NCBI GenBank assembly: GCA_964593705.1
Contig: CAZQIV010000004.1
Coordinates: forward strand, 27,646-91,645
Length of the DNA stretch: 64,000 bases
Reading direction: 5' to 3'
Source: an uncultured Lentimicrobiaceae bacterium
GTDB taxonomy: Bacteria; Bacteroidota; Bacteroidia; Bacteroidales; 4484-276
The notes under the pieces: generated by a model
Told to the model about the DNA's origin: nothing
Databases searched by the model: none
Seen by the model: only the letters and a program-made list of their open reading frames with translations
Shown here: piece after piece, positions 1 through 64,000 of the stretch
How the letters are laid out: the number at the start of each line of letters is the position of its first letter
Numbering within the stretch: the stretch's first letter is position 1
Program-made: the position numbers and the translations under genes

Positions 1-2
1 AA

Positions 3-794
3 GATGGTAAAAAGATAAAACTTAAAGAACCGGAAGGTATTGAGATGCCCCTGAAAGGTTTTGCTGTTGAAGATAACGGCTATCAGGCTCCCGCTAAAAA
101 TGGCAGTATGATAAATATTGTGGTTGCTGAAGACTCGAACAGGCTTCAACTGTTAAGCCCTTTTAAAGCCTGGGATGGTGATGATATTAAAGGAATGAAA
201 TTGCTGATTAAAGCAAAAGGCAAATGTACGACAGACCATATTTCTATGGCCGGCCCCTGGCTCAGATATCGCGGACATTTGGATAATATTTCCAACAATA
301 TGCTTATTGGTGCTGAAAATTTATTTAATGGACTTACCAATTCGGTGAAGAATCAGATAGCTGGAAACTATGGAGAAGTTCCTGCCGTAGCAAGAGCTTA
401 TAAAGCAGAAGGAATCGACACTTTAGTAGTTGGAGATGAAAACTATGGAGAAGGATCTTCACGCGAACATGCAGCCATGGAGCCGCGCCATCTTGGAGTA
501 AGGGCAGTTTTGGTTCGTAGTTTTGCCCGTATCCACGAAACCAACCTTAAAAAGCAAGGCATGTTAGCACTTACTTTTGCCGACAAGGCAGATTATGATA
601 AGATTAAAGAAGATGACACTTTTGATATTGTTGGACTTAAAGATTTTGCGCCCGGGGTAGCTTTGACATTGGTGGCGCATCATACCGATGGCTCGACTGA
701 TAAGATTACTGTAAATCATACCTATAGCCCGGTTCAAATTGAATGGTTTAAAGCAGGCTCGGCATTAAATCTTATCAAAAAACAAAATAAGTAA
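3..794 (+). CDS. Aconitate hydratase, C-terminal part (5' end outside window)
   Basis: The frame is open from base 3, upstream of the listed Met. [40 protein letters not shown] is the conserved aconitase swivel-domain signature. Confidence 0.85.
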
Positions 795-813
795 ACCAAC
801 ATCAAATCACGAA

Positions 814-857
814 AAAGCCCTTTGAAAAATACTTTCAAAGGGCTTTTATTTTTTTTC
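814..857. terminator. Bidirectional rho-independent terminator between convergent genes
   Basis: Perfect 14-bp stem aaagccctttgaaa / tttcaaagggcttt (814-827 / 833-846) with a 5-nt loop. An A-run lies upstream and a T-run downstream. Confidence 0.8.
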
Positions 858-881
858 CCGATTAACAACCATTTGCACGGG

Positions 882-1865
882 TTAATACCCTGCATCAGAA
901 AAATACCTCATAAACTGTGTGCGTTCAAAGAGCACAGGTTGCTTAATGTTTTTCCGACTGGCTTTTCCCCTGAAATTCTCAATCGAATTGTAATTATGCC
1001 GCCGCATCCAATCAGTTAAGGTTTGTGTCATTTCGCTTAACACACTTGGCCCGTGTTTGTATATTGCCGAAACAATCTGGGTAACCTGCGCACCTACCAA
1101 AAGATTTTTGATTACAGCTTCTCCATCAAAAATACCTCGCGAAGCTGCCATATCCAAACGGACTTTCTGATAAAGAATCCCTATCCATCGGATGGTCATA
1201 ACATTGAGTTCTTTGCAACTCAGGATGTCACCAGGAATAATTTTCTCTTTTTCAATATCAACATCCGGACTGTAAAATTTATTAAAAAGAACAACAGCGG
1301 AGGCTTTAGTTTGAGAAACTTTATAAATAAAATTAGCAAGCCCCGAAAAATAATAAGAGATTTTAAGTGCATAAGGAATAGTAACAACATTACCGATCTT
1401 TTCGATAATATCGAAATAAATGTTCTCTTTTTCCTGGCCGGTATGATCAATTTCTGCCGGAAGCAAAAACAGATTGATCTCAAGCGCATCAGCGCCGGCC
1501 TCTTCAATCATTTTAGCATACGAAATCCATTCATCTGCCGACACACAGTTGATACTTGCAATCACCGGGATACTTAGCGCTTCTTTGTTTATTTTGATCA
1601 GCTTGATGTATTGTGAAATGTTATGTTTTTTAGAAAAATACATGGCATAATTTTCCTGATCGCTATAGGATCCATACATATTGTTCAATCGCTGTTCATC
1701 CACATCATGAAGGATTTGCTCCTCAAAAAGTGATTTTAGCACAATAGCGCCGACACCGGCTTTTTCGTAAGCAATCGAATTTTCGATATGTTCGGAAAGG
1801 CCGGAGCTACCGACAATGATCGGGCTTTTCAATTTAAGACCCATGTATGTTGTTGAAAGATCCAT
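882..1865 (-). CDS. Dihydroorotate dehydrogenase-like / PreA-like FMN TIM-barrel protein (last gene of Mbx-like operon)
   Basis: N-terminus GLKLKSPIIVGSSGLS and an overall class-1 DHOD/DPD barrel pattern, 327 aa, no ferredoxin domain. It lies 61 nt downstream of the GltD-like gene on the same strand. Confidence 0.7.
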   Translation of the reverse strand: MDLSTTYMGLKLKSPIIVGSSGLSEHIENSIAYEKAGVGAIVLKSLFEEQILHDVDEQRLNNMYGSYSDQENYAMYFSKKHNISQYIKLIKINKEALSIPVIASINCVSADEWISYAKMIEEAGADALEINLFLLPAEIDHTGQEKENIYFDIIEKIGNVVTIPYALKISYYFSGLANFIYKVSQTKASAVVLFNKFYSPDVDIEKEKIIPGDILSCKELNVMTIRWIGILYQKVRLDMAASRGIFDGEAVIKNLLVGAQVTQIVSAIYKHGPSVLSEMTQTLTDWMRRHNYNSIENFRGKASRKNIKQPVLFERTQFMRYFSDAGY

Positions 1866-1926
1866 AATTATAAAATTTAGAAGTTGGTAAATTTAATAGA
1901 GCAAATCTTTTGAAACTTAAAAAGCA

Positions 1927-3729
1927 TTACTGTTTATCAGGATGCAAAAACCTGTCGATTCCTTTTGCTGCGCTGTGTCCATTGGCAATACCATGTATTA
2001 CATCAGGCCCCTGGATAATGTCGCCACCAAAAAACAGCCAGGGCAAACTTGATTGGAAAACATCATTTACCATGATTCTTCCCCGTGGTCCCATTTCGAT
2101 ATTATCTTTTATATCCTGCGAAAGATAGCTCAGATCCATGCCCTGCCCGATGGATTCAACAACCATGTCGCCTTCGAAGAATTTGGTTGTGTCGAGATTG
2201 CATTGTGGGTTGAACATTCCTTTTTCATCGAACAATGAAAGACATTGAGCCACATGCAGGCCTTTAATTTTCCCATCAGATATTTCGATGCGCTGGGGTG
2301 CCCATCCCGGATCTACAATAGCATCTTCTTCGCGCGCTTCTACAACTTCTTCGCGATCAGCAGGCATTTTCTCTTCGGTTTCCAAACAAGTGGCAATGAC
2401 CTGTACTTTACCATACTTTTGCTTTTGAAGCCTTGCCAGCGAACGGGTAATATCCATAGCCACATTACCGCCACCAATAACAATAATTTTTTTGGCCAGA
2501 TGAATTTCTTCACCGAGGGTAATCTTGCGCAACAATTCGATGGCCTGAAAAACGTGCTTATGATCTGAGCCTTCGATGCGGGTGCTGCGACCCAAGTGGA
2601 GGCCGGTTCCTGCAAATACAGCATCAAAATCTTTTTCCAGGTCTTCAAGCAAAATATCTTTTCCTATGGTGGTATTATATTTAATCTTTACTCCTAAAGA
2701 TAAAATGTATTCGATGTCTTTATCGATCTGATCGTAGGGCAACCTGTATTCAGGAATCCCAAAACGCATCATACCCCCGGCATGAGAAAGTTTTTCGTAA
2801 ATGGTACATTCGTATCCCATCAGGGCGAGGTAATGCGCTGCCGATAGTCCGGAAGACCCTGAACCGATAATGGCAACTTTCTTTCCATTTGTGGTCAGGT
2901 TTTCAGTTTCAAGAATCTGTTTGTATTTTTCTGAAGGATTCTGGTCGGCAATGTAGCGTTTGAGCCAGCGAATAGAGATGGCTTCGCCACGATGTCCGAT
3001 CGAACAAACAGTTTCGCATTTGTGAGTACAAATCCTGCCGCATATTTCGGGCAACGGGTTTGTGTCGTATAAAATGCGCAGACCCTCTTCGAGGTCATCG
3101 TTGCGGATGGCTTTGATGTATTCGGGAATTCCCATGTGAGCCGGGCAGGTTGCCGTACAAATACCACATGCAACGCACCGGTCGGCCTCCTTCAGTGCTT
3201 CTTCCTTTGAATAGCCTTTAATCATCTCAACAAACGAGTCACTTCTTTCTTCAGGATGGAGATGCTCCATTCTTGCCCGCTGAAGGCCATAAAATTCGTA
3301 ATTTCCTTCCGGCTTTTTCCAGCCCTTTTCTTCATTTTGCCAGACTTTTTCGTCAACTCCGGGTGTAAAACGATAAGCTTCCGGGTCTTCTTCAACCCAG
3401 TTATAGGCATTCGATAATTTTAGTGAGCCTGTTGTACACACATCCACACACAAAGCACACCAGCAGCAACGGCCATAATCAATACGGGGGCGCAAACCAC
3501 TGTCGCCATCTTTGGTTTCGATGCCTTCGACCGGCACCATATCAATGGCTTCATTTTCACAAATATCTTCACAGGTTCCGCAACCGATACACAGATCAAG
3601 GTCGTTTTGGTGGAAACCACGATAACGCTCTGCACCTGGTCGCTCATTGATTGGATCTTTTAAAGCCACCGGCTCGTCAAAAACTTTTTTCCATGCGGAA
3701 AAAGGAGACAAAATATCTTTAATTTTCAT
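1927..3729 (-). CDS. Fusion protein: NuoI/MbxN-type 2x[4Fe-4S] domain + GltD/NfnB-like NAD(P)H-dependent FAD oxidoreductase
   Basis: N-terminal CIGCGTCEDIC...CCWCALCVDVC. The GltD part has CVACGICTATCP / CGRICTHKCETVC, KVAIIGSGSSGLSAAHYL and IIVIGGGNVAMD. The track start at 3741 is TTG; the ATG at 3729 (MKIKDIL) is more likely. Confidence 0.8.
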   Translation of the reverse strand: MKIKDILSPFSAWKKVFDEPVALKDPINERPGAERYRGFHQNDLDLCIGCGTCEDICENEAIDMVPVEGIETKDGDSGLRPRIDYGRCCWCALCVDVCTTGSLKLSNAYNWVEEDPEAYRFTPGVDEKVWQNEEKGWKKPEGNYEFYGLQRARMEHLHPEERSDSFVEMIKGYSKEEALKEADRCVACGICTATCPAHMGIPEYIKAIRNDDLEEGLRILYDTNPLPEICGRICTHKCETVCSIGHRGEAISIRWLKRYIADQNPSEKYKQILETENLTTNGKKVAIIGSGSSGLSAAHYLALMGYECTIYEKLSHAGGMMRFGIPEYRLPYDQIDKDIEYILSLGVKIKYNTTIGKDILLEDLEKDFDAVFAGTGLHLGRSTRIEGSDHKHVFQAIELLRKITLGEEIHLAKKIIVIGGGNVAMDITRSLARLQKQKYGKVQVIATCLETEEKMPADREEVVEAREEDAIVDPGWAPQRIEISDGKIKGLHVAQCLSLFDEKGMFNPQCNLDTTKFFEGDMVVESIGQGMDLSYLSQDIKDNIEMGPRGRIMVNDVFQSSLPWLFFGGDIIQGPDVIHGIANGHSAAKGIDRFLHPDKQ

Positions 3730-3821
3730 TGTTCTGTTCAATTTTACTGTTGTCCTTCAAGCAGAAAAGCAGTTATTGTTATTCTATAATTGCAAAATAT
3801 TGTTCCAAATATTGTGGTTCA

Positions 3822-5021
3822 TCATCGTTCAATTTCGGGTGGGCAGGTGGCAAGAGAAACCATGATGGCCGACACATCAGAAATATTAGCATTTACAAGC
3901 AGCCGTTCGAGAACCGAAACAGCATGGGTATAGCTGGGGCCGCGCAAGTTGATCCTTCGTGGAAATTCACTTCCATCCGAAACCATATAAAAACCGTATT
4001 CACCACGGCTCGACTCGCATCTTACATAGGTTTCTCCTTTGGGTATTTTCCAGTGTAACACATTAGGAGTTTCCGCACGGATATCGCCTTTGTCGGGCAT
4101 TTTAGCCATGATTTGCCTAAGTAAGTCAATTGTTGTTGTGAGGTCTTTTCGCCGCACCAAAAATCTTGAAAACACATCCGAATCATTTTCGATGTTATAA
4201 TCAAAATCGAGTTGATCGTAATATAGATATGGATAATCTTTACGCACATCTCGTTTAAATCCGGCTGCCCTGGCTACGGGACCAACAATTCCGTAGTGAT
4301 CCACCCAGTCGTTTGGAATATGGCCTATGCCAATGGTGCGCTTTTTAAATACCGCATTATTAAAGATAAGCTTATCGATGTCTTTTGCAAATTCCTCAAT
4401 TTTCACAAGATTTTCTTCGAGGCGTTTTTTAAAGCCATCAGGAAGCAAACCCCTTACTCCGCCTGGCAAAATATACATGTGATAAATTCTGGCGCCTGTA
4501 AGTTCTTCCATTCGGTCGAGGATGAGTTCGCGATAATACAAGCCCCATGCCCCTCCAAGTCCTAAGCCGATAGTTCCGGCCTGCCCAGGCACCATGCGCA
4601 GCAAAACCTGCAAGCGTGCCATTTCGAGTACAATCATCCTAAGCCAGTTTGCCATTTCGGGTACTTCAATTCCGGCCAGTTCTTCAACACCACGTGCCAG
4701 GTTATATTCGTTGGTATCAGGCTCGGGAACACACATGCGGATGCATGTCGGAAAGCATTGAATATAACGGCGGCGCTCGAACAGTTTTTCGAAGCCACGA
4801 TGCAGGTAGCCAACATGGGTTTTCGATTCCATCACCTCATCGCCGCTAATGGTTAGCTCAAGCGACATGTTGCCCGTTACTCCGGGATGGTTTGGCCCTT
4901 GCCAGACTTTTATAAATTTTTGCGACTGTAGATCAAGCACGGGCTTTCCATTTTCGTCCGTTTCGGGGAATAGGCTTCTGTCGGCTTTCCAGTTTAACAT
5001 ATTTCCGGATTTATTATTCAT
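3822..5021 (-). CDS. NuoD / MbxL-like catalytic subunit (not a [NiFe]-hydrogenase: both CxxC motifs are degenerate)
   Basis: 399 aa with GYLHRGFEKL and other NuoD/HycE-family blocks. It reads IRMCVPEPD at the L1 position and ends SLATCPPEIER. It overlaps the NuoC-like gene by 8 nt. Confidence 0.8.
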   Translation of the reverse strand: MNNKSGNMLNWKADRSLFPETDENGKPVLDLQSQKFIKVWQGPNHPGVTGNMSLELTISGDEVMESKTHVGYLHRGFEKLFERRRYIQCFPTCIRMCVPEPDTNEYNLARGVEELAGIEVPEMANWLRMIVLEMARLQVLLRMVPGQAGTIGLGLGGAWGLYYRELILDRMEELTGARIYHMYILPGGVRGLLPDGFKKRLEENLVKIEEFAKDIDKLIFNNAVFKKRTIGIGHIPNDWVDHYGIVGPVARAAGFKRDVRKDYPYLYYDQLDFDYNIENDSDVFSRFLVRRKDLTTTIDLLRQIMAKMPDKGDIRAETPNVLHWKIPKGETYVRCESSRGEYGFYMVSDGSEFPRRINLRGPSYTHAVSVLERLLVNANISDVSAIMVSLATCPPEIER

Positions 5022-5541
5022 CGGGATAGAGCTTTTGTTTCATGTAAGTTGCCGGGTCGTATGTTGTACGTCCGGGCCTCGGGAAATAGGTTTCTTCTGA
5101 GTATTTTTTAGTGTCGAAATCACGACGCATCGGAGGCATGTTATCCCAGCCTTCGAGCAAAAATGGTTCGTCCACACGCGGGCTGCCCGGAAAGTCGATG
5201 CCATACATCTCTTTCATTTCGCGTTGGAAAGTTGCAGCATGACCCCAGAGCGTATGTATCGAATCCATGTTTTCGCCATCGCGGCTAATGAAGGTACGCA
5301 GACCCAGGTCGGTTTTCGTTTCAGGGTTATTGAGCATGTAAGTAATCTGAAATTTTCCATCTTCAATCCAGTCAACGGCAGTAATCAGGATAAGATTCAC
5401 AAATCCCTCAAACGATTTCAGGTATTCGATCATCGGCAACAACTTCGCTTTTTGTACAGAGCAAAAAATTTGATAATCTTTTTTTTGCTGCAAATCGAAA
5501 ATGTCGAACCGGCTAATAAGTGTTTTAATCAAGTTTTCCAT
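5014..5541 (-). CDS. NuoC / MbxK-like subunit
   Basis: The C-terminal part of the ORF matches the NuoC 30-kDa family (TLWGHAATFQREMKEMYGIDF). The track ORF up to 5799 overlaps the NuoB-like gene. The ATG at 5541 (MENLIKT) sits 10 nt after the NuoB-like stop. Confidence 0.75.
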   Translation of the reverse strand: MENLIKTLISRFDIFDLQQKKDYQIFCSVQKAKLLPMIEYLKSFEGFVNLILITAVDWIEDGKFQITYMLNNPETKTDLGLRTFISRDGENMDSIHTLWGHAATFQREMKEMYGIDFPGSPRVDEPFLLEGWDNMPPMRRDFDTKKYSEETYFPRPGRTTYDPATYMKQKLYPDE

Positions 5542-5551
5542 AGTCAAAATG

Positions 5552-6232
5552 TTACCAGTTGTAATCGGGCATATTCCAGTCCTTAATAATTTTTTTCTGA
5601 TTGGCTTTGTACCAATCCAGATTGGTAATATATTCATTGGCGCCTTCGGCTCTGCCAGCTTTAATTCTTTCTTTGAGTTTATTGAATCCTGAGAGGATGG
5701 CTTCGGGACGAGGCATACACCCTGCAACATAAACATCAACAGGCATATAATGATCGAGGCGGTTGATGGTGTTGTAACTGTCCCAGTACATTCCGCCATT
5801 GATTGTGCAGCTTCCCAGGGCGATTACAAATTTGGGGTTTTGCATTTGTTCATAAGTCCTGATGGCGCGTTTGAGGGTTTTAACCGCGAGGTAGCCCGAA
5901 ATGATAATTACCGATGACTGGCGGGGTGTTGGCCGCATGGCTACACCATAACGATAGGCATCGAAGCGGGGTGAAAAAAGCGGTGGAAGCTCAATACTTC
6001 CGCAACCAGTGCCGAATGCCAATACCCACAGCGACTCGGCGCGTGCCCAGTTTAGAAACTTTTCGATGGTTTTATTACGGGGTTCTGATACTTTTGGCCG
6101 TTCGGTGCAAAAATAATCCTGCAATGGATCCACATTAATTTCTTCGCCTTCGGGGCCAATTACAACATGCTTCCGGTTTTCCGGCGCCAGGAATTTATCT
6201 TCCGTATTCTGTATGTTTTTTTCTTCTGACAT
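5552..6232 (-). CDS. NuoB / MbxJ-like small subunit ([4Fe-4S] N2-type)
   Basis: Contains SLWVLAFGTGCGSIE, LGSCTINGG and YVAGCMPRPE, the NuoB/hydrogenase small-subunit motifs. It has a ~60-aa N-terminal extension. Confidence 0.8.
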   Translation of the reverse strand: MSEEKNIQNTEDKFLAPENRKHVVIGPEGEEINVDPLQDYFCTERPKVSEPRNKTIEKFLNWARAESLWVLAFGTGCGSIELPPLFSPRFDAYRYGVAMRPTPRQSSVIIISGYLAVKTLKRAIRTYEQMQNPKFVIALGSCTINGGMYWDSYNTINRLDHYMPVDVYVAGCMPRPEAILSGFNKLKERIKAGRAEGANEYITNLDWYKANQKKIIKDWNMPDYNW

Positions 6233-6259
6233 TTTGAAAATTTTCCTTTGTCAAATAAA

Positions 6260-7168
6260 TTAAAAAATCAATATCACAATTGACAATACGCCCAATACCA
6301 GCGGAATTTTGAGCATCCACGGAATGGACTGATCAACACGGAAGCGCGGAAAAACCATCCCTACAAAAACCGCCCAGAAATACACAAAAAATGATTTCAC
6401 AATCAGTTCGAGCCAGCTTGAGGCTCCTCCAAAAAAGAGATTCATGTAGAGTACCGCTTCGATAACATGAAGTATTGCCCTGTTGGTTTGTAACACGCCG
6501 AGAAAGGTTCCATGGTATTCGGTTGGTGGCCCGATAGGATTTTCTTGCGGAGCCATCACAACATTGAAGGGGGAGTGACCCATAGCTCCTAAAAATGATA
6601 ACATTGCAGCAATGGTTGCCAGTGGATTGGTAAAAATAGTCCAGTGTAATATTCCGCCCTGCTGCATGGCTACAATTTCGGAAATCGACAAAGTTTTATA
6701 CTGGATGGCCAACGAAAGTACTGCCAGTGTAAAAGGCACTTCAATGGCCGTAAATTGTGCCAGACCCCTCGAAATTCCAATTGCTGAATAAGGATGACCA
6801 CCTTCGCCGGCGCCCAGCGCCATTCCAAGCATCCCAAAAAACATAAAATACGCAATGAGGATCAGGTCGCCGGTAAATGAAAAATTATTCCATATCTCCG
6901 AGCCGTAGATTAGCGGCATAAACAAAAAGATACCTACCCCCCCCGAAAGCCTGAACACAGGTCCCAGGTAAAACATTACCCCATGACTGAGTTGCGAGCG
7001 GATGCTGTAGTTTTTAATCAGATTGATATAAGGCTGATAAACTTTTATCCCCCTTCTCATGCTTACCCGCGCAATAATTTTTCTGATAATACCCGCCATG
7101 ATCAGCCCCCAGTTGAGGATGATAAAAAGACCGAGTAAAACGAATCCGATTTTTATAAGTAGTTCCAT
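6260..7168 (-). CDS. NuoH / MbxM-like integral membrane subunit
   Basis: 302-aa polytopic membrane protein of the NuoH/HycD type, placed between the antiporter and NuoB-like genes as in mbx. Confidence 0.7.
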   Translation of the reverse strand: MELLIKIGFVLLGLFIILNWGLIMAGIIRKIIARVSMRRGIKVYQPYINLIKNYSIRSQLSHGVMFYLGPVFRLSGGVGIFLFMPLIYGSEIWNNFSFTGDLILIAYFMFFGMLGMALGAGEGGHPYSAIGISRGLAQFTAIEVPFTLAVLSLAIQYKTLSISEIVAMQQGGILHWTIFTNPLATIAAMLSFLGAMGHSPFNVVMAPQENPIGPPTEYHGTFLGVLQTNRAILHVIEAVLYMNLFFGGASSWLELIVKSFFVYFWAVFVGMVFPRFRVDQSIPWMLKIPLVLGVLSIVILIF

Positions 7169-7169
7169 G

Positions 7170-10100
7170 TTAAAAAATTATCAAATACACAATAATGATG
7201 TATGCAAGAATATGGGCAAGATATGTTTGGCCGTTGCCGGAATAGATTTTCCTAAAACTATCGGCAAAGGCATGGGAAGTGCTGTTTACACCATCCCAAA
7301 AGCGTGTAACTACCGGAGTAGTCAGAAATCCTAATGCCCTGTTGTAGGGGGAAAACATATTGTGCGAAAAATGAGTGGTTTCGGGAGTAAATGGCCGTTC
7401 GCCGGAATAAACAATATTAAACTGTTTTACATTCTGAGCTTTGCGGCTCATTATCAAGAGCCAGGTGAGCAGCGTAACAAACATAACCCCGATCACCAGC
7501 ATAATTTTGTATCCACTCCAGTAACCCAGGTTGGTTGAAGCGGTAACGTTTTCCCATGTTAGCGGGTCGGTGGGGAAATACCCTGCCTGCGAAAGTAAGG
7601 CACCAATAGGTTGAAGTACCAGATCGGGGCGGGCCGAAAATATCATAATGCCAACAATAAGAATAAACTGAGGTAAAATATACCAAATCGGAACTTCCTT
7701 TACCTTCCTGAACTTATCTTTGGGCTGACCCAAAAAGATGGAATAAATCAGCTTGAAACAATATAAGAATGCAATGGTTCCAGAGAAAAATACGATGCCC
7801 CCCTGAAAATACCAGCCTTTAGAGATAACTGCATTGTAAAAAAGCCATTTACCGGCGTAACCCGACAATGGAGGAATTCCGGCAAGGGTAATAATACCTA
7901 TTAAAACGGCGATGAAACTCCAGGGCATACTTTTGATAAGGCCTCCCATTTCGTACATGTTGTGGGTCTTCACACGCATAACCACTCCGCCAATAGCGAG
8001 GAACAGCAAGGTTTTAAACATGAAGTGGTTGATCGAATAAGTTAATCCTGTAAGCCAGCCAACATTGGTCATAAAGGCAAAAGCAAAAAGGATGTATCCC
8101 AGGTTTCCCACACTCGAATAAGCCAGCAACCTTTTCGCATCTTCCTGGAAAACAGCCATCAGGTTGCCCCCCAGGGCAGTTATTGCTCCCAGCCATCCTA
8201 AGGCATAAAGCAGGGGATGCCCTCCGGCATTTTCAGCACCCATTGCCAGAAATAAAACGATAAGCCCAAAAGCGCCTCCCTTTAGCAAAATACCGGAAAC
8301 CATGGGTGAAACATCCGACTCTGCCTCGGCGTGTGCTCCGGGCAACCAGATGTGCAAACCCAGGGCAGCAGTTTTGGTAAGAAAACCTACAGCCAGCAAA
8401 GTGTAAGCCCATCCCGGAAAATGCGTTGTATTGAGCAGTGATAGCGAAATACCCGACTGTCCGGCCACCGAAAGCGCAATGCCCATAAATATCAGGTAAG
8501 CGCCTCCAAGCGAAAACAACATATAATTATAAGCATGAACAAGGGATTTTTTGCCCCTGATGATGAGCACATACGAACCTAAGGTCATCAACTCCCAGGC
8601 AAAGAAAAACTGAAGCAAATTTTTAGCTTCCACCAACCCGATCAAACCGGCATACATCATAATGGCAAAAGGGAAAAACCCGGGGCGTTTGCCTTTTACC
8701 GAATATCCGGCAAATAAGGTGAGCAGGCCGCCAATAAGGAAAATGCCTGCAAAAACCAGTCGCAGGGTATCGTCTTGTAGTGAAGGATAAAGTTGCCATG
8801 CGTAATATCCCATGCCAACAATGGCAATGGTATTTTTTATTCGGGCAGGCAAAAAATCAAGAACAAAAAGCAATAGAATAAAATAAACGGGGATCAGATT
8901 AAGGCTTAACCCACCCGGAACAGCTCCGATGGCAAAATGACTGACACCAATAATTGCCAGCGCAAACACAGCCACAGGAATAAGTTTTTCGATTCCTAAA
9001 TCAATTTTCTGGTCGGCTTCAATATCCAGCTTAATGGCAAATCCCAACCAACGGAAAAGATAAACCCCTTCGAACATCGATCCCAGGAGAATCGCAACGA
9101 TCCATCCAAATTGCCCTTGCGAAGCCAAATCCATGACCAACTGCCATTTTCCAAAAAATGAGGGAAATGGAGGAAATCCTATCAAAGCGAAAGCAAAAAG
9201 ACCGAAAGCGACTAACAGCAACGGCTTGGTTCGCAATACCGACCAGCTTCTGATGTTTTCTTTTCCAATCATACCCGATAACCAAAACAATCCTGCCTTA
9301 GCTAAAAAGTGACTGATAAACAAGCCAAAAAATACCATGCGAAGGTGGTTTCCCAAAAGATGGGAAAAACCGATAACTGCCACCATTAAACCTATCTGGC
9401 CTATTGATGAATATCCCAGCAGTCGGTTTGCATTTTGTTGGGCAATGCCCAGCACATTTGATCCTACAAAAGTTATCATCCCAATTAGGGCAACCACATT
9501 CATCCAGTCGTTTGTTCCGAAAGGCAACAATTTATAAAGCACGAAAAGTGAGGCCGTAGCCGTACCCGATGAAATCATGGCGCTTATTCCCGGATGGGCC
9601 GATTGATAAACATCAAGCCCCCAGCCATTAGCAGGAAAAGGTTTAAGCTCCAGCAGCACCGCAATAATTACAAGAAATACAGCCGTTGACAGTCCTTTGA
9701 CAGCCCCGGTATTTTTGCTAATAAAATCATCGATGTTGAGTGTGCCTGCAAAATAATAGATGAATCCAATTCCTAAAAGTAATACTGTTGAAATTACACT
9801 AACAGCAATTAAATATTTAAAACCTGCCGAAACCGAATCGATATTTTTCTTGAGAAAAATAAGGCCAATGATCGCAATGGAGGCAATTTCCAAAAATACA
9901 AACATGTTAAAAATATCGCGGGTCATAATAATAACATTCAACCCCATGATAAGTACCAGGAAAAGCACAACGGCACTTGCACCAGCTTCTTTAAAGGTTT
10001 TATACAAATATAAAAATCCAAAAAATCCAAGGATATTTGTAGCTGAGGTCAGAAATGCTTCTTCGATACCCATTTTCAGATTGATCGAAAAGGGTGGCAG

Positions 10101-10298
10101 CGCTCCTGCGGTATAAATGATAAATGGTTGCGTGGCATCGCCCATAAAATGGAGAAGCCAGCTAATAGAAACAACTGCCGGGAAAGCAAGTGTAATGAGT
10201 GCAACAAGCCGGGCAAAATCTGAACCGGGTTTTCTGAACAATCCCAGCAGGAATGCAACACTCAGCAGGACAGCAACGATATATACAGGATTTACCAT
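7170..10298 (-). CDS. Double antiporter-like subunit (two NuoL/M/N - MrpA/D modules fused; MbxH-H'-like)
   Basis: 1042 aa, about 30 predicted TM segments. The C-terminal module has the canonical LHIWLPGAHAEAESDVSPMVSGILLKGGAFG. The N-terminal module has a divergent counterpart, GWGLDVYQSAHPGISAMISSGTATASLF. Confidence 0.75.
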   Translation of the reverse strand: MVNPVYIVAVLLSVAFLLGLFRKPGSDFARLVALITLAFPAVVSISWLLHFMGDATQPFIIYTAGALPPFSINLKMGIEEAFLTSATNILGFFGFLYLYKTFKEAGASAVVLFLVLIMGLNVIIMTRDIFNMFVFLEIASIAIIGLIFLKKNIDSVSAGFKYLIAVSVISTVLLLGIGFIYYFAGTLNIDDFISKNTGAVKGLSTAVFLVIIAVLLELKPFPANGWGLDVYQSAHPGISAMISSGTATASLFVLYKLLPFGTNDWMNVVALIGMITFVGSNVLGIAQQNANRLLGYSSIGQIGLMVAVIGFSHLLGNHLRMVFFGLFISHFLAKAGLFWLSGMIGKENIRSWSVLRTKPLLLVAFGLFAFALIGFPPFPSFFGKWQLVMDLASQGQFGWIVAILLGSMFEGVYLFRWLGFAIKLDIEADQKIDLGIEKLIPVAVFALAIIGVSHFAIGAVPGGLSLNLIPVYFILLLFVLDFLPARIKNTIAIVGMGYYAWQLYPSLQDDTLRLVFAGIFLIGGLLTLFAGYSVKGKRPGFFPFAIMMYAGLIGLVEAKNLLQFFFAWELMTLGSYVLIIRGKKSLVHAYNYMLFSLGGAYLIFMGIALSVAGQSGISLSLLNTTHFPGWAYTLLAVGFLTKTAALGLHIWLPGAHAEAESDVSPMVSGILLKGGAFGLIVLFLAMGAENAGGHPLLYALGWLGAITALGGNLMAVFQEDAKRLLAYSSVGNLGYILFAFAFMTNVGWLTGLTYSINHFMFKTLLFLAIGGVVMRVKTHNMYEMGGLIKSMPWSFIAVLIGIITLAGIPPLSGYAGKWLFYNAVISKGWYFQGGIVFFSGTIAFLYCFKLIYSIFLGQPKDKFRKVKEVPIWYILPQFILIVGIMIFSARPDLVLQPIGALLSQAGYFPTDPLTWENVTASTNLGYWSGYKIMLVIGVMFVTLLTWLLIMSRKAQNVKQFNIVYSGERPFTPETTHFSHNMFSPYNRALGFLTTPVVTRFWDGVNSTSHAFADSFRKIYSGNGQTYLAHILAYIIIVYLIIF

Positions 10299-10663
10299 TT
10301 TAGCGATTTGTATTTATTGATATCATAAGTTCTATTTTCGGTGTACATGCGCAAAGCATAAGTAAGCATTAATGCGGTGATGCCCACGCCAATAACAATG
10401 GCTGTGAGTACAAGTGCCTGTGGTAATGGATCCACAATTTTTGTTGCGGCATCGGCTTTGTTAACAGCCCCATCGATAATTGGCGCTGTTTTATTTCGGA
10501 TGTACCCGATACTCACCAAAATCAAGTGAACACTGGTATCGAGAATAGAAAAGCTGAGGATAATTTTAATTATATTTTTTTGAGAGATTATTCCCCACAA
10601 GCCGGCAAGAAAAAGCAGCAAGCCTGTTGCCATACTTATGTATTCGATATTTAAATATTTCAT
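10292..10663 (-). CDS. MnhC / NuoK-like subunit (MbxG-like)
   Basis: 123 aa, 3 TM segments, with DPLPQALVLTAIVIGVGITA typical of MrpC/MnhC. It overlaps both neighbours by 4-7 nt. Confidence 0.75.
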   Translation of the reverse strand: MKYLNIEYISMATGLLLFLAGLWGIISQKNIIKIILSFSILDTSVHLILVSIGYIRNKTAPIIDGAVNKADAATKIVDPLPQALVLTAIVIGVGITALMLTYALRMYTENRTYDINKYKSLKW

Positions 10664-11358
10664 TTTTCCTCTCCTTGTGTTTGATTGAGCACAATAATAA
10701 TTTTAGAAAGTTCGGCACCTACCTTAAGGCCTATAAGGCTATAAATAATTGGGATGGCTCCCGCGCTGAGCAGCTCGCCAAAAGTTCCGAGGGGCAGAAT
10801 TTTATTATCAAGAAAGCCCGCGGCTAAAAAGATTCCAAGTACGCCAAGGATCACAAATCCGAAGCCCGAAAATGCTTCGGTAACTTTAAGGAGTGTATGG
10901 CTGATCCTGGGGCCAGATACCGACATGAGCCACAGAATTATGGCCGAAGCAAGCACAGCCCCACCTTGAAATCCCCCTCCCGGAGTAAGGTGACCATTGA
11001 TAAAAATATAAACTCCTACCAGAATGATGATGGGGAGTAACACATTGGTGGCGGTTTCGAGCAACTCGCTGGTAGCTTGTTCAGGTTTTCGGTTGGAGCT
11101 TTTTCCGGTCGAGAGCATAAAACCAATTATAGCAGCAGTAAGAAACAGGATGGTAACCTCACCCAGGGTATCAAATCCACGGTAGGTAACAACAATAGCA
11201 GTTACCAGGTTGGCAGCGCCGGTTTCGGCAGCGCCATTTTTTGCATAATATTCTGCAGTCGAATTTAGTTTATCTGCGCCGTGGTATGCCGATAGTTCCT
11301 GAAAAAGAATCCATCCCATACCTGCAATTATCAAAATCAGAATACTATTTCGTATCAT
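10660..11358 (-). CDS. MnhB-like subunit (MbxF-like)
   Basis: GAANLVTAIVVTYRGFDTLGEVTILF is the MnhB-domain signature. 232-aa membrane protein. Confidence 0.75.
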   Translation of the reverse strand: MIRNSILILIIAGMGWILFQELSAYHGADKLNSTAEYYAKNGAAETGAANLVTAIVVTYRGFDTLGEVTILFLTAAIIGFMLSTGKSSNRKPEQATSELLETATNVLLPIIILVGVYIFINGHLTPGGGFQGGAVLASAIILWLMSVSGPRISHTLLKVTEAFSGFGFVILGVLGIFLAAGFLDNKILPLGTFGELLSAGAIPIIYSLIGLKVGAELSKIIIVLNQTQGEEK

Positions 11359-11596
11359 CGGTTTGTCGGATTTTATTTAATACATAAAAGAAAATTACCA
11401 CTGTGAGTGCGCTACCAATAGATGCTTCGGTGATGGCTACATCAGGAGCAGCGAGAAAAATATATACCACCGAAGCAAACAAGCTGATAATGCCGGAGGC
11501 GATAACCGCAACCTGCAGGTTCTTGTGATGGATTGCTGTGAATGCCATGACGAGCATGATCAGCGACATTATAATTATGATTATCGAATAGAGCAT
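11345..11596 (-). CDS. DUF4040 / MbhD-MbxD-like small membrane subunit
   Basis: LAAPDVAITEASIGSAL matches the MnhB N-terminal (DUF4040) pattern. The ATG at 11596 (MLYSII) lies 7 nt after the MnhG stop, whereas the longer track ORF overlaps MnhG by 47 nt. Confidence 0.6.
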   Translation of the reverse strand: MLYSIIIIIMSLIMLVMAFTAIHHKNLQVAVIASGIISLFASVVYIFLAAPDVAITEASIGSALTVVIFFYVLNKIRQTDDTK

Positions 11597-11603
11597 ATAA
11601 TTT

Positions 11604-11948
11604 TTATTTAGCTTGTGAAACATTTTCTTCATCTTCGGCCAGCTTATCAATAGCAGTTCTTGATGAAAGTGGAACCTTTATAAAATGTGCTGCCCTGCCT
11701 AAAACATGCGATGAAACCGGATTGGAAATAAAAATAAAAATGATGAGCAAAGCAATTTTCAACAACCAGTCGGGATGAATCAACCCTATGCCAAGCAAAG
11801 TGAGCATCGAGCCCAGCGTAGAGGCTTTTGTTCCGGCTTGTATCCGGTTGTAGATGTCGGGCATACGCAACAATCCGATGCCTGCAAACAAAATAAACAT
11901 AGCCCCGATCAGGGTAACGAATGCGCCAATAATTTCCAGAATTTCCAT
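11604..11948 (-). CDS. MnhG-like subunit (MbxC-like)
   Basis: GIGLLRMPDIYNRIQAGTKASTLG is the MrpG/MnhG signature. Confidence 0.8.
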   Translation of the reverse strand: MEILEIIGAFVTLIGAMFILFAGIGLLRMPDIYNRIQAGTKASTLGSMLTLLGIGLIHPDWLLKIALLIIFIFISNPVSSHVLGRAAHFIKVPLSSRTAIDKLAEDEENVSQAK

Positions 11949-11949
11949 A

Positions 11950-12210
11950 TTACAAACTTTTTGCTAAATATTTAGCTATTACTATCACACCAATAAAACT
12001 CAGTATGCCATAAACTATCGAAACATCGATATAAATTACCCTGCCAAAAAAGTGAGCCAGCATCACTATTAAACCGATAGAACTTACAGTGAGAACATCG
12101 AGGGCTACTACGCGATCGACTACAGTGCTGCCAAGCAAAAAACGCACAATCACCAATAGAAAGGAAATAGCGATTATAACCAATGCGATGGAAAGAATAA
12201 TATTAACCAT
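11950..12210 (-). CDS. MnhF-like subunit (MbxB-like)
   Basis: LLGSTVVDRVVALDVLT is the MrpF/MnhF motif. The ATG at 12210 overlaps the MnhE stop by 8 nt; the longer track ORF runs inside MnhE. Confidence 0.75.
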   Translation of the reverse strand: MVNIILSIALVIIAISFLLVIVRFLLGSTVVDRVVALDVLTVSSIGLIVMLAHFFGRVIYIDVSIVYGILSFIGVIVIAKYLAKSL

Positions 12211-12697
12211 AAAGAACCTCCAGGTATTTTTCAAATTTTCGAATAATGGACTGTGCATACTTTTCGGTATTATCACCATCAATATGTACGCAATGTATAT
12301 AAAGGGTATTTTCTTTGATGTCGATGGTAAAAGTACCGGGGGTGAGCGTAATTGAATTGGCAAGTATCAGTCGGGCCATCTTCGATTTTAATACCGTTTC
12401 AGCTTTGATAATCCCCGGATTGATGGGCAATGCCGGATTGAGCACACGCATGGCAATGTCAACATTGGATTTCACAAGTTCCACAACAAAAACACCCAGG
12501 TAAACAAATGTGTAGTAGATCGACTTTGGATTGATATTAATATCATTAAAAATCGAACATTTCTTACAAATTGCAAAGGATAAGAGTAGCGAAACACCTG
12601 CTCCGATGAGTAGTGGTGCAATTTGAATTGTATTGTTCAGTACCATCCAAATGGCCATGAGCATTACAAATACAACAAAAATTCCCTTAAATTTCAT
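12203..12697 (-). CDS. MnhE-like subunit (MbxA-like)
   Basis: 164-aa membrane protein with the MrpE-typical ITLTPGT motif. Confidence 0.75.
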   Translation of the reverse strand: MKFKGIFVVFVMLMAIWMVLNNTIQIAPLLIGAGVSLLLSFAICKKCSIFNDININPKSIYYTFVYLGVFVVELVKSNVDIAMRVLNPALPINPGIIKAETVLKSKMARLILANSITLTPGTFTIDIKENTLYIHCVHIDGDNTEKYAQSIIRKFEKYLEVLYG

Positions 12698-12710
12698 ATT
12701 TTACTTTTTT

Positions 12711-13361
12711 TTAAATCAGTACTTTTTCTTTGTTATAAAAATTCAGGATTTCTATAAATTTCTCCCGGATTTCGATGAGCTGAACTTCCTGAAGTTTTTT
12801 TCCATAAATCCTGATAAAATCAATAAAATGGGGCTTTTCCATCCAATAGCCAATGGCTGCATCAAAATTCCGAAATACTTTTTTTGATTTCTGATAGGTA
12901 ATGAGCTGCTCAAAAGTTTTCCAATCGAGGGTTTGAGGAATTTCGAGATAAAATATGTCGGACGATAAGGCATTGCTGAAAACATTTTCACCCATAGGGT
13001 TGACCTCAAAAAACGACTTTAAATAGATATGACTGAGATAAGTGTTTATTTTTTTGTTCTGGTGAAAGTTAATTCCATGATTCACAAATAATGCTGCTAT
13101 ATCGTCCAAAGAATGGCCTTGCAAATCTTTTATCCTGATAGCCTTGCTGTATTTTCCAAGCAGCGAGATATGCGCAGGGCAGGTCTGAACACCGAATTTC
13201 TCATGGGCTTCAATACTAATTCTGCAAACAACATCCTGGTGGCAGCAAGCCAGGGTGGTAACCGGCAAATAGTACGACCTTTCTTTGCAGGTGTTGTCGG
13301 TAGGGTTATGTTCGGAGCAATAAAACCCCGGGAAAGGATCCTTTGATTCGAGCACCAACAT
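12711..13361 (-). CDS. Cys-rich hypothetical protein, first gene of the Mbx-like operon
   Basis: The ORF ends 13 nt before mnhE. Cys/His pattern: C-x10-C-x14-CC-x5-C-x15-C-x2-H. The track start at 13544 is GTG and leaves a 25-bp divergent intergenic region. The ATG at 13361 (MLVLESK) is preferred but uncertain. Confidence 0.45.
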   Translation of the reverse strand: MLVLESKDPFPGFYCSEHNPTDNTCKERSYYLPVTTLACCHQDVVCRISIEAHEKFGVQTCPAHISLLGKYSKAIRIKDLQGHSLDDIAALFVNHGINFHQNKKINTYLSHIYLKSFFEVNPMGENVFSNALSSDIFYLEIPQTLDWKTFEQLITYQKSKKVFRNFDAAIGYWMEKPHFIDFIRIYGKKLQEVQLIEIREKFIEILNFYNKEKVLI

Positions 13362-13569
13362 TTTGGAGACAGGTTCAAGGGAAGTATTTGATAATGTTTC
13401 CCTTTTTAAAATTGTACCGTATTTTGCCAATGTATGTTTCAATTGCTTAGTTTTGTAGAAATTTGTTGCAAAAGTGTAATTTGAATCTTTTGGTTTGATA
13501 AATAAAAAATGATTTGTCAACCGGAAAAAATTAAGATATCTCACTTTTTTTGATGTTTTATTTTGTAAA

Positions 13570-14268
13570 ATGCTGAATACGAATACAAAACTTAAATGTA
13601 GCCTGTGTACCTACAAGCAGCAATGCTATTTTAGTAGTTTAACCGAAACCGAATCTGATTTTTTATATCAAAACAAAACAGAAGTAGATTTTAAAGCTGG
13701 CCAAACCATCTATAAACAGGGTACTGTTTCGAAATATCTCATTTTTTTATTGAGTGGCATGGCTAAAGTTTTTATTGAAGGCGACAACAACAAAAATTAC
13801 ATTTTACAACTGGTTAAGCCTTTTCATTTTTTAGACTTCCCCGCCATTTTCGACAACGATATGCTTTTCCGTTCTTCGGTGGCGGTAATGGATTCGCGTG
13901 CCTGCCTTGTTGATATCGATGCTTTTAAATCGTTGGTGCTTTCCGATAAAAAACATTTCCCCCGCATCATCAGGCATTTCAACCAACTTCAGCAACAATA
14001 CTCCACCAGGTTGATCAATGTATTGTATAAAAATATGGAGGCACGCATTGCCGATGCGTTACTTTACCTGGTAAACGAAGTTTATTACAGCCGTGTTTTT
14101 ACCCTGACCATTTCGCGAAAAGAGCTTGCCGAATTGGCCGGCCTGTCCAAGGAGAGTACCAGCCGTATTTTAAGCCAGTTAAAAGATGAAGAAGTTTTAA
14201 AAATTAAAGGAAAAGAAATTGAGGTACTCAATAAAAAATACCTTGAGCAACTTTCAAGAATTGGTTAA
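13570..14268 (+). CDS. FNR-type (Crp/Fnr family) [4Fe-4S] oxygen-sensing transcription regulator
   Basis: cNMP-binding-like fold plus a C-terminal HTH (RKELAELAGLSKESTSRIL). Cys10, 13, 19 and 112 have exactly the spacing of E. coli FNR Cys20/23/29/122. Confidence 0.8.
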   Translation: MLNTNTKLKCSLCTYKQQCYFSSLTETESDFLYQNKTEVDFKAGQTIYKQGTVSKYLIFLLSGMAKVFIEGDNNKNYILQLVKPFHFLDFPAIFDNDMLFRSSVAVMDSRACLVDIDAFKSLVLSDKKHFPRIIRHFNQLQQQYSTRLINVLYKNMEARIADALLYLVNEVYYSRVFTLTISRKELAELAGLSKESTSRILSQLKDEEVLKIKGKEIEVLNKKYLEQLSRIG

Positions 14269-14718
14269 CTCTTTCTGCAAATTTTACCAGCATTTCATTG
14301 AATACATTTTGAACTTGTTTTATGAATAGTAAAAGCCAATTTGGTTACATTCAGATTACTGAAAAATACTTTCACCATATCTATTTTAAAGGTGGCTCTA
14401 CTATCATTTTTGTTGAATTTTGTTTGTTAATTTAATTGCTGTTGATAATGAGACAACAGTGGGCTGTGGGCTGCAGACTGTGAACTGAAAAATTGTTGAG
14501 CCTTTCCAATAATCATGATATCAAATTGTGGCCTTAATACACTGATACAAGCTGCAAAGAAAATCATGGTAATAAAAGGGCTCTCACCAAATCAATAAAA
14601 AAAATGACCTAAACCATTACTTTTGTTGAGCCAGAATCATTGTTAATAAATAAACAATACCCATTAAATTATAATTTTGCACATTAACATATAGAGATAC
14701 TTACATACAACAAGATCG

Positions 14719-16965
14719 ATGAAAACCAGGAGAGACTTTATTAAAATATCGGCATTGGGAACCGCTGGAGCTACACTGGCTGGCAGCATGTTATCCTTTG
14801 GCCGGGGATCCTCGGCAGTGGATGATTTTACGAAAAAGACCGAGCCTCTAAAAAAATTACAACGCTACCCAACGTATTGTGAAGTATGTTTTTGGAAGTG
14901 TGCGGGCTGGGCTTATGCCGATGAAAACAATAAGGTTGTTAAAATTATAGGTAACCAGGAAGACCCGCACTGTAACGGAAGGCTTTGTCCACGGGGTACA
15001 GGTGGAGTCGGAATGGTTAACGACAGCGACAGACTTACGCAACCATTAATAAGGACCACTGTTAATGGCAAACAAACATTTAAGGAAGCAACATGGGAAG
15101 AAGCATTATCCCTCATAGCTTCCAAAATGAAAGATGTATCTGAAAAATATGGGCCGGAAGCTTTCGCTTTATTTAATCATGGATCTGCAGGTCATCATTT
15201 AGGACATCTTTTTAAAGCCTATGGTTCTACAAATATTACTGCACCATCCTATGCCCAATGCCGCGGGCCTCGCGAAGTTGGTTTTGCAGCAACCTTTGGT
15301 TCAGGAGTAGGCTCACCCGAACCTACTGATATTCGCGACACAAGATGCCTCGTTCTGATAGGCTCTCACCTTGGCGAAAACATGCACAATAGCCAGGTAC
15401 AGGAAATGTCGGATGCCATCGACAAAGGCGTTTCCATTATTACCGTTGACCCCAGGTTTTCGACAGTAGCCAGTAAATCAAAATTCTGGTTACCCATCAA
15501 GCCTTCAACCGATCTTGCACTTTTGTTAGCCTGGATTCATGTAATAATCAACGAAAAACTTTACGATAAAGATTATGTTGAAAAATATACTTACGGACTC
15601 GACCTGCTTAAAGCGCATGTAGAAAACATGACCCCTGAATGGGTCTATGGCATAACTACTATTAAGCCAGATGTAATCAGGAAGACTGCCCGTGAAATGG
15701 CCGATGCCTCTCCATCAGTGATTATTCATCCCGGGCGGCATGTTACCTGGTATGGCGATGATAGTCAACGTGCAAGAGCCATGGCAATATTGAATGCATT
15801 ACTTGGATCGTGGGGACGGCGTGGAGGATTTTATTTCAAGGAAAGCATGAAGGTACCACACTTTCCCCACCCTGAATATCCAAAACCAAAATGGTCGTGG
15901 CGCGATACACTCAATGGCAAATATCCATTAGCCGGTTTGGCCATATCCAATGGCCTGATAGATGCATCCATCCCTTCGCCCGACAATAAGCACCAGATTA
16001 AAGCCTGGATGGTTGCCGGCACAAACCTTCCACTCACAATGCCACAAAAAGAACAGTTGAATAAGGCATTTGATGCGCTTGAATTTGTTGTAGTTGTCGA
16101 TACAATGCCAATGGAAATAACAGGTTATGCTGATGTTATTATTCCTGAATGTACTTATCTCGAAAGATATGACGACCTGAGAACTTCGCCAAACCGTGAG
16201 CCATTCATCGCCCTGCGCATGCCGGCCACTAAGCCCTACGCCGATACCAAACCGGCATGGTGGATGGCCAAACAACTGGGTGAAAAACTTGGCCTTGGAG
16301 AATATTTTGCTTACGATAACTATACTGAAGTCTTAGACTGGCAGCTTCAGCAGGTAGGCTCATCACTTGAGGAAATGCAAAAAATTGGAATTAAAAAATA
16401 TAAGCGCACCTCCGGGCCACTTTACCTCGGCAAAGATGAAGATTACACCTTTAATACAAATACAGGTAAAATTGAACTTTACTCCACCGAATTCCAGGCA
16501 AACGGGTTTGATCCCATGCCTGTATTTACGCAGCATCCTGAACCACCATCGGGGTATTACAGGTTAATTTATGGCCGTGCTCCCATGCATACATTCAGCC
16601 GAACGGCAAACAACCCGAATCTTCACGACCTGAAAAAAGAAAATTCTATTTGGATTAATCCGAAAGTAGCCAGTTTGTGGGGTTTGAAAAAAGATCAATA
16701 CATCTGGATTAAAAATCAAGATGGAGTTGTATCGAAATTTCCTATTAAAGTTAGGATTACCGAAAGAATAAGATGGGACTCTATTTATATGGTACACGGA
16801 TTTGGGCATAGTGATAGAAAACTTAGCCGGGCCTATGGCCGGGGCGCCAGCGATTCGGATATGATTACAAATGTAATGGTTGATCCGATAATGGGAGGAA
16901 CCGGGATGCGTGGAAATTTTGTAACATTTTTAACTAAAGACCCAAAAGAGGAGGTTAACTCATGA
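14719..16965 (+). CDS. Molybdopterin oxidoreductase catalytic subunit, PsrA/PhsA-like (polysulfide/thiosulfate reductase family), Tat-exported
   Basis: Twin-arginine leader MKTRRDFIKISALGTAGATLAGS. N-terminal [4Fe-4S] motif CEVCFWKC...C. 748 aa. Followed by 4Fe-4S and NrfD-type subunits. Confidence 0.8.
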   Translation: MKTRRDFIKISALGTAGATLAGSMLSFGRGSSAVDDFTKKTEPLKKLQRYPTYCEVCFWKCAGWAYADENNKVVKIIGNQEDPHCNGRLCPRGTGGVGMVNDSDRLTQPLIRTTVNGKQTFKEATWEEALSLIASKMKDVSEKYGPEAFALFNHGSAGHHLGHLFKAYGSTNITAPSYAQCRGPREVGFAATFGSGVGSPEPTDIRDTRCLVLIGSHLGENMHNSQVQEMSDAIDKGVSIITVDPRFSTVASKSKFWLPIKPSTDLALLLAWIHVIINEKLYDKDYVEKYTYGLDLLKAHVENMTPEWVYGITTIKPDVIRKTAREMADASPSVIIHPGRHVTWYGDDSQRARAMAILNALLGSWGRRGGFYFKESMKVPHFPHPEYPKPKWSWRDTLNGKYPLAGLAISNGLIDASIPSPDNKHQIKAWMVAGTNLPLTMPQKEQLNKAFDALEFVVVVDTMPMEITGYADVIIPECTYLERYDDLRTSPNREPFIALRMPATKPYADTKPAWWMAKQLGEKLGLGEYFAYDNYTEVLDWQLQQVGSSLEEMQKIGIKKYKRTSGPLYLGKDEDYTFNTNTGKIELYSTEFQANGFDPMPVFTQHPEPPSGYYRLIYGRAPMHTFSRTANNPNLHDLKKENSIWINPKVASLWGLKKDQYIWIKNQDGVVSKFPIKVRITERIRWDSIYMVHGFGHSDRKLSRAYGRGASDSDMITNVMVDPIMGGTGMRGNFVTFLTKDPKEEVNS

Positions 16966-17495
16966 GATATGCCATGGCAATAGACACTAAAAAGTGTGTC
17001 GGGTGCAGCGACTGTGTAGTTGCCTGCCAAACAGAAAACAACGTTCCATTAGGATATTGCAGGGATTGGGTAACAGAAACTGTTACCGGCAGCTACCCCA
17101 ATGTAGAAATTGAACTCAGAACTGAAAGATGCAACCACTGCGATAATTCACCATGTGTGCGCTGTTGCCCAACCGGCGCAAGCCATATTGTTGAAGGAGG
17201 CATTGTTCTGGTTACTCCCGAAGAATGTATAGGTTGCGGAGCGTGTATCCAATCCTGTCCGTACGATGCCCGGTATTCACATCCAAAAGGCTATGTGGAT
17301 AAATGCACATTTTGCAACCATCGTGTGGTAAAGGGCGAACTACCGGCATGTGTGGCAGTGTGCCCTACAAAATGTATGTATTTTGGTGATTTAGACAATC
17401 CAAATAGCGATGTGTCGAATGCACTGAAAAACAGAAAATATAAAACCCTGGCTCCTGAAGCCGGGACAAAGCCACACATTTTTTATCTTATTTAA
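16962..17495 (+). CDS. 4Fe-4S ferredoxin-type electron-transfer subunit, PsrB-like
   Basis: Four Cys clusters (CVGCSDCVVAC, CNHCDNSPCVRCC, CIGCGACIQSC, CTFC...CVAVC). ATGA overlap with the catalytic subunit gene. Confidence 0.85.
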   Translation: MRYAMAIDTKKCVGCSDCVVACQTENNVPLGYCRDWVTETVTGSYPNVEIELRTERCNHCDNSPCVRCCPTGASHIVEGGIVLVTPEECIGCGACIQSCPYDARYSHPKGYVDKCTFCNHRVVKGELPACVAVCPTKCMYFGDLDNPNSDVSNALKNRKYKTLAPEAGTKPHIFYLI

Positions 17496-17507
17496 TAAAG
17501 AAACAAA

Positions 17508-18449
17508 ATGAGAGAAGAATTATTTATTAGCGGACGCGACATTCCAAATATCGACCCGTTTTTGCATATCTGGCACTGGCAAATACCGATTTACCTTTTT
17601 CTGGGTGGTCTTGCTGCCGGGATTTTGTTTTTTGCCAGCCTGTTTACAATTATTGGCAAAGAAAAAGAGATGCCGGCAACTGTAAAGTGGGGACCGTTTT
17701 TTGTTCCCGGAGTCCTGGTATTGGGCTTGCTTATGCTCTTTTTAGATCTTAAACACCAAATGTATTTTTGGAGACTTTACACCACCATCCGCATGGATTC
17801 GCCAATGTCGTGGGGAGCGTGGGTACTCATGTTTATTACACCGCTGTCTTTTCTTTGGATTGCGAGTTATATCAAAGAACTTGTTCCTGAATGGAATTGG
17901 AAGTACAAATGGATAGACGAATTTTTAGAATGGTTCAATAGCAGTCGTACACCCATTGCCTGGATTATGATGGCGCTTGCAGTGGTGTTGGGGATTTATA
18001 CAGGCATTTTACTTAGCGCCTTCAATGCACGACCCCTTTGGAATAATGCGATATTGGGGCCTTTGTTTATGGTTTCGGGAATGTCAACAGGTGTTGCAAC
18101 TGTTATGTGGATTTCAAAAAGCCATAGCGAACGTAAAATTCTAGGCCAGATAGACATCCTGCTCATCGTGGTTGAGCTGTTTTTTATTACCCACATGTTA
18201 ATGGGTATGCGTGCCGGATCAGAAGTAATGATTCAGGCTGCCGATTTGTTCCTCGGCGGAGAGTTTACCGTTTCCTTCTGGGTGTTTGTTATAATTCTTG
18301 GACTTTTATTTCCTGCATTGCTTGAAGTGCTTGAGCTTCGTGGGTTTAAAGTTCCGATAGCAATACCAGCTCTGCTTATTTTAATTGGTGGTTTAGTTTT
18401 CAGGTTTGTAATGGTTGAAGCCGGGCAAATAACAAGATATCTCTACTAA
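17508..18449 (+). CDS. NrfD/PsrC-type membrane anchor subunit
   Basis: 313 aa, 8-9 TM segments, typical position after the PsrA/B-like genes. Confidence 0.8.
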   Translation: MREELFISGRDIPNIDPFLHIWHWQIPIYLFLGGLAAGILFFASLFTIIGKEKEMPATVKWGPFFVPGVLVLGLLMLFLDLKHQMYFWRLYTTIRMDSPMSWGAWVLMFITPLSFLWIASYIKELVPEWNWKYKWIDEFLEWFNSSRTPIAWIMMALAVVLGIYTGILLSAFNARPLWNNAILGPLFMVSGMSTGVATVMWISKSHSERKILGQIDILLIVVELFFITHMLMGMRAGSEVMIQAADLFLGGEFTVSFWVFVIILGLLFPALLEVLELRGFKVPIAIPALLILIGGLVFRFVMVEAGQITRYLY

Positions 18450-18468
18450 ATAAATAAAATCTCATATC

Positions 18469-18987
18469 ATGAACGACAAATCGAAAATATACTGGAATCC
18501 TTATTTTGGCGGTGTAATGTTGGGCTTACTCCTACTCGCAACCTTTTACATCACCGGAAGAGGTCTGGGTGCAAGTGGCGCTGCAAAAAGTACTGTAGTA
18601 GCTACTATTAAAAAAGTTGCGCCCGAACACGCTAAAGAATCAACTTATTACAGCAAATTTATATCAGACGATGCGCATCCACTCAACCAATGGCTGGTTT
18701 TTGAAGTTATTGGAATTCTAGCCGGTGCGCTACTTTCGGGTGCGCTTTCAAACAGGCTGAAATTCAAGGTTGAACACTCACCAAAAATTAGCTCCGGCCG
18801 CCGGCTTGCTTATGCTGCTTTTGGTGGCTTAGCATTTGGCATAGGTTCTCAATTTGGACGCGGATGTACTAGTGGCGCTGCCCTAAGCGGGATGGCATCA
18901 TTATCACTTGGTGGTTTTATTGCCATGCTTTCAATTTTTGGAAGCGCTTATATGTTCGCGTATTTTTTCAGAAAAAATTGGATTTAA
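18469..18987 (+). CDS. YeeE/YedE-family sulfur-compound transporter, half-size subunit 1
   Basis: 172-aa membrane protein with GRGLGASGA and GRGCTSGAALSG, the paired glycine-rich/Cys motifs of the Sulf_transp family. Confidence 0.75.
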   Translation: MNDKSKIYWNPYFGGVMLGLLLLATFYITGRGLGASGAAKSTVVATIKKVAPEHAKESTYYSKFISDDAHPLNQWLVFEVIGILAGALLSGALSNRLKFKVEHSPKISSGRRLAYAAFGGLAFGIGSQFGRGCTSGAALSGMASLSLGGFIAMLSIFGSAYMFAYFFRKNWI

Positions 18988-19008
18988 TCACACACAAATT
19001 TAAGTAAC

Positions 19009-19599
19009 ATGGGCCCACTCATTCCATTAGATATTATCGACCCGAGCTGGAATAATGTATTTGCAATTTTAATAGGAATTGCTTTTGGATTTATCCTCGA
19101 ATCATCAGGATTTTCATCAAGCCGCAAATTAGCAGGAGTTTTTTATGGCTATGATTTCACGGTTTTAATTGTGTTCTTTACAGCCGCGATAACTGCTGCA
19201 ATTGGTCTTTACTATTTTTATTATCTTGGATGGATAGACATAAACATAATTTACGTTAACCCAACTTATCTTGGTTCGGCCATTGTTGGCGGAATTATTA
19301 TGGGGCTGGGATTTATTACCGGAGGCTATTGCCCCGGCACAAGCTATTGTGGTGCTGCCATCGGTAAAATAGATGCTATTGTTTATTCCTTTTCCATGAT
19401 GGCCGGCATCTTTATATTTTCAGAATTCTATCCTCTATTCGAAGATTTCTACAATTCAGGTTTCCTCGGAAATATTACTGTATATGATTCACTTGGTATT
19501 TCAGTAAGCTTATTCATGATTATCCTTATTGTAATTGCTTTGGCAGCATTTTATGCCACTTCTTTGATAAAGAAAAAAGTAAAAAAAGTTGAATACTAA
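19009..19599 (+). CDS. YeeE/YedE-family sulfur-compound transporter, half-size subunit 2
   Basis: 196-aa membrane protein with GGYCPGTSYCGAAIG, adjacent to the first half. Confidence 0.75.
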   Translation: MGPLIPLDIIDPSWNNVFAILIGIAFGFILESSGFSSSRKLAGVFYGYDFTVLIVFFTAAITAAIGLYYFYYLGWIDINIIYVNPTYLGSAIVGGIIMGLGFITGGYCPGTSYCGAAIGKIDAIVYSFSMMAGIFIFSEFYPLFEDFYNSGFLGNITVYDSLGISVSLFMIILIVIALAAFYATSLIKKKVKKVEY

Positions 19600-19611
19600 C
19601 TGTTTACAGCT

Positions 19612-20226
19612 ATGAATAAAACCTATATAATACTTGCAGGAATTTTAATCATCTTAGGTCTTGGATTATTCGTACTTGAGGCAAAAGAGCAAAACGAAGA
19701 AATCACTCCCAAAGAATTATTGACCGATCTGATCGAAAACACCAGGTATGTCACTTCCGATGATCTGGCGTGCAGAATTATCGAAGGAGACCCGTCGATA
19801 CAAATGATTGATGTTCGTGATGTGTATGATTTCATGGATTTTTCGCTGCCGGGAGCTGAAAGTATTCCCATTTCTGACCTTGCCACAGACATAACCGGCG
19901 AATTACTTGGAGTTCCTGGAAAAGATTTTATTTTTTATTCAAATGGTGATGTGGAAGCAAATAAAGCATGGCTGATTTCACAGCGATTAGGCTACAATAG
20001 TTTGTACATTTTAAAAGGCGGTTTAAATAAATGGATCGAAACAATTATCAAACCCCAACCACCAGCCGAAAGTCAGCCCCGGGAAGCATTCGACCTTTAC
20101 CAGTTCAGGCTTGGGGCAAGCCAATATTTTACCGGGGATAATGCCACAATTACCACTGATGCTCCTGCACTGGAAATCCAGTTTGAACGGAAGAAAAAGA
20201 AAGGCGCTGTTGAGGGCGGGTGCTAG
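19612..20226 (+). CDS. Membrane-anchored rhodanese-homology-domain protein, catalytic Cys replaced by Ser, C-terminal RKKKKGAVEGGC tail
   Basis: N-terminal TM anchor. RHOD blocks IDVRDVYDF..LPGAESIP and LGYNSLYILKGGLNKW. The active-site loop reads IFYSNGDVEANKA (no Cys). The final residue is Cys. Confidence 0.75.
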   Translation: MNKTYIILAGILIILGLGLFVLEAKEQNEEITPKELLTDLIENTRYVTSDDLACRIIEGDPSIQMIDVRDVYDFMDFSLPGAESIPISDLATDITGELLGVPGKDFIFYSNGDVEANKAWLISQRLGYNSLYILKGGLNKWIETIIKPQPPAESQPREAFDLYQFRLGASQYFTGDNATITTDAPALEIQFERKKKKGAVEGGC

Positions 20227-20249
20227 TCAGCATTGGAATCATTGTATCA

Positions 20250-20442
20250 TAATTAGAGTCCGTTTTTAAAGTAACTTTTAGAAAAATATACGATTTCAGA
20301 TTAACGATTTTAGATTTAAGATGTTAGTGTGTATTAATCAAATCTATAATCTGCTCCAAAGGAGTCCTTCGGACAATTCCCGATTATGCGGTATTAATCT
20401 TAAATTAAAAAATTATCGACACTTTGGACACGCATTAATTAG
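20250..20442. mobile_element. MITE-A family copy (long-cargo subfamily) between the two rhodanese paralogs
   Basis: Imperfect TIRs taattagagtccgtttttaaagt / cgacactttggacacgcattaattag. The first ~50 nt are near-identical to the reverse complement of 43730-43780. Confidence 0.6.
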
Positions 20443-20600
20443 GATCATTTTTGGAGTATTAATGGAAAATTGATAAGTGTAAATAAAAATATGAAATGGG
20501 TAAAAGTAGAGAATGATTATTTTTAGAGAATTAAAAGATACATGGAAATAAATCTCAAAATCATTCACACTACTTTTTGCCATCTAAAATTTAATATGCT

Positions 20601-21239
20601 ATGAAAGAACACAAAACAAAGAGGCTTGTTACAGCAGTTACTGTTTTTTTGGGGGTACTGATTGTAGGTTACATTTTTATGAAAAGCCCCGAATTAGCTT
20701 TTGTGGAAACGCCGCAGCAAACCATCGATTTTTTAATGGATTCGGAATATGAAGTACTACCGGAGGATGTGGCCTACAATGTTGAATTTGGCGAACCTGG
20801 ATTTGTCTATATTGATTTGAGAAACCCTTATGAGTTTGCTAAAGGAAATATTGCAACATCAATCAACATACCACAAACTGATTTGCTTGAAAAAACAACG
20901 CTTAAGTTTTTTAATGAAACAAAAAAAGATTCATTGATGATGATACTGATTAGCTATGACGAAGCCGCGGCAATTGGGCCCTGGCTAATTTTAAAACAAT
21001 TAGGGTACAACAATACAAAACTTATGAAAGGTGGTTGGAGTTATTATGCCAACGAATCGCTGGACCCCTACGATATGCCTGAGGTTCCAAAATATATGGT
21101 TGAAGAGCCTGCTTACAACTTCGCTTCAATTATGGAAATGATGAAATCTTCACCTGCTGCTGCTTCTCAAACAGATGCTCCTGAGATTATTTTGCCTACC
21201 AGAAAGAAAAAGAAGGGAGCAGTAGAAGGGGGATGTTAA
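20601..21239 (+). CDS. Membrane-anchored rhodanese-homology-domain protein paralog, no catalytic Cys, same RKKKKGAVEGGC tail
   Basis: N-terminal TM anchor. IDLRNPYEFAKGNIATSINIP and LGYNNTKLMKGGW. The active-site loop is ILISYDEAAA. The only Cys in the protein is its last residue. Confidence 0.75.
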   Translation: MKEHKTKRLVTAVTVFLGVLIVGYIFMKSPELAFVETPQQTIDFLMDSEYEVLPEDVAYNVEFGEPGFVYIDLRNPYEFAKGNIATSINIPQTDLLEKTTLKFFNETKKDSLMMILISYDEAAAIGPWLILKQLGYNNTKLMKGGWSYYANESLDPYDMPEVPKYMVEEPAYNFASIMEMMKSSPAAASQTDAPEIILPTRKKKKGAVEGGC

Positions 21240-21414
21240 GTATTGATCTTTTCGGGATTACATATTAACCCAGAGATAGTAAAAGAGGTACTACTGCGAA
21301 TTTAGTGGAAAGGTATTATCAAATACACCCTATTTATTCTTTTTCTAATGAAATATTGTTAATAGATTTCTCCTTCCAAAACTTGCTGCGCTACGTTTTT
21401 CCAGTCGAAATGAC

Positions 21415-21600
21415 AAAACCCGGGGTCTCGTATGGGGTGGGTGAAAGTGGGCGCTTTGCGCCCACTTTCACCCACCCCCAAATCCCACCAATACTTTGTT
21501 ACCTCGAAGGAGCTTAGTCCCGCACATGCGGGATTCCGACCCATCGGGGACTGAGACCCGCTTCGCCAGCGAGGCGAGCGAGGCGAGCAAGGCGGGAATC
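21415..21600. repeat. Composite GC-rich hairpin repeat block
   Basis: Contains a perfect 21-bp stem / 3-nt loop hairpin (21434-21478), the tcccgcacatgcggga palindrome and gaggcgagc-type direct repeats. Four track ORFs here only read through these repeats. Confidence 0.7.
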
Positions 21601-21720
21601 TGTTCTTTTATGTACATTGATTTTGCATCCACAAAAATGGTAGTAGAATCTTTTATTTTTTATGATGTATTGCAGGCACTCAACAATTTGTAATTTTGGC
21701 AAATATTATCAAAAGTCTAA

Positions 21721-22560
21721 ATGTCAGAAGTAATATCCAATAAAAAAAAACCGGGAATATTGAATCCTCGCAAGTTGCCACCCAAACGCAACTATCGCGA
21801 TCACCTTTTAAAGTTCCGTAGGGTATTGATTAGGATTGTAGCAATAACAATGCTTTTGGCAGTGCTCGCCTTTATGAACCGTCCTTTCATCTTCGATAAG
21901 ATTTTATTGGCCCCGAAAACCGAAGAGTTTTTCACCAACCGTATGCTATGCCTTATTGGGGAAAGGCTGGAGATTGACAACCTTTGCTTCAACACCGAAG
22001 CGCTTACAATTATCAATGTAAATATGGCAGGCCAGTTCTTAACCCATCTTTACGTTTCGATTGTTGCCGGAGTAATCCTTGCCTTTCCGTACATCCTGTT
22101 TGAGATATGGACTTTTTTGGCCGCCATTCTTAAAATAAAAAACCAACGCACAACAATTGCAACTATTTCTGCCGGTAGTTTTCTTTTTGTTTTAGGGCTC
22201 TTGTTTAGTTACTTCCTCATTGTTCCCCTCACGGTAAATTTCCTGGGTACTTATTTCGTGAGTAGCGAAGTACAAAACACTGTAATGCTTGGCTCCTACA
22301 TCAGCACTATTGCCTCCTTGATTCTGGGAGTTGGAATTTTTTTCGAGCTTCCGGTTTTCGTCTATTTTCTTGCCAGGTATGCCATTGTAAGCCCCGATTG
22401 GCTAAAAAAAATGAGGCGCATCATGATTGTAATTATTCTTATCATTTCTGCCATTATTACTCCGCCTGACATTATTAGTCAAATCATGGTTTGTATCCCA
22501 CTTATTATTCTTTACGAAGTAAGTATTTGGCTTGCAAAACGAGCATACAAGCCGGGATAA
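21721..22560 (+). CDS. tatC: Twin-arginine translocase subunit TatC
   Basis: 279 aa, 6 TM segments, with TatC blocks (LRRVLIRIVA-like start, FEIWTFLAA, ITPPDIISQ). Confidence 0.85.
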   Translation: MSEVISNKKKPGILNPRKLPPKRNYRDHLLKFRRVLIRIVAITMLLAVLAFMNRPFIFDKILLAPKTEEFFTNRMLCLIGERLEIDNLCFNTEALTIINVNMAGQFLTHLYVSIVAGVILAFPYILFEIWTFLAAILKIKNQRTTIATISAGSFLFVLGLLFSYFLIVPLTVNFLGTYFVSSEVQNTVMLGSYISTIASLILGVGIFFELPVFVYFLARYAIVSPDWLKKMRRIMIVIILIISAIITPPDIISQIMVCIPLIILYEVSIWLAKRAYKPG

Positions 22561-22769
22561 TTTATTTGTAAATATTTTTTGAGACCAGTCTAAAAAGGCA
22601 CGAAGCATCATATTTACACAATTATCATCTCAGATTATCAGTATGTTAAAAAATAATATCCGTGCATCAGTGGCTTTTTATTCCGGATTCATTTTATTGG
22701 TTTTAATTTCAATTCATCCACGGGAATTTTAATTTTAAGTAAATATCCAAAACAAAACAAACAATGTGC

Positions 22770-23480
22770 TTACCCGGTTTTACTTATTTTATGTAACTGT
22801 TCAGTGTTTGTTAATGTTATGCTTGAGCCCGAAATTTTAATAAAGCCTTCATTTTGAAACTTTGCAAGGGCACGTGATGTGCTTTCCCGGGTTATCCCAA
22901 GCAGGCTGCCAAACTCATCCCTGGTAACAGGAAACGTAAATGTATTGCTATCAAAAATGTCATTTCCAAAATATAGTAATGCATCAGCTACTTTCCCATA
23001 GGTTTGTTTAGCATTAATGCTAAGAAACCTGCGGTGACTGGAGAGGTTATCTTTGGAAATTAAAACCAGTATTTCGTAAGCAAAATCACCATTACCCCGT
23101 ACCAGATTTTTAAATGTTTCAACATCAATGTAGCAAACCTTTACATCGTTCAAAGCTTTGTACGAATAGTGGTTTATCCTGCCACCAAAAAGTGAGTTCA
23201 GCCCAAGGTATGAAAAGCTTTTTATTATCTGAACCATTTGATCGCGACCATTATCACCCTTTATATATTCTACCACCAGCCCACTGCGCAAATACACAAT
23301 ATGAGAGGTAAAAGAACCCTCAAGTAAAATATGTTCTTTTTTGTGCAGGCTAAGTTCGCGGCAATTTTGTTGAAGTGTGCTTACCTGCTCATTGTTTAAT
23401 AATGCAATTGCGCAAAAGCGATCCAGGCATGATGCACAACTTGAGTATTGCTTGTTTAAAAAACCAAATTCATTGCTCAT
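22770..23480 (-). CDS. FNR-like Crp/Fnr-family transcription regulator with N-terminal Cys cluster
   Basis: C-x2-C-x4-C near the N-terminus plus a fourth Cys 93 residues after the third (same distance as in FNR). HTH RDEFGSLLGITRESTSRAL. The track start at 23498 is TTG; the ATG is at 23480. Confidence 0.75.
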   Translation of the reverse strand: MSNEFGFLNKQYSSCASCLDRFCAIALLNNEQVSTLQQNCRELSLHKKEHILLEGSFTSHIVYLRSGLVVEYIKGDNGRDQMVQIIKSFSYLGLNSLFGGRINHYSYKALNDVKVCYIDVETFKNLVRGNGDFAYEILVLISKDNLSSHRRFLSINAKQTYGKVADALLYFGNDIFDSNTFTFPVTRDEFGSLLGITRESTSRALAKFQNEGFIKISGSSITLTNTEQLHKISKTG

Positions 23481-23647
23481 AAAATTGTTTCTTCTCAACT
23501 TGCAAAGTTAACAAAATTACTCTATGTGATTAATGTCACATATACATAATGAATTAATCACAAAAATAAATTTAGCCTCAGTGCAATCAAATTTTACCTT
23601 TGTGATTGACCATAAAATTTACATAATTATATTTAAAAAATAAACTT

Positions 23648-23887
23648 ATGAAACCATTCGCCTGTAAATGCCTTTTCATTTTACCCATAATCTTATTTGT
23701 TGATTATGTTATTCTGGCACTTTTTGGTGCCACATCCTGCTTTTTCGGTGTGGGTGAAAACGAATATTGTTCGATATATTCATCAGTTGCGATAATGTTC
23801 ACTTCTGCATCGCTGGTTTTTTTTGTAGGAATAATAGCCAGGAAAAACAAAAAAGAAGCTTGCGACTCAGACGAAGTTGCTACTTAA
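23648..23887 (+). CDS. Small Cys-rich membrane protein (2 TM), function unknown
   Basis: 79 aa with two hydrophobic segments and 5 Cys, followed by a strong terminator. No recognisable family. Confidence 0.4.
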   Translation: MKPFACKCLFILPIILFVDYVILALFGATSCFFGVGENEYCSIYSSVAIMFTSASLVFFVGIIARKNKKEACDSDEVAT

Positions 23888-23910
23888 TTTAAGCGAAACA
23901 TTTTATCTCC

Positions 23911-23957
23911 AAATAAAAAACCCGGGTAAGAATTTCTTACTCCGGGTTTATTTTTTA
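23911..23957. terminator. Bidirectional rho-independent terminator
   Basis: Stem cccgggtaagaa / ttcttac(t)ccggg flanked by an A-run and a T-run, between convergent genes. Confidence 0.75.
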
Positions 23958-23971
23958 TCAATACTAAAACT

Positions 23972-25657
23972 CTATCCTATTTTTTTATCTACAATTGCTA
24001 CAATCTCCTTTTCCAGTTCCAGGGCTTTTGTTTCGATTTCGGTGCCTTTTTGAAGCAGATTATTCACAAATTCCTTATCATCCAATCCGGCTCCATTAAT
24101 CCTAACATTCATAAATGCACCACGAACAGCAACACGTGCGCACAAAGCGCCAACACCGGCATCTGAAACAGAGTTTGGATTTCCGGTTTCAGCCATTGCT
24201 TTCATTACCTCCATCGAATCGAAGGCTTTGTGCATCACCTTAAACGGAACTTCCATTGCATACTTCGAGGCATCTTCGATGGCCAGTTTACGCGCGGCTT
24301 TTTCGGCATCCGACCCTTTTGGCAAACCAAAGGCATCCATAATTTTATTGAAAGCATTGGTATCTTCGTCAACGAGGTGTAATAGTTCATCCTTAATTTT
24401 TTGGCCTTTTTCGGCCCAATCCGAGAATTCTTCCCAGCGCTCATCCCAACCACGCTTGTGCGAAGAAAGATTGGCCACCATTGTTCCCAATGAAATCCCC
24501 AGCACACCGGCATAAGCTGCTATCGAGCCACCACCGGGAGCCGGTGATTCTGAAGCAGTTTCATCGGCAAATTCGGTAAGATTCATGTCAACAAGTTTCT
24601 TTTTACCCTCATCGGCAATCATGAATTCAATAATTTTTTCTTCGGGCTTGAAGGGTTTTAAATCATCGAGACCAAGAGACCTAACAGCAATTTTAATCAG
24701 TTCGGATTGTGAAACACCGGCAGATCTATTTTGCTTTTTCAGGAAATATTTACCGGCATCAAGCATGGCGTTCAATGGTATCAATCCAACCAGCTCGGAA
24801 CCTGTAACCCGAATTCCCCGCTCGGCTGCCTTTTTACACGCCTCCTCAAAAGCCACGTGTACCGGAGTAATACTAATATTTGTAAGGTTCAGCGAAATCT
24901 GGGCAATGCCATACTCTTCAATAAACCAACCAATACCTTTTACCGATTTTAAAGTACCCGGAATATTTACTTTATTTCCTTTTTCATCACATACAATTTT
25001 CCCATTAATGGGGTCGCCTTCACGCATTACCCGCCCGCGCTCACGGATATCAAAGGCTATAGCATTTGCTCTTCTTGTGGATGTTGTATTAAGATTAACA
25101 TTATAAGCCACCAAAAAATCGCGTGCACCAACTGCTGTAGCTCCGGATTTAGCATTAAATTTTGCCGACCCAAAATCAGGCTTCCATTCAGGCTTTGCCA
25201 ACTTTACTGGCAGTCCTTCGTATTCTCCTGAGCGGCAGGTAGCCAAATTCCGGCGTTTTTCGGTGAAGGCTGCATTTTCGTAGCAGTACACCGGAATATC
25301 CAATTCTTCGCCAATGCGCTTCGCGAGTTTGCGGGCATACTCCACGGTTTCCTCCATGCTAATATTGGCAACCGGAACCAGCGGGCACACATCGGTAGCC
25401 CCCATGCGGGGATGCTCGCCTTTGTGTTTTGTCATATCGATAATCTGCGATGCCTTTTTAACAGCCCTGAAAGCCGCTTCAATTACTTCATCGGGGGTAC
25501 CAACCATTGTTACCACGGTTCTATTTGTTGCTTTTCCGGGGTCAACATCCAGCAGTTTTACACCTTCTACAGCTACTATTTCATCAGTAATCTGCCTGAT
25601 AATTCCCATATCAAATCCTTCACTGAAATTCGGTACACATTCAATCAATTTTTCCAT
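23972..25657 (-). CDS. ftcD: Glutamate formimidoyltransferase / formimidoyltetrahydrofolate cyclodeaminase (bifunctional FTCD)
   Basis: N-terminus ECVPNFSEG...HPRMGATDVCPLVP (formiminotransferase). C-terminal part SPAPGGGSIAAYAGVLGISLGTMVANLS (cyclodeaminase). Confidence 0.85.
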   Translation of the reverse strand: MEKLIECVPNFSEGFDMGIIRQITDEIVAVEGVKLLDVDPGKATNRTVVTMVGTPDEVIEAAFRAVKKASQIIDMTKHKGEHPRMGATDVCPLVPVANISMEETVEYARKLAKRIGEELDIPVYCYENAAFTEKRRNLATCRSGEYEGLPVKLAKPEWKPDFGSAKFNAKSGATAVGARDFLVAYNVNLNTTSTRRANAIAFDIRERGRVMREGDPINGKIVCDEKGNKVNIPGTLKSVKGIGWFIEEYGIAQISLNLTNISITPVHVAFEEACKKAAERGIRVTGSELVGLIPLNAMLDAGKYFLKKQNRSAGVSQSELIKIAVRSLGLDDLKPFKPEEKIIEFMIADEGKKKLVDMNLTEFADETASESPAPGGGSIAAYAGVLGISLGTMVANLSSHKRGWDERWEEFSDWAEKGQKIKDELLHLVDEDTNAFNKIMDAFGLPKGSDAEKAARKLAIEDASKYAMEVPFKVMHKAFDSMEVMKAMAETGNPNSVSDAGVGALCARVAVRGAFMNVRINGAGLDDKEFVNNLLQKGTEIETKALELEKEIVAIVDKKIG

Positions 25658-25814
25658 ATTCTAAAATGTTTATCTAATAATGCTTATTGTTTTATTATTT
25701 CGCGCAAAAGTAGCTAACGGAGTTGAGATGAAAAAGAGAAGATTTCTCTCGCTGTGATATTTATTTAAAACATTTGTAACTGTATAGCTGTTTTATCAAA
25801 CTCTGAGTAAAATG

Positions 25815-26010
25815 GCTACTACCATAGACCCCCTCTAACTCCTCCGCCAGCTGGCGGAGAGGATTCTTGCGTGCTGGCCGCTGCTGTGGCTAGTGCGGCT
25901 GGTCTCCCTTTCCGCCAGCTGGCGGAGAAGGGGTCGGTGCCGAGACGAAGTCTCGTGCATGCACGAGCAAAGCTCGGCAGGATGGGGTCATGATGATTTG
26001 GGATTCAATA
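25815..26010. repeat. Modular hairpin repeat block (same family, inverted, as 43305..43500)
   Basis: ccgccagctggcgg occurs twice, plus the ctcgtgcatgcacgag palindrome. The 3' end ggggtcatgatgatttgggattcaataatgccacc is the reverse complement of 43310-43345. Confidence 0.65.
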
Positions 26011-26154
26011 ATGCCACCTTAATAATTACAAAGACTTGCTAAAGATCACACCGTTAAATTTTCTAAAATATAAAATCATAATCCTTACTTGTAGGTGCAA
26101 AAATCTATTTTTGGATCAACAATTTAGAAAGGATTTAAATAAGAAAGGCAAATT

Positions 26155-27894
26155 ATGAAGATGAATGAAGTGCTGGAGAAACTCCCAAAACATTTGATGG
26201 GTTTAGTTATCGACCAGCCCTACAACGATTATACCGGGCAGGATCATGCAGTATGGAGATACGTGATGCACCAGAATGTAAAATACCTTGGCAGGGTGGC
26301 ACATAGCTCTTATTTAGATGGTTTAAAAAAAACCGGAATCAGCGTTGACCGGATTCCTCAGATGTATGGCATGAACCGAATTTTAAAAGAAATTGGCTGG
26401 ACTGCCGTTGCCGTGGACGGTTTTATTCCACCGGCGGCCTTTATGGAATTTCAAGCTTACAATGTTTTGGTAATAGCCGCTGATATCCGCCCGATTAATC
26501 AAATTGAATACACCCCGGCTCCTGATATTATTCATGAAGCCGCGGGCCATGCCCCAATTATTGCCGATCCTGATTATGCCGAATACCTGAGAATTTTTGG
26601 TGAAATCGGTTTCAAGGCACTTTCATCGGCAAAGGATCATCAGCAATACGAGGCCATCCGCTATCTTTCAATTTTAAAAGCCGATCCTTATTCTACAAAA
26701 GCAGCTATCGAAAAAGCAGAGCAACATTTGGATGAGATTTCAAACAATATGGGTGAAATGTCTGAAATGTCACTGATCAGAAATTTACACTGGTGGACTG
26801 TTGAATATGGCCTGATTGGCGATTTACAAAAGCCAAAAATTTATGGTGCCGGGCTTTTATCCTCCATTGGCGAAAGTTTTAGCTGCCTCCGGGATGATGT
26901 TGAGAAACTTCCTTATTCGATTGATGCCGTAAATTACGGTTTTGATATCACCAATCGCCAACCCCAGCTTTTTGTAACGCCCGATTTTGAATACCTCACA
27001 ACCGTCCTCTGCCAGTTTGCCAACAGGATGTCACTGCGCCGTGGTGGGTTATACGGTGTACAAAAAGCCATTGATTCAGAAAATATAGCCACTTGTCAAT
27101 ATTCATCAGGTCTGCAGGTTTCGGGCATATACACTGACACTATTGTTGCTTGCGACAGCTTGGTCTATATTAAAACATCATCGCCAACACAATTGTGCTA
27201 CCAGGGTAAAGAAATTCCAGGACATGGAAAAACCTATCATAAAGATGGTTTTGGTTCACCGCTTGGGAATTTAAAACGTTCAAACATTCCTCCCGAACTT
27301 TTATCGCTGAATGAGCTTATTGAGATTGGAATAGTTGAAGATGAAAAATGCAGCATTGAGTTTGAATCGGGTCTTTTAGTTGAAGGAAAGCTTGAACACA
27401 TTTTGAGTAAGAATGATAAAAATTTAATCTTCACTTTTACCGATTGCCTGGTAAAATTTGAAGATAGAATTCTTTTCAAACCCGAGTGGGGCAAGTTTGA
27501 TATGGCTGTGGGTCAAAGAATCGCATCGGTTTATACAGGCCCGGCTGATGCAAATGCGTTCGGGCTTGAATACCCGGTTCCAAGCGAAAAAACACATAAG
27601 ATCATTCATTCCGAATTGGCAAAAAAACTACATGGACTTCATAAACAAGTACGCGAAATCAGGGATAATAAAAAAAACTATGAATCATTATCATCAATTT
27701 GGCAAACGCTAAAAAACAATTACCCGGATGAGTGGCTACTACCCTTAGAAATTCTGGAAATCGTAAAAAAGCAAAATTTCAATCCGGGATTAATTCAGGA
27801 AATTACAGATTTTCTAATTACAAAACAGGAGCACAATGATGAGTTGGTGAATCTTATCAGCAACGGTTTGAGTTTAATTAGTGTCCATCCATAA
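26155..27894 (+). CDS. Aromatic amino acid hydroxylase (phenylalanine-4-hydroxylase-like) with ~290-aa C-terminal extension
   Basis: The catalytic core has PDIIHEAAGHAPIIADPDYAEYL (His-x4-His iron ligands) and WWTVEYGLI. Total length is 579 aa. The last 6 codons and the stop lie inside a MITE-A terminal repeat. Confidence 0.8.
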   Translation: MKMNEVLEKLPKHLMGLVIDQPYNDYTGQDHAVWRYVMHQNVKYLGRVAHSSYLDGLKKTGISVDRIPQMYGMNRILKEIGWTAVAVDGFIPPAAFMEFQAYNVLVIAADIRPINQIEYTPAPDIIHEAAGHAPIIADPDYAEYLRIFGEIGFKALSSAKDHQQYEAIRYLSILKADPYSTKAAIEKAEQHLDEISNNMGEMSEMSLIRNLHWWTVEYGLIGDLQKPKIYGAGLLSSIGESFSCLRDDVEKLPYSIDAVNYGFDITNRQPQLFVTPDFEYLTTVLCQFANRMSLRRGGLYGVQKAIDSENIATCQYSSGLQVSGIYTDTIVACDSLVYIKTSSPTQLCYQGKEIPGHGKTYHKDGFGSPLGNLKRSNIPPELLSLNELIEIGIVEDEKCSIEFESGLLVEGKLEHILSKNDKNLIFTFTDCLVKFEDRILFKPEWGKFDMAVGQRIASVYTGPADANAFGLEYPVPSEKTHKIIHSELAKKLHGLHKQVREIRDNKKNYESLSSIWQTLKNNYPDEWLLPLEILEIVKKQNFNPGLIQEITDFLITKQEHNDELVNLISNGLSLISVHP

Positions 27895-27977
27895 AGTCGC
27901 TACTTTCCAATAAGAAAAAGCATCCCGCAGATTTCGCTGATTAGCGCAGATAAAACCTGCGCTAATCAGCGAAATCT
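27875..27977. mobile_element. MITE-A partial copy (one terminal repeat + central hairpin)
   Basis: ttaattagtgtccatccataaagtcgc followed by cccgcagatttcgctgattagcgcag / ctgcgctaatcagcgaaatct. Confidence 0.6.
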
Positions 27978-28001
27978 TGGTAGAAAATTATTTTCATTTT
28001 C

Positions 28002-28158
28002 AATATTTCGGTGCTCTGCACCTTAAAAATACATATCCTGAATATTTTTCTACCAAGATTTCGCCACGCTGTGGTTTGAAAAAGGTGCAGCGCACCGACA
28101 ATCTTTGTAGTAACGATATTCTCTGATAGAAATGTAAGGTGCAGAGCACCGGAATATT
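28002..28158. repeat. 24-bp inverted repeat pair flanking ~110 bp (MITE-like)
   Basis: aatatttcggtgctctgcacctta (28002-28025) is the exact reverse complement of taaggtgcagagcaccggaatatt (28135-28158). Confidence 0.65.
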
Positions 28159-28434
28159 AAAAGCACGGATTTTTGCAGGCAACCATTAAAAACCTTGCAC
28201 CTGAAGCAAAACATTTTTAACCAATACCTAAGTTGTTAATGTATTACAGGTTTTTCAGCAGCCCCCAATTAGTGAATAACAATTTTTTTAACAGGCAGCG
28301 AAAGGTGAAAATTGTTTAAAGTTTTCATCTTTTTCTTTGCATAATGGCAATTCATTTCAAATTTCAAATTTAAAATTCTTGTTTACATCTCAATTTTTCA
28401 GTATTTTTATGGCATTAACCAAAACACTTTAGCC

Positions 28435-29127
28435 ATGGATAACTTTTTAGAGGAATACCTAAAGCAACAACATCTGGATAGCATAATTACGGAAGTTGCA
28501 CCAGGGCCGGTTCTAACCCTGTCAAGAGAGTTTGGCTGTGAGGCTCAGCCCATTTCCAAACAACTTGTAAAAACGCTTAACACGTATCACATAGGCATCG
28601 GGCAAAGCGAAAAATGGAATATTATCAACAAAGAAATTCTGGACGAATCAGCAAGAGAACTTCAGACTGATAATAAAAAAATTGAATATCTGTTTAGCTT
28701 CGAAAAACGATCGTTCATCGATGATTTCCTCCTGTCGATGACCACACGCTATTATCAGAGCGACTGGAAAGTAAGGAAAACGATTAAAAAAGTGGTGCAT
28801 GCTTTTGCAGTTAAGGGACATTCGATTATAGTGGGTCGGGCCGGTGCACAAATTGCAAGAGATATCCAGAATGCTGTACATGTAAAAATCATTGCCTGCT
28901 TCGATTGGCGTATGAACAGAATTAAAGAAAAATTTCAGCTATCGGAAAAAGATGCCGTGAAAAAAATAAAGGAAATGGATGAGAATCGTAAAAGACTGAT
29001 TGAACAATTTTTGAGCAAAGACAGTTGCGACTATTGTTATGATGTAATTTATAACGTTGAAAATCTTACCAACGAGATGGTTGTTTCGGATATCATTCAT
29101 ATAATGCAATTAAAAAAACTCATTTAG
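28435..29127 (+). CDS. Cytidylate kinase-like family protein
   Basis: 230 aa; the VLTLSREFGCEAQPISKQLVKTL start is typical of the cytidylate-kinase-like (AAA_33-type) family. Confidence 0.6.
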   Translation: MDNFLEEYLKQQHLDSIITEVAPGPVLTLSREFGCEAQPISKQLVKTLNTYHIGIGQSEKWNIINKEILDESARELQTDNKKIEYLFSFEKRSFIDDFLLSMTTRYYQSDWKVRKTIKKVVHAFAVKGHSIIVGRAGAQIARDIQNAVHVKIIACFDWRMNRIKEKFQLSEKDAVKKIKEMDENRKRLIEQFLSKDSCDYCYDVIYNVENLTNEMVVSDIIHIMQLKKLI

Positions 29128-29305
29128 GCTCTTTGAAAACAACCAATGCTAACATTACCCCGGACTTCAGTCCGGAATTAAAAAGGGTTACATTATCTTC
29201 CGGGTTTTTGCACTAATTATAGAACAGTAGCTTAAGTAATAGGGCTCTCCTTAGGAATGCCTTCGGCAAAAGCCCGGTGGGTTCTTGTGTTTTTCTTGAC
29301 CACAG

Positions 29306-29371
29306 GCTAAAGCCTGTGGTAAGTCAGGCTAAAGCCTGTGGTAAGTCAGACTAAAGCCTGTGGTAAGTCAG
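29306..29371. repeat. Tandem repeat, 3 x 22 bp, each unit carrying half of a hairpin
   Basis: Unit gctaaagcctgtggtaagtcag at 29306, 29328 and 29350 (third copy starts with a). The first copy pairs with the preceding gaccacagg. Confidence 0.85.
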
Positions 29372-29455
29372 ATTAAATTATCTATTCGGATAAATATTTT
29401 ATGACTGACTATTACCCTGCCGGAATTAGTATTTTTGCCCGATAAACAGGATAAA

Positions 29456-30298
29456 ATGAACAGTGCAAAATTAAAATCACTCATACTTCAAAAAAAATCA
29501 TTTTTGTGTATCGGGCTCGATGCTGACCCACAGAAAATTCCGGAGCATCTCTTTAAATTTGATGACCCCGTTTTTGAATTCAACAAACAAATTATTGATG
29601 CTACCCACCAGCTTGCCGTAGCCTACAAACCAAATGTTGCTTTTTATGAAAGTATGGGGCATGAAGGGTGGCTTACACTCGAAAAAACAATCCAATATCT
29701 AAACAACTTTAAGGATACAATATTTACAATTGCTGATGCCAAGCGCGGGGATATCGGGAATACCTCAGAGCGGTATGCAAAAGCTTTTCTTGCTGAACAA
29801 CCCGAAGGCCTTGGGTTTGATGCCATAACTGTTGCCCCCTACATGGGCGAGGATTCAGTAAAACCCTTTTTGAAAATAAAAGACAAATGGGTGATTTTGC
29901 TTGCACTAACTTCAAATACCGGCGCTTATGATTTTCAAACGCAAACACTTGAAGATGGTACCCGATTATTTGAAAGGGTATTAAAAACTTCCGGTGCATG
30001 GGGCACTCCCGATAATATGATGTACGTGGTTGGTGCAACAAAAGCAGAAATGCTTGCAGGTATCAGAAAAATAATTCCTAATCATTTTTTATTGATTCCG
30101 GGAATTGGCGCTCAGGGCGGAAGCCTTGAAGAGGTTTGTAAATACGGTTTAAACCACGATTGCGGACTGCTTGTTAATTCATCAAGAGGAATAATTTATG
30201 CATCATCCGGGACGGATTTTACCGAAGTTGCCACACAAAAAGCTACGGAACTTCAAGAATTGATGGCTCAGGAGTTGCAAAAAGCAGGAATTAACTAA
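29456..30298 (+). CDS. pyrF: Orotidine 5'-phosphate decarboxylase (long/type 2 form)
   Basis: [25 protein letters not shown] and [10 protein letters not shown] motifs. The track start at 29435 is TTG; the ATG is at 29456. Confidence 0.85.
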
Positions 30299-30358
30299 GC
30301 AGGAATATGCTGTATTTTTCCATTTTTTTTCGAAATAAAAAAAATTTTCTTATATACA

Positions 30359-32926
30359 ATGAAAAGTAAATCCATCCCTAAGCAGAAAAAAAAACTGAAA
30401 GGATATCCTAATAAACAAACAAGTACAATTATTTCCGGCTACATTTTTATTGGACTTTTAATTATTGTACTCCCCCTTGTTTTCAGCACCCATACCCTCG
30501 ATCCGGTATTGATGCCACGCTTACTTGCCCTTAATATTATTATTCTGATATCAACCCCGTTAATAATTAGAAAAAGGAATTTCTCGTTAAACATCGGGAT
30601 TTTCATACCCATCATCGCGTATCTGCTCATTAGTACAATTTCACTGTTTTACGCTTTCAATTATAAAGAAGGCTTTTACGATGTTGCTAAAACAACCACT
30701 TTTTTATGGGTTCTGCTATTACTTGTCATCACCTTCAACAAACATGAAAACGTTTTTTATTCACTACCATTTTTCATCTCACTGGCAGCGTGTATTGCGC
30801 TTATCATAGGCTTCCACAACCTAACAACTTCAAGTTCATTATTCCAAAATCCATACCTCACCGATGGTCGCCCGGCAATTTATGCAGTTTCAGGTCTCAT
30901 GGCACACAAAAATCAATATGCAATTTCACTGATGCTGATGTTGCCCTTCACTATATTTGGAATTTACAAATATAAAAGCTACAAAAAATACCTCGCCGTT
31001 GTTGTCACAATACTCCTTCTGCTTATGATTGCGATGTTAAAAACCAGGTCGGTATGGGTAGGAATAAGCGGAGGATTATTAACAGGTCTGGCTCTGTTGT
31101 TTATTTTTTATAAAAATCTTAATTTAAACAGCCAACAAATAAAAAAACTTGCCCTTGTCTCCCTTGCCGGCTTAACAATAATTTCGACAACAGTATTTTT
31201 TTCCGTTAATAACTCCAACTCAAAGCCCTCAATTATAAAGGAAATTTTTGATACACACAGCGCTACAAATATTAACAGGTTTAAAATATGGACTGTTACC
31301 TGTGACATGATCCACGATAACCCGGTATTGGGCGTAGGCAGTGGAAACTGGAAAATCAAGTCGCCCGGGTATTTCTCTGCGGTGCATTTCGACAGGGATC
31401 TTTTAAACTGGCTCAGACCTCATAATGACTACCTTTGGGTATGGTCAGAAAAGGGGATTGTTGGACTTGCAGCTTTCTTATCAATATTTGGAGTAGCTAT
31501 TTTTTTTGCTATAAAGATATTGCTGTCCAAAAAAGTTAATTATCAGGAGAAAATTTTTACTGTGCTCCTTTTATCGGGTATGATGAGTTATATGATTGTA
31601 TCCTTTTTTACTTTTCCACTTGAGAGGATAAATCAGCAAGTTTACCTCGCACTTATTATTGCTTCGATTGCAGCCATTTATAAATATAGCAATCATGGAT
31701 TAAAAATAAATATCCACACCTGGATTGTTATTGCCCTGATTGCAACTACAAGCCTTCTGTCGATTTTTTACAGTTCATCAATTATTAATCAAGAGAGAAT
31801 AATCAGGGAAACCAGGATTTTGCTAACACAAAAAAATTGGCCTGCAATGCTAAGCTCCGCCCTTAATATATCATCAAGATTTAAAACTATCGACATCGAT
31901 GGAATGCCTGTAAACTGGTACGCGGGGCTTGCTTATCAGGAAATGAATAAATTTGAAGATGCGGTTAATCAATACGAAAAGGCTCTTGAAGCTCACCCCA
32001 ATAAGGCAAAAATCCTTAATAATTTAAGTTACTGTTATGCAGAATTAAAAAATTACGATGCCTCAATTGAATGTTTTGAAAAAGCTATAAATATCCAAAA
32101 CAACTACACTGAAGCCTTGCTGAATTTATCAACTTCCTATTTTCGAAAAAATAATTTCAATAAATGCTATCAAACTTTGGTCAGGATTCCGTATTACGAG
32201 CGAGATGAACGATTAGAAAATTACATTAAAAATGTTTCTCGCAAAAAAGATTTGCTAAATAGAGATCAATGGTATATTGGCAGTGAATCATTTACCGGAA
32301 ATTTCATAAGCAAATGGATCCATACCATCCAAAATACCCCTATATGGTACGAGCAAATTATTGAGAAATCGGAAAAAGAACACAAAAGCATAGATGAGGT
32401 ATTATATCTAAACGCATGCTATTATGCTGAAAATAATGGCTTTGAAAAATACCTTACCTGGGTTGGAGCACAACACTATGTTAGTTTAATAAACAAGGAC
32501 AGCAATTGGAAAAACCAAATCACAAATTCTGCCCAACGAAATGGAAATTCTGTGGAAACCGAACTATTAAATAATGCGATCTACCTGTTTAAGACAAAGT
32601 ATCCTAATATTTTTGAAAAAAACACAATGATCAACAATTACAAAAAAGAAATATTGAAAGACGAAGAATGGCGAACAAAATTGGACATGCAAGCTACGAT
32701 CAATAATATTGAAACCAGTGATTTAATTGATGCAACTGCCGGATTTCTCGCTGAAGCGAACACAAATGGGCTGAATGATTTTGAGAAAAAGGTTGCCGAC
32801 ATCGTTGCTCAAATACAAAATAACCCTGACTGGATTTTATTGATAAAAACAAAAGCCCAATCTTTAAATAAACCACTTAAAGATGTAATGCGCCAAGAAG
32901 CTATATACTTGCTTGAGCATCAATAG
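30359..32926 (+). CDS. O-antigen ligase (Wzy_C)-like polytopic membrane protein with C-terminal TPR domain
   Basis: About 12 TM segments and the RPHNDYLWVWSEKGIVGL motif, then TPR-like repeats (AYQEMNKFEDAVNQYEKALEAHP...). Confidence 0.7.
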   Translation: MKSKSIPKQKKKLKGYPNKQTSTIISGYIFIGLLIIVLPLVFSTHTLDPVLMPRLLALNIIILISTPLIIRKRNFSLNIGIFIPIIAYLLISTISLFYAFNYKEGFYDVAKTTTFLWVLLLLVITFNKHENVFYSLPFFISLAACIALIIGFHNLTTSSSLFQNPYLTDGRPAIYAVSGLMAHKNQYAISLMLMLPFTIFGIYKYKSYKKYLAVVVTILLLLMIAMLKTRSVWVGISGGLLTGLALLFIFYKNLNLNSQQIKKLALVSLAGLTIISTTVFFSVNNSNSKPSIIKEIFDTHSATNINRFKIWTVTCDMIHDNPVLGVGSGNWKIKSPGYFSAVHFDRDLLNWLRPHNDYLWVWSEKGIVGLAAFLSIFGVAIFFAIKILLSKKVNYQEKIFTVLLLSGMMSYMIVSFFTFPLERINQQVYLALIIASIAAIYKYSNHGLKINIHTWIVIALIATTSLLSIFYSSSIINQERIIRETRILLTQKNWPAMLSSALNISSRFKTIDIDGMPVNWYAGLAYQEMNKFEDAVNQYEKALEAHPNKAKILNNLSYCYAELKNYDASIECFEKAINIQNNYTEALLNLSTSYFRKNNFNKCYQTLVRIPYYERDERLENYIKNVSRKKDLLNRDQWYIGSESFTGNFISKWIHTIQNTPIWYEQIIEKSEKEHKSIDEVLYLNACYYAENNGFEKYLTWVGAQHYVSLINKDSNWKNQITNSAQRNGNSVETELLNNAIYLFKTKYPNIFEKNTMINNYKKEILKDEEWRTKLDMQATINNIETSDLIDATAGFLAEANTNGLNDFEKKVADIVAQIQNNPDWILLIKTKAQSLNKPLKDVMRQEAIYLLEHQ

Positions 32927-32928
32927 AA

Positions 32929-33070
32929 CAGTCCAGTATAAAAAGCCGTAAGACCCCTAAATCCCCTGAAGGGGACTTTCCCAAACTTCTGATTTTTAGT
33001 ACTTCACCCTTTAGGGTATGGGGTAAAAAGGACTAAAAATCAGAAGTTTTTGAGTTTTTAGACTGGACTC
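32929..33070. mobile_element. MITE-B copy 1 (~142 bp) with 6-bp flanking direct repeat ATAGAA
   Basis: TIR agtccagtataaaaa / tttttagactggact. Internal hairpin aaacttctgatttttagt / actaaaaatcagaagttt. ATAGAA occurs at 32923-32928 and 33071-33076. Confidence 0.75.
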
Positions 33071-33085
33071 ATAGAAATAATACCT

Positions 33086-35632
33086 CTATTTTTCCAGAGG
33101 TAGTTTGGTCCGTTTAATTCCATCGAAAGCATAAAACGCGTTGGCAACGGCAGCCGCAGTAGGTACTAAGCCAATTTCACCAATACCTTTTGCGCCATAA
33201 GGCCCAACCGGATCTTTTACTTCAACGGGCTTTACCACAATTTCAGGGGTTTCGTGGGCACGAAGAATTCCAAGGTCGCGCATCTTTTCACTAAGCAAAA
33301 AACCATCTTTCATGGGTAAGTTTTCAGAAAGTGCATAACCCAAACCCATGTGAACACCGCCCTCCACCTGTCCTTCGAAAAGCATCGGGTTCATAATCTT
33401 CCCTCCATCATGGGCGGCAACAATTTTTTCAATTTTACCTTCATCATCCAAAATACACAACTGGGCTGCATAGCCGTATGAGTAATGAATTACGGGGTTT
33501 TCAGCGCCCGATCCGGGTTTTGAAGTCCAGTCGCAAACAAACTGCCCATGATAGGTTTTCCCTGCCAATTGGTTTAAATCGTATTTTTTCAAATCTTTCT
33601 TTAGCGCTTTTGCAGCGTCAATCACTGCCAGACCAACAAGCGCTGTTGCCCTCGACGAAGTTGTCATGCCAGTTTTGATTTGAGCTTCGGTATCTACTTC
33701 CACGGTAATTATTTCAGGGTCGATGTTGGTTTCCTCGCACAGTGTTTGCAGAGCCATATTATGCACCCCCTGCCCCATCTCGGTCCAGCCGTGTTTTAAA
33801 ATTATTTTCCCACCATCACAAATCCCGATAATCACTTTTGATTCGTCAATCATGCCGTTGCCAACACCTGAATTTTTTATCGCGCAAGCCAACCCGGCAA
33901 ACCTGGCATTATAAAAATCCTTTTTTACCGCTTCGAGCGATGCACGAATACCAACGCCAAAAACCTTTTGCCCGGTGGAAGTTTTTAATCCATCTACCAG
34001 TGCATTGTCGTATCTGAATTTCCAACGGTCGAATCCAGCTTGATAGCAAATATCATCAATACAGCTTTCGAGGGCAAAGCACACCTGGTTGACGCCAAAG
34101 CCCCGCATTGCTCCTGAGGGAATATTATTGGTGTAAACGGTTTTGGCCTCAATATCAATTACAGGGATAAAATACCCTCCGGCAGCATGTCCGGCCACAC
34201 GCTCAAGTACTTTCATGCCCACCGAAGCATAAGCTCCCGTATCGCCAACCGCCCTTAATTTAAGGGCTGTTAATTTCCCTGATTTATTTGCTGCCAGACT
34301 AATATCCATAAATACAGGATGCCTTTTGGGGTGAAGCCTGAAAGATTCAGGACGTGTAAGAGTTATTTTTACAGGCCTGTTCATAAGGAAAGCAAACAAT
34401 GAAGTTTGCCCCTGGACACTCAAATCTTCTTTCCCACCAAAACCACCGCCATTGGGGACAAGAATTACCCGAACTTTTTCTTCGGGCAGTCCCAATATCA
34501 TTGCTACCTGCCGGCGGTCTTCATAAATTCCCTGGCTCTGACTGTAAAGAACAATTCCACCTTCACCATCCGGCACTGCTACGGCAGCCTCCTTTTCCAT
34601 AAAGGCGTGCTCTATTCGCTGCGTTTCGTATTGGCCTTCCGATTTAAATTCAGAGTTTTTAAACGACTCATCAAAATTGCCGATTGTAAAAATTGTGGTG
34701 TCGAAATTATTTGGCCTTTCGGGATGAACACGCTCGCCGTCAATGGCTTCAAAAACATCGGTAACAGGCTTTAAAACTTCATATTCTACACTGATTAATT
34801 CTATTGCCCGGCGGGCTATTTCATCAGAATCTGCAACAACCCCCGCAAGTACGTCCCCGATGTAATGCGTTGTTTCGCCCACTCCGATCATCACCGGCCA
34901 ATCCTGAAAAATCAAACCCACATATTGTTCGCCGGGGATATCTTTTGCAGTAAACACACGATGAACGCCCGGTAAAGATTCAGCCGCCGAGGTATTAATT
35001 TTTAAAATTTTAGCTTTTGGATGAGCACTGAATTTTAAAGCAGCAAACAGCATATCATCCAAAAAAATATCATCAACAAATTTCCGCTGACCAATGGCAT
35101 TAATATAAGCCTCATATTTGGGATGAGAGATGCCGACCTTTCCGGAAGTTTTTGTGATTTCTAATTTTTTATTATTTCTGATGGCCTCAGCAGCAGCAAA
35201 TACGCCACTTTCAATTTTTTTGTATCCTGTACATCTACAAAGATGTGGTTTTATTGCTTTTTGAATATCCTGGAGGGAAGGATTGGAATTATCCTGCAAA
35301 AGCACTTTTACCCTGCTCATAAATCCGGGGGTACAAAACCCGCATTGCACCGCGCCACTATTCACAAATGCTTTGGCAATGGTATCTTTCACATATTCGG
35401 GAAATCCCTCGGGTGTGAAAATTATGGCGCCTTCAAGTTTCTTCATCTTCATCACGCACGAAAGCCTTGCTTTTCCATTAATCTCAACTGTGCATGCTCC
35501 ACATGCCGACTGTGCTGAACAACCGTCTTTTACAGCCGTGAAATGATTATCCAAGCGTAAAAATTTCAACAGGCTTCTTTCCGGATCGCCGAAATAATTG
35601 ATAAGTTCTCCATTTAATGTGAAGGTAATCAT
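33086..35632 (-). CDS. Molybdenum hydroxylase of the xanthine dehydrogenase / aldehyde oxidoreductase (MOP-like) family with fused N-terminal 2x[2Fe-2S] domains
   Basis: N-terminus CSAQSACGACTV..C and CGFCTPGF..C.C, followed by ~700 aa of Mo-pterin-binding domains (GGGFGGKE, MGQG). No FAD domain. Confidence 0.8.
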   Translation of the reverse strand: MITFTLNGELINYFGDPERSLLKFLRLDNHFTAVKDGCSAQSACGACTVEINGKARLSCVMKMKKLEGAIIFTPEGFPEYVKDTIAKAFVNSGAVQCGFCTPGFMSRVKVLLQDNSNPSLQDIQKAIKPHLCRCTGYKKIESGVFAAAEAIRNNKKLEITKTSGKVGISHPKYEAYINAIGQRKFVDDIFLDDMLFAALKFSAHPKAKILKINTSAAESLPGVHRVFTAKDIPGEQYVGLIFQDWPVMIGVGETTHYIGDVLAGVVADSDEIARRAIELISVEYEVLKPVTDVFEAIDGERVHPERPNNFDTTIFTIGNFDESFKNSEFKSEGQYETQRIEHAFMEKEAAVAVPDGEGGIVLYSQSQGIYEDRRQVAMILGLPEEKVRVILVPNGGGFGGKEDLSVQGQTSLFAFLMNRPVKITLTRPESFRLHPKRHPVFMDISLAANKSGKLTALKLRAVGDTGAYASVGMKVLERVAGHAAGGYFIPVIDIEAKTVYTNNIPSGAMRGFGVNQVCFALESCIDDICYQAGFDRWKFRYDNALVDGLKTSTGQKVFGVGIRASLEAVKKDFYNARFAGLACAIKNSGVGNGMIDESKVIIGICDGGKIILKHGWTEMGQGVHNMALQTLCEETNIDPEIITVEVDTEAQIKTGMTTSSRATALVGLAVIDAAKALKKDLKKYDLNQLAGKTYHGQFVCDWTSKPGSGAENPVIHYSYGYAAQLCILDDEGKIEKIVAAHDGGKIMNPMLFEGQVEGGVHMGLGYALSENLPMKDGFLLSEKMRDLGILRAHETPEIVVKPVEVKDPVGPYGAKGIGEIGLVPTAAAVANAFYAFDGIKRTKLPLEK

Positions 35633-36849
35633 GATATTAGTTTTTTGAGGTTATCCAAATTTGGAACAATGGGCTCAGGAAAGTGCAAGGTTGATTTTAA
35701 GGCTGCAATGTCTTTCAGACCGCTCCCCGTAAGCAATACAACATTTTTAGAGGATTTTTCGATCTGATGACTTTCGAGCAATTTCAGGTATCCGGCATAA
35801 GCAGCAGCAGATGCCGGTTCGGCAAACAAGCCATAAGTTTGGCTCAGATTGATGGATGCATCCAATATTTCATCATCAGGAACTGAAATTGCCATACCCG
35901 CATATTTTTTCAAATATTTTTTTGCCATGTAAAAATTGCGCGGAATATCCACCGAAATAGAATCGGCTATGGTGCTACTTTGTTTAACCTGAAAATTAGA
36001 AGAAAATAAGTTGTTGATTAGATTATTTGATCCTTCAGCCTGCACCGCGACAATCCGTGGTATCTTTTTTATAATTCCCAAATTCAACAAATCTTCAAAA
36101 CCCTTATAAACCCCTGAAATAATTACACCATCACCCACTGGCACAAATATCCGCTCAGGGATATTTAAACCAAGTTGATCGAACAATTCAAAACTCACAG
36201 TTTTTTTACCTTCAATGGTAAAGGGATTAAAAGCGGTGTTGCGGTTATACCACCCAAAAGCTTCGCCGGCCAGCACACTTAAATCGAAGGCATCGTCATA
36301 GGTTCCTTTTACAGGAATAATTTTAGCGCCATACATCATAATCTGGGTAAGCTTGGCAATTGGCGCTTTTTCAGGGACAATAACTATGGCCTTTTGATGC
36401 TGCGCGGCACAAATCCCGGCAATGGAAGAACCCGCATTTCCGGTTGAGGCTGCAACAATGGTTTCCCAACCTTGCTCTTTTGCATAAGCAGAAACCAGCG
36501 CCGAAGCCCGGTCTTTGTAAGAGTAAGTTGGATTTTGTGAATCATCTTTAAAAAACAAGCCTTCGTCAACTTTATAAAGCGGAGTATTTCCGAAATCCAG
36601 GAAGGGCATGCTATCGAGATTGTTGATAGGAAGCAAATCAAGAAATCCGATAGACTTCAATTTGGAGAAGTCGGTTTGATTTTCGTTTAAAAGATCAAAA
36701 TCATAATTAACTTTCAAAACACCAAGCGGAGGTTTATCCTTTTGGTTTTTCGCATTACATACCGGACAAAGGTATTTTGCTTCATCCCCGGCATAATGCT
36801 TACCGCAGTTGATGCATTCAAAATGAAATTTCTTTTTTATTTTTTTCAT
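35629..36849 (-). CDS. Threonine synthase-like PLP-dependent enzyme with N-terminal zinc ribbon
   Basis: CINCG..x..CPVC ribbon, then NPTYSYKDRASALV (PLP lysine) and STGNAGSS. Its stop overlaps the downstream Mo-hydroxylase start (ATGA). Confidence 0.7.
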   Translation of the reverse strand: MKKIKKKFHFECINCGKHYAGDEAKYLCPVCNAKNQKDKPPLGVLKVNYDFDLLNENQTDFSKLKSIGFLDLLPINNLDSMPFLDFGNTPLYKVDEGLFFKDDSQNPTYSYKDRASALVSAYAKEQGWETIVAASTGNAGSSIAGICAAQHQKAIVIVPEKAPIAKLTQIMMYGAKIIPVKGTYDDAFDLSVLAGEAFGWYNRNTAFNPFTIEGKKTVSFELFDQLGLNIPERIFVPVGDGVIISGVYKGFEDLLNLGIIKKIPRIVAVQAEGSNNLINNLFSSNFQVKQSSTIADSISVDIPRNFYMAKKYLKKYAGMAISVPDDEILDASINLSQTYGLFAEPASAAAYAGYLKLLESHQIEKSSKNVVLLTGSGLKDIAALKSTLHFPEPIVPNLDNLKKLIS

Positions 36850-36854
36850 CTATA

Positions 36855-36950
36855 CAAAAATAGCCACTGCTTGCCCGCCTGCTGGCAGGATACACGAATG
36901 ATCGGGGCAAGCGTGGGAGTTAATAATTATCATTCAATTATGCCTATCAT
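36855..36950. repeat. Dispersed hairpin repeat (same family, inverted, as 48205..48315)
   Basis: gcccgcctgctggcagg hairpin plus gggagttaataattatc, which is the reverse complement of gataattattaacaccc at 48236. Confidence 0.55.
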
Positions 36951-36954
36951 CACT

Positions 36955-37405
36955 CAGTTCGCTTCGTTCTCTAAAGTCTCTTAGTTCTCTAAAGTCGCTT
37001 AATTCGCTTAAGTCGCTTAGGTCTCTAACGTCTTTTAGGTCTCTAAAGTCGCTTAATTCGCTTAAATCGCTTAGGTCTCTAACGTCTTTTAGGTCTCTAA
37101 AGTCGCTTCGTTCTCTTAGTTATCCTCGTTCTCTTAAGTCGCTTCGTTCTCTTCGTTCTCTAAAGTCGCTAAAGTCTCTTAGTTCGCTTAGTTCTCTAAA
37201 GTCGCTTCGTTCGCTTAGTTATCCTCGTTCTCTAAAGTCTCTTAGTTCTCTAAAGTCGCTTCGTTCGCTTAGTTCGCTCAAGTCTCTAAAGTCGCTTCGT
37301 TCTCTAAAGTCGCTTAGTTCTCTTAGTTCTCTAAAGTCGCTTAGTTCGCTCAAGTCTCTAAAGTCGCTTCCGTTCGCTCAAGTCTCTAAGTTCGCTTCGT
37401 TCGCT
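36955..37405. repeat. Minisatellite: 50 tandem 9-bp units (consensus NNNgtYKct), 451 bp
   Basis: Forty-six consecutive units are in strict 9-bp phase, then one 10-bp unit and three more. A 54-bp higher-order duplication covers 37000-37053 / 37054-37107. The array abuts the stop codon of the gene at 37406. Confidence 0.95.
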
Positions 37406-38875
37406 TTACATATACTCCTTCAACAATCCGGTAGCTTCGTTAAATTCGTTAATCTTTTCATCCCACTCTTCAACTTTTGCATACCTCGACTTCCAGTAAT
37501 TATCATCGTACCACTGGTCGTTGAGCTCCTCGATAGTCTTGCCCTGTTGTTCAATCCAGGTAAAATACTTTAGGTTATGCATCCGCTTTTTCTCGTAGTA
37601 ATTCATCTCTATGATATGATCGACACCCAAACCCAACATGTCAGCATCAAAACTTACTGCTGCATCCCTGTTGGTAAATTCGCCATGCTTTTGCTTTTCT
37701 TCAGCAACCCTTGTCTGGTACATTTCCATCGAATCGGTAGCAACAGTAAATACAACATCATCTTTATTCAATTCGTAATATTTAGCCATCTTTATGGCAC
37801 CCATCAGATTCGCGATGGAGGAAATACCCATCAGATTTAGTTTTTCAATCAAAGCAGCATCGATGCCAATTTCATTTTTCAGGTAATCCTTCCCGGTCTG
37901 CTCATTAAACAAACGCATCAGTCTGATATTTGGATTATCATCGATTCCGGCCACCATATCCATATTTTTGATGTTGTGTATCCATGGAACATGCTTGTCG
38001 CCAATGCCTTCGATGCGGTGCTCGCCATAGCCGTTGAGCAATAATGTAGGGCATTGCAACGCTTCGCCGGCACAAACTTTTATGTGAGGATAAACTTCGC
38101 GCAGGTAGTCGGCACTGCCCAGCGTTCCTGCCGAACCCTGGGTAAGAAACATCGCGCTAAATTTCGATTTATCAGTTTTTACCTTATTAAAAACTTCTTC
38201 CATGGCGGGGCCTGTAACCGCATAATGCCAAAGTGAATTACCAATTTCCTCAAACTGATTGAGGTTTACAATACCGTCACCACGCTCAGCCTTGAGTTCT
38301 TTTACTTTGTCATAAATTTCCTTTACATTGCTCTCGCTGCCGGGGGTGGCAAAAACTTCGGCTCCCACTTTATGCAGCCAGTCGAAGCGCTCCTGCGACA
38401 TACCCTGGGGCAATACTGCGATGGATTCACATCCCAACAAATAGGAATCGTAAGCACCTCCACGGCAATAATTTCCGGTGGAAGGCCACAAAGCCTTTTG
38501 TGTAGTAGGATCAAAACGGCCACTTACCAGCTTCTCAACCAAGGGGCCAAAAGTAGCTCCAACCTTATGGGCTCCGGTCGGGAAATATTTCCCAACCAAC
38601 ATGATAACCCTGGCCTTAACCCCGGTAAGTTCAGAAGGCAATTCAAAATAATTAACACCGCCAAAACCACCACCAAATTTTACCGGCTCGTTTTTCCAGG
38701 TAATTCTAAACAAGTTGAGCGAATTTAAATCCCAGAGCCCAATGTTAGCAAGCTTTGCTTGTATTTTTTCAGGAACCAATTCAGGATTTCGCATTTGTGC
38801 ATAAGTAGGCAGAATGATATGTTTTTCCCTGCACCTTTCTATTGTGTTTTTTAAAACTTTCTGTGTATCTTTCAT
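37406..38875 (-). CDS. TrpB-like / fold-type II PLP-dependent enzyme, specificity unknown
   Basis: 489 aa. FPTGAHKVGATFG resembles the TrpB H-x-G-[STA]-H-K PLP-lysine motif. Also has a glycine-rich GSAGTLG loop. Confidence 0.6.
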   Translation of the reverse strand: MKDTQKVLKNTIERCREKHIILPTYAQMRNPELVPEKIQAKLANIGLWDLNSLNLFRITWKNEPVKFGGGFGGVNYFELPSELTGVKARVIMLVGKYFPTGAHKVGATFGPLVEKLVSGRFDPTTQKALWPSTGNYCRGGAYDSYLLGCESIAVLPQGMSQERFDWLHKVGAEVFATPGSESNVKEIYDKVKELKAERGDGIVNLNQFEEIGNSLWHYAVTGPAMEEVFNKVKTDKSKFSAMFLTQGSAGTLGSADYLREVYPHIKVCAGEALQCPTLLLNGYGEHRIEGIGDKHVPWIHNIKNMDMVAGIDDNPNIRLMRLFNEQTGKDYLKNEIGIDAALIEKLNLMGISSIANLMGAIKMAKYYELNKDDVVFTVATDSMEMYQTRVAEEKQKHGEFTNRDAAVSFDADMLGLGVDHIIEMNYYEKKRMHNLKYFTWIEQQGKTIEELNDQWYDDNYWKSRYAKVEEWDEKINEFNEATGLLKEYM

Positions 38876-39004
38876 ATTATATCTAATATTTATTCATTTA
38901 TAATTTTAATTTTTATCATGGCTAAAATTTGTAGTTATTTTTTTTCAAAACCAAAAACCTAACAGGTTGATTTGTTTAACCGTATTCATATTTTCTAATC
39001 AGTT

Positions 39005-42000
39005 TTACGCTGCTTCCGGGGGTAAACCTGTTAGGGTTATGACACTTTCCAAAATAATCATCATTTGAGCAGTAAAACTCAAATCCATTTCAAAAGGAAC
39101 ATCAGTCAATAATTTATATTTTTCAATACTAAAATCTTTGTTGATTTCAAGTTCAATTTTTTCGGTATTAAAATAGAAACCATGGTCTGATTTCATAAAA
39201 CTGAATGTGTCTCCTTCGTCTTTAGCATGCAGAATTTTCCCATCCCAAAAAAAGCCTGTTTTTTCACTTTCAAAATATTCTTTATTTAAAAACAGATGGG
39301 GTTTATTAAGATATGGAGCGCCTTCGGTAGGACAAAAAGTATTGCAATTGCCGCACTTGTTGCACCAATCGGCAATATGCAGAATCTGGTATTTTTGTTT
39401 GACTTCAAAAAATCCATCATCCATAATCTGAACCTTTCCATCCTTAACAATCAGTTTTTGATTTTTGATTTTTGATGGAATAATTTCGTAAGTCATCAGT
39501 GCATTATTTGGGCATACCGTAGTACAAATACTACAAAGCTCATCGCATTGCAAACATCTTTTCGATTCTTCAATCCCCTGTTTGAGGGTAAGCGGCGATT
39601 GAACCAAATCAAAATTCATTCGGTCACTCACCGGTTTTTCTTTAACAATTGCAGGTTTTATTCGCTTTGACTTATCAATAATGTGCTGCCTGAAACTTTT
39701 TTCGGGACGTTCAGTTTTGGTTTTGGTTTTAAAATTCAAACCTGCTTTATCGATGATTTCCTGTGCTGCTTTTCGTCCATCGCCAATTGCATTGATTGCT
39801 GTGGAAGCACCACGCTTGGCATCCCCACCGATAAAAACGCCGGGTATGCCTGTTTCGTAACTTCCATTTTTTGCTACAAGCTGGCTTTTATCCAAAAAGT
39901 CGAAGGCCAGGTTCTGGCCAATTGCGGGGATTATGGTATCGGCAGAAATCTCAAAATCGCTACCTGGAATTTCTATGGGCCTTGCCCTGCCCGATTCATC
40001 CTTAGCTCCTTGTTTCATTCTACGGAAAGTCATGGATTTTACCAGACCATCTTTGGTGTTTACGCTTACAGGAGCAACAAGTTCAATAATTTCCACGCCT
40101 TCTTCAATCACAGCTTTAATTTCACCAAGATCGGCAGGCATCTCTTTTATCGTGCGGCGATAAGCGATGGTTACTTTCCCTTGTTTACCGGCAACACGCC
40201 AGGCAGTCCGCGCGGCATCCATGGCTGTATTGCCCCCGCCAATAATTAAAATATTATGTCCTGCCGCGGTTTTCTTTCCTGATTTTACATCAAACAAAAA
40301 CTCCAGTGGATCGAGCACTCCTTTTGCCATTCCATTTTTTACAAGAAATGGTTTAGATTTTTGCGCACCGGCTGCTATATAAACAAAATCATTTTCAAGT
40401 CTTAACTTGTCAAAAACTACTTTATTAATTTCACTTTCGTAATGAATATTAATCCCCAGGTCGGTAATGCGTTTCACATCCAACTCAAATGCCTCACCGG
40501 GAAGCCTGAAAGATGGGATTGCTCCCGACACCATGCCACCCGGTTTTTTCTTTGTCTCGAAAATCTCAACATCAAAACCTGCCTTAGTAAGAAAATAAGC
40601 ACAGGATAAACCTGAAGGGCCGGCTCCGATAACTGCAGCTTTTAATGGGTTTTTGGATCGAACAAACTCAGGGCTTTTCAATGCATCTTCAGGCGCATTT
40701 TCGGCAATCACCCTTTTCACTTCCCTTATCAGGACAGAGCTATCGTAGTTGATACGCGTACATTTTGTTTGACATAAATGGTCGCAAACCATTCCGGTGG
40801 TGATCGGGAACGGATTGGTTTGGGTAACTACTTTTGCAGCCTTATCCAAATTGCCCTTGGCAGTGTAATACAAATAGTCAGGTATTCCCTGATGCGTGGG
40901 ACAAGTGGTTTCGCAGGGTGCATGAATGCAATCGAAAAAGCTTAAAGGTTGATTGGTTTTTATGTCCGGGTTTTTAAGGTAAGTCCGGCGGTAATCCTTC
41001 ACTTCCAAAACTTTATCAGCATAATCGTTCAGGTATTTTAAAGGATGAGTTTGCTCAATGCTGGCTTGACTAAGATTTTGGATGTATTGATTTAACCTCC
41101 CGTAGCCGCCTGGTTTAAGCAAGTCGGTGCAAACAGTTACCGGCGATAATCCACAGCAGACCAAATCCACAATATTAAAAGCATCAGCGCCACCTGAAAA
41201 AGAAATATCAAGTGTGCCTGAAAAATCATTTTGCAGTTTTCGTGCAAGATTTACCGACACCGGATGCAAAGCACGGCCACTCATGTACATCATGTCCTGG
41301 CTGCTATCAAAAATTTCTTTGTGGTTTTTACTTTCGAGGGTATTTGTAAGTTTAAGGCTGAATTGAAGATTTTGTTTCCCTGCAAGGTTTGACAGATTAT
41401 TAATAATTTTAATTGCATCGGGATATTTCAGGTCGTGCTCGAAAGCCTCATGGGGTATTATTGTCTCGAAGCCGTTATTACTAAAAATTGCAGACAAATC
41501 CTTTTTACCAAGCAAGGTTGGATTTAATTTTATGGCTGTGTGTAATTTCTTTTCATTAATCAAATATTCACCAATTTTCTCAATTTCGTCCGGCGGGCAG
41601 CCATGCATCGTGGAGAGGGTAATGTTATCGGACAGGCATGAATTAATTTTTAGGTTTTTGATATTTGGATAAATATCTTTTATCGTTTCAATTTTTTGAG
41701 CAAGTTCGGCGGATGCATCCTTCATTTTATCAAAAAACCACTGCACATTTTCCTGAAGTATGCCCTCCAAATTGTATCCAACGCTCATATTGAAAATAAA
41801 CCCGGGAATATCAGGATTTCCAATATTCAACTTATCTTTTAAAATATGAATCAAAATCCAGGCATCGAGATATTGATGGAAGGACTGGTGAATTTTCAAT
41901 TCCTGGGACCACTCACAATTGTAGCCCTCATCCTGCATATCGATACAGGGCTTTGAAACTTCCAGTTCATCCATAGTCTGGATGGTTTTAAGTTCGATAA

Positions 42001-42241
42001 ACCGTGCACCGGTCAGCCAGGAAGCCACAATATTTTGCGCAAGCTGGGTATGGGGACCTGCGGCAACTCCGAAGGGTGTTTCAAGCGCCTGCCCGAATCT
42101 TTCAATCCGGAAAGGATCATCAATATTTGGAACAAAAAAGAGTTCTTTCGGGATAGAAAAAATAAAGCCACTTCTATCGTATTGATTTAAGATACGCTGC
42201 AGCAGTTGACTTAAAGGAAGCGGAAAAAATTTGTCTGACAT
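39005..42241 (-). CDS. ygfK: YgfK-like multidomain Fe-S flavoprotein (DHOD-like barrel + GltD-like FAD/NAD(P)H module + 2x[4Fe-4S])
   Basis: About 1078 aa. N-terminal TIM-barrel region, central CIHAPCETTCP...CDHLCQTKC and KAAVIGAGPSGLSCAYFL, C-terminal CLQCDELCSICTTVCP / CNKCGNCNTFCP. The track start at 42253 is TTG; the ATG is at 42241. Confidence 0.7.
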   Translation of the reverse strand: MSDKFFPLPLSQLLQRILNQYDRSGFIFSIPKELFFVPNIDDPFRIERFGQALETPFGVAAGPHTQLAQNIVASWLTGARFIELKTIQTMDELEVSKPCIDMQDEGYNCEWSQELKIHQSFHQYLDAWILIHILKDKLNIGNPDIPGFIFNMSVGYNLEGILQENVQWFFDKMKDASAELAQKIETIKDIYPNIKNLKINSCLSDNITLSTMHGCPPDEIEKIGEYLINEKKLHTAIKLNPTLLGKKDLSAIFSNNGFETIIPHEAFEHDLKYPDAIKIINNLSNLAGKQNLQFSLKLTNTLESKNHKEIFDSSQDMMYMSGRALHPVSVNLARKLQNDFSGTLDISFSGGADAFNIVDLVCCGLSPVTVCTDLLKPGGYGRLNQYIQNLSQASIEQTHPLKYLNDYADKVLEVKDYRRTYLKNPDIKTNQPLSFFDCIHAPCETTCPTHQGIPDYLYYTAKGNLDKAAKVVTQTNPFPITTGMVCDHLCQTKCTRINYDSSVLIREVKRVIAENAPEDALKSPEFVRSKNPLKAAVIGAGPSGLSCAYFLTKAGFDVEIFETKKKPGGMVSGAIPSFRLPGEAFELDVKRITDLGINIHYESEINKVVFDKLRLENDFVYIAAGAQKSKPFLVKNGMAKGVLDPLEFLFDVKSGKKTAAGHNILIIGGGNTAMDAARTAWRVAGKQGKVTIAYRRTIKEMPADLGEIKAVIEEGVEIIELVAPVSVNTKDGLVKSMTFRRMKQGAKDESGRARPIEIPGSDFEISADTIIPAIGQNLAFDFLDKSQLVAKNGSYETGIPGVFIGGDAKRGASTAINAIGDGRKAAQEIIDKAGLNFKTKTKTERPEKSFRQHIIDKSKRIKPAIVKEKPVSDRMNFDLVQSPLTLKQGIEESKRCLQCDELCSICTTVCPNNALMTYEIIPSKIKNQKLIVKDGKVQIMDDGFFEVKQKYQILHIADWCNKCGNCNTFCPTEGAPYLNKPHLFLNKEYFESEKTGFFWDGKILHAKDEGDTFSFMKSDHGFYFNTEKIELEINKDFSIEKYKLLTDVPFEMDLSFTAQMMIILESVITLTGLPPEAA

Positions 42242-42257
42242 AGTAAAATTCAATTAT

Positions 42258-42402
42258 GAGGCCAGTCTAAAAAGCCACAATACCCCTAAATCCCCTAAAG
42301 GGGACTTTCCCAAACTACTGATTTTTAGTGCTTCTCCCGTCATCTGACGGATTGGGGTAAAAAGGACTAAAAATCAGTAGTTTGGGGCTTTAGACTACAC
42401 TC
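42258..42402. mobile_element. MITE-B copy 2 (~145 bp) with 6-bp flanking direct repeat AATTAT, in the ygfK-like/mocA divergent promoter region
   Basis: Same TIRs and internal hairpin as 32929..33070 (cccctaaatcccct.aaggggactttcccaaact.ctgatttttagt). AATTAT occurs at 42252-42257 and 42403-42408. Confidence 0.75.
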
Positions 42403-42493
42403 AATTATAAAAAAAGAACCGCCAAAAATACTTTAAATACGGCTAAAATATTATATTTGGTTCACTTTTAAACCTAATAAGGATTCATTCTAA

Positions 42494-43087
42494 ATGCCAA
42501 TAAAACCTACATCAGCAATAATTTTATCCGCAGGATTTTCAAGCCGAATGGGGCAGCCTAAATATGGACTCAGGCTTCCTGACGGGAACTCATTTTTAGA
42601 GCAAATAGCTCAACAATATTTTGATTTTGGATGCGAGGAAATTATCGTGGTAATCAACAACGATGGGAAAAAATATTTGGAAGATACTTTTTTTAAAAAC
42701 CCCGGGAAATTAAGATTTGCAGTCAACCATACCCCGGAAGCCGGACGCTTCGGTTCAGTAAAATGTGGTGCAAAAGCATTAAAAACTAACACTCCGGTTT
42801 TTATTCATAATGTTGATAATCCTTATGCACGAATACCAACGCTTGAAAAACTAATGGCAAATCTTGAGGGATATGATTTTGTAAAACCTGTTTTTGAAGG
42901 CCGGGGTGGGCATCCTATTTTAATTGGAAATAAAGTAATAAATGCAATTATTAATGAAACAAAACCATCCATAACACTGCGATCTTTTCTCAAACCTTTT
43001 AATCATAAAGAAGTTGAGGTGGAGGACTCATCCATACATATCAACATCAATACAACAGAAGATTATCAGCAATTTTGGAATATATAG
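42494..43087 (+). CDS. mocA: Molybdenum cofactor cytidylyltransferase (MocA/YgfJ-like nucleotidyltransferase)
   Basis: AIILSAGFSSRMGQPK N-terminal NTP-transferase motif, 197 aa, adjacent to the ygfK-like gene as in E. coli. Confidence 0.75.
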   Translation: MPIKPTSAIILSAGFSSRMGQPKYGLRLPDGNSFLEQIAQQYFDFGCEEIIVVINNDGKKYLEDTFFKNPGKLRFAVNHTPEAGRFGSVKCGAKALKTNTPVFIHNVDNPYARIPTLEKLMANLEGYDFVKPVFEGRGGHPILIGNKVINAIINETKPSITLRSFLKPFNHKEVEVEDSSIHININTTEDYQQFWNI

Positions 43088-43197
43088 TGACTGTCCATAA
43101 AGTCAACTATTTCTGTTCGAGGAAAAGGAATCTCCCGCAGATAACGCAGATTTTCGCAGAAAAAAATCAACGCAAACCAGCGGCATCTGCGGGAAAC
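43085..43197. mobile_element. MITE-A degenerate copy; its first three bases are the mocA stop codon
   Basis: tagtgactgtccataaagtcaactatttc... then a degenerate cccgcag...ctgcggg hairpin. It aligns with the reverse complement of 54497..54640. Confidence 0.6.
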
Positions 43198-43304
43198 ACA
43201 ACTAAAAAGACAAACACTATTCAGAATCACTCATAAAAAAAATGCCGGTTCAGATTTATAATCCTTACCGGCATTTTTAAAATTTTGTAATTATTTATGT
43301 GGTG

Positions 43305-43500
43305 GAATTGAATACCAAATCATCATGATCATGATCCCATCCCCGGCCCTTCCCCAAATTGGGGAAGGGTGCCTGAACTCATGGGACTTGTAGGAAATGA
43401 AAAAGCAAAACGCTTCGCCCTATGCATACAAATCCAATGAGAGAGAGCTCGCCTTGCTGGCAAAGCGGGCCGTCTGCAGTTAGCTTGCGTAAAGGCGAAG
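43305..43500. repeat. Modular hairpin repeat block (inverted copy of the 25815..26010 family)
   Basis: ggtggaattgaataccaaatcatcatgat...cccatcc matches the reverse complement of 25975-26010. Also has the ccttccccaaattggggaagg hairpin. Confidence 0.6.
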
Positions 43501-43545
43501 CAGGCAATTAACTAATAACATTATAACCCAATAACCATCCTTTAT

Positions 43546-43780
43546 TTAATGTTCGTCCAGAAAGTTGACAATTTTTCAATTTAAGATTAACGAACGGAGA
43601 TTTTAGATTTTGCTGAGTATCACCAACATCTTAAATCTATGCCATAGGCTCGCCTCGCGAAGCGGGCATCCCAATGGGAAAAACGCCTGCCTCGCCTGCA
43701 CACGAGCCACTTCTGGCGGCAAGGCGGGTTAATCTGAAATCGTATATTTTCTAAATGTCACTTTAAAGACCGACACTATT
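43546..43780. mobile_element. MITE-A family copy (long-cargo subfamily); its terminal repeat supplies the tricorn gene's TAG stop
   Basis: TIRs ttaatgttcgtccagaaagttgac / gtcactttaaagaccgacacta. The right end is near-identical to the reverse complement of the left end of 20250..20442. Confidence 0.6.
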
Positions 43781-46700
43781 TCGACTTATCGGGGAAAGGT
43801 GGAACCTTTGGATATTCCATCGGATTATTGCGAAGGTCTTCCAAAAGTACTTCGATGGCTTTGTTGAGTTGCTCATCAACTCCCTCATATTCCAAAGCCG
43901 GGTCGTTTCTAACTTCTATATCCGGCGTAACACCCTGCCCTTCGATAATCCAATCTGTACCTTCGGAATTATAGTGGGCAAATTCAGGCTTGCGTAAATC
44001 GCCGCCATCGATAAAGGGCAAACTTCCGCGGATGCCAACCACACCACCCCAGGTGCGGGTTCCGATAAGTTTACCGAGATTATGCTTCTTGAATTGGTAA
44101 GGGAACAAGTCGCCATCGGAAGCAGAATATCCATTAATCAAACAAACCATCGGCCCCAAAACCATTGCTCCGGGCGTAGGATCTCCAATGGTATTTCGTC
44201 CCATCTGCATCATCGACATTTCTCTTTTCAAACGTTCGATAATCATTGGCGAAACATTGCCGCCGCCATTACCACGATCGTCAATAATCAACGCTTTTTT
44301 GCGCATTTGCGGATAGAAATATTTTACAAACTCGTTCAAGCCACGCGGCCCCATATCAGGAATATGGATGTAGCCAATCTGACCGTTTGAAGCTTCGTTT
44401 ACTTTGCGAATATTTTCATGCACCCATTCATAATAATATAAATCACTTTCATCATCGATGGGCTTAACCAGGACTTTTCTTGCATCTTTATCTGTAGCTG
44501 AAGAATTAACGCTTAACTCAACAATTTCGCCGGCTTTCCCGACCAGGGAGCGGTAAATATCGTCCATGTCTTTAGTGCTTTGGCCATTTACAGCAACAAT
44601 GTAATCGCCCTCGCTAACATCAACTCCAACTTCGCGCAATGGAGAAGTAACGGCTTTGTTCCAGTTTTGCCCTTCCAGGATTTTATCAATTTTGTAGTAA
44701 CCTGAATTATCGCGGCTTAGTTTAGCGCCCAGCAACCCGGTTTTTACACGATCGGCTTTAATCCGATCTCCGCCACTTACATAGGCATGACCAACATTGA
44801 GCTCCCCAATCATTTCACCAATTACATAACTCAGGTCGTAACGGTTATTAACATAAGGAATCAGGGCATTGTACTTTTTATAAATATCGTCCCAGTCCAG
44901 GCCATGCATGTTGGGATCGTAGAAAAAGTCGCGCATTTGGCGCCACGATTCGTCATAAATTTGCTGCCATTCAACCCGGGGGTCAACCCAAAGTTTAACA
45001 TTGGAAACATCAATAAATTCATCAATTTTAACTTTGCTTGTTGGAGGATCAATTACAGCCCATTTACCTTTTTCCGAAACCAGCATTTTCTTACTATTTC
45101 CCGAAAGGACATAGCCCATGTTATTCCCCAATTCGACTTCTTTTTTCTTTTTCAGATCAAAAAATACGAAGGTTGAACCATCGCCACCGGATTTAAACCT
45201 TGAGTAGTAAACACCTCCATCAACAGCCGTCAGACCCCAATAAGCGCCGGCTTCACCACTCACTTCCATTACCCTTTGAGTAATGCCGTCAAAATCAATT
45301 TTTACAGTTAGCTCCTTTTCTTTATCCGCATCTTTATCTTTTGAATCAGACTTATCCACTTTGCTTTCCTTTTCAGTATCATCGCCCTCAATTTCTGCCT
45401 CATCGTTTTCCAATTCGAAAGGCGATTCGGTATCCTTAGTTAGCGTTACCATATAAACTTTCATCATATCGTTGTAGGCATGATTCCATTCCGTCCAACT
45501 ATAAACGGGGTTGAAAGAGCGAGCAGAAGTAAAATACATGTATTTTCCATCGGGGCTAAAGGATGGGTCTCCTGCATCAAACCATTCATCAGTCATGGGC
45601 TGAGAATTTCCTGTTTCAATGTTGTAGGCATAAATTCTGCCCACTTGCTCGAAACTTGGTTTTACGTAAGCCAGCCATTTGCCATCAGGGGTAAATGCAT
45701 AAGTTCTAAATTCTCCTTCATCGGTCTGATCGACAAGTGTTGTCTTTTTAGTTTCGATATCCACAATTTGCAATCTTTTCTTTTGATCGGTCCATGCAAT
45801 TTTTTTGCTGTCGGATGCCCATTCGAAACCGAATTTGTAGGTATCAGCATTTTTAGTCAACTGCACGGCTTCTTCACTCCCATCCGACTTGAGAATATAA
45901 ATTTCAGTTTCACCGGTTTTATCCGAAATAAAAGCAATCCACTTTCCATCGGGCGACCAATCCTGATTTCGATCGTGAGCACCATTGCTGTTGGTCAAAT
46001 TCTTTGTAATTCCACTTTTTACAGGAACAGAAAAAACATCGCCCCGCGAACCAAAAACAACACGTTTACCATCTGGTGAGGGAAAGCCTCCATTGATTTT
46101 TTTACTTCCATCTTTCCATTGGGGCCGGCTGGCCGCAAAATCATTCAAAATCTTTACTTCAATTTTAACGGGGGTTTGCGAATTCAGATCATAATAATAA
46201 AGATATCCGCCATTTTCGTAAATAATGGCATTATCACCAAGCGAGGGGAATTTAATGTCGAATTTGGTATAATTGGTGAGTTTTTTTGTTTCCCTGGTTT
46301 TTGTATTGTAGGAGAATAGATTCATGGTGCGATCGCGGTCGGACAAGAAATAAATAACATCGCCATGCCACATCGGGAAAATATCCTGTGCATCATTATT
46401 GGTAACATTTATTGTTTCTTTGGTTTTGAAATCATAAATCCAAACCTCATCGGCCATACCTCCTCTGTAATACTTCCAGGTGCGGAACTCACGAAAAACC
46501 TGGTTGTATGCAAGTTTTTTCTTGTCGGGTGAAAAACTACAAAAACCGCCTGTGGGCAATGGTAACTCCTTAGATAAGCCACCCTTGGACGAAACTTCAA
46601 ATAGTTGTCCCTGAAACGAATTAAAAGTTTGCTTGCGCGAACGATAAATAATGTATCCATCATCTTTCCAGGTCATTACAATATTGTTTGGCCCCATTCG

Positions 46701-47048
46701 ATCCGACACATCATCGCGAGACAAAGTGGCCGTATAGGTGAGCCTTTCAGGGACACCTCCATCGGCAGGAATGCTGTAAACTTCGGTATTGCCATCGTAC
46801 TGGCCTGTGAAAGCAATGGTTTTTCCATCGGGAGAATATTTTGGAAAAAGTTCCAGGCCATCGTCATTGGTCAATTTGCGGGCAATACCACCCGACTTTG
46901 CAACTGTGAATAAATCGCCGGCATAGCTAAAAACCACCTGATCGCCGTGAATGGTAGGGAAGCGCATCAAGCGTGCTTCCTCATCCTGTGCAAACATTGT
47001 GGCTGAAATAAGCATTGCCACAAGAAATAAGAATTTGTTTTTGTTCAT
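43776..47048 (-). CDS. Tricorn protease homolog (beta-propellers + PDZ + S41 peptidase)
   Basis: 1090 aa. Signal peptide, MRFPTIHGDQVVFSYAGDLFTV start, WSPDGK repeats, and a C-terminal S41 region (GNGGGNVS). Confidence 0.85.
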   Translation of the reverse strand: MNKNKFLFLVAMLISATMFAQDEEARLMRFPTIHGDQVVFSYAGDLFTVAKSGGIARKLTNDDGLELFPKYSPDGKTIAFTGQYDGNTEVYSIPADGGVPERLTYTATLSRDDVSDRMGPNNIVMTWKDDGYIIYRSRKQTFNSFQGQLFEVSSKGGLSKELPLPTGGFCSFSPDKKKLAYNQVFREFRTWKYYRGGMADEVWIYDFKTKETINVTNNDAQDIFPMWHGDVIYFLSDRDRTMNLFSYNTKTRETKKLTNYTKFDIKFPSLGDNAIIYENGGYLYYYDLNSQTPVKIEVKILNDFAASRPQWKDGSKKINGGFPSPDGKRVVFGSRGDVFSVPVKSGITKNLTNSNGAHDRNQDWSPDGKWIAFISDKTGETEIYILKSDGSEEAVQLTKNADTYKFGFEWASDSKKIAWTDQKKRLQIVDIETKKTTLVDQTDEGEFRTYAFTPDGKWLAYVKPSFEQVGRIYAYNIETGNSQPMTDEWFDAGDPSFSPDGKYMYFTSARSFNPVYSWTEWNHAYNDMMKVYMVTLTKDTESPFELENDEAEIEGDDTEKESKVDKSDSKDKDADKEKELTVKIDFDGITQRVMEVSGEAGAYWGLTAVDGGVYYSRFKSGGDGSTFVFFDLKKKKEVELGNNMGYVLSGNSKKMLVSEKGKWAVIDPPTSKVKIDEFIDVSNVKLWVDPRVEWQQIYDESWRQMRDFFYDPNMHGLDWDDIYKKYNALIPYVNNRYDLSYVIGEMIGELNVGHAYVSGGDRIKADRVKTGLLGAKLSRDNSGYYKIDKILEGQNWNKAVTSPLREVGVDVSEGDYIVAVNGQSTKDMDDIYRSLVGKAGEIVELSVNSSATDKDARKVLVKPIDDESDLYYYEWVHENIRKVNEASNGQIGYIHIPDMGPRGLNEFVKYFYPQMRKKALIIDDRGNGGGNVSPMIIERLKREMSMMQMGRNTIGDPTPGAMVLGPMVCLINGYSASDGDLFPYQFKKHNLGKLIGTRTWGGVVGIRGSLPFIDGGDLRKPEFAHYNSEGTDWIIEGQGVTPDIEVRNDPALEYEGVDEQLNKAIEVLLEDLRNNPMEYPKVPPFPDKSK

Positions 47049-47586
47049 AGTTTAAAATTTGATAAAATTTTTGAATGAATATTATTTGATAGGTCAATCA
47101 TAAGGAATTTGTCATTAATGAATTGATCCAGGGTATTTTTACAAAAAATAATATTGAAGCTAACAAAATTAAAAAATAATCGAATTAGTAATACTAAGGG
47201 ATTCGGATGTAACCATTTTTATACCAATATTTTTATCTCTTTCAAATTAAGCAATTAAGCAATTAAAGCAGGTAAAAAACCTTTTTGTTAAATGTTCACA
47301 AACTTACAAGACTTGTCCGAATGCGAACATTTAATATGCGTTTAAATGCGAAACTTCTCCATGTTTTAGATGCCCTGAAAACCACAATTGCAAAATTTTA
47401 CCGGTAATTTCCGATGGATTCCCAAATTTCCCGGCATTTTTTGAGACCCGAAATTGTTCAACGCTCCCAAATTCTGATTCATCTTTTTCAAGCAATTTTT
47501 GAGGCATTTGTGTATCAACAAAATAAAACAAGTGTTTTGTTTTGAACAAATGTTCATTACATTTGCAGCCATATTTTTATAAAATA

Positions 47587-48189
47587 ATGTCACCACGTCC
47601 TAAACTTACACGAAAAGTATTAGACCCACCAGGTTTCAGAGGGTTTAAACCTTTTGGCTGCCCTGCAGTTTCGGGAAGTGAAATAAAATTGCTTTTAGAA
47701 GAATATGAAGCCATCAAACTGGCAGATTATGAAAAACTTTCACAAGTTGAGGCTGCAAAAAAAATGGAGGTTTCCCGTCCAACTTTCTCAAGAATTTACG
47801 AAAGTGCCCGATATAAAATTTCAAAGGCCTTTCTTGAAATAAAACCTATTGTAGTGGAGGGAGGTAACATTGAACCGGTTGAGGACTGGCTTCACTGCAA
47901 CGATTGCCAAACCATTTTTAAAATTAACAACCTGCAAGGGAATAGTTTAAACTGCCCGGTTTGCAAAAGCACAAATACCGACAAAATTAATACGCCGGAA
48001 TCGGTAAGCATCGCCAAAGATGAACCTTCGGAAGATGTGTTTTGCATCTGTCCGAAATGCAATTATTCGCACCCACACATCCCCGGGCAACCTTGCCGCA
48101 GCAAATATTGTCCGAATTGTGAAGTAAGTTTGATAAGAGAAAATTCATTTCATCATAAAGAGCTTAAACGGAAATTAAAGAACATTTAA
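47587..48189 (+). CDS. DUF134 (UPF0251) DNA-binding protein with C-terminal double zinc-ribbon extension
   Basis: MSPRPKLTRKVLDPPGFRGFKPFG plus a sigma-70 region-4-like HTH (LSQVEAAKKMEVSRPTFSRI), then CNDC..CPVC and CICPKC..CPNC. The track start at 47542 is TTG; the ATG is at 47587. Confidence 0.7.
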   Translation: MSPRPKLTRKVLDPPGFRGFKPFGCPAVSGSEIKLLLEEYEAIKLADYEKLSQVEAAKKMEVSRPTFSRIYESARYKISKAFLEIKPIVVEGGNIEPVEDWLHCNDCQTIFKINNLQGNSLNCPVCKSTNTDKINTPESVSIAKDEPSEDVFCICPKCNYSHPHIPGQPCRSKYCPNCEVSLIRENSFHHKELKRKLKNI

Positions 48190-48204
48190 ATAATATAAAA
48201 ATGA

Positions 48205-48315
48205 GGTATTCCCGCCATGAGGGCGGGCAGGCTTTGATAATTATTAACACCCACTGGCACGAATGAAAACATCATTAAATATCATCCGTGCATCCCGCCA
48301 AAAGTCGGGCAGGCA
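48205..48315. repeat. Dispersed hairpin repeat (family of 36855..36950)
   Basis: Hairpins cccgccatgagggcggg and cccgccaaaagtcgggcagg flank gataattattaacaccc. Confidence 0.55.
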
Positions 48316-48333
48316 GTGGCTAATTTTATACAG

Positions 48334-48669
48334 ATGAGAAAAATAGCAATTCCTTTAGTTAACAACATGTTGTGCAATCATTTTGGCCACAGCGAACAAT
48401 TTGTATTTATTGAAACTGACAACAGCAATATTGTAAAAGAAGAATTTGTTACACCCCCAACCCACGAGCCCGGATCAATACCGAAATGGCTTCATGACCT
48501 TGGAGTTACTGATATAATTGCAGGTGGTATAGGGCAAAAGGCTATACAAATTTTATTGGGAAATAAGATTAATGTTTATGTGGGAGTAGCATCAAAACCA
48601 TCGAAAGAATTGGTAAATGAACTACTTGATGGAAGCCTGATTGCCGGTGTAAATCTTTGCGATCATTAA
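48334..48669 (+). CDS. NifB/NifX-family (dinitrogenase FeMo-cofactor-binding-like) protein
   Basis: MRKIAIPL...HFGHSEQFVFIE...IIAGGIGQKAIQIL pattern of the Nitro_FeMo-Co domain. The ATG at 48334 is preferred over the track's GTG at 48316. Confidence 0.7.
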   Translation: MRKIAIPLVNNMLCNHFGHSEQFVFIETDNSNIVKEEFVTPPTHEPGSIPKWLHDLGVTDIIAGGIGQKAIQILLGNKINVYVGVASKPSKELVNELLDGSLIAGVNLCDH

Positions 48670-48941
48670 ATCTATAACTCCACGCTTAAACCTAATCATA
48701 AAGCTTGGATATTTTACTAAGTGAATCTTTGTGACCTTAGTGGCTTATGCCATAGGCATCACTATGTGAGTGGTAACCTGCTAAAATTCAACACTTAGAC
48801 ACTTAGAACACTCAGTAGCACTAAGTAATAAAGAAAAAAGTAATATACTTTTTCTAAGAAAATATTCATGTTTATTAAATTAAGCAGGTATTCTGGAATC
48901 AAAATATTGACTTGTGATTAGGTGGAAGTAATTTTAAAACA

Positions 48942-49817
48942 TTACTGCTTCAAAATCCAGGCATCTTTGTATTTGTCGCCCAAACTGCTTTTGGCTTTAA
49001 GGGCTTCTTGCTGAGAGGGATAATTCCCCAAAGAAACACGAAAGTTTCCACCGGATTTTAATACTGAAGGACTACGAAAACCCCGGGTTTTATATTTGGT
49101 TACTTCTGAATTTGCCAATACTTCATCATTAAAACTCGCTACAACAAGGTAATATCTTGGCCCTTTGGCTGTATTTGCCTTGTCCAAAGCTTTCGCTTTA
49201 TCGATAAGTCGCCCGGCCATTTTGCCTGTTGAACATACTTTTACGCCCTGTTTTTCGTCACTTTCAACGCCAAACCAAACCACGGCATAACCTTTTAACA
49301 TGCCTACCCCAAAAGCGTTCCATTTTTTATCTTTCCAAATATCCTGGTTCAGCATCAAATCGTTGGAGGCTGACGATGATTGCCAAAGGTCAAAGACAAT
49401 TTCAGGAATGGCATCCACGCTTTCCCAAAAAGCTATCTCGTAACCCTTGCCCGGATATTTAGTAAGTTCTTTCGGCTTGGAAGTCATGCAGGAATTATTA
49501 AATTTATCGCGGCCATAACAACATTCAACCCAATGCCCCTGATCAGACCACGAGTGCAAGTTGCAATGGGCTGTATCGGGATGGTTATAGTTCAAATCGC
49601 TTACATGCAATTTGGCCACATAACACAAATTTTCTGAAAGTGGAATCTCAGGGAGCTTATTTTCCTTCCTGTATTTATTTACAAGGTTGTAGAGCTTCAA
49701 CTCTTCGCTTGAAATGCAAAAATCTTCGGGTATTTGATTTTGCGAATATCCCTGTAAAAACAGGCTACCCGCAAGAATTATCAATAAAAAATTTAATTTA
49801 AAAAACCTTTTCATCAT
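48942..49817 (-). CDS. Secreted CAP(SCP/PR1-like)-domain protein with C-terminal SPOR domain
   Basis: Signal peptide MMKRFFKLNFLLIILAGSLFLQG. C-terminal YYLVVASF...RVSLGNYPSQQEALKAK is SPOR-like. The first 71 codons of the track ORF (to 50030) are MITE-A sequence. Confidence 0.65.
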   Translation of the reverse strand: MMKRFFKLNFLLIILAGSLFLQGYSQNQIPEDFCISSEELKLYNLVNKYRKENKLPEIPLSENLCYVAKLHVSDLNYNHPDTAHCNLHSWSDQGHWVECCYGRDKFNNSCMTSKPKELTKYPGKGYEIAFWESVDAIPEIVFDLWQSSSASNDLMLNQDIWKDKKWNAFGVGMLKGYAVVWFGVESDEKQGVKVCSTGKMAGRLIDKAKALDKANTAKGPRYYLVVASFNDEVLANSEVTKYKTRGFRSPSVLKSGGNFRVSLGNYPSQQEALKAKSSLGDKYKDAWILKQ

Positions 49818-49896
49818 TGCTTTATCTGATTTGGGTACAAAAATACAAAAGAATAATTCAAGTTGTGTTTTTAGTTTAATTGATGGAAAAATAGCA

Positions 49897-50036
49897 TTAA
49901 TTAGAGTTTGTCCTTTTAGTAATGTTTCCCGCAGATTTCGCTGATTAGCGCAGAATAAATCTGCGCTAATCAGCGAAATCTGCGGGAAATTTTTTTCTCC
50001 TTGATAGAGGCCGACTTTATGGACACGCACTAATTA
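49897..50036. mobile_element. MITE-A complete copy (~140 bp)
   Basis: TIRs taattagagtttgtccttttagt / gactttatggacacgcactaatta. Central 26-bp-stem hairpin tttcccgcagatttcgctgattagcgcag / ctgcgctaatcagcgaaatctgcgggaaa. Confidence 0.75.
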
Positions 50037-50138
50037 TTGGCTATTCAAATAATCTAAAAATGGTTTTGAATTTTTTTCATCGTTTATCACTTTTATAGGA
50101 TGGCCAAATAACTAATAAGCTATCAATTAACTCAAAAA

Positions 50139-51335
50139 CTATTTTTGCATTAAGGTATTCACTGCAATCCAAGCCATCAGGCTCATACCGGTTTGCAGGC
50201 TTTTTTCGTCCACATTAAAGGTTGGTGTATGCAGGCTGGAATTTATCCCTAATGATTCGTTTGCCACGCCAAGCCTGTAAAAACATGACGGAACTTCATT
50301 GGCAAAATAAGAAAAATCCTCGGCAGTCATGCGAATGGGAAGTTCAATTACATTTTCTTTTCCCAATAGTTCGATAGCCCATCCGCGTGCATTTTCGGTG
50401 ATTTGGGGATCGTTGTAAACAAAGGGGTAGCCGGCATCCACAAAAACATCGCAACTCCCGCCCATACCTTCGGCAATTGATTGTGCCATTTTCGTAATTT
50501 TTTGATGGGCTTCTTTTCTCCACTTTTCATCAAAAGTGCGGATAGTACCTGCAATTTTTACTTCGTTGGGAATAATGTTGGTTTGCCCATCGCCGATAAT
50601 CCTACCAAAGGAAAGAACCGTAGGCATTTCGGGTGAGTTGTGGCGGCTCACTATTTGCTGCAATGCCACAATAATGTGAGAAGCGATTAAAATCGGGTCG
50701 ATATTCCGTGATGGCTGCGCAGCATGGCCGCCTTTGCCTTTTACCGTAAGAAATATTTCATCAGTTGAAGCCATGTACTGACCGCTTCTAAAACCAACTT
50801 TCCCGGCTTCGAGTTCAGGATAAACATGCTGGCCAAAAACATGCTTTGGTCTTGGATTTTCCAGAGCCCCGGCCTTAATCATTTGTATTGCGCCTCCGGG
50901 GTAGCGTTCTTCTGAAGGCTGAAAAAACAATTTCACTGTACCTTCAAAATCATCTTTTAATTCACTCAATATTTTAGCAGTCCCCAGCAACGATGAAGTA
51001 TGCACATCATGACCGCAGGCATGCATCACACCATTGTTTTTCGATTTATAATCCAGATCGTTGGCCTCAAGTATGGGCAAGGCATCCATGTCAGCGCGAA
51101 GGGCAATTGTTTTTTTTTCGGGATTTTTCCCATAAATCAAGGCAACAATCCCGGTTTTGGCAATTCCTTTTTCGTAGGCTATTCCAAACTCATCAAGTAG
51201 TGCAGCCACGTAAGCTGAGGTCTGGTATTCCTGCATCGAAAGCTCGGGATTGGCGTGAATATGCCTGCGCCATGAAATAACTTCGTGGTGATAAATTTTA
51301 CTAAGCTCTAAAATTCTATTTTTAAGATCGTTCAT
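50139..51335 (-). CDS. M20-family amidohydrolase (N-acyl-L-amino acid amidohydrolase / hippuricase-like)
   Basis: RRHIHANPELS, MHACGHDVH and FQPSEE motifs; 398 aa. Confidence 0.85.
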   Translation of the reverse strand: MNDLKNRILELSKIYHHEVISWRRHIHANPELSMQEYQTSAYVAALLDEFGIAYEKGIAKTGIVALIYGKNPEKKTIALRADMDALPILEANDLDYKSKNNGVMHACGHDVHTSSLLGTAKILSELKDDFEGTVKLFFQPSEERYPGGAIQMIKAGALENPRPKHVFGQHVYPELEAGKVGFRSGQYMASTDEIFLTVKGKGGHAAQPSRNIDPILIASHIIVALQQIVSRHNSPEMPTVLSFGRIIGDGQTNIIPNEVKIAGTIRTFDEKWRKEAHQKITKMAQSIAEGMGGSCDVFVDAGYPFVYNDPQITENARGWAIELLGKENVIELPIRMTAEDFSYFANEVPSCFYRLGVANESLGINSSLHTPTFNVDEKSLQTGMSLMAWIAVNTLMQK

Positions 51336-51525
51336 TCTGAGTCTATTTATTGAAAAACAAAGATATTAATACGATTAGCACCAAAAGGATTTCAATTCCA
51401 AATTACGAAATTTTCACAATCTACCCATATGGCCAAGAAGGCACTAATTACCTCTGCGAAATTTCATTATTGGGGTGTTCAATTGCTTACTCATTATTTT
51501 TGCCAAATTGGTATTTCTTATTTTT

Positions 51526-51599
51526 GAACACGGATGACGCGGATTTAACTGATTTACACAGATCAGTGTTAATCCGCATCATCAGTGTTATCCGTGTTC
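51526..51599. repeat. Imperfect inverted repeat (hairpin module)
   Basis: gaacacggatgacgcggatttaactgat versus atcagtgttaatccgcatcatcagtgttatccgtgttc. Confidence 0.6.
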
Positions 51600-51748
51600 T
51601 TATCCTTTAAAAAAATCACCAACTATTTTTATATTTCTTTCAATCAAAGGCAATTCATTTAATTGGATGAAAAAATGGTTCAGCTTTTTCGTAGAGAATT
51701 TTTTATCAGATGATTGATATTAGTATTTAATTTAACACCTCAATTTTA

Positions 51749-52438
51749 TTATCTATTCTGTATTTCCTCTAAAAACTTTTTCTCAACCAAATCACTTTTC
51801 TTAAGCACCTGCCTTGTCCAGTCCAATACAACATCTAATTTTTCATCTTCGGTAAGTTGCCAGGGTATATCGGAGTTTCGCAATTTTTCAGAAAGGTAAA
51901 ATAAGCAAAGTGCCGCTGAAACTGAAATATTGAAACTTTCGGTAAAACCGTACATGGGTATCTTCATGTATTCATCGGCCATTGCCAGGGCATCATCGGT
52001 AAGGCCACGCATTTCGGTGCCAAATAGCAAAGCTACGGGCCCTTTACTGAGGTCAAGTACTTGCAAATTTACATCATCTTTATGGGGAGTGGTGGCCACA
52101 ATTCGGTAGCCTTTGTCCCTGAGAGATTGGATGGCGGTGGGCGTATTATTCCCTGCTTCGGTATATTTTACAAGGTTTAACCACTTTGACGATCCCAACG
52201 CAACATCAGGATTCACTTCGTAAATATTTTGATTTTCGATGATGTGTACATCCTGAATCCCAAAGCAGTCGCAACTTCGCAAAACGGCACTCGCGTTATG
52301 TGGCTGGTAAATATCTTCCAAAACCACGGTAAGGTAGCGCGTACGATTTTCGATAATTTTTTGAAAAAGCGAGTTTTTATTCTCAGAAATAAATTGAGAT
52401 AAATGTTCTAAAAGTGCCTGTTTGGTTTCCTTTTCCAT
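51749..52438 (-). CDS. trmH: SpoU/TrmH-family RNA 2'-O-methyltransferase
   Basis: NASAVLRSCDCFGI, LLFGTEMRGL and IPMYGFTESFNISVSAA motifs. The ATG at 52438 gives ~229 aa, the usual TrmH size. Confidence 0.8.
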   Translation of the reverse strand: MEKETKQALLEHLSQFISENKNSLFQKIIENRTRYLTVVLEDIYQPHNASAVLRSCDCFGIQDVHIIENQNIYEVNPDVALGSSKWLNLVKYTEAGNNTPTAIQSLRDKGYRIVATTPHKDDVNLQVLDLSKGPVALLFGTEMRGLTDDALAMADEYMKIPMYGFTESFNISVSAALCLFYLSEKLRNSDIPWQLTEDEKLDVVLDWTRQVLKKSDLVEKKFLEEIQNR

Positions 52439-52666
52439 TGCTTTGCGCTGAAATTTAGAAGTATTGATAAGTTCAAAATATTTTGCAAATTTATTTGAAA
52501 ATCTACTTATCCAAGGAGAAAACATAAAAAATCACCCACTTAATTAGGTTATTTTAGATATTTTTGTTCCCATATCAAAAGTTACCACCCATTTTGGGAA
52601 GGAAACAATATGATAAAGAAAAGAGTAAGAGCAAATAGATTAACTTTGTATAAAAAATAAAGTAAA

Positions 52667-52924
52667 ATGGAACATCTAATATCAATAAGTTATCCGGAAT
52701 CTTTAGCGTTTTCACTCAAAATGGGAGATCAGGAATTTAGGAGTGAAATAAAAATACTTTCGCTTGTAAAACTATATGAATTAGGTAAAATATCATCAGG
52801 ACTTGCGGCAAAGTTATTGGGTATAAATCGGGTTGATTTTCTTGATTTACTTGAAAAATATAATGTATCATATTTTCATCAAGGACTTGAAAACGAATTA
52901 GAATCAGATTTAAAAAATGCATAG
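52667..52924 (+). CDS. UPF0175-family antitoxin-like protein
   Basis: 85 aa. The LYELGKISSGLAAKLLGINRVDFLDLLEKY HTH is typical of UPF0175. Overlaps the downstream gene by 8 nt. Confidence 0.7.
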   Translation: MEHLISISYPESLAFSLKMGDQEFRSEIKILSLVKLYELGKISSGLAAKLLGINRVDFLDLLEKYNVSYFHQGLENELESDLKNA

Positions 52925-53399
52925 AATAATTTCCAACACTACCCCAATTTTATCCTTGCTTAAAATTGGAAAACTTCATTTGCTGGAAAAAATTTACGGA
53001 AAAATAATTGTACCGTTTGCGGTTTATAATGAAATTGAAAATGGAATACACAAACCATATTATCAGGACTTAAAACTAATTGACTGGATTGAAATTCTGG
53101 AAATCAATAATCCCAACTCAAAAGACTATTTCATTGATTTAGATGAAGGAGAAGCCGAAGTATTAATTCTTTCAAAAGAACAAAATGCTGATTTAGTTAT
53201 TATGGATGAAATAATGGGGCGAAGGTATGCGAAACAACTTGGCTTCAACCTGACAGGAACGATTGGAATCCTATTAAAAGCAAAGGAAGATGGATTTATT
53301 AAATCGATAAAAGAATCGTTAACAGAACTTGTAGAAAAAGGATCTTGGTTAAATCCAAAATTAATTTCAAAAGCCTTAAAATTAGCAGAAGAAGAATAA
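52917..53399 (+). CDS. DUF3368 (PIN-like) toxin-like protein
   Basis: 160 aa. IISNTTPILSL, GEAEVLIL and DEIMGR acidic motifs of the PIN-like DUF3368 family. Confidence 0.7.
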   Translation: MHRIISNTTPILSLLKIGKLHLLEKIYGKIIVPFAVYNEIENGIHKPYYQDLKLIDWIEILEINNPNSKDYFIDLDEGEAEVLILSKEQNADLVIMDEIMGRRYAKQLGFNLTGTIGILLKAKEDGFIKSIKESLTELVEKGSWLNPKLISKALKLAEEE

Positions 53400-53587
53400 A
53401 CATGTGGTAACAAAGTATAAAAATAATAGCCAAAATAGTAGTAATCCAGATAGTTATCGGGACATGGATTGTAGCCCGCTTCCCCCGAAAACTTTCGGGG
53501 TTTCGTGTAACATGACAGAAATGATACCCTCTCCCAAAAGCTTTCGGGACGGCTACTATTCCTATACTGACCGATAAAATCCTGCCA

Positions 53588-54343
53588 ATGACAAAACTTG
53601 AAGAAAATTTACAAAGGGCTGCGCAACTTATCAAAAATTCAAATTACCTGATAGCTTTTACCGGAGCCGGCATTTCAGCCGAAAGTGGAATACCCCCGTT
53701 CAGAGGCCCGGAAGGGCTGTGGAGTAAATACAATCCTGAAATTCTTGAGTTAAATTACTTTTACAGGAATCCTAAAGATTCATGGATTGTAATCAAAGAA
53801 ATTTTTTATGATTTTTTTGGGAGCGCTAAACCAAACCCCGGACATTTGGGACTATCAAAGCTCGAAGAAATGGGATTGCTCAAATGTGTGATTACCCAAA
53901 ACATCGACAACCTGCACCAGGCTGCAGGGAGCACAGTTGTTCACGAATTTCACGGGAACTCGCAGAAATTGGTTTGCACAAGTTGCAAGCAGCATTATGG
54001 CGTGGCGGAGGTTAATCTTAAAACACTCCCACCAAAATGCAATAAATGCAGTGGCCTGTTAAAACCCGACTTCATCTTTTTTGGAGAATCCATCCCCATG
54101 GACGCTTACCATGCCTCTGTTGCAGCAGCCGAAAAAGCTGATGTGCTACTTATCATCGGATCGACAGGAGAAGTGATGCCGGCAAATCAAATCCCATCGA
54201 TAGCCAAACAAAACGGGGCAAAAGTCATCGAGATAAATCCTGAACAATCAAATTTTACAAGTTTCATCACCGACATTTATCTCAAAGGGAAAGCCGGTGA
54301 AGTTATGACCAGCCTCATGCAGCATGTAAATTCTATTAGTTAG
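53588..54343 (+). CDS. cobB: NAD-dependent protein deacylase (Sir2 family)
   Basis: GAGISAESGIPPFRG, QNIDNLHQ, HG and a CxxC...CxxC zinc site. The stop TAG is the first triplet of a MITE-A terminal repeat. Confidence 0.9.
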   Translation: MTKLEENLQRAAQLIKNSNYLIAFTGAGISAESGIPPFRGPEGLWSKYNPEILELNYFYRNPKDSWIVIKEIFYDFFGSAKPNPGHLGLSKLEEMGLLKCVITQNIDNLHQAAGSTVVHEFHGNSQKLVCTSCKQHYGVAEVNLKTLPPKCNKCSGLLKPDFIFFGESIPMDAYHASVAAAEKADVLLIIGSTGEVMPANQIPSIAKQNGAKVIEINPEQSNFTSFITDIYLKGKAGEVMTSLMQHVNSIS

Positions 54344-54503
54344 TGTGTGTCCATAAAGTCGCCCACCACCACACACCCCTCTAACTCCCCTGAAGGGGAG
54401 AACCAGCCAGCGCCTTGGCAGCGAGGGATTTCCCCTTTAGGGGACTAAGGGGTTGCGAAGGAAATTAGCGAAAACATCGACTTTATTGACCGACACTAAT
54501 TAG
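54339..54503. mobile_element. MITE-A family copy with different cargo
   Basis: TIRs ttagtgtgtgtccataaagtcg / cgactttattgaccgacactaattag. The cargo has cccctgaagggg and cccctttagggg hairpins also seen in MITE-B. Confidence 0.6.
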
Positions 54504-54640
54504 AGTTCGTCTTTTTAGTCAGGTTTCCCGCAGATTTCGCTGATTTGCGCTGATTTTTTTCTGCGCAAATCAGCGAAATCTGCGGGAGATTCTTTAGCCT
54601 CGGATAGAAATAGTTGACTTTATGGACACGCACTAATTAG
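54497..54640. mobile_element. MITE-A complete copy, abutting the previous element
   Basis: ctaattagagttcgtctttttagt ... tttcccgcagatttcgctgatttgcgc / gcgcaaatcagcgaaatctgcggga ... gactttatggacacgcactaattag. Confidence 0.75.
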
Positions 54641-54738
54641 GTTCTACTACCATTTTTGTGGATTTAAATAATGAAATCATTAATATTTTACTTTCCACTA
54701 AATTCGCAGTCGTACTATAGACTAAAACCTTTTAACTT

Positions 54739-56298
54739 ATGAAATCAGAAATATTTAAAACCTCTACTTTTTTGATCGCAGCATTTTTTATGCTCATCAA
54801 TTTAAACTTAAATGCACAAGATAAATCCTATAAAAAAGAGCTCAGGGAATTGAAGGATTATTACACGCAGTCGATTCAGGATTGGGAAGTCCCGGGCATG
54901 GCCATTGCCATTGTAAAAGATGGTGTACCAATATTTGCCGAAGGATTTGGTGTTAAAAACATCGACACACAAGAACCTGTTGACAGCAAAACCATGTTCC
55001 CGATTGCTTCTAACACTAAAGCATTTACCGCAGCTGCATTGGCAATTTTGGTAGATGAAGGAAAAATTTCGTGGGATGATAAGGTTGTGGATTACCTCCC
55101 ATATTTTAAACTTTACGACCCTTATGTAAGTGAAAATATGACCATTCGCGACCTGCTGACCCACCGTAGCGGGCTTGAAACTTTTAGTGGAGACTTGCTC
55201 TGGTACGGAAGCAATTACAGCCGCGAGGAAATTGTAAAAAGGGCACGGTTTTTAAAACCCGTTTACGGATTCAGGGAACATTTTGGTTATTCCAACATTA
55301 TGTATGTTGCGGCAGGCGAAATTATCCCGGCGGTTACAGGTCAAAGCTGGGACGATTTTATAAAAACTCATTTCTTCGATCCGCTGCAAATGAACCGATC
55401 AATTAGCTCAACTACTGAGCTTTCGGATTTTGAAAACATTGCCACGCCACACACCGATTTTGAAGATCATGTTATTGCCATTGATTACCTTAATTGGGAT
55501 AATGTAGCAGCGGCAGGAGCAATCATTTCGAGTGTTGAAGATGTTTCGCAATGGCTTAAGCTGCAGCTTAACCAGGGTGTTTGGGAGGGCGATACTATAT
55601 TTTCGCCTGATCGCAGCCGTGAGATGTGGAGCCAAAATACAGTGCTGGGCATTTACGGATTTTCGGAACGTACCTGGCCTTCTACTTTTTTCAAATCCTA
55701 CGGTTTGGGATGGTCGTTGTCCAATTACCTGGGTCATAAAGTTGTGGGGCACAGTGGTGGCTATGATGGCATGATATCTTACACGTGCATGGTTCCCGAC
55801 GAAAATCTCGGTTTTGTTATTCTCACCAATAAAAACTCAAGTGTTTATTATCCCCTGATGTACAAAACCCTCGATGTTTTTTTGGATGGCGGTGATGAAG
55901 ATTGGAGCGAATTCATTCTTGGCTTGATGGAAACCCGAAAGGCAGCGGATGCCAAAGCTAAAGAAGAGAAGCTCAAAAACAGAATCGAAAACACGAAACC
56001 ATCGCTGGAGCTTCCGGCATACGCCGGGACTTATGGAGGTGAACTTTATGGCGATGCTACCGTTGAAATTGAAAACGATGCATTTTTTGTGCAGTTTGTT
56101 CCATCTCCCAAATTCCGTGGAAAACTAAAGCACCTCCATTTCGATACTTTCGAAATAACTTTTACTGGATTTTCTTCGCTTCCACCGGGTACATGTGCTT
56201 TTATACTTGATGCCGAAGGTAAGGTGGGTGAGATGAAAATTGATGTTCCAAATCCAGATTTTGATTTTACAGAACTGGAATTTATAAAGGAGGAATAA
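54739..56298 (+). CDS. Secreted serine hydrolase (beta-lactamase / class C-like family)
   Basis: Signal peptide, SxxK (ASNTKAF), YxN (GYSNIMY) and HSGG motifs; 519 aa. Confidence 0.8.
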   Translation: MKSEIFKTSTFLIAAFFMLINLNLNAQDKSYKKELRELKDYYTQSIQDWEVPGMAIAIVKDGVPIFAEGFGVKNIDTQEPVDSKTMFPIASNTKAFTAAALAILVDEGKISWDDKVVDYLPYFKLYDPYVSENMTIRDLLTHRSGLETFSGDLLWYGSNYSREEIVKRARFLKPVYGFREHFGYSNIMYVAAGEIIPAVTGQSWDDFIKTHFFDPLQMNRSISSTTELSDFENIATPHTDFEDHVIAIDYLNWDNVAAAGAIISSVEDVSQWLKLQLNQGVWEGDTIFSPDRSREMWSQNTVLGIYGFSERTWPSTFFKSYGLGWSLSNYLGHKVVGHSGGYDGMISYTCMVPDENLGFVILTNKNSSVYYPLMYKTLDVFLDGGDEDWSEFILGLMETRKAADAKAKEEKLKNRIENTKPSLELPAYAGTYGGELYGDATVEIENDAFFVQFVPSPKFRGKLKHLHFDTFEITFTGFSSLPPGTCAFILDAEGKVGEMKIDVPNPDFDFTELEFIKEE

Positions 56299-56462
56299 AA
56301 AACAAGCTGTGAGATTGAATATTTGAAAAGTTTTTGCTTTTGCACAGCCAATTGCTGGAGTATCTCAGTTGGTAGTCCGCCAGTTGGCGAATCCCAAGTT
56401 GAGGGTCGTGAGTTCTCCCTTGGGGATTCCTTCGGAATATCCTCATTTACCGCTCACTGGAA

Positions 56463-56504
56463 AACAGAGAGTTAAATTAATTTTTAACTCTCTGTTTTTT
56501 TTTT
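56463..56504 (+). terminator. Rho-independent terminator
   Basis: Perfect 14-bp stem aacagagagttaaa / tttaactctctgtt followed by a 10-nt T-run. Confidence 0.85.
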
Positions 56505-56590
56505 GGTGTAAACAATTAAGGTGTTGACAAGGTTAATGACCTTCATTTAAAACGACCTCAATATTACCTACAAGAAAAGTGAAATCAATA

Positions 56591-57313
56591 TTAAAATTCA
56601 CGCTTCAATTGTGCCTGAATAAAATCAAGCACTTTTTGATTCGATATAATTTCAGTCAATTGCTCCCATGTAATTACTATCAATGGTACCTTAAGTGACT
56701 CTTTATTTTGAATCAAACTTGCTAAATTCGATCCGGTTTGGTTTTGGTGACTTTGATTATTCTTCCATTTCTTTTCTGAAACTAACAGCACTTGAATACC
56801 GCACTTTTCGGTCGTTTTTCCCAAGTCGATGATCCGTTGTTGGACTTCCTTAATATCTTTTTCATAAGTCCAGTCAGACAGATACTTTACTTCAATCGAA
56901 AGAAAATGCTCTTTGCCCCAGATAATAATGTCAGAGACTTCTCCGCGATCAGGATAATTTTTTATCACCTAAATCAAATGATAATCAAACGAAACTTTAA
57001 TATCAGTAAGGGCTAATTCATGCAAGCTGTTGCTAAGCGAATCATTATCAATTCCGGGTTTACTGAAATATTGCTTACTACCAATCTTATCTTTCAGTAA
57101 ATCGAAAAAAGCAAATTTTTTCTTTTCATAATCCGGCAACAGCTCGTTAAATAAATAACCTACAAAAACCTTGTAGTAAAAATTACGCTCTTTGTAGGAT
57201 TCAAAAATTTCGAGCGGTTTTTCGGAAGAAGAGTTAAGGAATATCATAGCTGATAAATTTAATCTAAAACTATTTTTAAATAATATACTTATTACTATCC
57301 CACCATCGGCCAT
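56591..57313 (-). pseudogene. PD-(D/E)xK nuclease-like ORF interrupted by a single in-frame TAG (56969-56971)
   Basis: Track ORFs 56969..57313 and 56591..56968 are contiguous and in the same frame. The downstream part has YPD...x20...EVK. It could alternatively be two genes, with a GTG start at 56968. Confidence 0.45.
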
Positions 57314-57516
57314 TCTTTATACTGCCCTTCGGCTTGTTCCATAATTTCGGGCAGGTGCTTGTATTTTTGATTGATAAAATGGATGAAGCGATCTTTCAGT
57401 ACCACTTTTTTCAAATCACGGTTAATGTCCCCACCATGAAGGTAGGTGTAGCCCAGTTCTTCCAGCCATTCGATGGCTGCCAGTTCGATGTCCGATTCTG
57501 CCAGTTTATTCTTCAC
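57295..57516 (-). pseudogene. hsdR: Relic of type I restriction enzyme R subunit (first ~60 codons only)
   Basis: (M)KNKLAESDIELAAIEWLEELGYTYLHG...VVLKDRF matches the characteristic HsdR N-terminus. The ORF stops after 73 codons and no helicase domains follow. Confidence 0.6.
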
Positions 57517-57518
57517 AG

Positions 57519-58142
57519 CTAATCACTAAATTCGTGGATGCAATAACTCAATCCTTCCCAAAAAATCTGAAAACTTTTGGACCTGTTATTAAGTGGCTCC
57601 ATAAATTTTGAGATTTCATTTGCACATTCAGTTTTTCGTAACCCAGACTTAAAATAACCTCCAGCTTTTAATACCCTTTCCAAAGCTTCCCAGGTTCCAC
57701 CTCCGATCGAATCAGGATCTCTGTAATTGGCCTTTTTTTCAAAATTAGGTGATACTCTTGGAAATGCCGCACGAACTGCATCTGCATCGCCGAAAAACCA
57801 AGCTTCAAGTTCTTCAATAGCTATGCGTGTTAGCACCGAAAATCGATCACCCCCTGGAACACTGGTTTTGCTTCTCAAATTTGCTTCGGATGCCATGTTC
57901 TCCAATTTAGACTTCAGCTCATTACAATCCTCATTGTCTCTATCAACGAGAATGAGAATAATATATTCATCGGTAATCCATCTTGAGTATCCCCTTAATT
58001 CATTGGGAAGTTTTTTAAGCATATCTGTTTTCCCCTGAAAAGTAATAATACGGTAAGTGTGTTTTCCGGTTATTAACTTTGGTAAAATATTATGCAAAAC
58101 TTTTTCCGCAGAAAGCTCCTCAGTTAAAATTTCGAAATGCAT
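57519..58142 (-). CDS. DUF4276-like / Toprim-like small protein
   Basis: 207 aa. An N-terminal acidic residue (ILTEELSAE), a DRD triad (ILVDRDNED) and IEELEAWFFGD. The start is 2 nt after the ATPase stop. Confidence 0.6.
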   Translation of the reverse strand: MHFEILTEELSAEKVLHNILPKLITGKHTYRIITFQGKTDMLKKLPNELRGYSRWITDEYIILILVDRDNEDCNELKSKLENMASEANLRSKTSVPGGDRFSVLTRIAIEELEAWFFGDADAVRAAFPRVSPNFEKKANYRDPDSIGGGTWEALERVLKAGGYFKSGLRKTECANEISKFMEPLNNRSKSFQIFWEGLSYCIHEFSD

Positions 58143-58144
58143 AA

Positions 58145-59392
58145 TTATTTTTTTAGGGGTTTGAATTTATAGCTACCAGCATTTACCAATGGGTCTCCAA
58201 CATCAAAATGTCCTTCTACCCATAAATTACCTAACAAAGCACCTTCTTCAACGAATTCCTTTATACCCTGCATATCAACTGCACATTTTGCCTGGGTATA
58301 GCCCTTATCATCTCTGAATAAAACCCACAGTTCTTTTGGCTTTAAGCCGTTAACAAAAAATGGGCTGTGCGTTGTTACCATTAATTGTGAGGATTCAGAA
58401 GCAGCCCGGCACTCTTCAGCAAGATCGGGCAATAACCTTGGGTGTAGTTGATTCTCCGGTTCCTCAATACCTATGAGTTGAGGTGGCTCTGGATCATACA
58501 AAACTGTAAGATATGCAAGCATTTTAAGGGTTCCGTCAGAAGTAAATTTCGACAGGATTGGTTTTTCAAATGGGGCATCTTTTATTTGAAGCAATAGCCG
58601 GCCATCCTGCATGATATCGGCTTCAACCTTTTCAAGTCGAGGAACTCTTTCGGCTAATTTCGACAATATCTCATTTAGCTGAACAGGATGCTGTTCTTTT
58701 AAATATTGAATAACATTTGGCAAGTTGTCTCCCGTTGCTGAAAGTCTTTCCTGTGGCCCGGCTTCAGGCACACCCCGTGTATGATCTGCAGTTAGGTAGG
58801 AGAGATACCATCCTGTAATAAATCTTCTTAATGCTATTACACGTGGGTTTTTGGCAAGTTGACCAAGTGTATTTACCGCCAACATTTCAGGGCTGTCCAG
58901 TGATTCTTCCATCTTTTCGTCTGAAATATCCGGAGCTTCGCCCGTGATTACTTTTCCTTTACCTTTTTCAAATTCCAAAAAAGCAAAAGGATGTCCAACG
59001 CTACTTCGTTTCCATGAGAGCTTTTCGCTTACAACATAAGGCCCTTTTTGGCCTTCATCAATTTTTAGTGCGTAGGTAATAATTGGCGTTTTTTTCTTTT
59101 CACGGTATTTAATTTCAAACTCGATGGGGCCTGAACAATCTTTTGTACGAAGCTCTTTGAACCGCCCTCTCCTGTCCCAGGCTTTTCTTAGCCCGATGGA
59201 AAAACATTCGCTTAAAAAAGCAAATACATCAAAAACCGTGGATTTACCACTTCCGTTGGGGCCGAGGAAAACTGTTAATGGTGTTATATTTTTTAGTTCA
59301 AGGTTTTGTAAGGCCCTGTAATTCTTTACCCTCAGGTACTCAATCCTTGGAACTTCCCTGGATTGTATTTTTGACTTTTTCATGTTTTTCAT
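58145..59392 (-). CDS. ABC/SMC-type ATPase of the AAA_21/AAA_15 (OLD-, PARIS AriA-, AbiL-like) class
   Basis: Walker [10 protein letters not shown], Walker B/D-loop [14 protein letters not shown]-loop VTTHSPFF; 415 aa. Confidence 0.8.
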
Positions 59393-59640
59393 TTTAAAAA
59401 GTTACGCGATTCAACTACAAAGATATTGAACTTACTCCAACCTCCCCGCTAATCAGTTTCGGAAAAAGGTAATCGCGGGTTTGGGTTAAGGTTTGGTTTT
59501 CTTTATGATTGCTTCTGATTTGTTTGAAGTATGGCTCAACATTGAAGCCCGGAAAAAATAATTGATTGGAAATATTTTAAAATAGATTCCTCACTTCGTT
59601 CGGAATGACAGCCAGTTACGTTTATTTGGTGGGGGTTAGG

Positions 59641-59703
59641 GGCGGCAGCACAAAGTTCTTTTTCAAAATCAATATCGGTGCGTAGGGTAGATTTTGTAGC
59701 CAT
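59641..59703 (-). pseudogene. hsdM: Possible relic of type I R-M methylase subunit N-terminus (about 20 codons)
   Basis: The sub-threshold ORF MATKSTLRTDIDFEKELCAAA resembles the HsdM start ...GFE.ELW/F.AAdkLRG. It then runs into a dispersed repeat (…CHSERSEES). Confidence 0.3.
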
Positions 59704-59773
59704 GAAATTCAATTTGGGTTGAGTAGGTCAAAGGCAGAAAAAGTGGGGAAATAATTCATTCATTTGTTATTTG

Positions 59774-61444
59774 TTAGCCTTTCTTCTTCAAAATCCTAAT
59801 ACGATATTTTGATACCTGTTGATTTTTTAATGCAATCGGTGTAAATTTATAGAGCGTAGCATTAGAAAATATTTCAACAGAGCCTATCATTTTATATTTA
59901 TCTTCTGAATATTTATTGAGGTACCACGAGAATATCTTTGAAGGTGATTTTGGTCTTCGCAACCAGGATTTATTCACATCAACAATCACTACCACATCAG
60001 GGTCTGCTTCCTCGACCTCGGCAATCATCTGCGCTTGCATCGGCAGATTGTATTCATGATCTTCCATCATTGGATACATGTAAATAAACCCTGTGGCCGA
60101 AACCCTGTCGGCATGGAAATAAACCTGGGGTTCGGAACCAAGCACCAGGATTTTATCATCTTCGTTGGTATTCCTTTTGATAAAACCACCAATTGCTTCT
60201 GATTCTACAAATGGATTAAGGCCATAGATTCGCCTTGAGATATCCTTTGATTTTTCTTTAAAAAAATATTCAGCATTATTATTTATACCTATCCCAACAA
60301 TTACCATGATAATAAGCACCGATAATGTCTGCAAGGCCATGCTATTTTTACCTTTGATTTTGAGATTAGCAATAGAACCGACCGCTATGCCTGCAAAAAT
60401 TCCTACTGCAGGCAACAAGCAAATGAAATAGTGGGGTCGAAAATATAATCCCGGAACAATGGTCAAAAATGAAAAAATCAGAAATAAAATAACAAAAATA
60501 ACAGTGAAAGTATTTTTTCGGATAGAAGCATTAAAAAACAGTAATGGAATCCCTATTGCAGCAAAAACCCACAATACGGTAAACCCATCCATAACAGATA
60601 CCAGACTATTTGATAAATATTTCATGCCCCTATAAAAAGGAACCTGGCCTCCGTAGGCAAAGGGATACTCTATGGTCCAAAACAAAAAACTATCAAATAC
60701 TCCGGAAATATACAACATGAATAAAACTAAAATTATTGGAAACAGGCCACCTGACACAAAAATTCCAAGGTTCTTGAGGAACTGTTTGAAATTTCTCCTA
60801 TTTTCGATAATACCATGAGTTATCAAAATAAGGCCTCCAAAGGCACTAAAAAATATACCGCTTTGTTTGAATACCGGTGCGAGTCCAAAAAATATCCCTG
60901 ATATAAAATACAGGTACAATTTATTATTGTCGAAAGCTTTGAGCAGCAAAAGGATACCCGTAACTGCGGCAAAAGTTACAAAATGCGTAGCATGTCCGGC
61001 AAAGCCAAGAATGGTATCATTAAGGGATAAAAGTGAAAAAACCAATGCAGCAACCAATGCTCCGGAATTTCCTATTAATCTCTTAACAATAAAAAATAGG
61101 AATAAGGAAGTAACAAGGTTGATAATCAATAATCCAAAATGAATTCCTGCCACACTTTGTCCGAAAATCAACATAAAAAATGCATACATAAAATGTGTAC
61201 CCGGGAATTTCATGGTATATGCAGCTTCAAAAGGGGGGATACCGGCAAGCATCAATTGCCCAAAATAAGCATATTCGCCTTCATCCCTTTCGAGCGGAAT
61301 ATTCAATAAGCGAAGTCTGATAAATGCTGTAATGAGCAATATTACACCCAACAAAATAAAAACGATGTTCCTGTAAAAAAAAGATGGGGCTTTACTTTGA
61401 ACTTTGTTCGGTTTTAGCTTCTGATTGTTTTTCTTTTTCTTCAT
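59774..61444 (-). CDS. GT-C fold glycosyltransferase (ArnT / PMT_2-like, family 39/83)
   Basis: About 13 TM segments with a first-loop ERDEGEYAY motif. The track start at 61477 is TTG; the ATG (MKKKKNN) is at 61444. Confidence 0.7.
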   Translation of the reverse strand: MKKKKNNQKLKPNKVQSKAPSFFYRNIVFILLGVILLITAFIRLRLLNIPLERDEGEYAYFGQLMLAGIPPFEAAYTMKFPGTHFMYAFFMLIFGQSVAGIHFGLLIINLVTSLFLFFIVKRLIGNSGALVAALVFSLLSLNDTILGFAGHATHFVTFAAVTGILLLLKAFDNNKLYLYFISGIFFGLAPVFKQSGIFFSAFGGLILITHGIIENRRNFKQFLKNLGIFVSGGLFPIILVLFMLYISGVFDSFLFWTIEYPFAYGGQVPFYRGMKYLSNSLVSVMDGFTVLWVFAAIGIPLLFFNASIRKNTFTVIFVILFLIFSFLTIVPGLYFRPHYFICLLPAVGIFAGIAVGSIANLKIKGKNSMALQTLSVLIIMVIVGIGINNNAEYFFKEKSKDISRRIYGLNPFVESEAIGGFIKRNTNEDDKILVLGSEPQVYFHADRVSATGFIYMYPMMEDHEYNLPMQAQMIAEVEEADPDVVVIVDVNKSWLRRPKSPSKIFSWYLNKYSEDKYKMIGSVEIFSNATLYKFTPIALKNQQVSKYRIRILKKKG

Positions 61445-61559
61445 AGCCAACTTAATAGATGCATTATTTAAGGACAATTTGCAAATATATTGAATGTTTA
61501 TAGTAAGCCAGCCAAAAAACCAATTTTTAATGTGCGTACTAAGTACTTGTCATGAAATA

Positions 61560-61925
61560 ACGTGACTCATTGTAATAGATTTCTCCCGGCAACACACCCC
61601 CGAAAAATCGGGGCAGGCTGCTTCGCTTTGTGTTTTGGTACTAATGACAAGTAATGGTAATAAGCTGGAGTCCATGTTGCTGGACAGACCTCTCAGTCGC
61701 TACACTCCTACCAATGACAAATTTTTGTAACAAGTTTATTACAAATGATAAAATAGATTTCTCAGTCGCTACGCTCCTTCGAAAAGACACGGCTGTAATG
61801 TAGTTGGGGGGGAGAGGAACATCGGGCGCTCCGCGCCCGATGTTCCTCTCCCCATACAACCCAGTGTGAAGCCATGTCTTTTCGATCGCAGGGAGAAATC
61901 TATTCCACATTGTCATTTCCTTATT
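61560..61925. repeat. Cluster of nested Bacteroidetes-type intergenic repeats
   Basis: Three copies of atagatttctc... modules (61575, 61753, and inverted at 61900), aatgaca motifs, and a perfect 21-bp-stem hairpin at 61809-61853. The track ORFs here are artefacts. Confidence 0.7.
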
Positions 61926-62039
61926 ATGCCCAAAAATTTTGGGTGAACTCTCGAAAAGACGTGGCTATGGCTATACATGGGGTGAAAGAAAGCGATGAGG
62001 CAACAATTATCCGGCATGCCCTTTACTATCACTTCAAAC

Positions 62040-64000
62040 TTAGCGTTCAGGTATAGGTTGCCCGCGCATCCAGGGAGCCCCGGCCTTGATGAACTGATCT
62101 TCGAGTGCCGGAATGCGGTTTCCGCGGATATCTTCGATTTGCATCCTGATGTTGTCAAACTGTTGTTCGGCAACCTTTAGATTATCGAGGTGCGTTTTAG
62201 TTGGTCCGTAGGTAGAGCTAAAGGTTACCGACCATGCCGTATTCATCCTATCCATAATAGATAATGGTGTAGTTTCACCCACTTCCCTCCTCGAACTATT
62301 GCCCTTAAGCTGTTCATCCAGATCATTTAAATCCTGTTTGAGGGCATGAATTTTTCCAAAAAGGTCGCCTTGAACTTCGGGCACTGATCCAAGTGAGACC
62401 TCCATGGCAATAAGCTGTTTTTTCATATCGTCCATTGCAAGATCCACAGCAGAAAATGCCCGCCTCAAATTACCCAATCTGGCATAAATATCAGCAAGCT
62501 CTTCATCAGTAGAACCTTTAAGTACACCCTCATAAAGTTTTTCAACCTCGAAATTTATAGGTTTGGAAAGTTCAGTAATAACACCATCAATTTTCCTGGA
62601 GATTGTGGCCGTGTAAATTCCCGGATCGGCATATAATCCTGCCGGTTGGTCACCCACTGTAACCCTGTCAACATTTATTGCACGGGTAGAAGACTTTCTC
62701 AAATCCCAGGCAACACGGTGGAAGCCTTTGCCCACCGGACCTGAGAATTGCCTTATAGCATTTTCTTTGTCATCCTTTATTGTAATTAGTATTTGCGGGG
62801 CTTCCTGCCGCTTTTCATCCTCAAGGGCATCCCACCCGGGAAATGGAATATTTTCACCATTGAGTTTCTTTTCCATTTCCACCCGCTCCTGTTTTTTGGT
62901 TTTATAGTCCTTCCCTAAATAATAGGTAAAAACTGCGCCATAGGGTGGATTTGGTGCCTGGTAAAGTTCAGCCCCCTTTGATCCACGTTCGCCAAAACTG
63001 ATCACAGGCTTAGGGATGTACCACCAGGCCTTACGTGCAGGAAATAAAGTTGCTTCTTCGTTGAGTTGCTCTTCCGTTACCTCGCGCAGAGCGCTGTAAT
63101 CGTCAAGAATATAAAAACCCCGGCCAAAAGATGCGCCCACGAGATCGTTTTCCCTTGGCTGAATAGCAAGGTCGCGGAAACTAATGGTTGGTAAACCGCC
63201 GGTAATTTTTATCCACCTAATGCCTCCGTTAATGGTAAAGTAAATTCCAAATTCAGTTGCAGCAAAAAGCAGTTCCTGTTTTACATGATCCTGAACAATT
63301 CTCCAAACCAAAGTCCTCTCCGGAATGTTCCCGCTGATAGATTTCCAGTTTTTGCCCCCGTTTTCACTTTTAAAAATATAGGGTTTAAAATCACCAAATT
63401 TATGGTTGTCCAAAACTACATAAACCGTATTTTCATCAAACAAGTCAGCTTTGATATCATTAACAAAAGCTGTGGCCGGTACGCCGGGCAATGAAGCGAC
63501 CTGGATCTTGTTCCAACTTATGCCTCCGTCTTTGGTTATCTGAATAAGCCCGTCATCGGTTCCGGCATAAATTAATCCTTCCTTAACCGGCGATTCGGAT
63601 AAGGATGTAATGGTGTTGTAATTGGACATGGCGTGCAAATCCCAGTGAGAATCCCAGCTTTGCTGTTTGCCCATAATGGGTAGTTCGATGCGTTCCTGGT
63701 TAAGGGTAAGATCAGTAGAAACCGGCATCCAGCTATCTCCACGATCATCCGAACGCCACAACCTTTGCGATGCAAAATACAATCTTGGGGGCGAATGTGG
63801 GCTAACAAGTATTGGCGAATCCCAGTTCCAGCGTTCGTCAGGATCATCAAGTCCGGGCTGCGGCCTAACGCTAACAACCTCATTCGTGGTCATGTCGATA
63901 CGGCTGAGATAGCCCTGCTGCGACTGTGCATAAACAATGGCCGGATTTCCGGGTTCGGTGGCCGGTTGATGCCCATCGCCTCCAAGAATCACCCTCCAGT
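62040..64000 (-). CDS. BNR/Asp-box repeat (sortilin/VPS10-like) protein, 5' end outside window
   Basis: Repeated S/D-x-D-x-G-x-x-W boxes (SDDRGDSWMPV, KDGGISWNKI, ENGGKNWKSI, INGGIRWIKI). The frame stays open upstream of the listed GTG to base 64000. Confidence 0.75.
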   Translation of the reverse strand, partial: WRVILGGDGHQPATEPGNPAIVYAQSQQGYLSRIDMTTNEVVSVRPQPGLDDPDERWNWDSPILVSPHSPPRLYFASQRLWRSDDRGDSWMPVSTDLTLNQERIELPIMGKQQSWDSHWDLHAMSNYNTITSLSESPVKEGLIYAGTDDGLIQITKDGGISWNKIQVASLPGVPATAFVNDIKADLFDENTVYVVLDNHKFGDFKPYIFKSENGGKNWKSISGNIPERTLVWRIVQDHVKQELLFAATEFGIYFTINGGIRWIKITGGLPTISFRDLAIQPRENDLVGASFGRGFYILDDYSALREVTEEQLNEEATLFPARKAWWYIPKPVISFGERGSKGAELYQAPNPPYGAVFTYYLGKDYKTKKQERVEMEKKLNGENIPFPGWDALEDEKRQEAPQILITIKDDKENAIRQFSGPVGKGFHRVAWDLRKSSTRAINVDRVTVGDQPAGLYADPGIYTATISRKIDGVITELSKPINFEVEKLYEGVLKGSTDEELADIYARLGNLRRAFSAVDLAMDDMKKQLIAMEVSLGSVPEVQGDLFGKIHALKQDLNDLDEQLKGNSSRREVGETTPLSIMDRMNTAWSVTFSSTYGPTKTHLDNLKVAEQQFDNIRMQIEDIRGNRIPALEDQFIKAGAPWMRGQPIPER

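Follow-up and report, generated by a model that had tools for sequence, protein, structure and literature searches.

The window, by which we mean the whole stretch of 64,000 nucleotides of DNA analysed here, from an uncultured Lentimicrobiaceae bacterium, carries a genuine 14-gene operon of a bacterial relative of the MBS/Mbx complexes, the ion-pumping sulfur reducers of archaea, in which an NAD(H)-binding flavoprotein is fused to the electron-input subunit. The encoded complex is of the MBS/Mbx type and comprises a membrane arm of Mrp origin (A, B, C, D, E, G and H-H′), an M subunit as anchor, and a peripheral J-K-L-N arm. Judged from sequence, its function is best read as that of an anaerobically induced, ion-translocating, NADH-linked sulfane-sulfur reductase, a tentative reading whose chances we place slightly below even.

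On the minus strand, 14 co-oriented, close-packed genes run from about position 13442 down to 882, and all of their open reading frames were verified. The first-pass annotation had listed all 14 on that strand, with overlaps at 12203/12210, 10660/10663, 10292/10298 and 5014/5021 that are correct; its upper limit of 80 nt for the gaps fails between the NuoD-like and NuoI/GltD genes, where the distance is 92 nt if the latter begins, as is probable, at ATG 3729 (600 aa, the length found in homologues). Each of its subunit assignments by motif was borne out in HMM searches (Pfam, NCBIfam). The genes, followed by the terminator, are:

12711..13442, minus strand: lineage-restricted accessory Cys ORF, 243 aa (TTG start; four invariant Cys)
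12203..12697, minus strand: MbsA, MrpE-like membrane subunit (PF01899 MNHE, 1.2e-36)
11950..12210, minus strand: MbsB, MrpF-like membrane subunit (PF04066, 3.6e-16)
11604..11948, minus strand: MbsC, MrpG-like membrane subunit (PF03334, 2.7e-25)
11345..11596, minus strand: MbsD (MbhD-type) membrane subunit (PF13244 MbhD, 4.6e-19)
10660..11358, minus strand: MbsE, MbhE N-terminal part plus MnhB domain (PF20501 + PF04039)
10292..10663, minus strand: MbsG, MrpC/NuoK-like (PF00420, Oxidored_q2, 8.8e-24)
7170..10298, minus strand: fused MbsH-MbsH′, 1042 aa, two Proton_antipo_M modules in one polypeptide
6260..7168, minus strand: MbsM (NuoH-like), membrane anchor of the peripheral arm (PF00146, NADHdh, 2.5e-41)
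5552..6232, minus strand: MbsJ-like (NuoB-like), Oxidored_q6, best PDB match 6u8y_J
5014..5541, minus strand: MbsK (NuoC-like), Complex1_30kDa (PF00329, 1.4e-23)
3822..5021, minus strand: MbsL-like (NuoD-like), Complex1_49kDa, best structure match 6u8y_L
1927..3729, minus strand: MbsN (2x[4Fe-4S], NuoI-like) plus NfnB/GltD-type flavoprotein (Fer4_20+Pyr_redox_2; NF010590)
882..1865, minus strand: DHOD-like FMN TIM-barrel protein (DHO_dh) without catalytic Cys/Ser (NF005741)
813..847, bidirectional: intrinsic terminator that also serves the convergent aconitase gene (15-bp stem, A and T runs on either side)

The hairpin at 813-847, 3′ of the last gene, is the sole strong hairpin outside coding sequence, and a scan of the intergenic gaps of the operon found no terminator-like sites. 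The MbsD start is most likely ATG 11596, homologues being called at 70-83 aa, and MbsK is called at 175 aa on an identical JGI contig. No hyp/hyc-type domains were detected among the window ORFs searched against Pfam or NCBIfam.

The complex type is known from the literature and is common in anaerobic bacteria. The extended architecture had initially been considered possibly undescribed, which finds no support as regards its main element: the GltD fusion has been known since 2015, is covered by NCBIfam family NF010590, and has relatives encoded in at least 590 species genomes. In that year, a gltD-like flavoprotein was reported at the NuoI position in mbx-like operons of Thermotoga and proteobacteria (PMC4758237). 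Among the 80 related loci retrieved, all complete loci (49/49) are colinear and share one 12-gene core order. Sulfur-reducing Thermotogae carry relatives, and sulfur-oxidising tubeworm symbionts have relatives with the same fusion. Only the DHOD-like gene and the narrow-lineage Cys ORF appear not to be discussed in the literature searched.

The pyridine-nucleotide module proposed at the end of the operon is real. NF010590 spans the full length of the fusion protein (886.6 bits), of which residues 5-147 match 6u8y_N (5e-23) and residues 150-600 match NfnB-type chains (1e-70 to 1e-75) ahead of GltD (1e-46) and dihydropyrimidine dehydrogenase (DPD; 1e-31). The flavoprotein part is of the FAD and NAD(H) type and has two further [4Fe-4S] motifs. 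At the site where the NADPH-binding proteins NfnB, StnC and NfnI have YRR, it has CLE, whose Leu and Glu do not vary across the family; the protein is thus probably specific for NADH rather than NADPH, a call that combines this one motif with general Rossmann-fold rules. GltD-like modules have been described as conveying electrons from NAD(P)H to a partner via low-potential [4Fe-4S] clusters (PMC8097209), a point in favour of the NADH-linked reading.

This module is also where the main rival applies, namely an ion-translocating ferredoxin:NAD(P)+ oxidoreductase, Rnf-like in function, which we consider rather unlikely. Ferredoxin reduced by PFOR would deliver electrons through the MbsN and GltD clusters to FAD, reducing NAD+ while Na+ or H+ is pumped, and in autotrophs the reaction would run in reverse and yield reduced ferredoxin. 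Its energetics are comfortable, at an estimated 130-170 mV or so; the GltD part is nearest to NfnB-type proteins, which link NADPH and ferredoxin, and relatives occur in symbionts that use the rTCA cycle and require reduced ferredoxin. It is, moreover, the published annotation of the bacterial mbx-like operons (PMC4758237; Mesotoga preprint 10.1101/322537), which counts against the sulfane reading. However, the archaeal Mbx was once assigned in the same way and is now regarded as a ferredoxin-dependent sulfane reductase (PMC7684303), the route from ferredoxin to FAD would skip the J-L-M interface where redox chemistry and pumping are coupled in complex I-type machines, and the strictly conserved open three-Cys cluster would be left without explanation.

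[quoted passage not shown] The corresponding motif of Pyrococcus furiosus MbsJ is FCTGCGGIE, in which C25 is not a ligand (PMC7684303). Across representatives the C25-equivalent position is G, V or C, whereas complex I types have CC, and at the level of 50%-identity representatives the TGCG-type NuoB-like sequences separate from the complex I 'CC' type. The MbsL-like subunit lacks NiFe and quinone ligands, which, together with the three-Cys proximal cluster, is a hallmark of MBS (Yu 2020, PMC7684303). Its vestigial Cys at the MbsL C85 and C385 positions are present here and variable within the family.

A group-4 [NiFe] hydrogenase (Mbh/Ech-type) or a canonical NADH:quinone complex I is refuted at the sequence level, and we give this alternative practically no credence. 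The shared ancestry and Pfam families are compatible with it, and NF004739 'NuoD' barely passes its cutoff (362.5 vs 360). Nevertheless, the L subunit has RGFEK where the N-terminal CxxC would be expected and a single C-terminal Cys, and scores 298 bits against MbsL (E-value for 6u8y_L, 6e-88) compared with 197 against Nqo4 (5e-57), 119 against MbhL (2e-33) and 97 against HycE, which places it outside both groups; genes for NuoA, NuoJ, NuoE, NuoF and NuoG are absent, and the gene order is that of mbs, not nuo.

The same subunits bear on a further possibility, an NADH:acceptor oxidoreductase that would serve as an alternative form of complex I, with a GltD-type N-module and an acceptor other than sulfane sulfur, candidates being menaquinone and further hydrophobic or small inorganic compounds. 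Bacteroidota make menaquinone, and the driving force to it would fit two pump modules. The hydrophobic chamber of MBS (PMC7684303) and the only sporadic presence of sulfur genes beside the operon also favour such an acceptor. Against it, the ligands of the quinone head group, Nqo4 H38 and Y87, are replaced by Thr and Val here and in the family, J is without the tandem Cys that quinone-reducing relatives typically have, and Thermotogae with the same complex are not known to have quinones; we regard it as improbable.

The DHOD-like protein matches NF005741 'dihydroorotate dehydrogenase-like protein' with 391 bits (cutoff 303). At the position of Cys130 in Lactococcus lactis DHODA it has Leu or Ile in all loci, while Lys and Asn are retained at putative FMN sites, positions that we take to contact FMN in the L. 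lactis enzyme. Its gene lies directly 3′ of the fusion gene in 53/74 loci long enough to judge and is absent from 21 loci with the same core, including all those of Spirochaetia, Cloacimonadota, Delongbacteria and Aminicenantes, as well as from gammaproteobacterial and archaeal operons; the protein appears dispensable in other phyla. By analogy with the FMN domain of DPD, it probably docks on the 8Fe domain, and may form a side branch for a second substrate or partner. In a rival reading of the Bacteroidales form, the complex would be a branched, DPD-like three-site enzyme with the FMN site as catalytic end, where an organic C=C substrate is reduced or oxidised with NADH while the membrane arm adds or harvests ion-motive energy, possibly with flavin-based bifurcation at the NfnB-like FAD. 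The MbsN 8Fe domain, GltD-like module and DHOD-like protein do make up the full DPD domain set, adjacent in those 53 loci and with the Lys and Asn conserved, but the frequent absence of the gene, the loss of the catalytic Cys/Ser and the lack of an NfnA/PyrK-like [2Fe-2S] partner for a bifurcating geometry speak against this reading, which we consider highly improbable.

At the other end of the operon, the Cys ORF is a real gene, although its start had been placed at 13361; TTG 13442 is most likely, since a conserved 'KYGTILKRE' lies upstream of the 13361 ATG and homologues have about 243 aa. In the four contigs inspected, its position is between MnhE and the Crp/Fnr gene. Its relatives form only 18 protein clusters, all hypothetical, of which the few with a named source are from Bacteroidales; it matched no Pfam or NCBIfam family, and its AF2 model (pLDDT 87) no PDB fold at E<=0.001. 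Upstream of it are:

13467..13479, minus strand: candidate -7 promoter element of the Bacteroidota type (TTACACTTTTGCA), some 25 nt before the first gene
13532..13543: candidate operator, palindrome TGAGATATCTTA, within the 127-bp divergent intergenic region
13570..14268, plus strand: divergent FNR-type Crp/Fnr regulator, 232 aa (NCBIfam Crp/FtrB/Fnr matches)
14719..21239, plus strand: Psr/Phs-type molybdopterin reductase (A, B, C), split YedE/TsuA-like transporter and two rhodanese-like genes (NCBIfam)

The -7 element, which resembles the TAnnTTTG consensus, is kept in loci L082 and L084; a sigma-70 scan was uninformative. The palindrome, with a background frequency of 0.04 per kb, recurs in perfect form (TGAGATATCTCA) in L002 and L017 and in near-perfect form in L010, L082 and L084, and is a candidate operator to which the regulator may bind. 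In 23 related loci, a divergently oriented Crp/Fnr gene is found upstream of MnhE. The regulator itself has an N-terminal Cx2Cx5C motif and a fourth Cys, and C10, C13, C19 and C112 are retained without change in four orthologues; these four Cys and the conserved intergenic palindrome are the observations in favour of anoxic regulation.

The polysulfide-reductase-like operon noted at 1.3 kb distance is likewise real, starting at 14719 with the regulator gene in between, and constitutes context outside the MBS-like operon. It has NrfC/TtrB/DsrO-type and NrfD-type subunits, TsuA/YedE and rhodanese-region matches, and a PhsA NCBIfam match (9e-142) below cutoff. Its linkage to the MBS-like operon is only sporadic: a Psr/Phs, YedE and rhodanese cluster occurs within 10 kb in 2/80 related loci (L064 and L065) and in 0/4 near-relative contigs examined. 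For the sulfane reading, sulfur genes adjoin the operon here and in those two loci, and carriers include sulfur reducers and oxidisers; against it, the nearest relatives are without Psr adjacency. Under standard conditions, the step from NADH (-320 mV) to polysulfide (about -260 mV) would, by our estimate, supply little driving force for a complex with two pump modules, becoming adequate only at low sulfide. Mesotoga prima Mbx genes are, in addition, weakly expressed on thiosulfate (10.1101/322537), which also weighs against it.

As a sulfane-sulfur reductase, the complex would be switched on under anoxia by the FNR-type regulator. NAD(H), probably NADH rather than NADPH, would exchange hydride with FAD, from which electrons would pass through the two GltD-type and two MbsN-type clusters to the three-Cys proximal cluster, whose open iron may reduce the sulfane sulfur of polysulfide or persulfide to sulfide, as likewise proposed for P. 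furiosus MBS. Sulfur chemistry at the interface of arm and membrane would then power H+/Na+ translocation. The fused flavoprotein would act as an alternative 'N-module', through which glycolytic NADH could feed a machine that is ferredoxin-fed in Thermococcales.

In comparison with known systems, the Mbx/MBS-type identity originally proposed is upheld: the subunits compared, L, J, H, H′ and N, all match P. furiosus MBS (6u8y) best, by a wide margin over complex I, NDH-1 and MBH, with residues 7-274 of MbsH-MbsH′ matching 6u8y_H and residues 464-1037 matching 6u8y_X (MbsH′) over its full length. The archaeal mbx gene order originally cited is correct as verified in Thermococcus sp. 2319x1, whose mbs cluster has the order found here and the same MbsE domain pair. 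The operon differs from the archaeal complex in the fusion of MbsH and MbsH′ (in 53/54 related loci; Thermococcus and a gammaproteobacterial symbiont have two separate genes), in the fusion of MbsN to a flavoprotein, and in the addition of a catalytically altered DHOD-like protein.

The operon comprises 14 co-oriented minus-strand ORFs, extending from about 13.4 kb down to 0.88 kb and joined by short overlaps or small gaps, in which a terminator scan returned no terminator-like hit. The subunit calls of the first-pass annotation, made by motif, were each confirmed by Pfam and NCBIfam searches, the sole operon ORF without a family match in either being a Cys-rich one (Cys ORF). In order of transcription, the features are:

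12711-13442, minus strand: Cys ORF, first gene of the operon
next six genes, minus strand: membrane-arm subunits of the families MNHE, MrpF, MnhG, MbhD, MbhE+MnhB and Oxidored_q2
next gene, minus strand: pump protein of 1042 aa with two Proton_antipo_M modules
next four genes, minus strand: anchor and peripheral-arm subunits of the families NADHdh, Oxidored_q6, Complex1_30kDa and Complex1_49kDa
1927-3729, minus strand: fusion protein, a NuoI-like 2x[4Fe-4S] domain followed by Fer4_20 and Pyr_redox_2
882-1865, minus strand: last gene, product with a DHO_dh domain (DHOD-like protein)
813-847: bidirectional hairpin with a 15-bp stem, closing the operon against a convergent aconitase gene

Two start sites of the first-pass annotation were corrected. 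The Cys ORF most likely begins at TTG 13442 (243 aa) rather than at ATG 13361, because the conserved N-terminus 'KYGTILKRE' lies upstream of the latter, and the fusion gene probably begins at ATG 3729, giving 600 aa and matching the length of its homologues. A sigma-70 promoter scan (28 sites versus 35.6 expected) was uninformative, as expected for Bacteroidota.

The operon had been read as encoding an Mbx/MBS-type complex, and this identification is correct: all subunits compared with PDB match the MBS complex (formerly Mbx) of Pyrococcus furiosus (6u8y) best and by wide margins. The NuoD-like L subunit matches 6u8y_L at 6e-88, compared with 5e-57 for Nqo4 and 2e-33 for MbhL, and the NuoB-like J subunit matches 6u8y_J at 2e-62, compared with 2.5e-39 for NdhK and 1e-25 for MbhJ. 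In the fused pump protein, residues 7-274 match MbsH (6u8y_H) best, and residues 464-1037 match MbsH′ (6u8y_X), aligned to residues 32-612 of its 618-residue chain; both the second antiporter-like module and an H′ with the C-terminal TMH15-16/HL extension are therefore present in the window. The archaeal gene order on which the first-pass annotation relied was tested directly in Thermococcus sp. 2319x1 (locus L086), whose cluster runs MNHE-MrpF-MnhG-MbhD-MbhE/MnhB-q2-H-H′-NADHdh-q6-30kDa-49kDa-Fer4 and equals the window order. The MbsL of this strain is 89% identical to that of P. furiosus, and the window L subunit is 40% identical to Thermococcus MbsL. The L subunit was placed by bit-score gaps and motif partitions. 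A group 4 [NiFe] hydrogenase (Mbh/Ech/Hyc) was rejected, as the two CxxC motifs are absent from the L subunit, which carries 'HRGFEK' at its N-terminal and 'TCPPEIER' at its C-terminal site and scores weakly against MbhL (119 bits) and HycE (97 bits).

The catalytic site of MBS is defined by a proximal [4Fe-4S] cluster held by three MbsJ cysteines only, C25 being too distant, by an MbsL with two vestigial, non-catalytic cysteines, and by the lack of the Nqo4 quinone ligands H38/Y87 and of MbhL E21 (Yu et al. 2020, PMC7684303; PMC8165549). In the window, the J motif reads FGTGCGSIE, versus FCTGCGGIE in MbsJ and 'CC' in complex I, and alignment shows equivalents of MbsJ C28, C93, and C123, with Gly at the C25 position. 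Without the tandem Cys, only three cysteines are available for the proximal cluster, which is predicted to have three-Cys ligation and an open Fe site. All 64 of the related loci surveyed show this pattern; the tubeworm symbiont record has Ns masking the MbsJ N-terminus. In a J search against 1.8 billion representatives, the approximately 20 best clusters showed T-G-C-G, their C25 position being G, V, or C, and the plateau below 142 bits was uniformly of the CC type, so that the TGCG type is set apart from it. The complete loss of the fourth, non-ligand Cys lends independent evolutionary support to a functional three-Cys cluster, the mechanism proposed from the archaeal structure. In the L subunit, alignment to 6u8y_L and 2fug_4 places Thr and Val at the Nqo4 H38 and Y87 positions; like MbsL, the subunit lacks both a NiFe site and quinone ligands. 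The two vestigial cysteines are present in the window and replaced by Ala or Tyr in many relatives across the family survey, a variability that fits their dispensability in P. furiosus. Respiratory complex I (Nuo) was likewise rejected, given TGCG rather than CC in J, Thr/Val at the quinone-ligand positions, and an Mrp-type membrane arm in mbs rather than nuo order.

The gene directly after that of the NuoD-like subunit encodes, as a single polypeptide, a NuoI-type 2x[4Fe-4S] N-terminal part and a GltD-like C-terminal part, the PDB matches splitting into MbsN-type and GltD-type at about residue 150. The first 147 residues match MbsN (6u8y_N) at 5e-23, and the flavoprotein part is closest to NfnB-type chains (1e-70 to 1e-75; 5jca_L 6e-72, 4ylf_B 1e-70), followed by GltD (1e-46) and DPD (1e-31). 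The whole protein scores 886.6 bits against NCBIfam NF010590 over positions 3-609 of 611, the equivalog cutoff being 946, and the same fusion arrangement occurs in 80 related loci and in L087, a locus of a tubeworm symbiont. GltD-like modules pass electrons from NAD(P)H to a partner via two low-potential clusters (PMC8097209), and with an NfnB/GltD module fused to N, a pyridine nucleotide probably serves as electron donor, in place of or alongside ferredoxin. After the second Rossmann strand, the 'YRR' of NfnB, NfnI-L, and StnC is replaced by 'CLE' in the window, of which Leu and Glu are invariant in the family. Since general Rossmann-fold rules predict NADH rather than NADPH where the Arg-Arg pair is replaced in this way, the fused flavoprotein is probably NADH-specific.

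A second GltD-like protein (1082 aa, with Fer4_20 and Pyr_redox_2) is encoded elsewhere in the window (39005-42253, minus strand). Beside it are encoded a xanthine-dehydrogenase-family molybdoenzyme with a [2Fe-2S] domain (33086-35632, minus strand) and two PLP enzymes (35629-36849 and 37406-38875, minus strand); the layout of 33086-42253 resembles that of the ygeW-ygfK selenium-dependent hydroxylase/purine cluster.

The best-supported reading of the complex is NADH-linked, ion-pumping reduction of sulfane sulfur, where we infer donor, acceptor, direction, and coupling alike from a base of subunit homology, motifs, fusion, and synteny that is itself established. NADH would reduce the FAD of the fused flavoprotein; from there, electrons would reach the three-Cys cluster through four [4Fe-4S] clusters, and sulfane sulfur would be reduced at its open iron. 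Both pump modules and the Mrp-type Na+/H+ module would be driven by this reaction at the arm-membrane interface. By our own estimate, the standard driving force from NADH to polysulfide is small, and low sulfide would improve matters. The main rival, oxidoreduction between ferredoxin and NAD(P)+, has better energetics and the weight of published annotation on its side, but it leaves the strict conservation of the L/J site unexplained, and the same assignment has been superseded for the archaeal prototype. The weak expression of Mbx in Mesotoga grown on thiosulfate counts against the sulfane-reductase reading.

Anaerobic induction of the operon is likely, as suggested by an FNR motif, a conserved palindrome, and a divergent Crp/Fnr gene. 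The product of the divergent regulator gene (13570-14268) has the FNR Cx2Cx5C motif and one additional Cys; the four cysteines are invariant in orthologues, and a divergent Crp/Fnr gene was found in 23 loci. Between the regulator gene and the operon lies the palindrome TGAGATATCT(C/T)A, which is conserved in the nearest relatives and has a background frequency of 0.04 per kb. Beyond the regulator, the region 14719-22560 (plus strand) encodes a molybdopterin reductase of the Psr/Phs type (A, B, C), together with a split YedE/TsuA-like transporter, two proteins resembling rhodanese, and TatC. Among NCBIfam models, the reductase matches PhsA best, below cutoff, and polysulfide, thiosulfate, or tetrathionate are candidate substrates. 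This neighbourhood weakly supports a sulfur role of the operon: of the 80 related loci, only L064 and L065 also have this cluster near the operon, and it is absent upstream of the regulator in four near-relative contigs (L082-L085); adjacency therefore counts as weak context rather than as functional evidence. Further along the window, a formiminotransferase-cyclodeaminase gene (23972-25657, minus strand) and a gene whose product carries a biopterin-dependent aromatic amino acid hydroxylase domain (26155-27894, plus strand) represent ordinary amino-acid catabolism, unrelated to the MBS-like operon.

The DHOD-like protein belongs to NCBIfam NF005741 ('DHOD-like protein'), and its gene is adjacent in 53 of the best 80 loci, absent in 21, and undeterminable in 6. 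Its active-site loop reads 'EINLFLLP', versus 'ELNLSCPN' in Lactococcus lactis DHODA, and the position of the catalytic Cys/Ser is Leu or Ile in all 53 loci; because this residue is missing, a true DHOD or DPD was rejected. Lys and Asn are kept at what we take to be the FMN-contacting positions of L. lactis DHODA. It is conceivable, if improbable, that the Bacteroidales form is a three-site machine, in which an NADH site (NfnB-type FAD), an FMN site, and the membrane-coupled three-Cys cluster would be connected by DPD-like [4Fe-4S] wiring and flavin-based bifurcation or confurcation joined to an Mrp-type pump; if true, two known anaerobic energy-coupling modes would be united in one complex, a combination not described before. 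The Cys ORF has homologues in 18 clusters of a narrow lineage, the few with a source name being Bacteroidales, and sits between the regulator gene and MnhE in four contigs examined. It has four invariant cysteines, and its AF2 model (pLDDT 87, pTM 0.83) shows repeated helix-strand-strand units. A Foldseek search against PDB returned no match at E<=0.001 (TM <=0.27), so no function is assigned; judging from the model, the protein may represent a new small fold with a four-Cys site.

The suggestion that the extended architecture might be undescribed fails for the core: mbx-like operons with a gltD-like NuoI were reported in 'Thermotoga and proteobacteria' by Degli Esposti 2015 (PMC4758237), and the N-GltD fusion is the subject of a dedicated NCBIfam model, NF010590. 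A relative of the fusion protein, which has at least 120 close clusters, is encoded in at least 590 GTDB species genomes. The architecture is thus known and common. In Thermotogae papers, the complex is routinely annotated as NADP:ferredoxin oxidoreductase. A literature search found nothing specific on Mbx in Bacteroidota/Marinilabiliales; a match for 'MbsL' (PMC13332712) was a false positive, 'mbsl' denoting metres below sea level.

Among the best 80 loci, the 12 core genes are colinear in all 49 complete loci, and 30 of the 31 incomplete ones are consistent with the same core order. Their hosts include Bacteroidales, Marinilabiliales, and Prolixibacter, with two cultured type strains, and MAGs of Chlorobiota, Spirochaetia, Aminicenantes, Delongbacteria, Cloacimonadota, and Neomarinimicrobiota. 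In the window, two features are clade-specific, namely the fused H-H′ and the DHOD-like subunit, and the accessory Cys ORF is lineage-specific. Of the 54 loci of the Bacteroidota/Chlorobiota/Spirochaetia clade, 53 encode H and H′ as one polypeptide, and separate genes are present in the gammaproteobacterial symbiont and Thermococcus; the sole locus with an interrupted frame (L008, 3447-5495, a 682-aa ORF) probably reflects a frameshift or assembly error in that MAG. In 32 related loci (L012, 6921-7394; L056, 11809-12255; L067, 11792-12262; and 29 others), the operon ends, after the GltD fusion or DHOD-like gene, with a CBS-domain-pair gene of about 155 aa, which is absent from the window and whose product may be an adenine-nucleotide-sensing regulator of the complex. 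One Spirochaetia MAG (GMC4.metabat2.27) carries at least two operon copies (L047, from 8128 onward, and L050), and in L047, a second MnhE gene starts directly after the GltD fusion gene of the first operon. In Chromatiales and in tubeworm symbionts that oxidise sulfur, an operon in mbs order with the MbsN-GltD fusion ends in a rubrerythrin-like gene, exemplified by L087 of the Lamellibrachia barhami endosymbiont (RZUD01000013.1, 1750-13483; fusion protein 612 aa). The symbiont operon is exactly as described in PMC4758237, and its L subunit, together with that of Chromatiales, is 50-53% identical to P. furiosus MbsL. These hosts suggest a role in stored-sulfur use or reverse electron flow.

Between 2018 and 2020, archaeal Mbx was recognised to be a sulfane reductase, which left its far more widespread bacterial homologues with an out-of-date Fd:NAD(P)+ oxidoreductase annotation. 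The bacterial family retains the predicted open three-Cys cluster without exception in our survey, and ferredoxin input appears to be replaced by a fused, probably NADH-specific flavoprotein. If this module serves as the input, a complex I-type machine would have acquired an 'N-module' a second time, independently, and these complexes would be a major, so far unrecognised way in which NADH-dependent sulfur reduction proceeds in anoxic sediments, digesters, and symbionts. The window adds one more member rather than a new principle; what it offers is a sharpened, testable hypothesis together with cultured organisms, since the existence of cultured carriers (Prolixibacter bellariivorans, P. denitrificans) makes the question directly testable.

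Several known systems share parts of this design. Together, the fusion and DHOD-like proteins hold all modules of DPD (PreT/PreA and the mammalian enzyme), namely a GltD-like part, an FMN TIM barrel, and an 8Fe ferredoxin-like domain, but the modules are rearranged and split between two genes, the 8Fe domain is a NuoI/MbsN-type one, there is no catalytic Cys, and the match is far weaker than that to NfnB (1e-31 versus 1e-75). With NfnAB/SudAB (NfnB being the SudA large subunit), the FAD- and NAD-binding domains and the Fer4_20 two-cluster domain are shared, whereas Pfam and NCBIfam searches detected no NfnA/PyrK-like [2Fe-2S]/FAD partner gene within the operon, the NADPH motif has given way to 'CLE', and the module forms one chain with a complex I-type NuoI/MbsN domain and is tied to a membrane complex. 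Complex I, NDH-1, and Ehr have in common with it a homologous Q-module, antiporter-like subunits, and the idea of attaching a soluble dehydrogenase module to an 11-subunit-like core; unlike them, the window operon has no NuoA, NuoJ, NuoE, NuoF, or NuoG genes, and its peripheral arm is joined via an Mrp-type membrane arm. The MBS of Thermococcales has the same 13 subunit types in the order A-B-C-D-E-G-H-H′-M-J-K-L-N, from which the window differs in joining H and H′ in one polypeptide, in changing the non-ligand Cys25 of MbsJ to Gly, in adding the DHOD-like protein and the Cys ORF, in having an FNR-type regulator rather than SurR, and in an N subunit that carries a 450-residue NfnB/GltD-type module, whereas MBS has a free-standing MbsN of about 200 aa that takes electrons from ferredoxin. 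Bacterial mbx-like operons (Thermotogae/Proteobacteria; Mesotoga Theba_1796-1808; NF010590/PRK13984) have the core and the N-GltD fusion as in the window; the symbiont operon differs in its separate H and H′ and its terminal rubrerythrin-like gene, and loci of the Bacteroidota/Chlorobiota/Spirochaetia clade frequently carry, in addition, a DHOD-like gene, a CBS-pair gene, or both.

Follow-up and report, generated by a model that had tools for sequence, protein, structure and literature searches.

A bacterial MBS/Mbx-type complex whose MbsN-type subunit continues into an NfnB/SudA-type NAD(P)H flavoprotein, followed by an optional DHOD-like gene

The last core gene of a complex-I-like membrane operon in an uncultured Lentimicrobiaceae bacterium joins a ferredoxin-like subunit to an NAD(P)H flavoprotein, and it raises the question of what kind of complex this is and to which acceptor its electrons would pass. 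The window, that is, the whole 64,000-nucleotide stretch of DNA that was analysed, contains a complete Mrp–Mbx operon on the minus strand (12697..1927) that ends its core in the fusion gene; 3′ of this lie a gene for a DHOD-like FMN barrel (882..1865) and then a terminator. The genes run in the order mbxA to mbxN (MrpE, MrpF, MrpG, MbhD-like, MbhE/MnhB-like, NuoK-like, fused H/H′, NuoH-, NuoB-, NuoC- and NuoD-like, fusion). Gene set and order match those of MBS/MBX, with H and H′ in one ORF, and the order is kept in 80 loci of related genomes. The fusion thus sits at the operon position of mbxN, as a first, sequence-only reading of this DNA had proposed. The features of the operon are as follows.

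12203..12697, minus strand: MrpE/MbxA-like membrane subunit, first gene of the operon (Pfam MNHE, E = 1.2e-36; position kept in related loci)
11950..12237, minus strand: MrpF/MbxB-like subunit (Pfam MrpF_PhaF, E = 4.8e-16; start codon uncertain, the ORF being open to 12363)
11604..11948, minus strand: MrpG/MbxC-like subunit (Pfam PhaG_MnhG_YufB, E = 2.7e-25)
11345..11650, minus strand: MbhD/MbxD-like subunit (Pfam MbhD, E = 4.6e-19)
10660..11358, minus strand: MbhE/MnhB-like subunit (Pfam MnhB, E = 9.7e-23; MbhE, E = 7.1e-10)
10292..10663, minus strand: NuoK/MrpC-like subunit (Pfam Oxidored_q2, E = 8.8e-24)
7170..10298, minus strand: fused MbxH–MbxH′ antiporter-like subunit, 1042 aa (Pfam Proton_antipo_M, two modules)
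6260..7168, minus strand: MbxM (NuoH-like) subunit (Pfam NADHdh, E = 2.5e-41)
5552..6232, minus strand: MbxJ (NuoB-like) subunit, with the proximal [4Fe-4S] cluster (closest solved chain MbsJ, 6u8y_J, E = 2.2e-62; only three Cys available)
5014..5541, minus strand: MbxK (NuoC-like) subunit (Pfam Complex1_30kDa, E = 1.4e-23; start at the ATG after the NuoB-like gene)
3822..5021, minus strand: MbxL (NuoD-like, MbsL-type) subunit (closest solved chain MbsL, 6u8y_L, E = 6.2e-88, residues 16–399)
3280..3729, minus strand: MbsN/NuoI-type 2x[4Fe-4S] domain of the fusion, residues ~1–150 (6u8y_N, E = 8.5e-24; eight invariant cluster Cys)
1927..3279, minus strand: NfnB/SudA-type module of the fusion, residues ~151–600 (Pfam Fer4_20 and Pyr_redox_2; 5jca_L, E = 3.5e-72)
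882..1865, minus strand: DHOD-like FMN TIM-barrel protein, last gene of the operon, accessory (NF005741, 391 bits against a cut-off of 303)
813..847, no strand assigned: hairpin terminator with a 15-bp stem between A and T runs, common to the convergent Mbx operon and an aconitase-like gene

The MbxH–MbxH′ ORF has NCBIfam matches at residues 4–450 and 472–1039, and an unbroken tblastn match to it is present in nearly all of those of the 80 loci that extend to the gene; H and H′ are separate genes in Thermosipho and WOR-3. The MbxK orthologue of Prolixibacter denitrificans is 175 aa long. The fusion and the DHOD-like gene are 61 nt apart, and no terminator-like site was found between them.

The fusion ORF (1927..3741) is open from a TTG, and the ATG at 3729 gives a protein of 600 aa, which is the length of a 100%-identical database protein (P0001). 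In 600-aa numbering, the NuoI-type cysteines are C47/C50/C53/C57 and C88(C89)/C91/C94/C98, and those of the Fer4_20 region C185/C188/C191/C195 and C230/C234/C238/C242; all 16 are invariant across 39 homologues. The FAD fold lies at ~284–301 and the NAD(P)H fold, IIVIGGGNVAMD, at 415–426. Pfam assigns Fer4_20 to residues 168–270 (E = 2.7e-30), Pyr_redox_2 to residues 287–583 and a dicluster Fer4 domain to residues 51–105, and the NCBIfam NuoI and FpoI models match residues 6–150 (E = 3e-27 to 1e-21). Motif positions and both model collections agree with the original placing of a NuoI/MbxN-type N-terminal domain, a GltD-family-like module and its two nucleotide-binding folds.

Among solved structures the top relative of residues 1–166 is MbsN (6u8y_N, E = 8.5e-24, query 5–146 against chain 19–160), ahead of multi-repeat polyferredoxins (3e-12 to 3e-10) and of the NuoI subunits of complex I (~1e-9 to 1e-8), with single repeats far weaker; comparison with generic ferredoxins, which could have undone the NuoI-family assignment, thus comes out for MbsN. 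The domain includes both the MbsN-like N-terminal segment and the C-terminal tail. The NuoI-type Cys motifs are present, but E and T replace the final P, and the NuoI models score 54–95 bits, each below its own cut-off (113–260). An identity as NuoI of complex I proper was rejected on these sub-cut-off scores and on the greater closeness of MbsN.

By alignment score, the flavoprotein module is of the NfnB/SudA type and nearer NfnB than GltD or DPD: E values are 3.5e-72 against the NfnI large subunit (5jca_L), 7.3e-71 against Thermotoga maritima NfnB (4ylf_B), 7.5e-47 against GltD and 1.4e-31 against DPD/PreT. It has the domains of that type, namely Fer4_20 with 2x[4Fe-4S], an FAD fold and an NAD(P)H fold. 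The sequence-only reading had called this part GltD-like; its NAD(P)H, FAD and Fe–S content stands, and the GltD type gives way to NfnB/SudA. GltD proper was rejected on scores of 257 bits for TIGR01318 (cut-off 483) and 211 bits for TIGR01317 (cut-off 448), and no GltB is encoded at the locus. No PyrK-like NfnA/SudB partner was found in the operon or among the scanned window ORFs of at least 180 aa. Where NfnB reads LERF the module reads LKRY, a Glu/Lys difference at a site that may correspond to the non-Cys ligand of the NfnB proximal cluster; no weight is put on it. With both nucleotide-binding folds complete and its cluster cysteines invariant, the flavoprotein looks functional. The two domains are joined end to end, the MbsN-like stretch running to ~146 and the NfnB alignment starting from NfnB residue 6. 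In an AlphaFold model built on a 39-sequence alignment, the flavoprotein part is confident; the N-terminal Fe–S domain and linker (~1–150) are mostly at pLDDT <50, a level at which inter-domain geometry and cluster spacing are not readable from the model.

A join of this kind could arise as an assembly or frameshift artefact linking two genes, and two contigs might be taken that way: in one metagenome contig (L168) the halves lie in different frames, and in another (L169) the context is unchanged but each half has its own gene, the two being translationally coupled. Conservation refutes this explanation, leaving it a negligible probability. The full-length fusion occurs in the same operon context in 80/80 related genome loci from at least six phyla (Bacteroidota, Chlorobiota, Spirochaetia, Delongbacteria, Cloacimonadota and Fermentibacteria), and was found too in Thermosipho, WOR-3 and Hydrothermae; the ~600-aa ORF is uninterrupted in these 80 independent assemblies and in more than 120 protein clusters. 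The linker holds many invariant residues, including W111, P123, G124, W130, G136, W137 and P140, and the curated NCBIfam model NF010590 (PRK13984) covers the junction (residues 2–602 against 3–609 of 611 model positions, E = 6.8e-267). The window's fusion scores 886.6 bits against that model's cut-off of 946, which places it just outside the equivalog with the same architecture. The clean split form in L169 marks the two halves as partners and not as a mis-assembly. The closest named genome is a Bacteroidales MAG (L001, 86% identity), and the cultured Prolixibacter denitrificans (GCA_003014495.1) carries the locus.

The locus is thus a genuine bacterial counterpart of the archaeal MBS/Mbx, widely conserved, in which an NAD(P)H flavoprotein of the NfnB/SudA type is joined to the ferredoxin-docking subunit. 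The Thermotoga fusion is reportedly discussed by Schut et al. 2013 (FEMS Microbiol Rev). The architecture is already known from the NF010590/PRK13984 model and from a description of mbx-like operons, in Thermotoga and proteobacteria, where a gltD-related flavoprotein occupies the place of NuoI (Degli Esposti 2015, PMC4758237), and for the window itself the result is mostly correct annotation, not discovery.

The physiological acceptor had been left wholly open at first, between polysulfide, quinone and the DHOD-like active site. The subunits that would form this site are of the MBS type. The NuoB-like subunit aligns best to MbsJ (2.2e-62, against ~1e-39 for complex I) and conserves GSCTING and AGCMPRP; its motif FGTGCGSIE has a single Cys followed by Gly, whereas complex I has a tandem CC there. 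This GCG motif has no fourth Cys nearby, is more reduced than that of MbsJ, and is kept in nearly all related loci that include the gene. In MBS the proximal cluster is catalytic and coordinated by three cysteines, C28, C93 and C123 (PMC7684303). By its motif the NuoB-like subunit matches this three-Cys arrangement, with neither the CxxC of MBH nor the CC of complex I. The NuoD-like subunit is likewise closest to MbsL (6.2e-88, against 4.9e-57 for Nqo4 and 1.6e-33 for MbhL), with which it shares RxCVPEPD and a C-terminal CPPxIxR; its RMCVPEPD and TCPPEIER align to the MbsL motifs, keeping two of the four [NiFe] cysteines (C85 and C385) and lacking the other two. In about a quarter of related loci Ala or Tyr stands at these [NiFe]-type positions, which fits the report that C85 and C385 of MbsL are non-catalytic (PMC7684303). 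At the positions of the quinone-site residues His38 and Tyr87 of Nqo4 the NuoD-like subunit has, in our own reading of the alignment, Thr and Val. Because of the MBS-specific three-Cys motif and the absence of the quinone-site His and Tyr, the sequence signatures point to polysulfide over quinone.

Bacteroidota use menaquinone, which speaks for an NAD(P)H:menaquinone oxidoreductase, an alternative complex I with an NfnB-type module in place of NuoEFG. The architecture mimics complex I in its NAD(P)H flavoprotein, Fe–S chain, NuoB/D/H core and antiporter subunits, and the NCBIfam NuoD model NF004739 gives 362.5, barely above its cut-off of 360. Against it stand the substituted quinone-site residues, the one Cys in place of the tandem pair, and the much greater nearness of the NuoD- and NuoB-like subunits to MBS than to complex I; moreover, the same complex occurs in Thermotogae, and no quinones or cytochromes were found in T. 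maritima (PMC9431562). A menaquinone-reducing enzyme is accordingly judged improbable. Also in the window, 2 kb away, a polysulfide/thiosulfate reductase of the Psr type is encoded together with YeeE and rhodanese genes, and at related Psr loci, sampled by tblastn as metagenome contigs with a PsrA-like protein and more than 3.5 kb of upstream DNA, Mrp/Mbx genes were found in 0/46. The adjacency is idiosyncratic, which weakens the neighbourhood argument for a role in sulfur metabolism. Even the Psr locus with a 97%-identical PsrA is free of Mrp/Mbx genes.

The domain content of such a complex is most naturally read as that of an Mbx variant linked to NAD(P)H. What it would do is put, with odds slightly better than even, as follows: a bacterial MBS/Mbx-type, Mrp-linked, complex-I-like ion-translocating oxidoreductase, the electron-input MbsN of which is extended end-to-end by an NfnB/SudA-type flavoprotein, would carry electrons from NAD(P)H to polysulfide. 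Electrons would pass from NAD(P)H to FAD, through the two [4Fe-4S] clusters of the NfnB-type domain and the two of the MbsN domain, to the proximal [4Fe-4S] cluster that three cysteines of the NuoB-like subunit would hold. At this cluster sulfane sulfur (polysulfide) would be reduced as in Pyrococcus furiosus MBS, whose chains are the best solved relatives of the MbsL-, MbsJ- and MbsN-type parts, and the reduction would be coupled to H+/Na+ export via the NuoH-like, fused H/H′ and Mrp subunits. Indirect evidence for the sulfur substrate comes from T. maritima, where S0 induces the homologous mbx operon 4.4-fold (PMC9431562). The fusion would then be a covalent wire that stands in for the diffusible ferredoxin by which an Nfn-type NAD(P)H enzyme and MBS would otherwise be linked. 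Counting against this mechanism, the step from NAD(P)H (~−320 mV) to polysulfide (~−260 mV) offers little free energy for ion pumping.

NfnB-type modules are reversible between NADPH and low-potential clusters, which counts for an opposite direction of flow. In this original Mbx model, a ferredoxin:NAD(P)+ oxidoreductase, reduced ferredoxin would feed the Fe–S chain, the flavoprotein would be the NAD(P)+-reducing output, and ions would be moved as in Rnf. Published models of the Thermotogae complex, which differ from the polysulfide path above, vary: some make it ferredoxin-dependent (PMC9431562), and the ferredoxin:NAD(P)+ activity itself has been suggested for Mesotoga Mbx (10.1101/322537) and, in PMC4758237, for the Thermotoga-type complex. 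Yet electrons would then skip the NuoB/NuoD/NuoH junction, the site of redox–ion coupling in complex-I-type enzymes, and the three-Cys motif, conserved in nearly all loci, would be left unexplained by a cluster with no substrate. The ferredoxin-docking clusters, distal in both MbsN and NfnB, would also be expected to lie face to face in the fusion, and later work identified the archaeal prototype as a polysulfide reductase and not a ferredoxin:NADP+ oxidoreductase (PMC7684303). The model is considered unlikely, though less so than the other alternatives.

The flow from NAD(P)H to polysulfide, as drawn, is a simple linear wire, which is an assumption because bifurcating enzymes are the flavoprotein's nearest relatives of solved structure, and it is here that the DHOD-like gene enters. 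Its product (327 aa) matches Pfam DHO_dh (E = 8.8e-14) and passes NCBIfam NF005741 (PRK07565, 'dihydroorotate dehydrogenase-like protein'; 391.3 bits, residues 1–324 against 2–328 of 335), and its AlphaFold model (pLDDT 81) has class 1A DHOD and DPD domain IV as nearest folds (TM 0.62–0.64). The initial description as a DHOD/PreA-like barrel is borne out in its fold. A true dihydroorotate dehydrogenase PyrD was rejected: PyrD models reach 71–89 bits against cut-offs of 269–330, and the catalytic Cys loop is not kept, the NLSCPN loop of Lactococcus lactis DHODA aligning to NLFL--LP with Cys130 replaced by Leu and Asn132 by a gap. PreA/DPD domains IV–V were rejected as well, the NCBIfam PreA model giving 71 bits against a cut-off of 335 and similarity being confined to the fold; no Fe–S motif or domain, such as PreA and DPD have, was found in the 327 aa. 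Its C-terminal tail, E314..TQF..R320, is conserved, and a KSxFEEQ/S104/C107 pocket is invariant.

The GltD-like part is present in 80/80 loci, whereas the DHOD-like gene lies 3′ of the fusion in 50 of the 74 informative ones. It is absent from the Spirochaetia, Cloacimonadota, Fermentibacteria, Thermosipho and WOR-3 loci, and its relatives among the best 120 matches listed are all from Bacteroidota, at identities of at least 52%. The accessory 3′ gene varies by lineage, being DHOD-like, a CBS pair, rubrerythrin-like or none. Two fusions that are 96.8% identical differ in that one locus has the DHOD-like gene (L024) and the other does not (L023), so the core enzyme must work without the accessory. 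As an optional accessory restricted to certain lineages, the DHOD-like FMN protein does not count among the core subunits. The proposal that it completes a wire like that of DPD or glutamate synthase is unsupported, because the gene is optional and its product lacks both the DHOD Cys loop and an Fe–S domain.

These observations bear equally on flavin-based bifurcation or confurcation, in which electrons from NAD(P)H would part at the NfnB-type FAD, some entering the low-potential Fe–S chain to the membrane arm and others a high-potential acceptor, either the DHOD-like FMN or, in other lineages, a rubrerythrin-like partner. The closest solved relatives are the bifurcating NfnB, NfnI-L and StnC modules, a second flavoprotein gene is co-transcribed at the locus, and at one locus (L087) the same protein carries a fused rubrerythrin domain. 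The operon nevertheless lacks an NfnA/PyrK-like [2Fe-2S]/FAD partner, the accessory gene comes and goes with lineage, even between near-identical fusions, and the DHOD-like protein has no Fe–S cluster to bridge to the FAD; bifurcation is therefore given little credence. A more speculative suggestion, offered as a long shot, is that in Bacteroidota the DHOD-like protein may be a true peripheral subunit docked on the MbsN–NfnB fusion as a second redox site, being either the high-potential acceptor that makes the NfnB-type FAD bifurcating or a new catalytic output for an organic or sulfur substrate. An MBS-type pump in which two acceptor sites are coupled would be the result. Among the papers searched, none connects a DHOD-like protein with an Mbx-like complex.

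In evolutionary terms MBS/Mbx is seen as standing between [NiFe] hydrogenases and complex I. In the bacterial form a complex-I-like core has gained its NAD(P)H-oxidising module by a second, independent route, NfnB-type in place of NuoEFG. The complex is widespread among anaerobic Bacteroidota, Spirochaetia, Thermotogae and candidate phyla of sulfidic sediments. Should it prove to be an NAD(P)H:polysulfide ion pump, such organisms would conserve energy by reducing sulfur straight from NAD(P)H, and metabolic models with a ferredoxin-dependent or ferredoxin:NAD(P)+ enzyme would change.

Among known systems, P. furiosus MBS (formerly MBX, PDB 6U8Y) has a like gene order (Mrp module, H/H′, M, J, K, L, N), and the three-Cys proximal motif and the vestigial RxCVPEPD/CPPxIxR are common to both. 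Its MbsN is free-standing, 208 aa long and ferredoxin-fed, whereas that of the window runs on into a 450-aa NfnB-type NAD(P)H flavoprotein; the window further differs in having H/H′ in one ORF, Gly at the equivalent of MbsJ C25 and an appended DHOD-like gene. The mbx-like operons of Thermotogae (T. maritima MBX, Mesotoga Theba_1796-1808 and Thermosipho melanesiensis) have a like fused subunit and operon context, and the T. melanesiensis protein (ABR31076.1, 616 aa) is 52% identical to the window's fusion. Those operons have separate H and H′ and end in a rubrerythrin/ferritin-like gene, in contrast to the DHOD-like gene of the window.

The large subunit of NADH-dependent ferredoxin:NADP+ oxidoreductase (NfnB/NfnI-L/SudA; 4YLF, 5JCA) aligns over the whole NfnB length at E ~1e-71. 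In the window its NfnA (PyrK-like) partner gene is missing, the module is attached to a membrane complex, and the first cluster motif is CxxCxxCxxxCP instead of CxxCx4CxxxCP. The likeness to DPD/PreT–PreA and GltD–GltB lies in a GltD-family NAD(P)H flavoprotein gene adjoining an FMN TIM-barrel gene; unlike PreA, the DHOD-like protein has no C-terminal 2x[4Fe-4S] domain or catalytic Cys loop, and unlike glutamate synthase, the locus has no GltB. DsrL, an NfnB-like NAD(P)H oxidoreductase that carries an added ferredoxin domain and supplies DsrAB with electrons, follows a similar design, in which a covalently joined pair of NfnB-type module and dicluster ferredoxin domain wires NAD(P)H to a sulfur-metabolising partner. 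The ferredoxin domain of DsrL is C-terminal and generic and its partner is the soluble DsrAB, whereas that of the fusion is N-terminal, of the MbsN/NuoI type, and would dock on a membrane complex.

The fusion protein is encoded in a single minus-strand operon that runs from 12697 to 882 and comprises the following features:

First genes of the operon, minus strand: MrpE-, MrpF- and MrpG-like, MbhD-like, MbhE/MnhB-like and NuoK-like proteins
7170..10298, minus strand: MbxH–MbxH′ fusion, 1042 aa, with two antiporter-like modules, 3′ of the Mrp-type genes
Between MbxH–MbxH′ and the fusion protein, minus strand: NuoH-, NuoB-, NuoC- and NuoD-like subunits, in that order
1927..3729, minus strand: fusion protein, 600 aa, directly after the NuoD-like gene
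882..1865, minus strand: DHOD-like protein, 327 aa, last gene of the operon
813..847: strong hairpin terminator at the operon end, common to a convergent aconitase-like gene

This gene order is that of mbxABCDFGHH′MJKLN in Thermococcales. No terminator-like site was seen in the 61-nt spacer between the fusion and DHOD-like genes. MbxH and MbxH′ form a single ORF, of 1042 aa, both in the window and in almost every Bacteroidota-type locus that extends this far; they are separate genes in Thermosipho (L085), WOR-3 (L086) and a further related locus, L087.

The motifs that the sequence-only reading had assigned to the fusion protein are all found where it placed them, and no cysteine of the four predicted [4Fe-4S] clusters varies among 39 homologues. 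Pfam assigns a dicluster ferredoxin to residues 51–105, Fer4_20 to residues 168–270 and Pyr_redox_2 to residues 287–583. The N-terminal 150 residues are, as had been proposed, of the NuoI/MbxN type rather than a generic ferredoxin: their best solved relative is MbsN, a subunit of the membrane-bound sulfane reductase (MBS, formerly MBX; PDB 6U8Y) of Pyrococcus furiosus, and the alignment reaches beyond the clusters on both sides, taking in the N-terminal segment and the C-terminal tail. NuoI subunits of complex I match this domain at about 1e-9 to 1e-8, polyferredoxins match it well only through summed repeats, and the NCBIfam NuoI and FpoI models match the N terminus with E values of 3e-27 to 1e-21. 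The C-terminal 450 residues align with NfnB-type proteins at full length, with values of 3.5e-72 for NfnI-L (5jca_L) and 7.3e-71 for Thermotoga maritima NfnB (4ylf_B, from residue 6 on), compared with about 1e-46 for bona fide GltD and 1.4e-31 for DPD. The flavoprotein described earlier as GltD-like is thus present but better named NfnB/SudA-like. Because the MbsN-type alignment includes the tail and the NfnB alignment is full length, the join is end-to-end, MbsN then NfnB.

A species-level genome scan recovered the full-length fusion in 80 loci at 65–86% identity, from Bacteroidales, Draconibacterium, Marinilabiliales, Lentimicrobiaceae, Flavobacteriales/Ichthyobacteriaceae, Chlorobiota, Spirochaetia/Sphaerochaetaceae, Delongbacteria, Cloacimonadota, Fermentibacteria and ‘Zophobacter’. 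It lies 3′ of the NuoD-like gene in every one of them, and the Mrp–Mbx gene order is intact as far as the contigs extend. In a library clustered at 50% identity, the full architecture is found in about 14 clusters; their named members, Thermosipho melanesiensis (616 aa, 52% identity), WOR-3, Hydrothermae and Spirochaetaceae, keep the operon context. A further related locus, L081, belongs to Prolixibacter denitrificans. This recurrence, together with many invariant residues in the linker joining the two halves, rules out an assembly or frameshift artefact. The NCBIfam model NF010590 (PRK13984, ‘putative oxidoreductase’) covers residues 2–602 with model positions 3–609 of 611 (E = 6.8e-267; 886.6 bits, cut-off 946), and the fusion arrangement belongs to a family that is already known, curated and widespread.

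Whether the fusion is conserved or split in related genomes had been posed as a check, and a split form was also found. In L169 (618..2497), an MbsN-like gene of 176 aa and an NfnB-like gene of 450 aa are genuinely separate; they share an ATGA overlap, with a GGAGG site ahead of the second start codon, and the pair lies directly 3′ of an MbsL-like gene. In another locus, L168 (59..1808), the halves are in different frames, which looks like a frameshift. The fused form and the genuine split in L169 indicate that the two modules are evolutionary partners, either fused or adjacent.

The DHOD-like protein passes the NCBIfam model NF005741 (‘DHOD-like protein’; 391 bits, cut-off 303) and is predicted to fold as a DHOD/DPD-type FMN barrel (pLDDT 81), with TM scores of 0.62–0.64 to DHOD 1A and DPD domain IV at 15–21% identity. 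Identity as a canonical DHOD was rejected: the best sequence similarity in the PDB reaches only E = 7e-8, and the catalytic loop is not kept, NLSCPN aligning with NLFL--LP such that the Cys130 position is Leu and the Asn132 position is a gap. Conserved within the DHOD-like family are K44-S45-x-F-E-E-Q, S104, C107, E129, N131, P136, N195 and the C-terminal tail. The adjacency to the fusion noted earlier holds in 50 of the 74 loci with enough downstream DNA, but the gene is missing from the rest: the fusions of L023 and L024 are 96.8% identical, and only L024 has it. An Ichthyobacteriaceae MAG (GCA_023145615.1) has an Mbx operon without the DHOD-like gene, which instead adjoins a serine dehydratase gene on a separate contig. 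Since the gene is optional across genomes, the core enzyme must work without its product, and the suggestion of flavin bifurcation finds no support and is unlikely. The same holds for that of a DPD-like electron wire, as the protein, unlike PreA, lacks an Fe-S domain and is optional. The DHOD-like protein is accessory; no description of it was found in the literature searched.

The operon has a modular 3′ end, which carries the DHOD-like gene alone, the DHOD-like gene with a CBS-pair-like gene, the CBS-pair-like gene alone, a rubrerythrin-like gene, or nothing. The gene for the CBS-pair-like protein (150–160 aa; assigned as a CBS-domain pair from sequence motifs) repeatedly closes the operon, whether or not the DHOD-like gene is present. 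It directly follows the fusion in L016, L023, L025, L028, L034, L062, L072 and others, and the DHOD-like gene in L019, L020, L026 and others; the window contains none. Rubrerythrin/ferritin-like diiron proteins follow the fusion in these loci:

L085 11853..12356: Thermosipho
L076/L080 about 11816..12270: Sphaerochaetaceae

The Thermosipho example agrees with the report that rubrerythrin often terminates mbx-like operons (PMC4758237). In L087 (10001..12295; P0121, 764 aa), a rubrerythrin domain is joined to the C terminus of the MbsN–NfnB protein, which ties the NAD(P)H module, as a Rosetta-stone link, to a predicted peroxide/oxygen-type diiron site.

Beyond the operon, the window contains the following features:

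12711..13544, minus strand: ORF of 277 aa, between the Mbx operon and the Crp-type regulator
13570..14268: Crp/Fnr-type regulator, divergent from the Mbx operon
14719..21239, plus strand: Psr/Phs-type gene cluster, divergent from the Mbx operon
19612..20226 and 20601..21239, plus strand: two membrane-anchored rhodanese-domain proteins
21721..22560: TatC, divergent from the Mbx operon
33086..42253 (minus strand), 42494..43087 (plus strand) and 50139..51335 (minus strand): second GltD-family region
57519..59392, minus strand: AAA_21/AAA_15 ATPase (415 aa), then a DUF4276 protein (207 aa)

The Psr/Phs cluster encodes a PsrA-like Tat-signal molybdopterin oxidoreductase (748 aa), PsrB (4Fe-4S, 177 aa), PsrC/NrfD, two YeeE/YedE-like half-transporters and the two rhodanese-domain proteins, and the region from the Crp/Fnr-type regulator to TatC looks like a sulfur island. 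The PsrABC-YeeE-YeeE-Rhd-Rhd module recurs in most of 80 metagenome contigs, where these are long enough. Of 46 related Psr loci for which sufficient upstream sequence was available, none has Mrp/Mbx genes beside it; not being conserved, the adjacency carries little weight as evidence for a sulfur role. Both rhodanese-domain proteins end in an identical tail, KKKKGAVEGGC; its last residue, a Cys preceded by a run rich in Lys, could serve as a sulfur-carrying or lipid/anchor motif. The 277-aa ORF matches no Pfam family, and the related Psr loci yielded only a single weak homologue (29% identity). The second GltD-family module, with its Fer4_20 and Pyr_redox_2 domains, forms part of a 1082-aa protein tentatively read as YgfK-like; its neighbours include a [2Fe-2S]-containing molybdoenzyme of the xanthine-dehydrogenase family, MobA, an M20 peptidase and two PLP enzymes, a region that we take to resemble the Escherichia coli ygeW–ygfK purine/selenium-hydroxylase cluster. 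Together, the ATPase and the DUF4276 protein look like a small module of the defence or toxin type.

The NuoD-like protein is closer to MbsL (6.2e-88) than to Nqo4 (4.9e-57) or MbhL (1.6e-33). It has RxCVPEPD and the C-terminal CPPxIxR in common with MbsL, and Thr and Val occupy the positions of the Nqo4 quinone ligands His38 and Tyr87 (residue mapping read from the alignment). For the NuoB-like protein, the match to MbsJ is 2.2e-62. By these comparisons, the three catalytic-core subunits are classed as MBS-type, neither complex-I-type nor hydrogenase-type. The catalyst of MBS is a proximal [4Fe-4S] cluster held by only three cysteines, MbsJ C28, C93 and C123, because a loop motif is shortened (PMC7684303). 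The corresponding NuoB-like motif, FGTGCGSIE, retains C28 as its sole Cys and has Gly at the position of the non-ligand C25; the remaining two ligands are predicted to come from GSCTING and AGCMPRP. This three-Cys pattern is essentially invariant, occurring in nearly all related loci that contain the gene. About a quarter of loci have Ala and Tyr, respectively, at the positions equivalent to MbsL Cys85 and Cys385 (residues 97 and 393 of the NuoD-like protein), which fits the reported non-catalytic status of these cysteines in MBS (PMC7684303).

The MBS-type core subunits and their signatures favour an NAD(P)H-fed MBS, and the NAD(P)H-linked interpretation of the sequence-only reading is reasonable. 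We give a little better than an even chance to a complex that would reduce polysulfide with ion export. In this scheme, NAD(P)H would reduce the FAD, and the electrons would continue along four [4Fe-4S] clusters until they reached the proximal cluster with its open coordination. Polysulfide would be reduced there, and ions would be exported via the NuoH-like, H/H′ and Mrp modules. The parts list and signatures are established; electron direction, substrate and coupling we infer, the acceptor probably being sulfane sulfur. A real difficulty for this model is how little NAD(P)H and polysulfide differ in potential. Among known systems, the gltD-type flavoprotein at the NuoI position of Thermotoga-type mbx-like operons has been taken as the NAD(P) site (PMC4758237), the homologous Mesotoga cluster has been named Mbx, an NADP:ferredoxin oxidoreductase (preprint 10.1101/322537), and T. 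maritima mbxA is induced 4.4-fold by S0 (PMC9431562).

Follow-up and report, generated by a model that had tools for sequence, protein, structure and literature searches.

Paired rhodanese-fold proteins of a psr/phs-pmpAB operon lack the loop cysteine and share a terminal-cysteine tail that appears to be a so far undescribed type of sulfur-carrier arm

The periplasmic polysulfide-sulfur transferase Sud of Wolinella succinogenes is a donor of protein-bound polysulfide to PsrABC, and its structure is PDB entry 1QXN. SoxY possesses a flexible arm that delivers intermediates into the active sites of its partners, and in the DsrC/TusE and TusA sulfur relays sulfane sulfur is bound to a Cys, which in DsrC belongs to a flexible C-terminal arm, and is passed to a reductase or relay partner. 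The pathway intermediates are covalently borne on the SoxY cysteine (PMC5336275), and the study that sets out the concept of PmpA and PmpB as half-proteins of a split YeeE/YedE also proposes that a YeeE-type channel is supplied by SoxYZ persulfide (PMC11582611). Gene clusters of the composition phsABC-pmpAB-sulfurtransferase have been reported in Ca. Electryoneota, Ca. Lernaellota and Caldithrix abyssi; the authors call it unclear what the Pmp transporter and the sulfurtransferase do, and note one MAG in which Pmp and sulfurtransferase are fused (Williams et al. 2022, PMC9324843), which fits a physical association of the two.

The window analyzed here, a 64,000-nt stretch from an uncultured Lentimicrobiaceae bacterium (GCA_964593705.1, CAZQIV010000004.1 positions 27,646-91,645, forward strand), contains an operon of the same composition as this cluster, with the gene order psrABC-pmpA-pmpB-rhd1-rhd2 (Table 1). 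The first three products have the make-up of a Psr/Phs-type Mo-bisPGD reductase, with a TAT-exported molybdopterin subunit, a ferredoxin subunit with four clusters and a membrane subunit of the NrfD type. The top NCBIfam match for PsrA is the thiosulfate reductase PhsA, with a score of 473.6 bits that lies below the equivalog cut-off of 694, so that polysulfide and thiosulfate are candidate substrates. PmpA and PmpB form a split YeeE/YedE, being two half-length Sulf_transp proteins that each cover one half of the profile, with the Cys motifs GRGC in PmpA, which contains the only Cys of that protein, and GYCPG in PmpB (within GGYCPGTSYC), the C-terminus of which is basic (KKKVKKVEY). TatC adjoins Rhd2 in loci L014, L032 and L085 as well, and the Crp/FNR arrangement of the window recurs in L001, L011, L019 and L066. 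An Rfam search of positions 13500-24000 returned no meaningful RNA element, and promoter and terminator scans gave a signal no higher than the shuffled expectation.

Table 1. Positions of the operon, its flanking genes and the parts of Rhd1 and Rhd2, numbered from the first nucleotide of the window.
Feature	Position	Strand	Evidence
Second Crp/FNR-family regulator, upstream of psrA	13570..14268	+	Pfam cNMP_binding + HTH_Crp_2
PsrA/PhsA-like molybdopterin catalytic subunit, TAT signal	14719..16965	+	Pfam Molybdopterin, Molydop_binding, Molybdop_Fe4S4, TAT_signal
PsrB-like 4x[4Fe-4S] electron-transfer subunit	16962..17495	+	Pfam Fer4_11 and related models
PsrC/NrfD-like membrane quinol-oxidising subunit	17508..18449	+	Pfam NrfD, E 2.8e-43
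PmpA-like half-size YeeE/YedE channel protein	18469..18987	+	PF04143 (Sulf_transp), profile positions 175-308 of 310, C-terminal half
PmpB-like half-size YeeE/YedE channel protein	19009..19599	+	PF04143, profile positions 8-157, N-terminal half
Rhd1 (ORF1), signal-anchored Cys-less rhodanese with terminal-Cys arm, 204 aa	19612..20226	+	PF00581, AlphaFold2, homologues
Rhd1 N-terminal transmembrane anchor, residues 3-24	19618..19683	+	AlphaFold2 helix, pLDDT 88-92
Rhd1 rhodanese fold, residues 33-146	19708..20049	+	PF00581 and Foldseek
Ser110 codon (tca), catalytic-Cys position of Rhd1	19939..19941	+	Strand 105-109, loop S110-D113, helix from 114
Rhd1 disordered C-terminal arm, residues 177-204, RKKKKGAVEGGC at its end	20140..20223	+	AlphaFold2 pLDDT <50 for 177-194, 196-204
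Rhd2 (ORF2), signal-anchored Cys-less rhodanese paralog, identical tail, 212 aa	20601..21239	+	PF00581, AlphaFold2, homologues
Ser118 codon (agc), catalytic-Cys position of Rhd2	20952..20954	+	Strand 113-117, loop S118-D120, helix from 121
Rhd2 disordered C-terminal arm, residues 187-212, RKKKKGAVEGGC at its end	21159..21236	+	AlphaFold2 pLDDT <50 for 187-202, 204-212
TatC translocase subunit, downstream of operon	21721..22560	+	PF00902, E 2.6e-54
Crp/FNR-family regulator, convergent with operon	22770..23498	-	Pfam cNMP_binding + HTH_Crp_2

Rhd1 and Rhd2 had been described in a preliminary description as weakly similar, signal-anchored paralogs with Ser in place of the rhodanese catalytic Cys, and the present analysis agrees on each of these points. 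Their overall identity is 29%, and rhodanese (PF00581) is the sole Pfam domain matched by either protein, above the gathering score of 22.2 in both cases (45.5 bits, E 1.1e-11 for ORF1; 38.6 bits, E 1.5e-9 for ORF2). NCBIfam was searched for a hidden family annotation and yielded just weak, sub-threshold matches to MoeB/MoeZ rhodanese modules. The AlphaFold2 models (pLDDT of 84 for Rhd1 and 80 for Rhd2) comprise an N-terminal transmembrane helix, the rhodanese fold and then a disordered arm, and the best Foldseek matches of the ORF1 model are all single-domain rhodaneses (3o3w, 3gk5 and Alr3790; E about 1e-7, probability 1.00). The hydrophobic helix of Rhd2 is predicted at residues 4-25, in the same place as the Rhd1 anchor, in which Gly18 is kept in at least 90% of sequences. 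Among 241 full-length members, the set to which all family statistics refer, the hydrophobic 18-mer of the anchor has a mean Kyte-Doolittle hydropathy of 2.7, a Pro often stands just after the helix in listed members (e.g. LLLPEK, LVLIPK), and a charge bias typical of an N-in orientation is found in 225. By the positive-inside rule, the rhodanese domain is thus predicted to lie outside the cytoplasm.

The position of the catalytic Cys is occupied by the Ser of IFYSNGD in Rhd1 and of ILISYDE in Rhd2, directly after the central strand, so that both proteins lack the loop-initial Cys that follows the central β-strand in active sulfurtransferase rhodaneses of the GlpE, PspE, Sud and TST type. Across the family, the column at position 110 consists mostly of Ser and Gly (S165 G45 A11 H9 D5 C4). 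Pairwise and MAFFT alignments with E. coli GlpE placed the loop gap inconsistently, setting C65 against Y109/S110 or I107; the catalytic position was therefore assigned from the predicted secondary structure and from the lack of Cys across residues 105-120. No Cys is present in this interval in 210/241 members, which answers the earlier concern that proper alignment might uncover a loop Cys. The terminal Cys is the sole Cys of ORF2, as first noticed, and ORF1 contains one more, the unconserved C54.

Both proteins end in RKKKKGAVEGGC (R-K-K-K-K-G-A-V-E-G-G-C-stop, at 20188-20223 and 21201-21236), which forms the tip of a predicted disordered arm of about 27 residues. The tail is encoded by cgg aag aaa aag aaa ggc gct gtt gag ggc ggg tgc in ORF1 and by aga aag aaa aag aag gga gca gta gaa ggg gga tgt in ORF2, so that 9 of the 12 codons differ, every one of them synonymously, and nucleotide identity is 26/36. 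Three codons are identical where 5.8 would be expected from codon usage, and recent gene conversion and recent duplication are both rejected for the window on this count. The earlier observation of an identical tail is confirmed, the synonymous differences being saturated, and its retention across homologues goes beyond chance. Within a genome the two tails of a pair match at 10.5/12 positions, versus 8.1/12 between genomes, the observed value being attained by 0/5000 shuffles, and this within-genome match argues for a docking site common to both arms. In 76 genomes, tail residues that are the same in both paralogs also share their codon in 499 cases, where 424 would be expected, and in L079 and L115 the paralog tails are identical at 35-36 of 36 nucleotides. 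In the window, L111 and L063 the peptides are identical and the codon matches fall below expectation (3-4 of 12). Part of the paralog tail identity across genomes is due to gene conversion, but not that in the window.

At 50% identity the family falls into no fewer than 379 clusters, and the terminal-Cys tail is kept across hundreds of bacterial lineages. It is present in all full-length database homologues (83 + 37) and in 127 of the 135 short representatives obtained in a profile search of 1.84 billion proteins. Of the eight without it, five (139-159 aa) end before the tail and three (185-212 aa) have an unrelated C-terminus; none ends in ...GG, as would be seen if selenocysteine occupied the tip (TGA for TGY), and that candidate was rejected. 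The family terminus consists of a basic block followed by (E)-G-G-C-COOH, with Cys last in 215/241 members and next-to-last in 26/241. Gly occupies -1 in 240 members and -2 in 215, Glu occupies -3 in 165, and Lys occupies each of -7 to -10 in 155-195. The terminal Cys is the only Cys of the protein in 116/241. In the two alignments that span both subfamilies (67 and 45 sequences), the invariant columns include C204 and G203 as well as D67, R69 and G137, of which D67 and R69 define the fold, and orthologues retain the tail down to about 20-30% identity. The net charge is -0.9 at the tip and +4.2 in the preceding segment. The earlier picture of a poly-Lys spacer leading to GGC holds for the flexibility of the tail (pLDDT <50) and the conservation of GGC, but the spacer is not universal: in some members a poly-Glu run precedes GC (EEEEEEGC) in place of the Lys-proximal part, so the electrostatic account is not uniform. 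Distant variants with a GGCS end occupy the same operon.

The specificity of the motif was assessed by a domain-agnostic DNA scan for KKK-x3-EGGC-stop in one genome per species (185,579 genomes). Family 3′ ends account for 161 of the 181 matches, and the remainder consist of TGG non-stops, degraded copies and about 6 chance matches (about 9 expected, as estimated from the information content of the pattern); the motif was not found in any other protein family in these genomes. It is essentially limited to the 3′ ends of this family in psr/phs-pmpAB operons, which argues against a general sorting signal and is in keeping with the sulfur-metabolism context originally proposed. Orphan tail-coding remnants adjoin Crp genes in Rikenellaceae MAGs; they are not in constant frame with crp, making stop-codon read-through of Crp unlikely. 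Full-text literature searches returned no earlier description of the tail, as the preliminary description had supposed, and it may well represent a new kind of arm for carrying sulfur.

The genomic setting of the pair is similarly constant. PmpB lies directly upstream of Rhd1 in 76/77 loci, and the complete psrABC-pmpAB set is present in 26 of the 27 loci with enough flanking DNA. A single-copy rhodanese occurs in, for example, Neomarinimicrobiota (L010), and PmpAB is absent at locus L107, which shows that the pair and the channel are not strict requirements. Many of these operons encode a third gene product, Rhd3, a canonical Cys-bearing lipoprotein rhodanese, which tblastn found in 44 of the searched sequence sources, amounting to 43 distinct loci. 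Rhd3 lies downstream of Rhd2 wherever gene order was inspected (L001, L121, L122), retains the canonical loop Cys in 56/58 copies and has no GGC tail, which argues for a division of labour between Rhd3 and Rhd1/Rhd2. Carriers of the operon are widely distributed and include Bacteroidales and Flavobacteriaceae, among the latter many cultured 'aerobic' marine representatives (Maribacter, Polaribacter, Formosa, Winogradskyella, Tamlana). Several come from sulfidic settings, e.g. Lutibacter sp. B1 (L008), which was isolated from sulfidic waters of the Black Sea.

The sequence comparisons and structural models support the original interpretation of the tail as a candidate sulfur-carrier arm. By analogy with SoxY and Sud, we lean towards a reading in which Rhd1 and Rhd2 are periplasmic, membrane-tethered carriers of sulfane sulfur that would serve as accessory subunits of a periplasm-facing PsrABC/PhsABC polysulfide/thiosulfate reductase and of the PmpAB (split YeeE) system. 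The uncleaved N-terminal helix would hold each protein in the inner membrane with its N-terminus in the cytoplasm and its domain in the periplasm, and the rhodanese fold is retained as a scaffold without the catalytic Cys, the putative functional thiol being positioned at the end of the disordered arm. This arm presents a cationic Lys block and then a small anionic tip, E-G-G-C-COO-, the terminal thiolate of which may take up sulfane sulfur as a persulfide or polysulfide, either by direct attack on polysulfide or by transfer from Rhd3. Because the tip is both slim, with a Gly-Gly neck, and substrate-like in its negative charge, we propose that it could thread into the narrow anion-binding site of a partner. 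The main destination is predicted to be the substrate funnel of PsrA, where the bound sulfur would be reduced to sulfide, a task that falls to Sud in Wolinella, and the second the mouth of the PmpAB channel, as has been proposed for SoxYZ and SoxT. Against this proposal, the Lys block would be repelled by the positive anion-binding funnels of PsrA and YeeE unless the anionic tip alone enters.

The same arm might instead have a thiol-disulfide function, with the two arms forming or resolving disulfides, re-setting the pore cysteines of PmpAB by reduction, or freeing sulfur from another carrier, as proposed for DsbA and SoxS beside SoxT channels. The presence of two sequence-matched arms per system and of conserved pore Cys motifs in both PmpA and PmpB is consistent with such a role, and periplasmic thiol-disulfide oxidoreductases have been invoked to free sulfur at YeeE-type channels (PMC11582611). 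However, a single Cys without a CxxC motif or thioredoxin fold would make a poor dedicated oxidoreductase, single-copy lineages such as L010 exist, and the operon encodes no source of reductant for a periplasmic thiol, making a redox arm unlikely.

A further alternative keeps the architecture and the arm mechanism and changes the cargo, the arm carrying selenotrisulfide- or perselenide-type adducts in the respiration or detoxification of selenite or tellurite. The sub-cut-off score of PsrA leaves room for such a substrate, the YedE family is also tied to selenium, with the NCBIfam YedE/FdhT model giving a weak match (E 6.6e-9), and two genes for rhodanese-domain proteins, srrE and srrF, belong to the Psr-like respiratory selenite reductase (Srr) operon of Bacillus selenitireducens (PMC12481199). 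PhsA nevertheless ranks first among the NCBIfam matches of PsrA, SrrE and SrrF are far larger (38 and 45 kDa), and carriers such as Lutibacter sp. B1 live in sulfidic surroundings; we consider another chalcogen quite improbable.

We regard it as very unlikely that the tail serves for attachment or localisation, with a lipidated or covalently linked Cys, or with the Lys block and Cys binding membrane or metal, and carries no substrate. Lys blocks do bind anionic lipid surfaces, and a polybasic stretch with a terminal Cys resembles the polybasic, prenyl-Cys membrane anchors of eukaryotes, but both proteins already possess a transmembrane anchor. To our knowledge, no bacterial pathway lipidates a C-terminal Cys. 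A general sorting or lipidation signal is ruled out by the confinement of the motif to one family in one operon and by the lack of a conserved transferase or other modifying enzyme there. That the matching tails are a mere by-product of repeated conversion of gene 3′ ends, without a specific function, can be dismissed as extremely improbable despite the excess of identical codons in the 76 genomes and the near-identical nucleotides of L079 and L115, since peptides are identical at below-expected codon matches in the window, L111 and L063, and since conversion does not explain conservation between species, G-G-C being invariant across phyla and across subfamilies about 20-30% identical.

Returning to the sulfur-carrier reading, a broader and more tentative version, which we regard as possible though doubtful, would join these elements into a new class of tethered carrier. 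In this version a pseudo-enzyme rhodanese would have transferred its reactive Cys to the end of a long, cationic and disordered arm with an anionic E-G-G-C tip, two co-evolving arms would thread bound polysulfide into the molybdenum funnel of PsrA and/or the PmpAB pore, and the membrane helices would build a Psr-Pmp-Rhd supercomplex, possibly coupled to the neighbouring Mbx/MBS-like complex via sulfur import. If true, the presence of the operon in so many cultured 'aerobic' marine Flavobacteriaceae would point to widespread, overlooked reductive sulfur cycling on marine particles. The family would provide a clear example of a reactive residue shifted out of the active-site loop onto a flexible tail, with a bearing on the evolution of sulfur relays, and the G-G-C terminus could mark sulfur-respiring potential in Bacteroidota genomes. 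The size of the family and its many cultured marine flavobacteria make it experimentally accessible, and because of the Lys block, digestion with trypsin or Lys-C would free a short peptide from the tip that is diagnostic in mass spectrometry.

Compared with structurally characterized proteins, the top PDB sequence match is Alr3790 from Nostoc, which is likewise a rhodanese fold without an active-site Cys (YGAGD versus YSNGD in Rhd1) and aligns to ORF1 over the rhodanese domain only (residues 52-142). The Srr operon resembles the present one in combining a Psr-like Mo enzyme with two rhodanese genes, but differs in the size of their products and in its Gram-positive host. ThiS and MoaD are β-grasp proteins with a thiocarboxylated C-terminal Gly-Gly, whereas in the rhodanese-fold Rhd proteins Gly-Gly precedes the Cys and is not terminal. 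DsrC/TusE and TusA are cytoplasmic and of unrelated folds, with no Pfam match in Rhd1 or Rhd2, and the Cys of DsrC lies in the penultimate region of a structured arm. For the phs/psr-pmpAB-sulfurtransferase cluster known in several phyla, the terminal-Cys arm would give a concrete, testable mechanism; the account of Williams et al. 2022 makes no mention of a missing catalytic Cys, of a tail ending on Cys, of a pair of paralogs or of how widely the cluster occurs in Flavobacteriaceae and Bacteroidales (PMC9324843).

SoxY and Sud serve as precedents for the sulfur-carrier reading. SoxY, like Rhd1 and Rhd2, has its Cys in a Gly-rich motif at the extreme C-terminus (GGCGG in SoxY; Gly-Gly-Cys on an arm with pLDDT <50 in Rhd). 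No SoxY Pfam match was obtained for Rhd1 or Rhd2, and no SoxZ partner or sox genes are present in their neighbourhood. The rhodanese fold is unrelated to that of SoxY, the Rhd arm contains a Lys block and has Cys as the very last residue in most members, and its context is reductive (Psr/Phs) while that of SoxY is oxidative. Sud shows a weak sequence match (1QXN, E 0.021) and is a single-domain rhodanese tied to PsrABC, with which Rhd1 and Rhd2 are co-operonic in nearly all loci; it is extracytoplasmic, a location that is predicted for the Rhd domains. Sud is soluble and carries sulfur on the canonical loop Cys, whereas in the membrane-anchored Rhd1 and Rhd2 this place is taken by Ser or Gly, and the one conserved Cys stands at the C-terminal end of the disordered arm.

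The two rhodanese-like proteins of the psrABC-pmpA-pmpB-rhd1-rhd2 operon, Rhd1 (ORF1) and Rhd2 (ORF2), share 29% identity and end in the same twelve residues, a Lys block followed by E-G-G-C. Recounting bore out the preliminary description of these tails in weakly similar paralogs, at the same coordinates: nine of the twelve codons differ, all synonymously, and 26 of the 36 nucleotides are identical. Three codons are identical vs 5.8 expected from family codon usage, so neither recent duplication, already discounted in that description, nor gene conversion explains the tail identity in the window. The terminal Cys is, as also claimed there, the sole Cys of ORF2; ORF1 additionally contains an unconserved C54.

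Features of the rhd1-rhd2 region, of the two predicted proteins and of related loci in other genomes
Feature	Position	Strand	Remarks
ORF1 (Rhd1)	19612..20226	+	204 aa; Pfam Rhodanese above gathering score
ORF2 (Rhd2)	20601..21239	+	212 aa; Pfam Rhodanese above gathering score
ORF1 tail RKKKKGAVEGGC	20188-20223	+	last twelve residues; same peptide in ORF2
ORF2 tail RKKKKGAVEGGC	21201-21236	+	last twelve residues; same peptide in ORF1
N-terminal hydrophobic helix	ORF1 residues 3-24; ORF2 4-25		AlphaFold2 prediction
Rhodanese fold	ORF1 residues 33-146; ORF2 38-151		AlphaFold2 prediction
One extra helix	ORF1 residues 157-174; ORF2 174-183		AlphaFold2 prediction
Disordered tail	ORF1 residues 177-204; ORF2 187-212		AlphaFold2 prediction; pLDDT < 50
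Palindrome, 21-nt arms GGGGTGGGTGAAAGTGGGCGC / GCGCCCACTTTCACCCACCCC	21434-21478		perfect, GC-rich; 3-nt loop; AT-rich surroundings
tatC	21721-22560	+	3′ of operon
Crp/FNR-family regulator	13570-14268	+	one of two bracketing operon
Crp/FNR-family regulator	22770-23498	-	one of two bracketing operon
Mrp-antiporter-type module	882-12697	-	adjoins operon; MnhE, MnhB/MbhE, 1042-aa fused antiporter subunit
Rhd3 in L001	11299-12393		tandem-rhodanese protein
Orphan tails	L053 ~7850-7882; L088 ~550-582; L116 ~3044-3076	same as crp	few dozen bases 3′ of crp

AlphaFold2 models built with family alignments (mean pLDDT 84 for ORF1 and 80 for ORF2) predict an anchored rhodanese scaffold without a loop Cys, from which the terminal Cys would extend on a disordered arm of ~27 residues. 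A Foldseek comparison of the ORF1 model with the PDB returned single-domain rhodaneses exclusively. The position of the catalytic Cys, directly after the central β-strand, is occupied by Ser110 in ORF1 (IFYS-NGD) and Ser118 in ORF2 (ILIS-YDE); automatic alignments with GlpE place the loop gap ambiguously, which is harmless because neither protein has any Cys in that stretch. The nearest solved sequence relative, Alr3790, is likewise a Cys-less rhodanese. The models thus agree with the signal-anchor helix and the Ser replacement proposed in the preliminary description. Positive charge is greater on the N-terminal than on the C-terminal flank of the anchor helix in 225 of 241 full-length family members, which predicts that the domain lies outside; Pro often directly follows the helix in the members listed, and PmpB, of the split YeeE/YedE channel pair PmpAB, has a basic, presumably cytoplasmic C-terminus (KKKVKKVEY) just ahead of the Rhd1 N-terminus. 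These features fit a type II signal anchor with the domain in the periplasm, the compartment implied by the predicted TAT export of PsrA (Pfam TAT_signal).

The terminal Cys is invariant in alignments of both subfamilies. All full-length homologues found in a 5.8-billion-protein collection (83 matches to ORF1 and 37 to ORF2) end in a basic block plus (V/A)EGGC or a close variant, and a profile search of 1.84 billion cluster representatives gave at least 379 clusters at E < 1e-30. The best 150 of these include 135 short proteins, 127 of which have a G-x?-C terminus with at most one residue beyond the Cys; at the protein level, five of the eight tail-less ones (139-159 aa) end before reaching it and the other three (185-212 aa) have a C-terminal sequence unrelated to it. 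Across the 241 full-length members the Cys is last in 215 and next to last in 26, with Gly at −1 in 240 and at −2 in 215, Glu at −3 in 165, and Lys at −7 to −10 in 155-195; it is the sole Cys in 116. Net charge is −0.9 over the four residues ahead of the Cys, the terminal carboxylate being extra, and +4.2 over the preceding twelve, and a minority of members have poly-Glu directly ahead of GC. In ORF1 numbering the invariant columns are the fold residues D67, R69 and G137, together with G203 and C204. The catalytic column holds Ser in 165 members, Gly in 45, Ala in 11, His in 9, Asp in 5 and Cys in 4, and positions 105-120 are Cys-free after alignment in 210 of 241. In four members (P0030, P0160, P0252 and P0255) the canonical catalytic position also holds a Cys, in addition to the terminal one; they may represent intermediate stages of the reactive residue's relocation, or reversions of it.

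A domain-agnostic DNA scan for KKK-x3-E-G-G-C-stop in one genome for each of 185,579 species yielded at least 181 matches in at least 118 stretches. Among the 181 matches listed, 161 are 3′ ends of ORFs matching ORF1 or ORF2 by phmmer, 7 have TGG where the stop is expected, ~6 look like chance (we estimated ~9 for this 37-bit pattern), and the remainder are degraded, truncated or orphan copies; among these matches the tail motif is essentially confined to one family and one operon, within a sulfur-metabolism context (psr/phs-pmpAB). Co-occurrence with Psr/Phs and PmpAB is strict: tblastn with the window proteins recovered a colinear psrA-psrB-psrC-pmpA-pmpB-rhd1-rhd2 order, and of the 77 loci with sufficient flanking sequence 76 have PmpB immediately 5′ of Rhd1. 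The complete psrABC-pmpAB set is there in 26 of the 27 loci whose upstream sequence reaches 5.6 kb or more, and distant members (29-40% identity, tails such as GGCS) lie in the same operon. This operon type has already been noted and its function called unclear (PMC9324843); the Pmp-sulfurtransferase fusion reported there in one MAG fits a physical association of the two. Hosts are mainly Flavobacteriaceae, many strains of which are cultured (Lutibacter, Maribacter, Salinimicrobium, Formosa, Winogradskyella, Tamlana, Polaribacter sp. Hel1_85 and others), along with Bacteroidales, Cyclobacteriaceae and one Neomarinimicrobiota MAG; one short contig is labelled Ca. Venteria ishoeyi, a gammaproteobacterium.

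Variants of the locus were also seen. At L107 (Bacteroidia) a rhodanese lies directly 3′ of psrC, with no PmpAB match there, and a single tail-bearing rhodanese appears to replace the pair in the Neomarinimicrobiota MAG and two unclassified MAGs (L010, L036, L102). Three Rikenellaceae MAGs (L053, L088, L116) carry an orphan ...RKKKK(S)(A/V)TEGGC-stop with no rhodanese ORF; its reading frame is that of crp in L088 and L053 but not in L116. The stretch may be left over from a lost operon, or may itself be a tiny ORF. A third rhodanese gene, rhd3, is missing from the window and was found in 43 of the loci searched (44 tblastn matches, L002 being a copy of the L001 place), mostly in Flavobacteriaceae (for example L061, L013, L021 and L121), and is 3′ of Rhd2 where gene tables were inspected (L001, L121, L122). 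Rhd3 (340-365 aa) has tandem rhodanese domains, often with a lipobox; it lacks the GGC tail, and the canonical loop Cys (IICNNG) is retained in 56 of 58 copies. Operons with rhd3 thus combine a catalytic rhodanese with the two pseudo-rhodaneses that bear an arm Cys, which suggests a division of labour.

The two arms are matched within a genome. In 76 genomes the Rhd1 and Rhd2 tails agree at 10.5 of 12 positions within genomes vs 8.1 between genomes, and none of 5000 shuffles reached the observed within-genome value; the variable residues that separate the Lys block from EGGC change together (for example MPV/MPV, APA/APA, RKP/RKP, YES/YES). Paired tails share 499 identical codons vs 424 expected, with some pairs identical at 36 of 36 nucleotides, and part of the match is gene conversion. 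In the window, L111 and L063, identical peptides persist with randomised synonymous sites, implying a lineage-specific constraint for equal arms, as docking of both into a single partner site would predict.

The ORF1-ORF2 spacer (20227-20600) is unusually long at 374 nt vs ~94 nt in the close relative L014. Within the spacer are a ~260-nt segment 75-87% similar, in inverted orientation, to window intergenic sequence at 43519-43781, and imperfect 28-nt inverted arms (20307-20334 and 20563-20590); this looks like a small MITE-like insertion. The palindrome ~195 nt past the ORF2 stop, ahead of tatC, matches no Rfam family; it may be another dispersed repeat, as its flanks have 25-nt matches to 54639-54715. 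The Mrp-type module also encodes NuoH-, NuoB-, NuoC- and NuoD-like subunits, the last without NiFe-binding CxxC motifs, which makes it Mbx/MBS-like or complex-I-like and not a hydrogenase; beside it are a 604-aa NuoI/GltD(SudA)-like flavo-FeS protein and a DHODH-like protein. In the distant relative L001 the operon is flanked (13441-20648) by MnhE, MrpF, MnhG, MbhD, MnhB, NuoK-like, antiporter M, NuoH and NuoB, a comparison spanning the antiporter and NuoH/NuoB part, where the locus ends; together these genes may mark a larger sulfur-respiration island. Crp and TatC also adjoin the operon in Bacteroidales relatives (L011, L014, L019, L032, L066, L085), suggesting that oxygen or redox state controls the operon and that PsrA has a dedicated TAT export route.

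The terminal Cys is very probably the functional residue of a Psr-Pmp accessory protein, and the carrier reading of the preliminary description, a sulfur-carrier or sulfurtransferase protein with its cysteine relocated to an arm, is supported as far as computation allows. The terminal thiolate would take up sulfur as persulfide or polysulfide, by attacking polysulfide itself or via Rhd3, and the slim anionic E-G-G-C(-Sn-) tip, mimicking an anionic substrate, would enter the PsrA funnel for reduction (the role of Sud) and/or the PmpAB mouth, for which the proposed SoxYZ-to-SoxT hand-over (PMC11582611) offers a model. Possible roles of the Lys block are the steering of anions, a lowered thiol pKa or retention of the arm at the anionic membrane surface. 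We consider this mechanism moderately likely, its direction of transfer and exact partner being tentative. That the arm is instead a thiol-disulfide redox device seems unlikely. Another chalcogen as cargo of the same device is rather improbable, even with two rhodanese genes in the Srr selenite reductase operon and a PsrA that scores below the PhsA equivalog cut-off, and a lipidation, anchoring or metal-binding element is less probable again. Tail identity as a by-product of gene conversion is very improbable, contradicted by a tail invariant across species. Experimental follow-up is worthwhile because many carriers are cultured and the Lys block eases a mass-spectrometry assay of the tip peptide.

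NCBIfam and Pfam hold no model specific to the family, and a full-text literature search found no account of the tail, the loop-Cys loss or the paralog pair. The proposed action resembles that of Sud, but the loop Cys that defines Sud is absent from Rhd1 and Rhd2; it likewise resembles that of SoxY, whereas the SoxY fold and the SoxZ partner are absent here. Rhd1 and Rhd2 are true rhodanese-fold proteins of the catalytically inactive kind, and members of neither the Sud nor the SoxY group.
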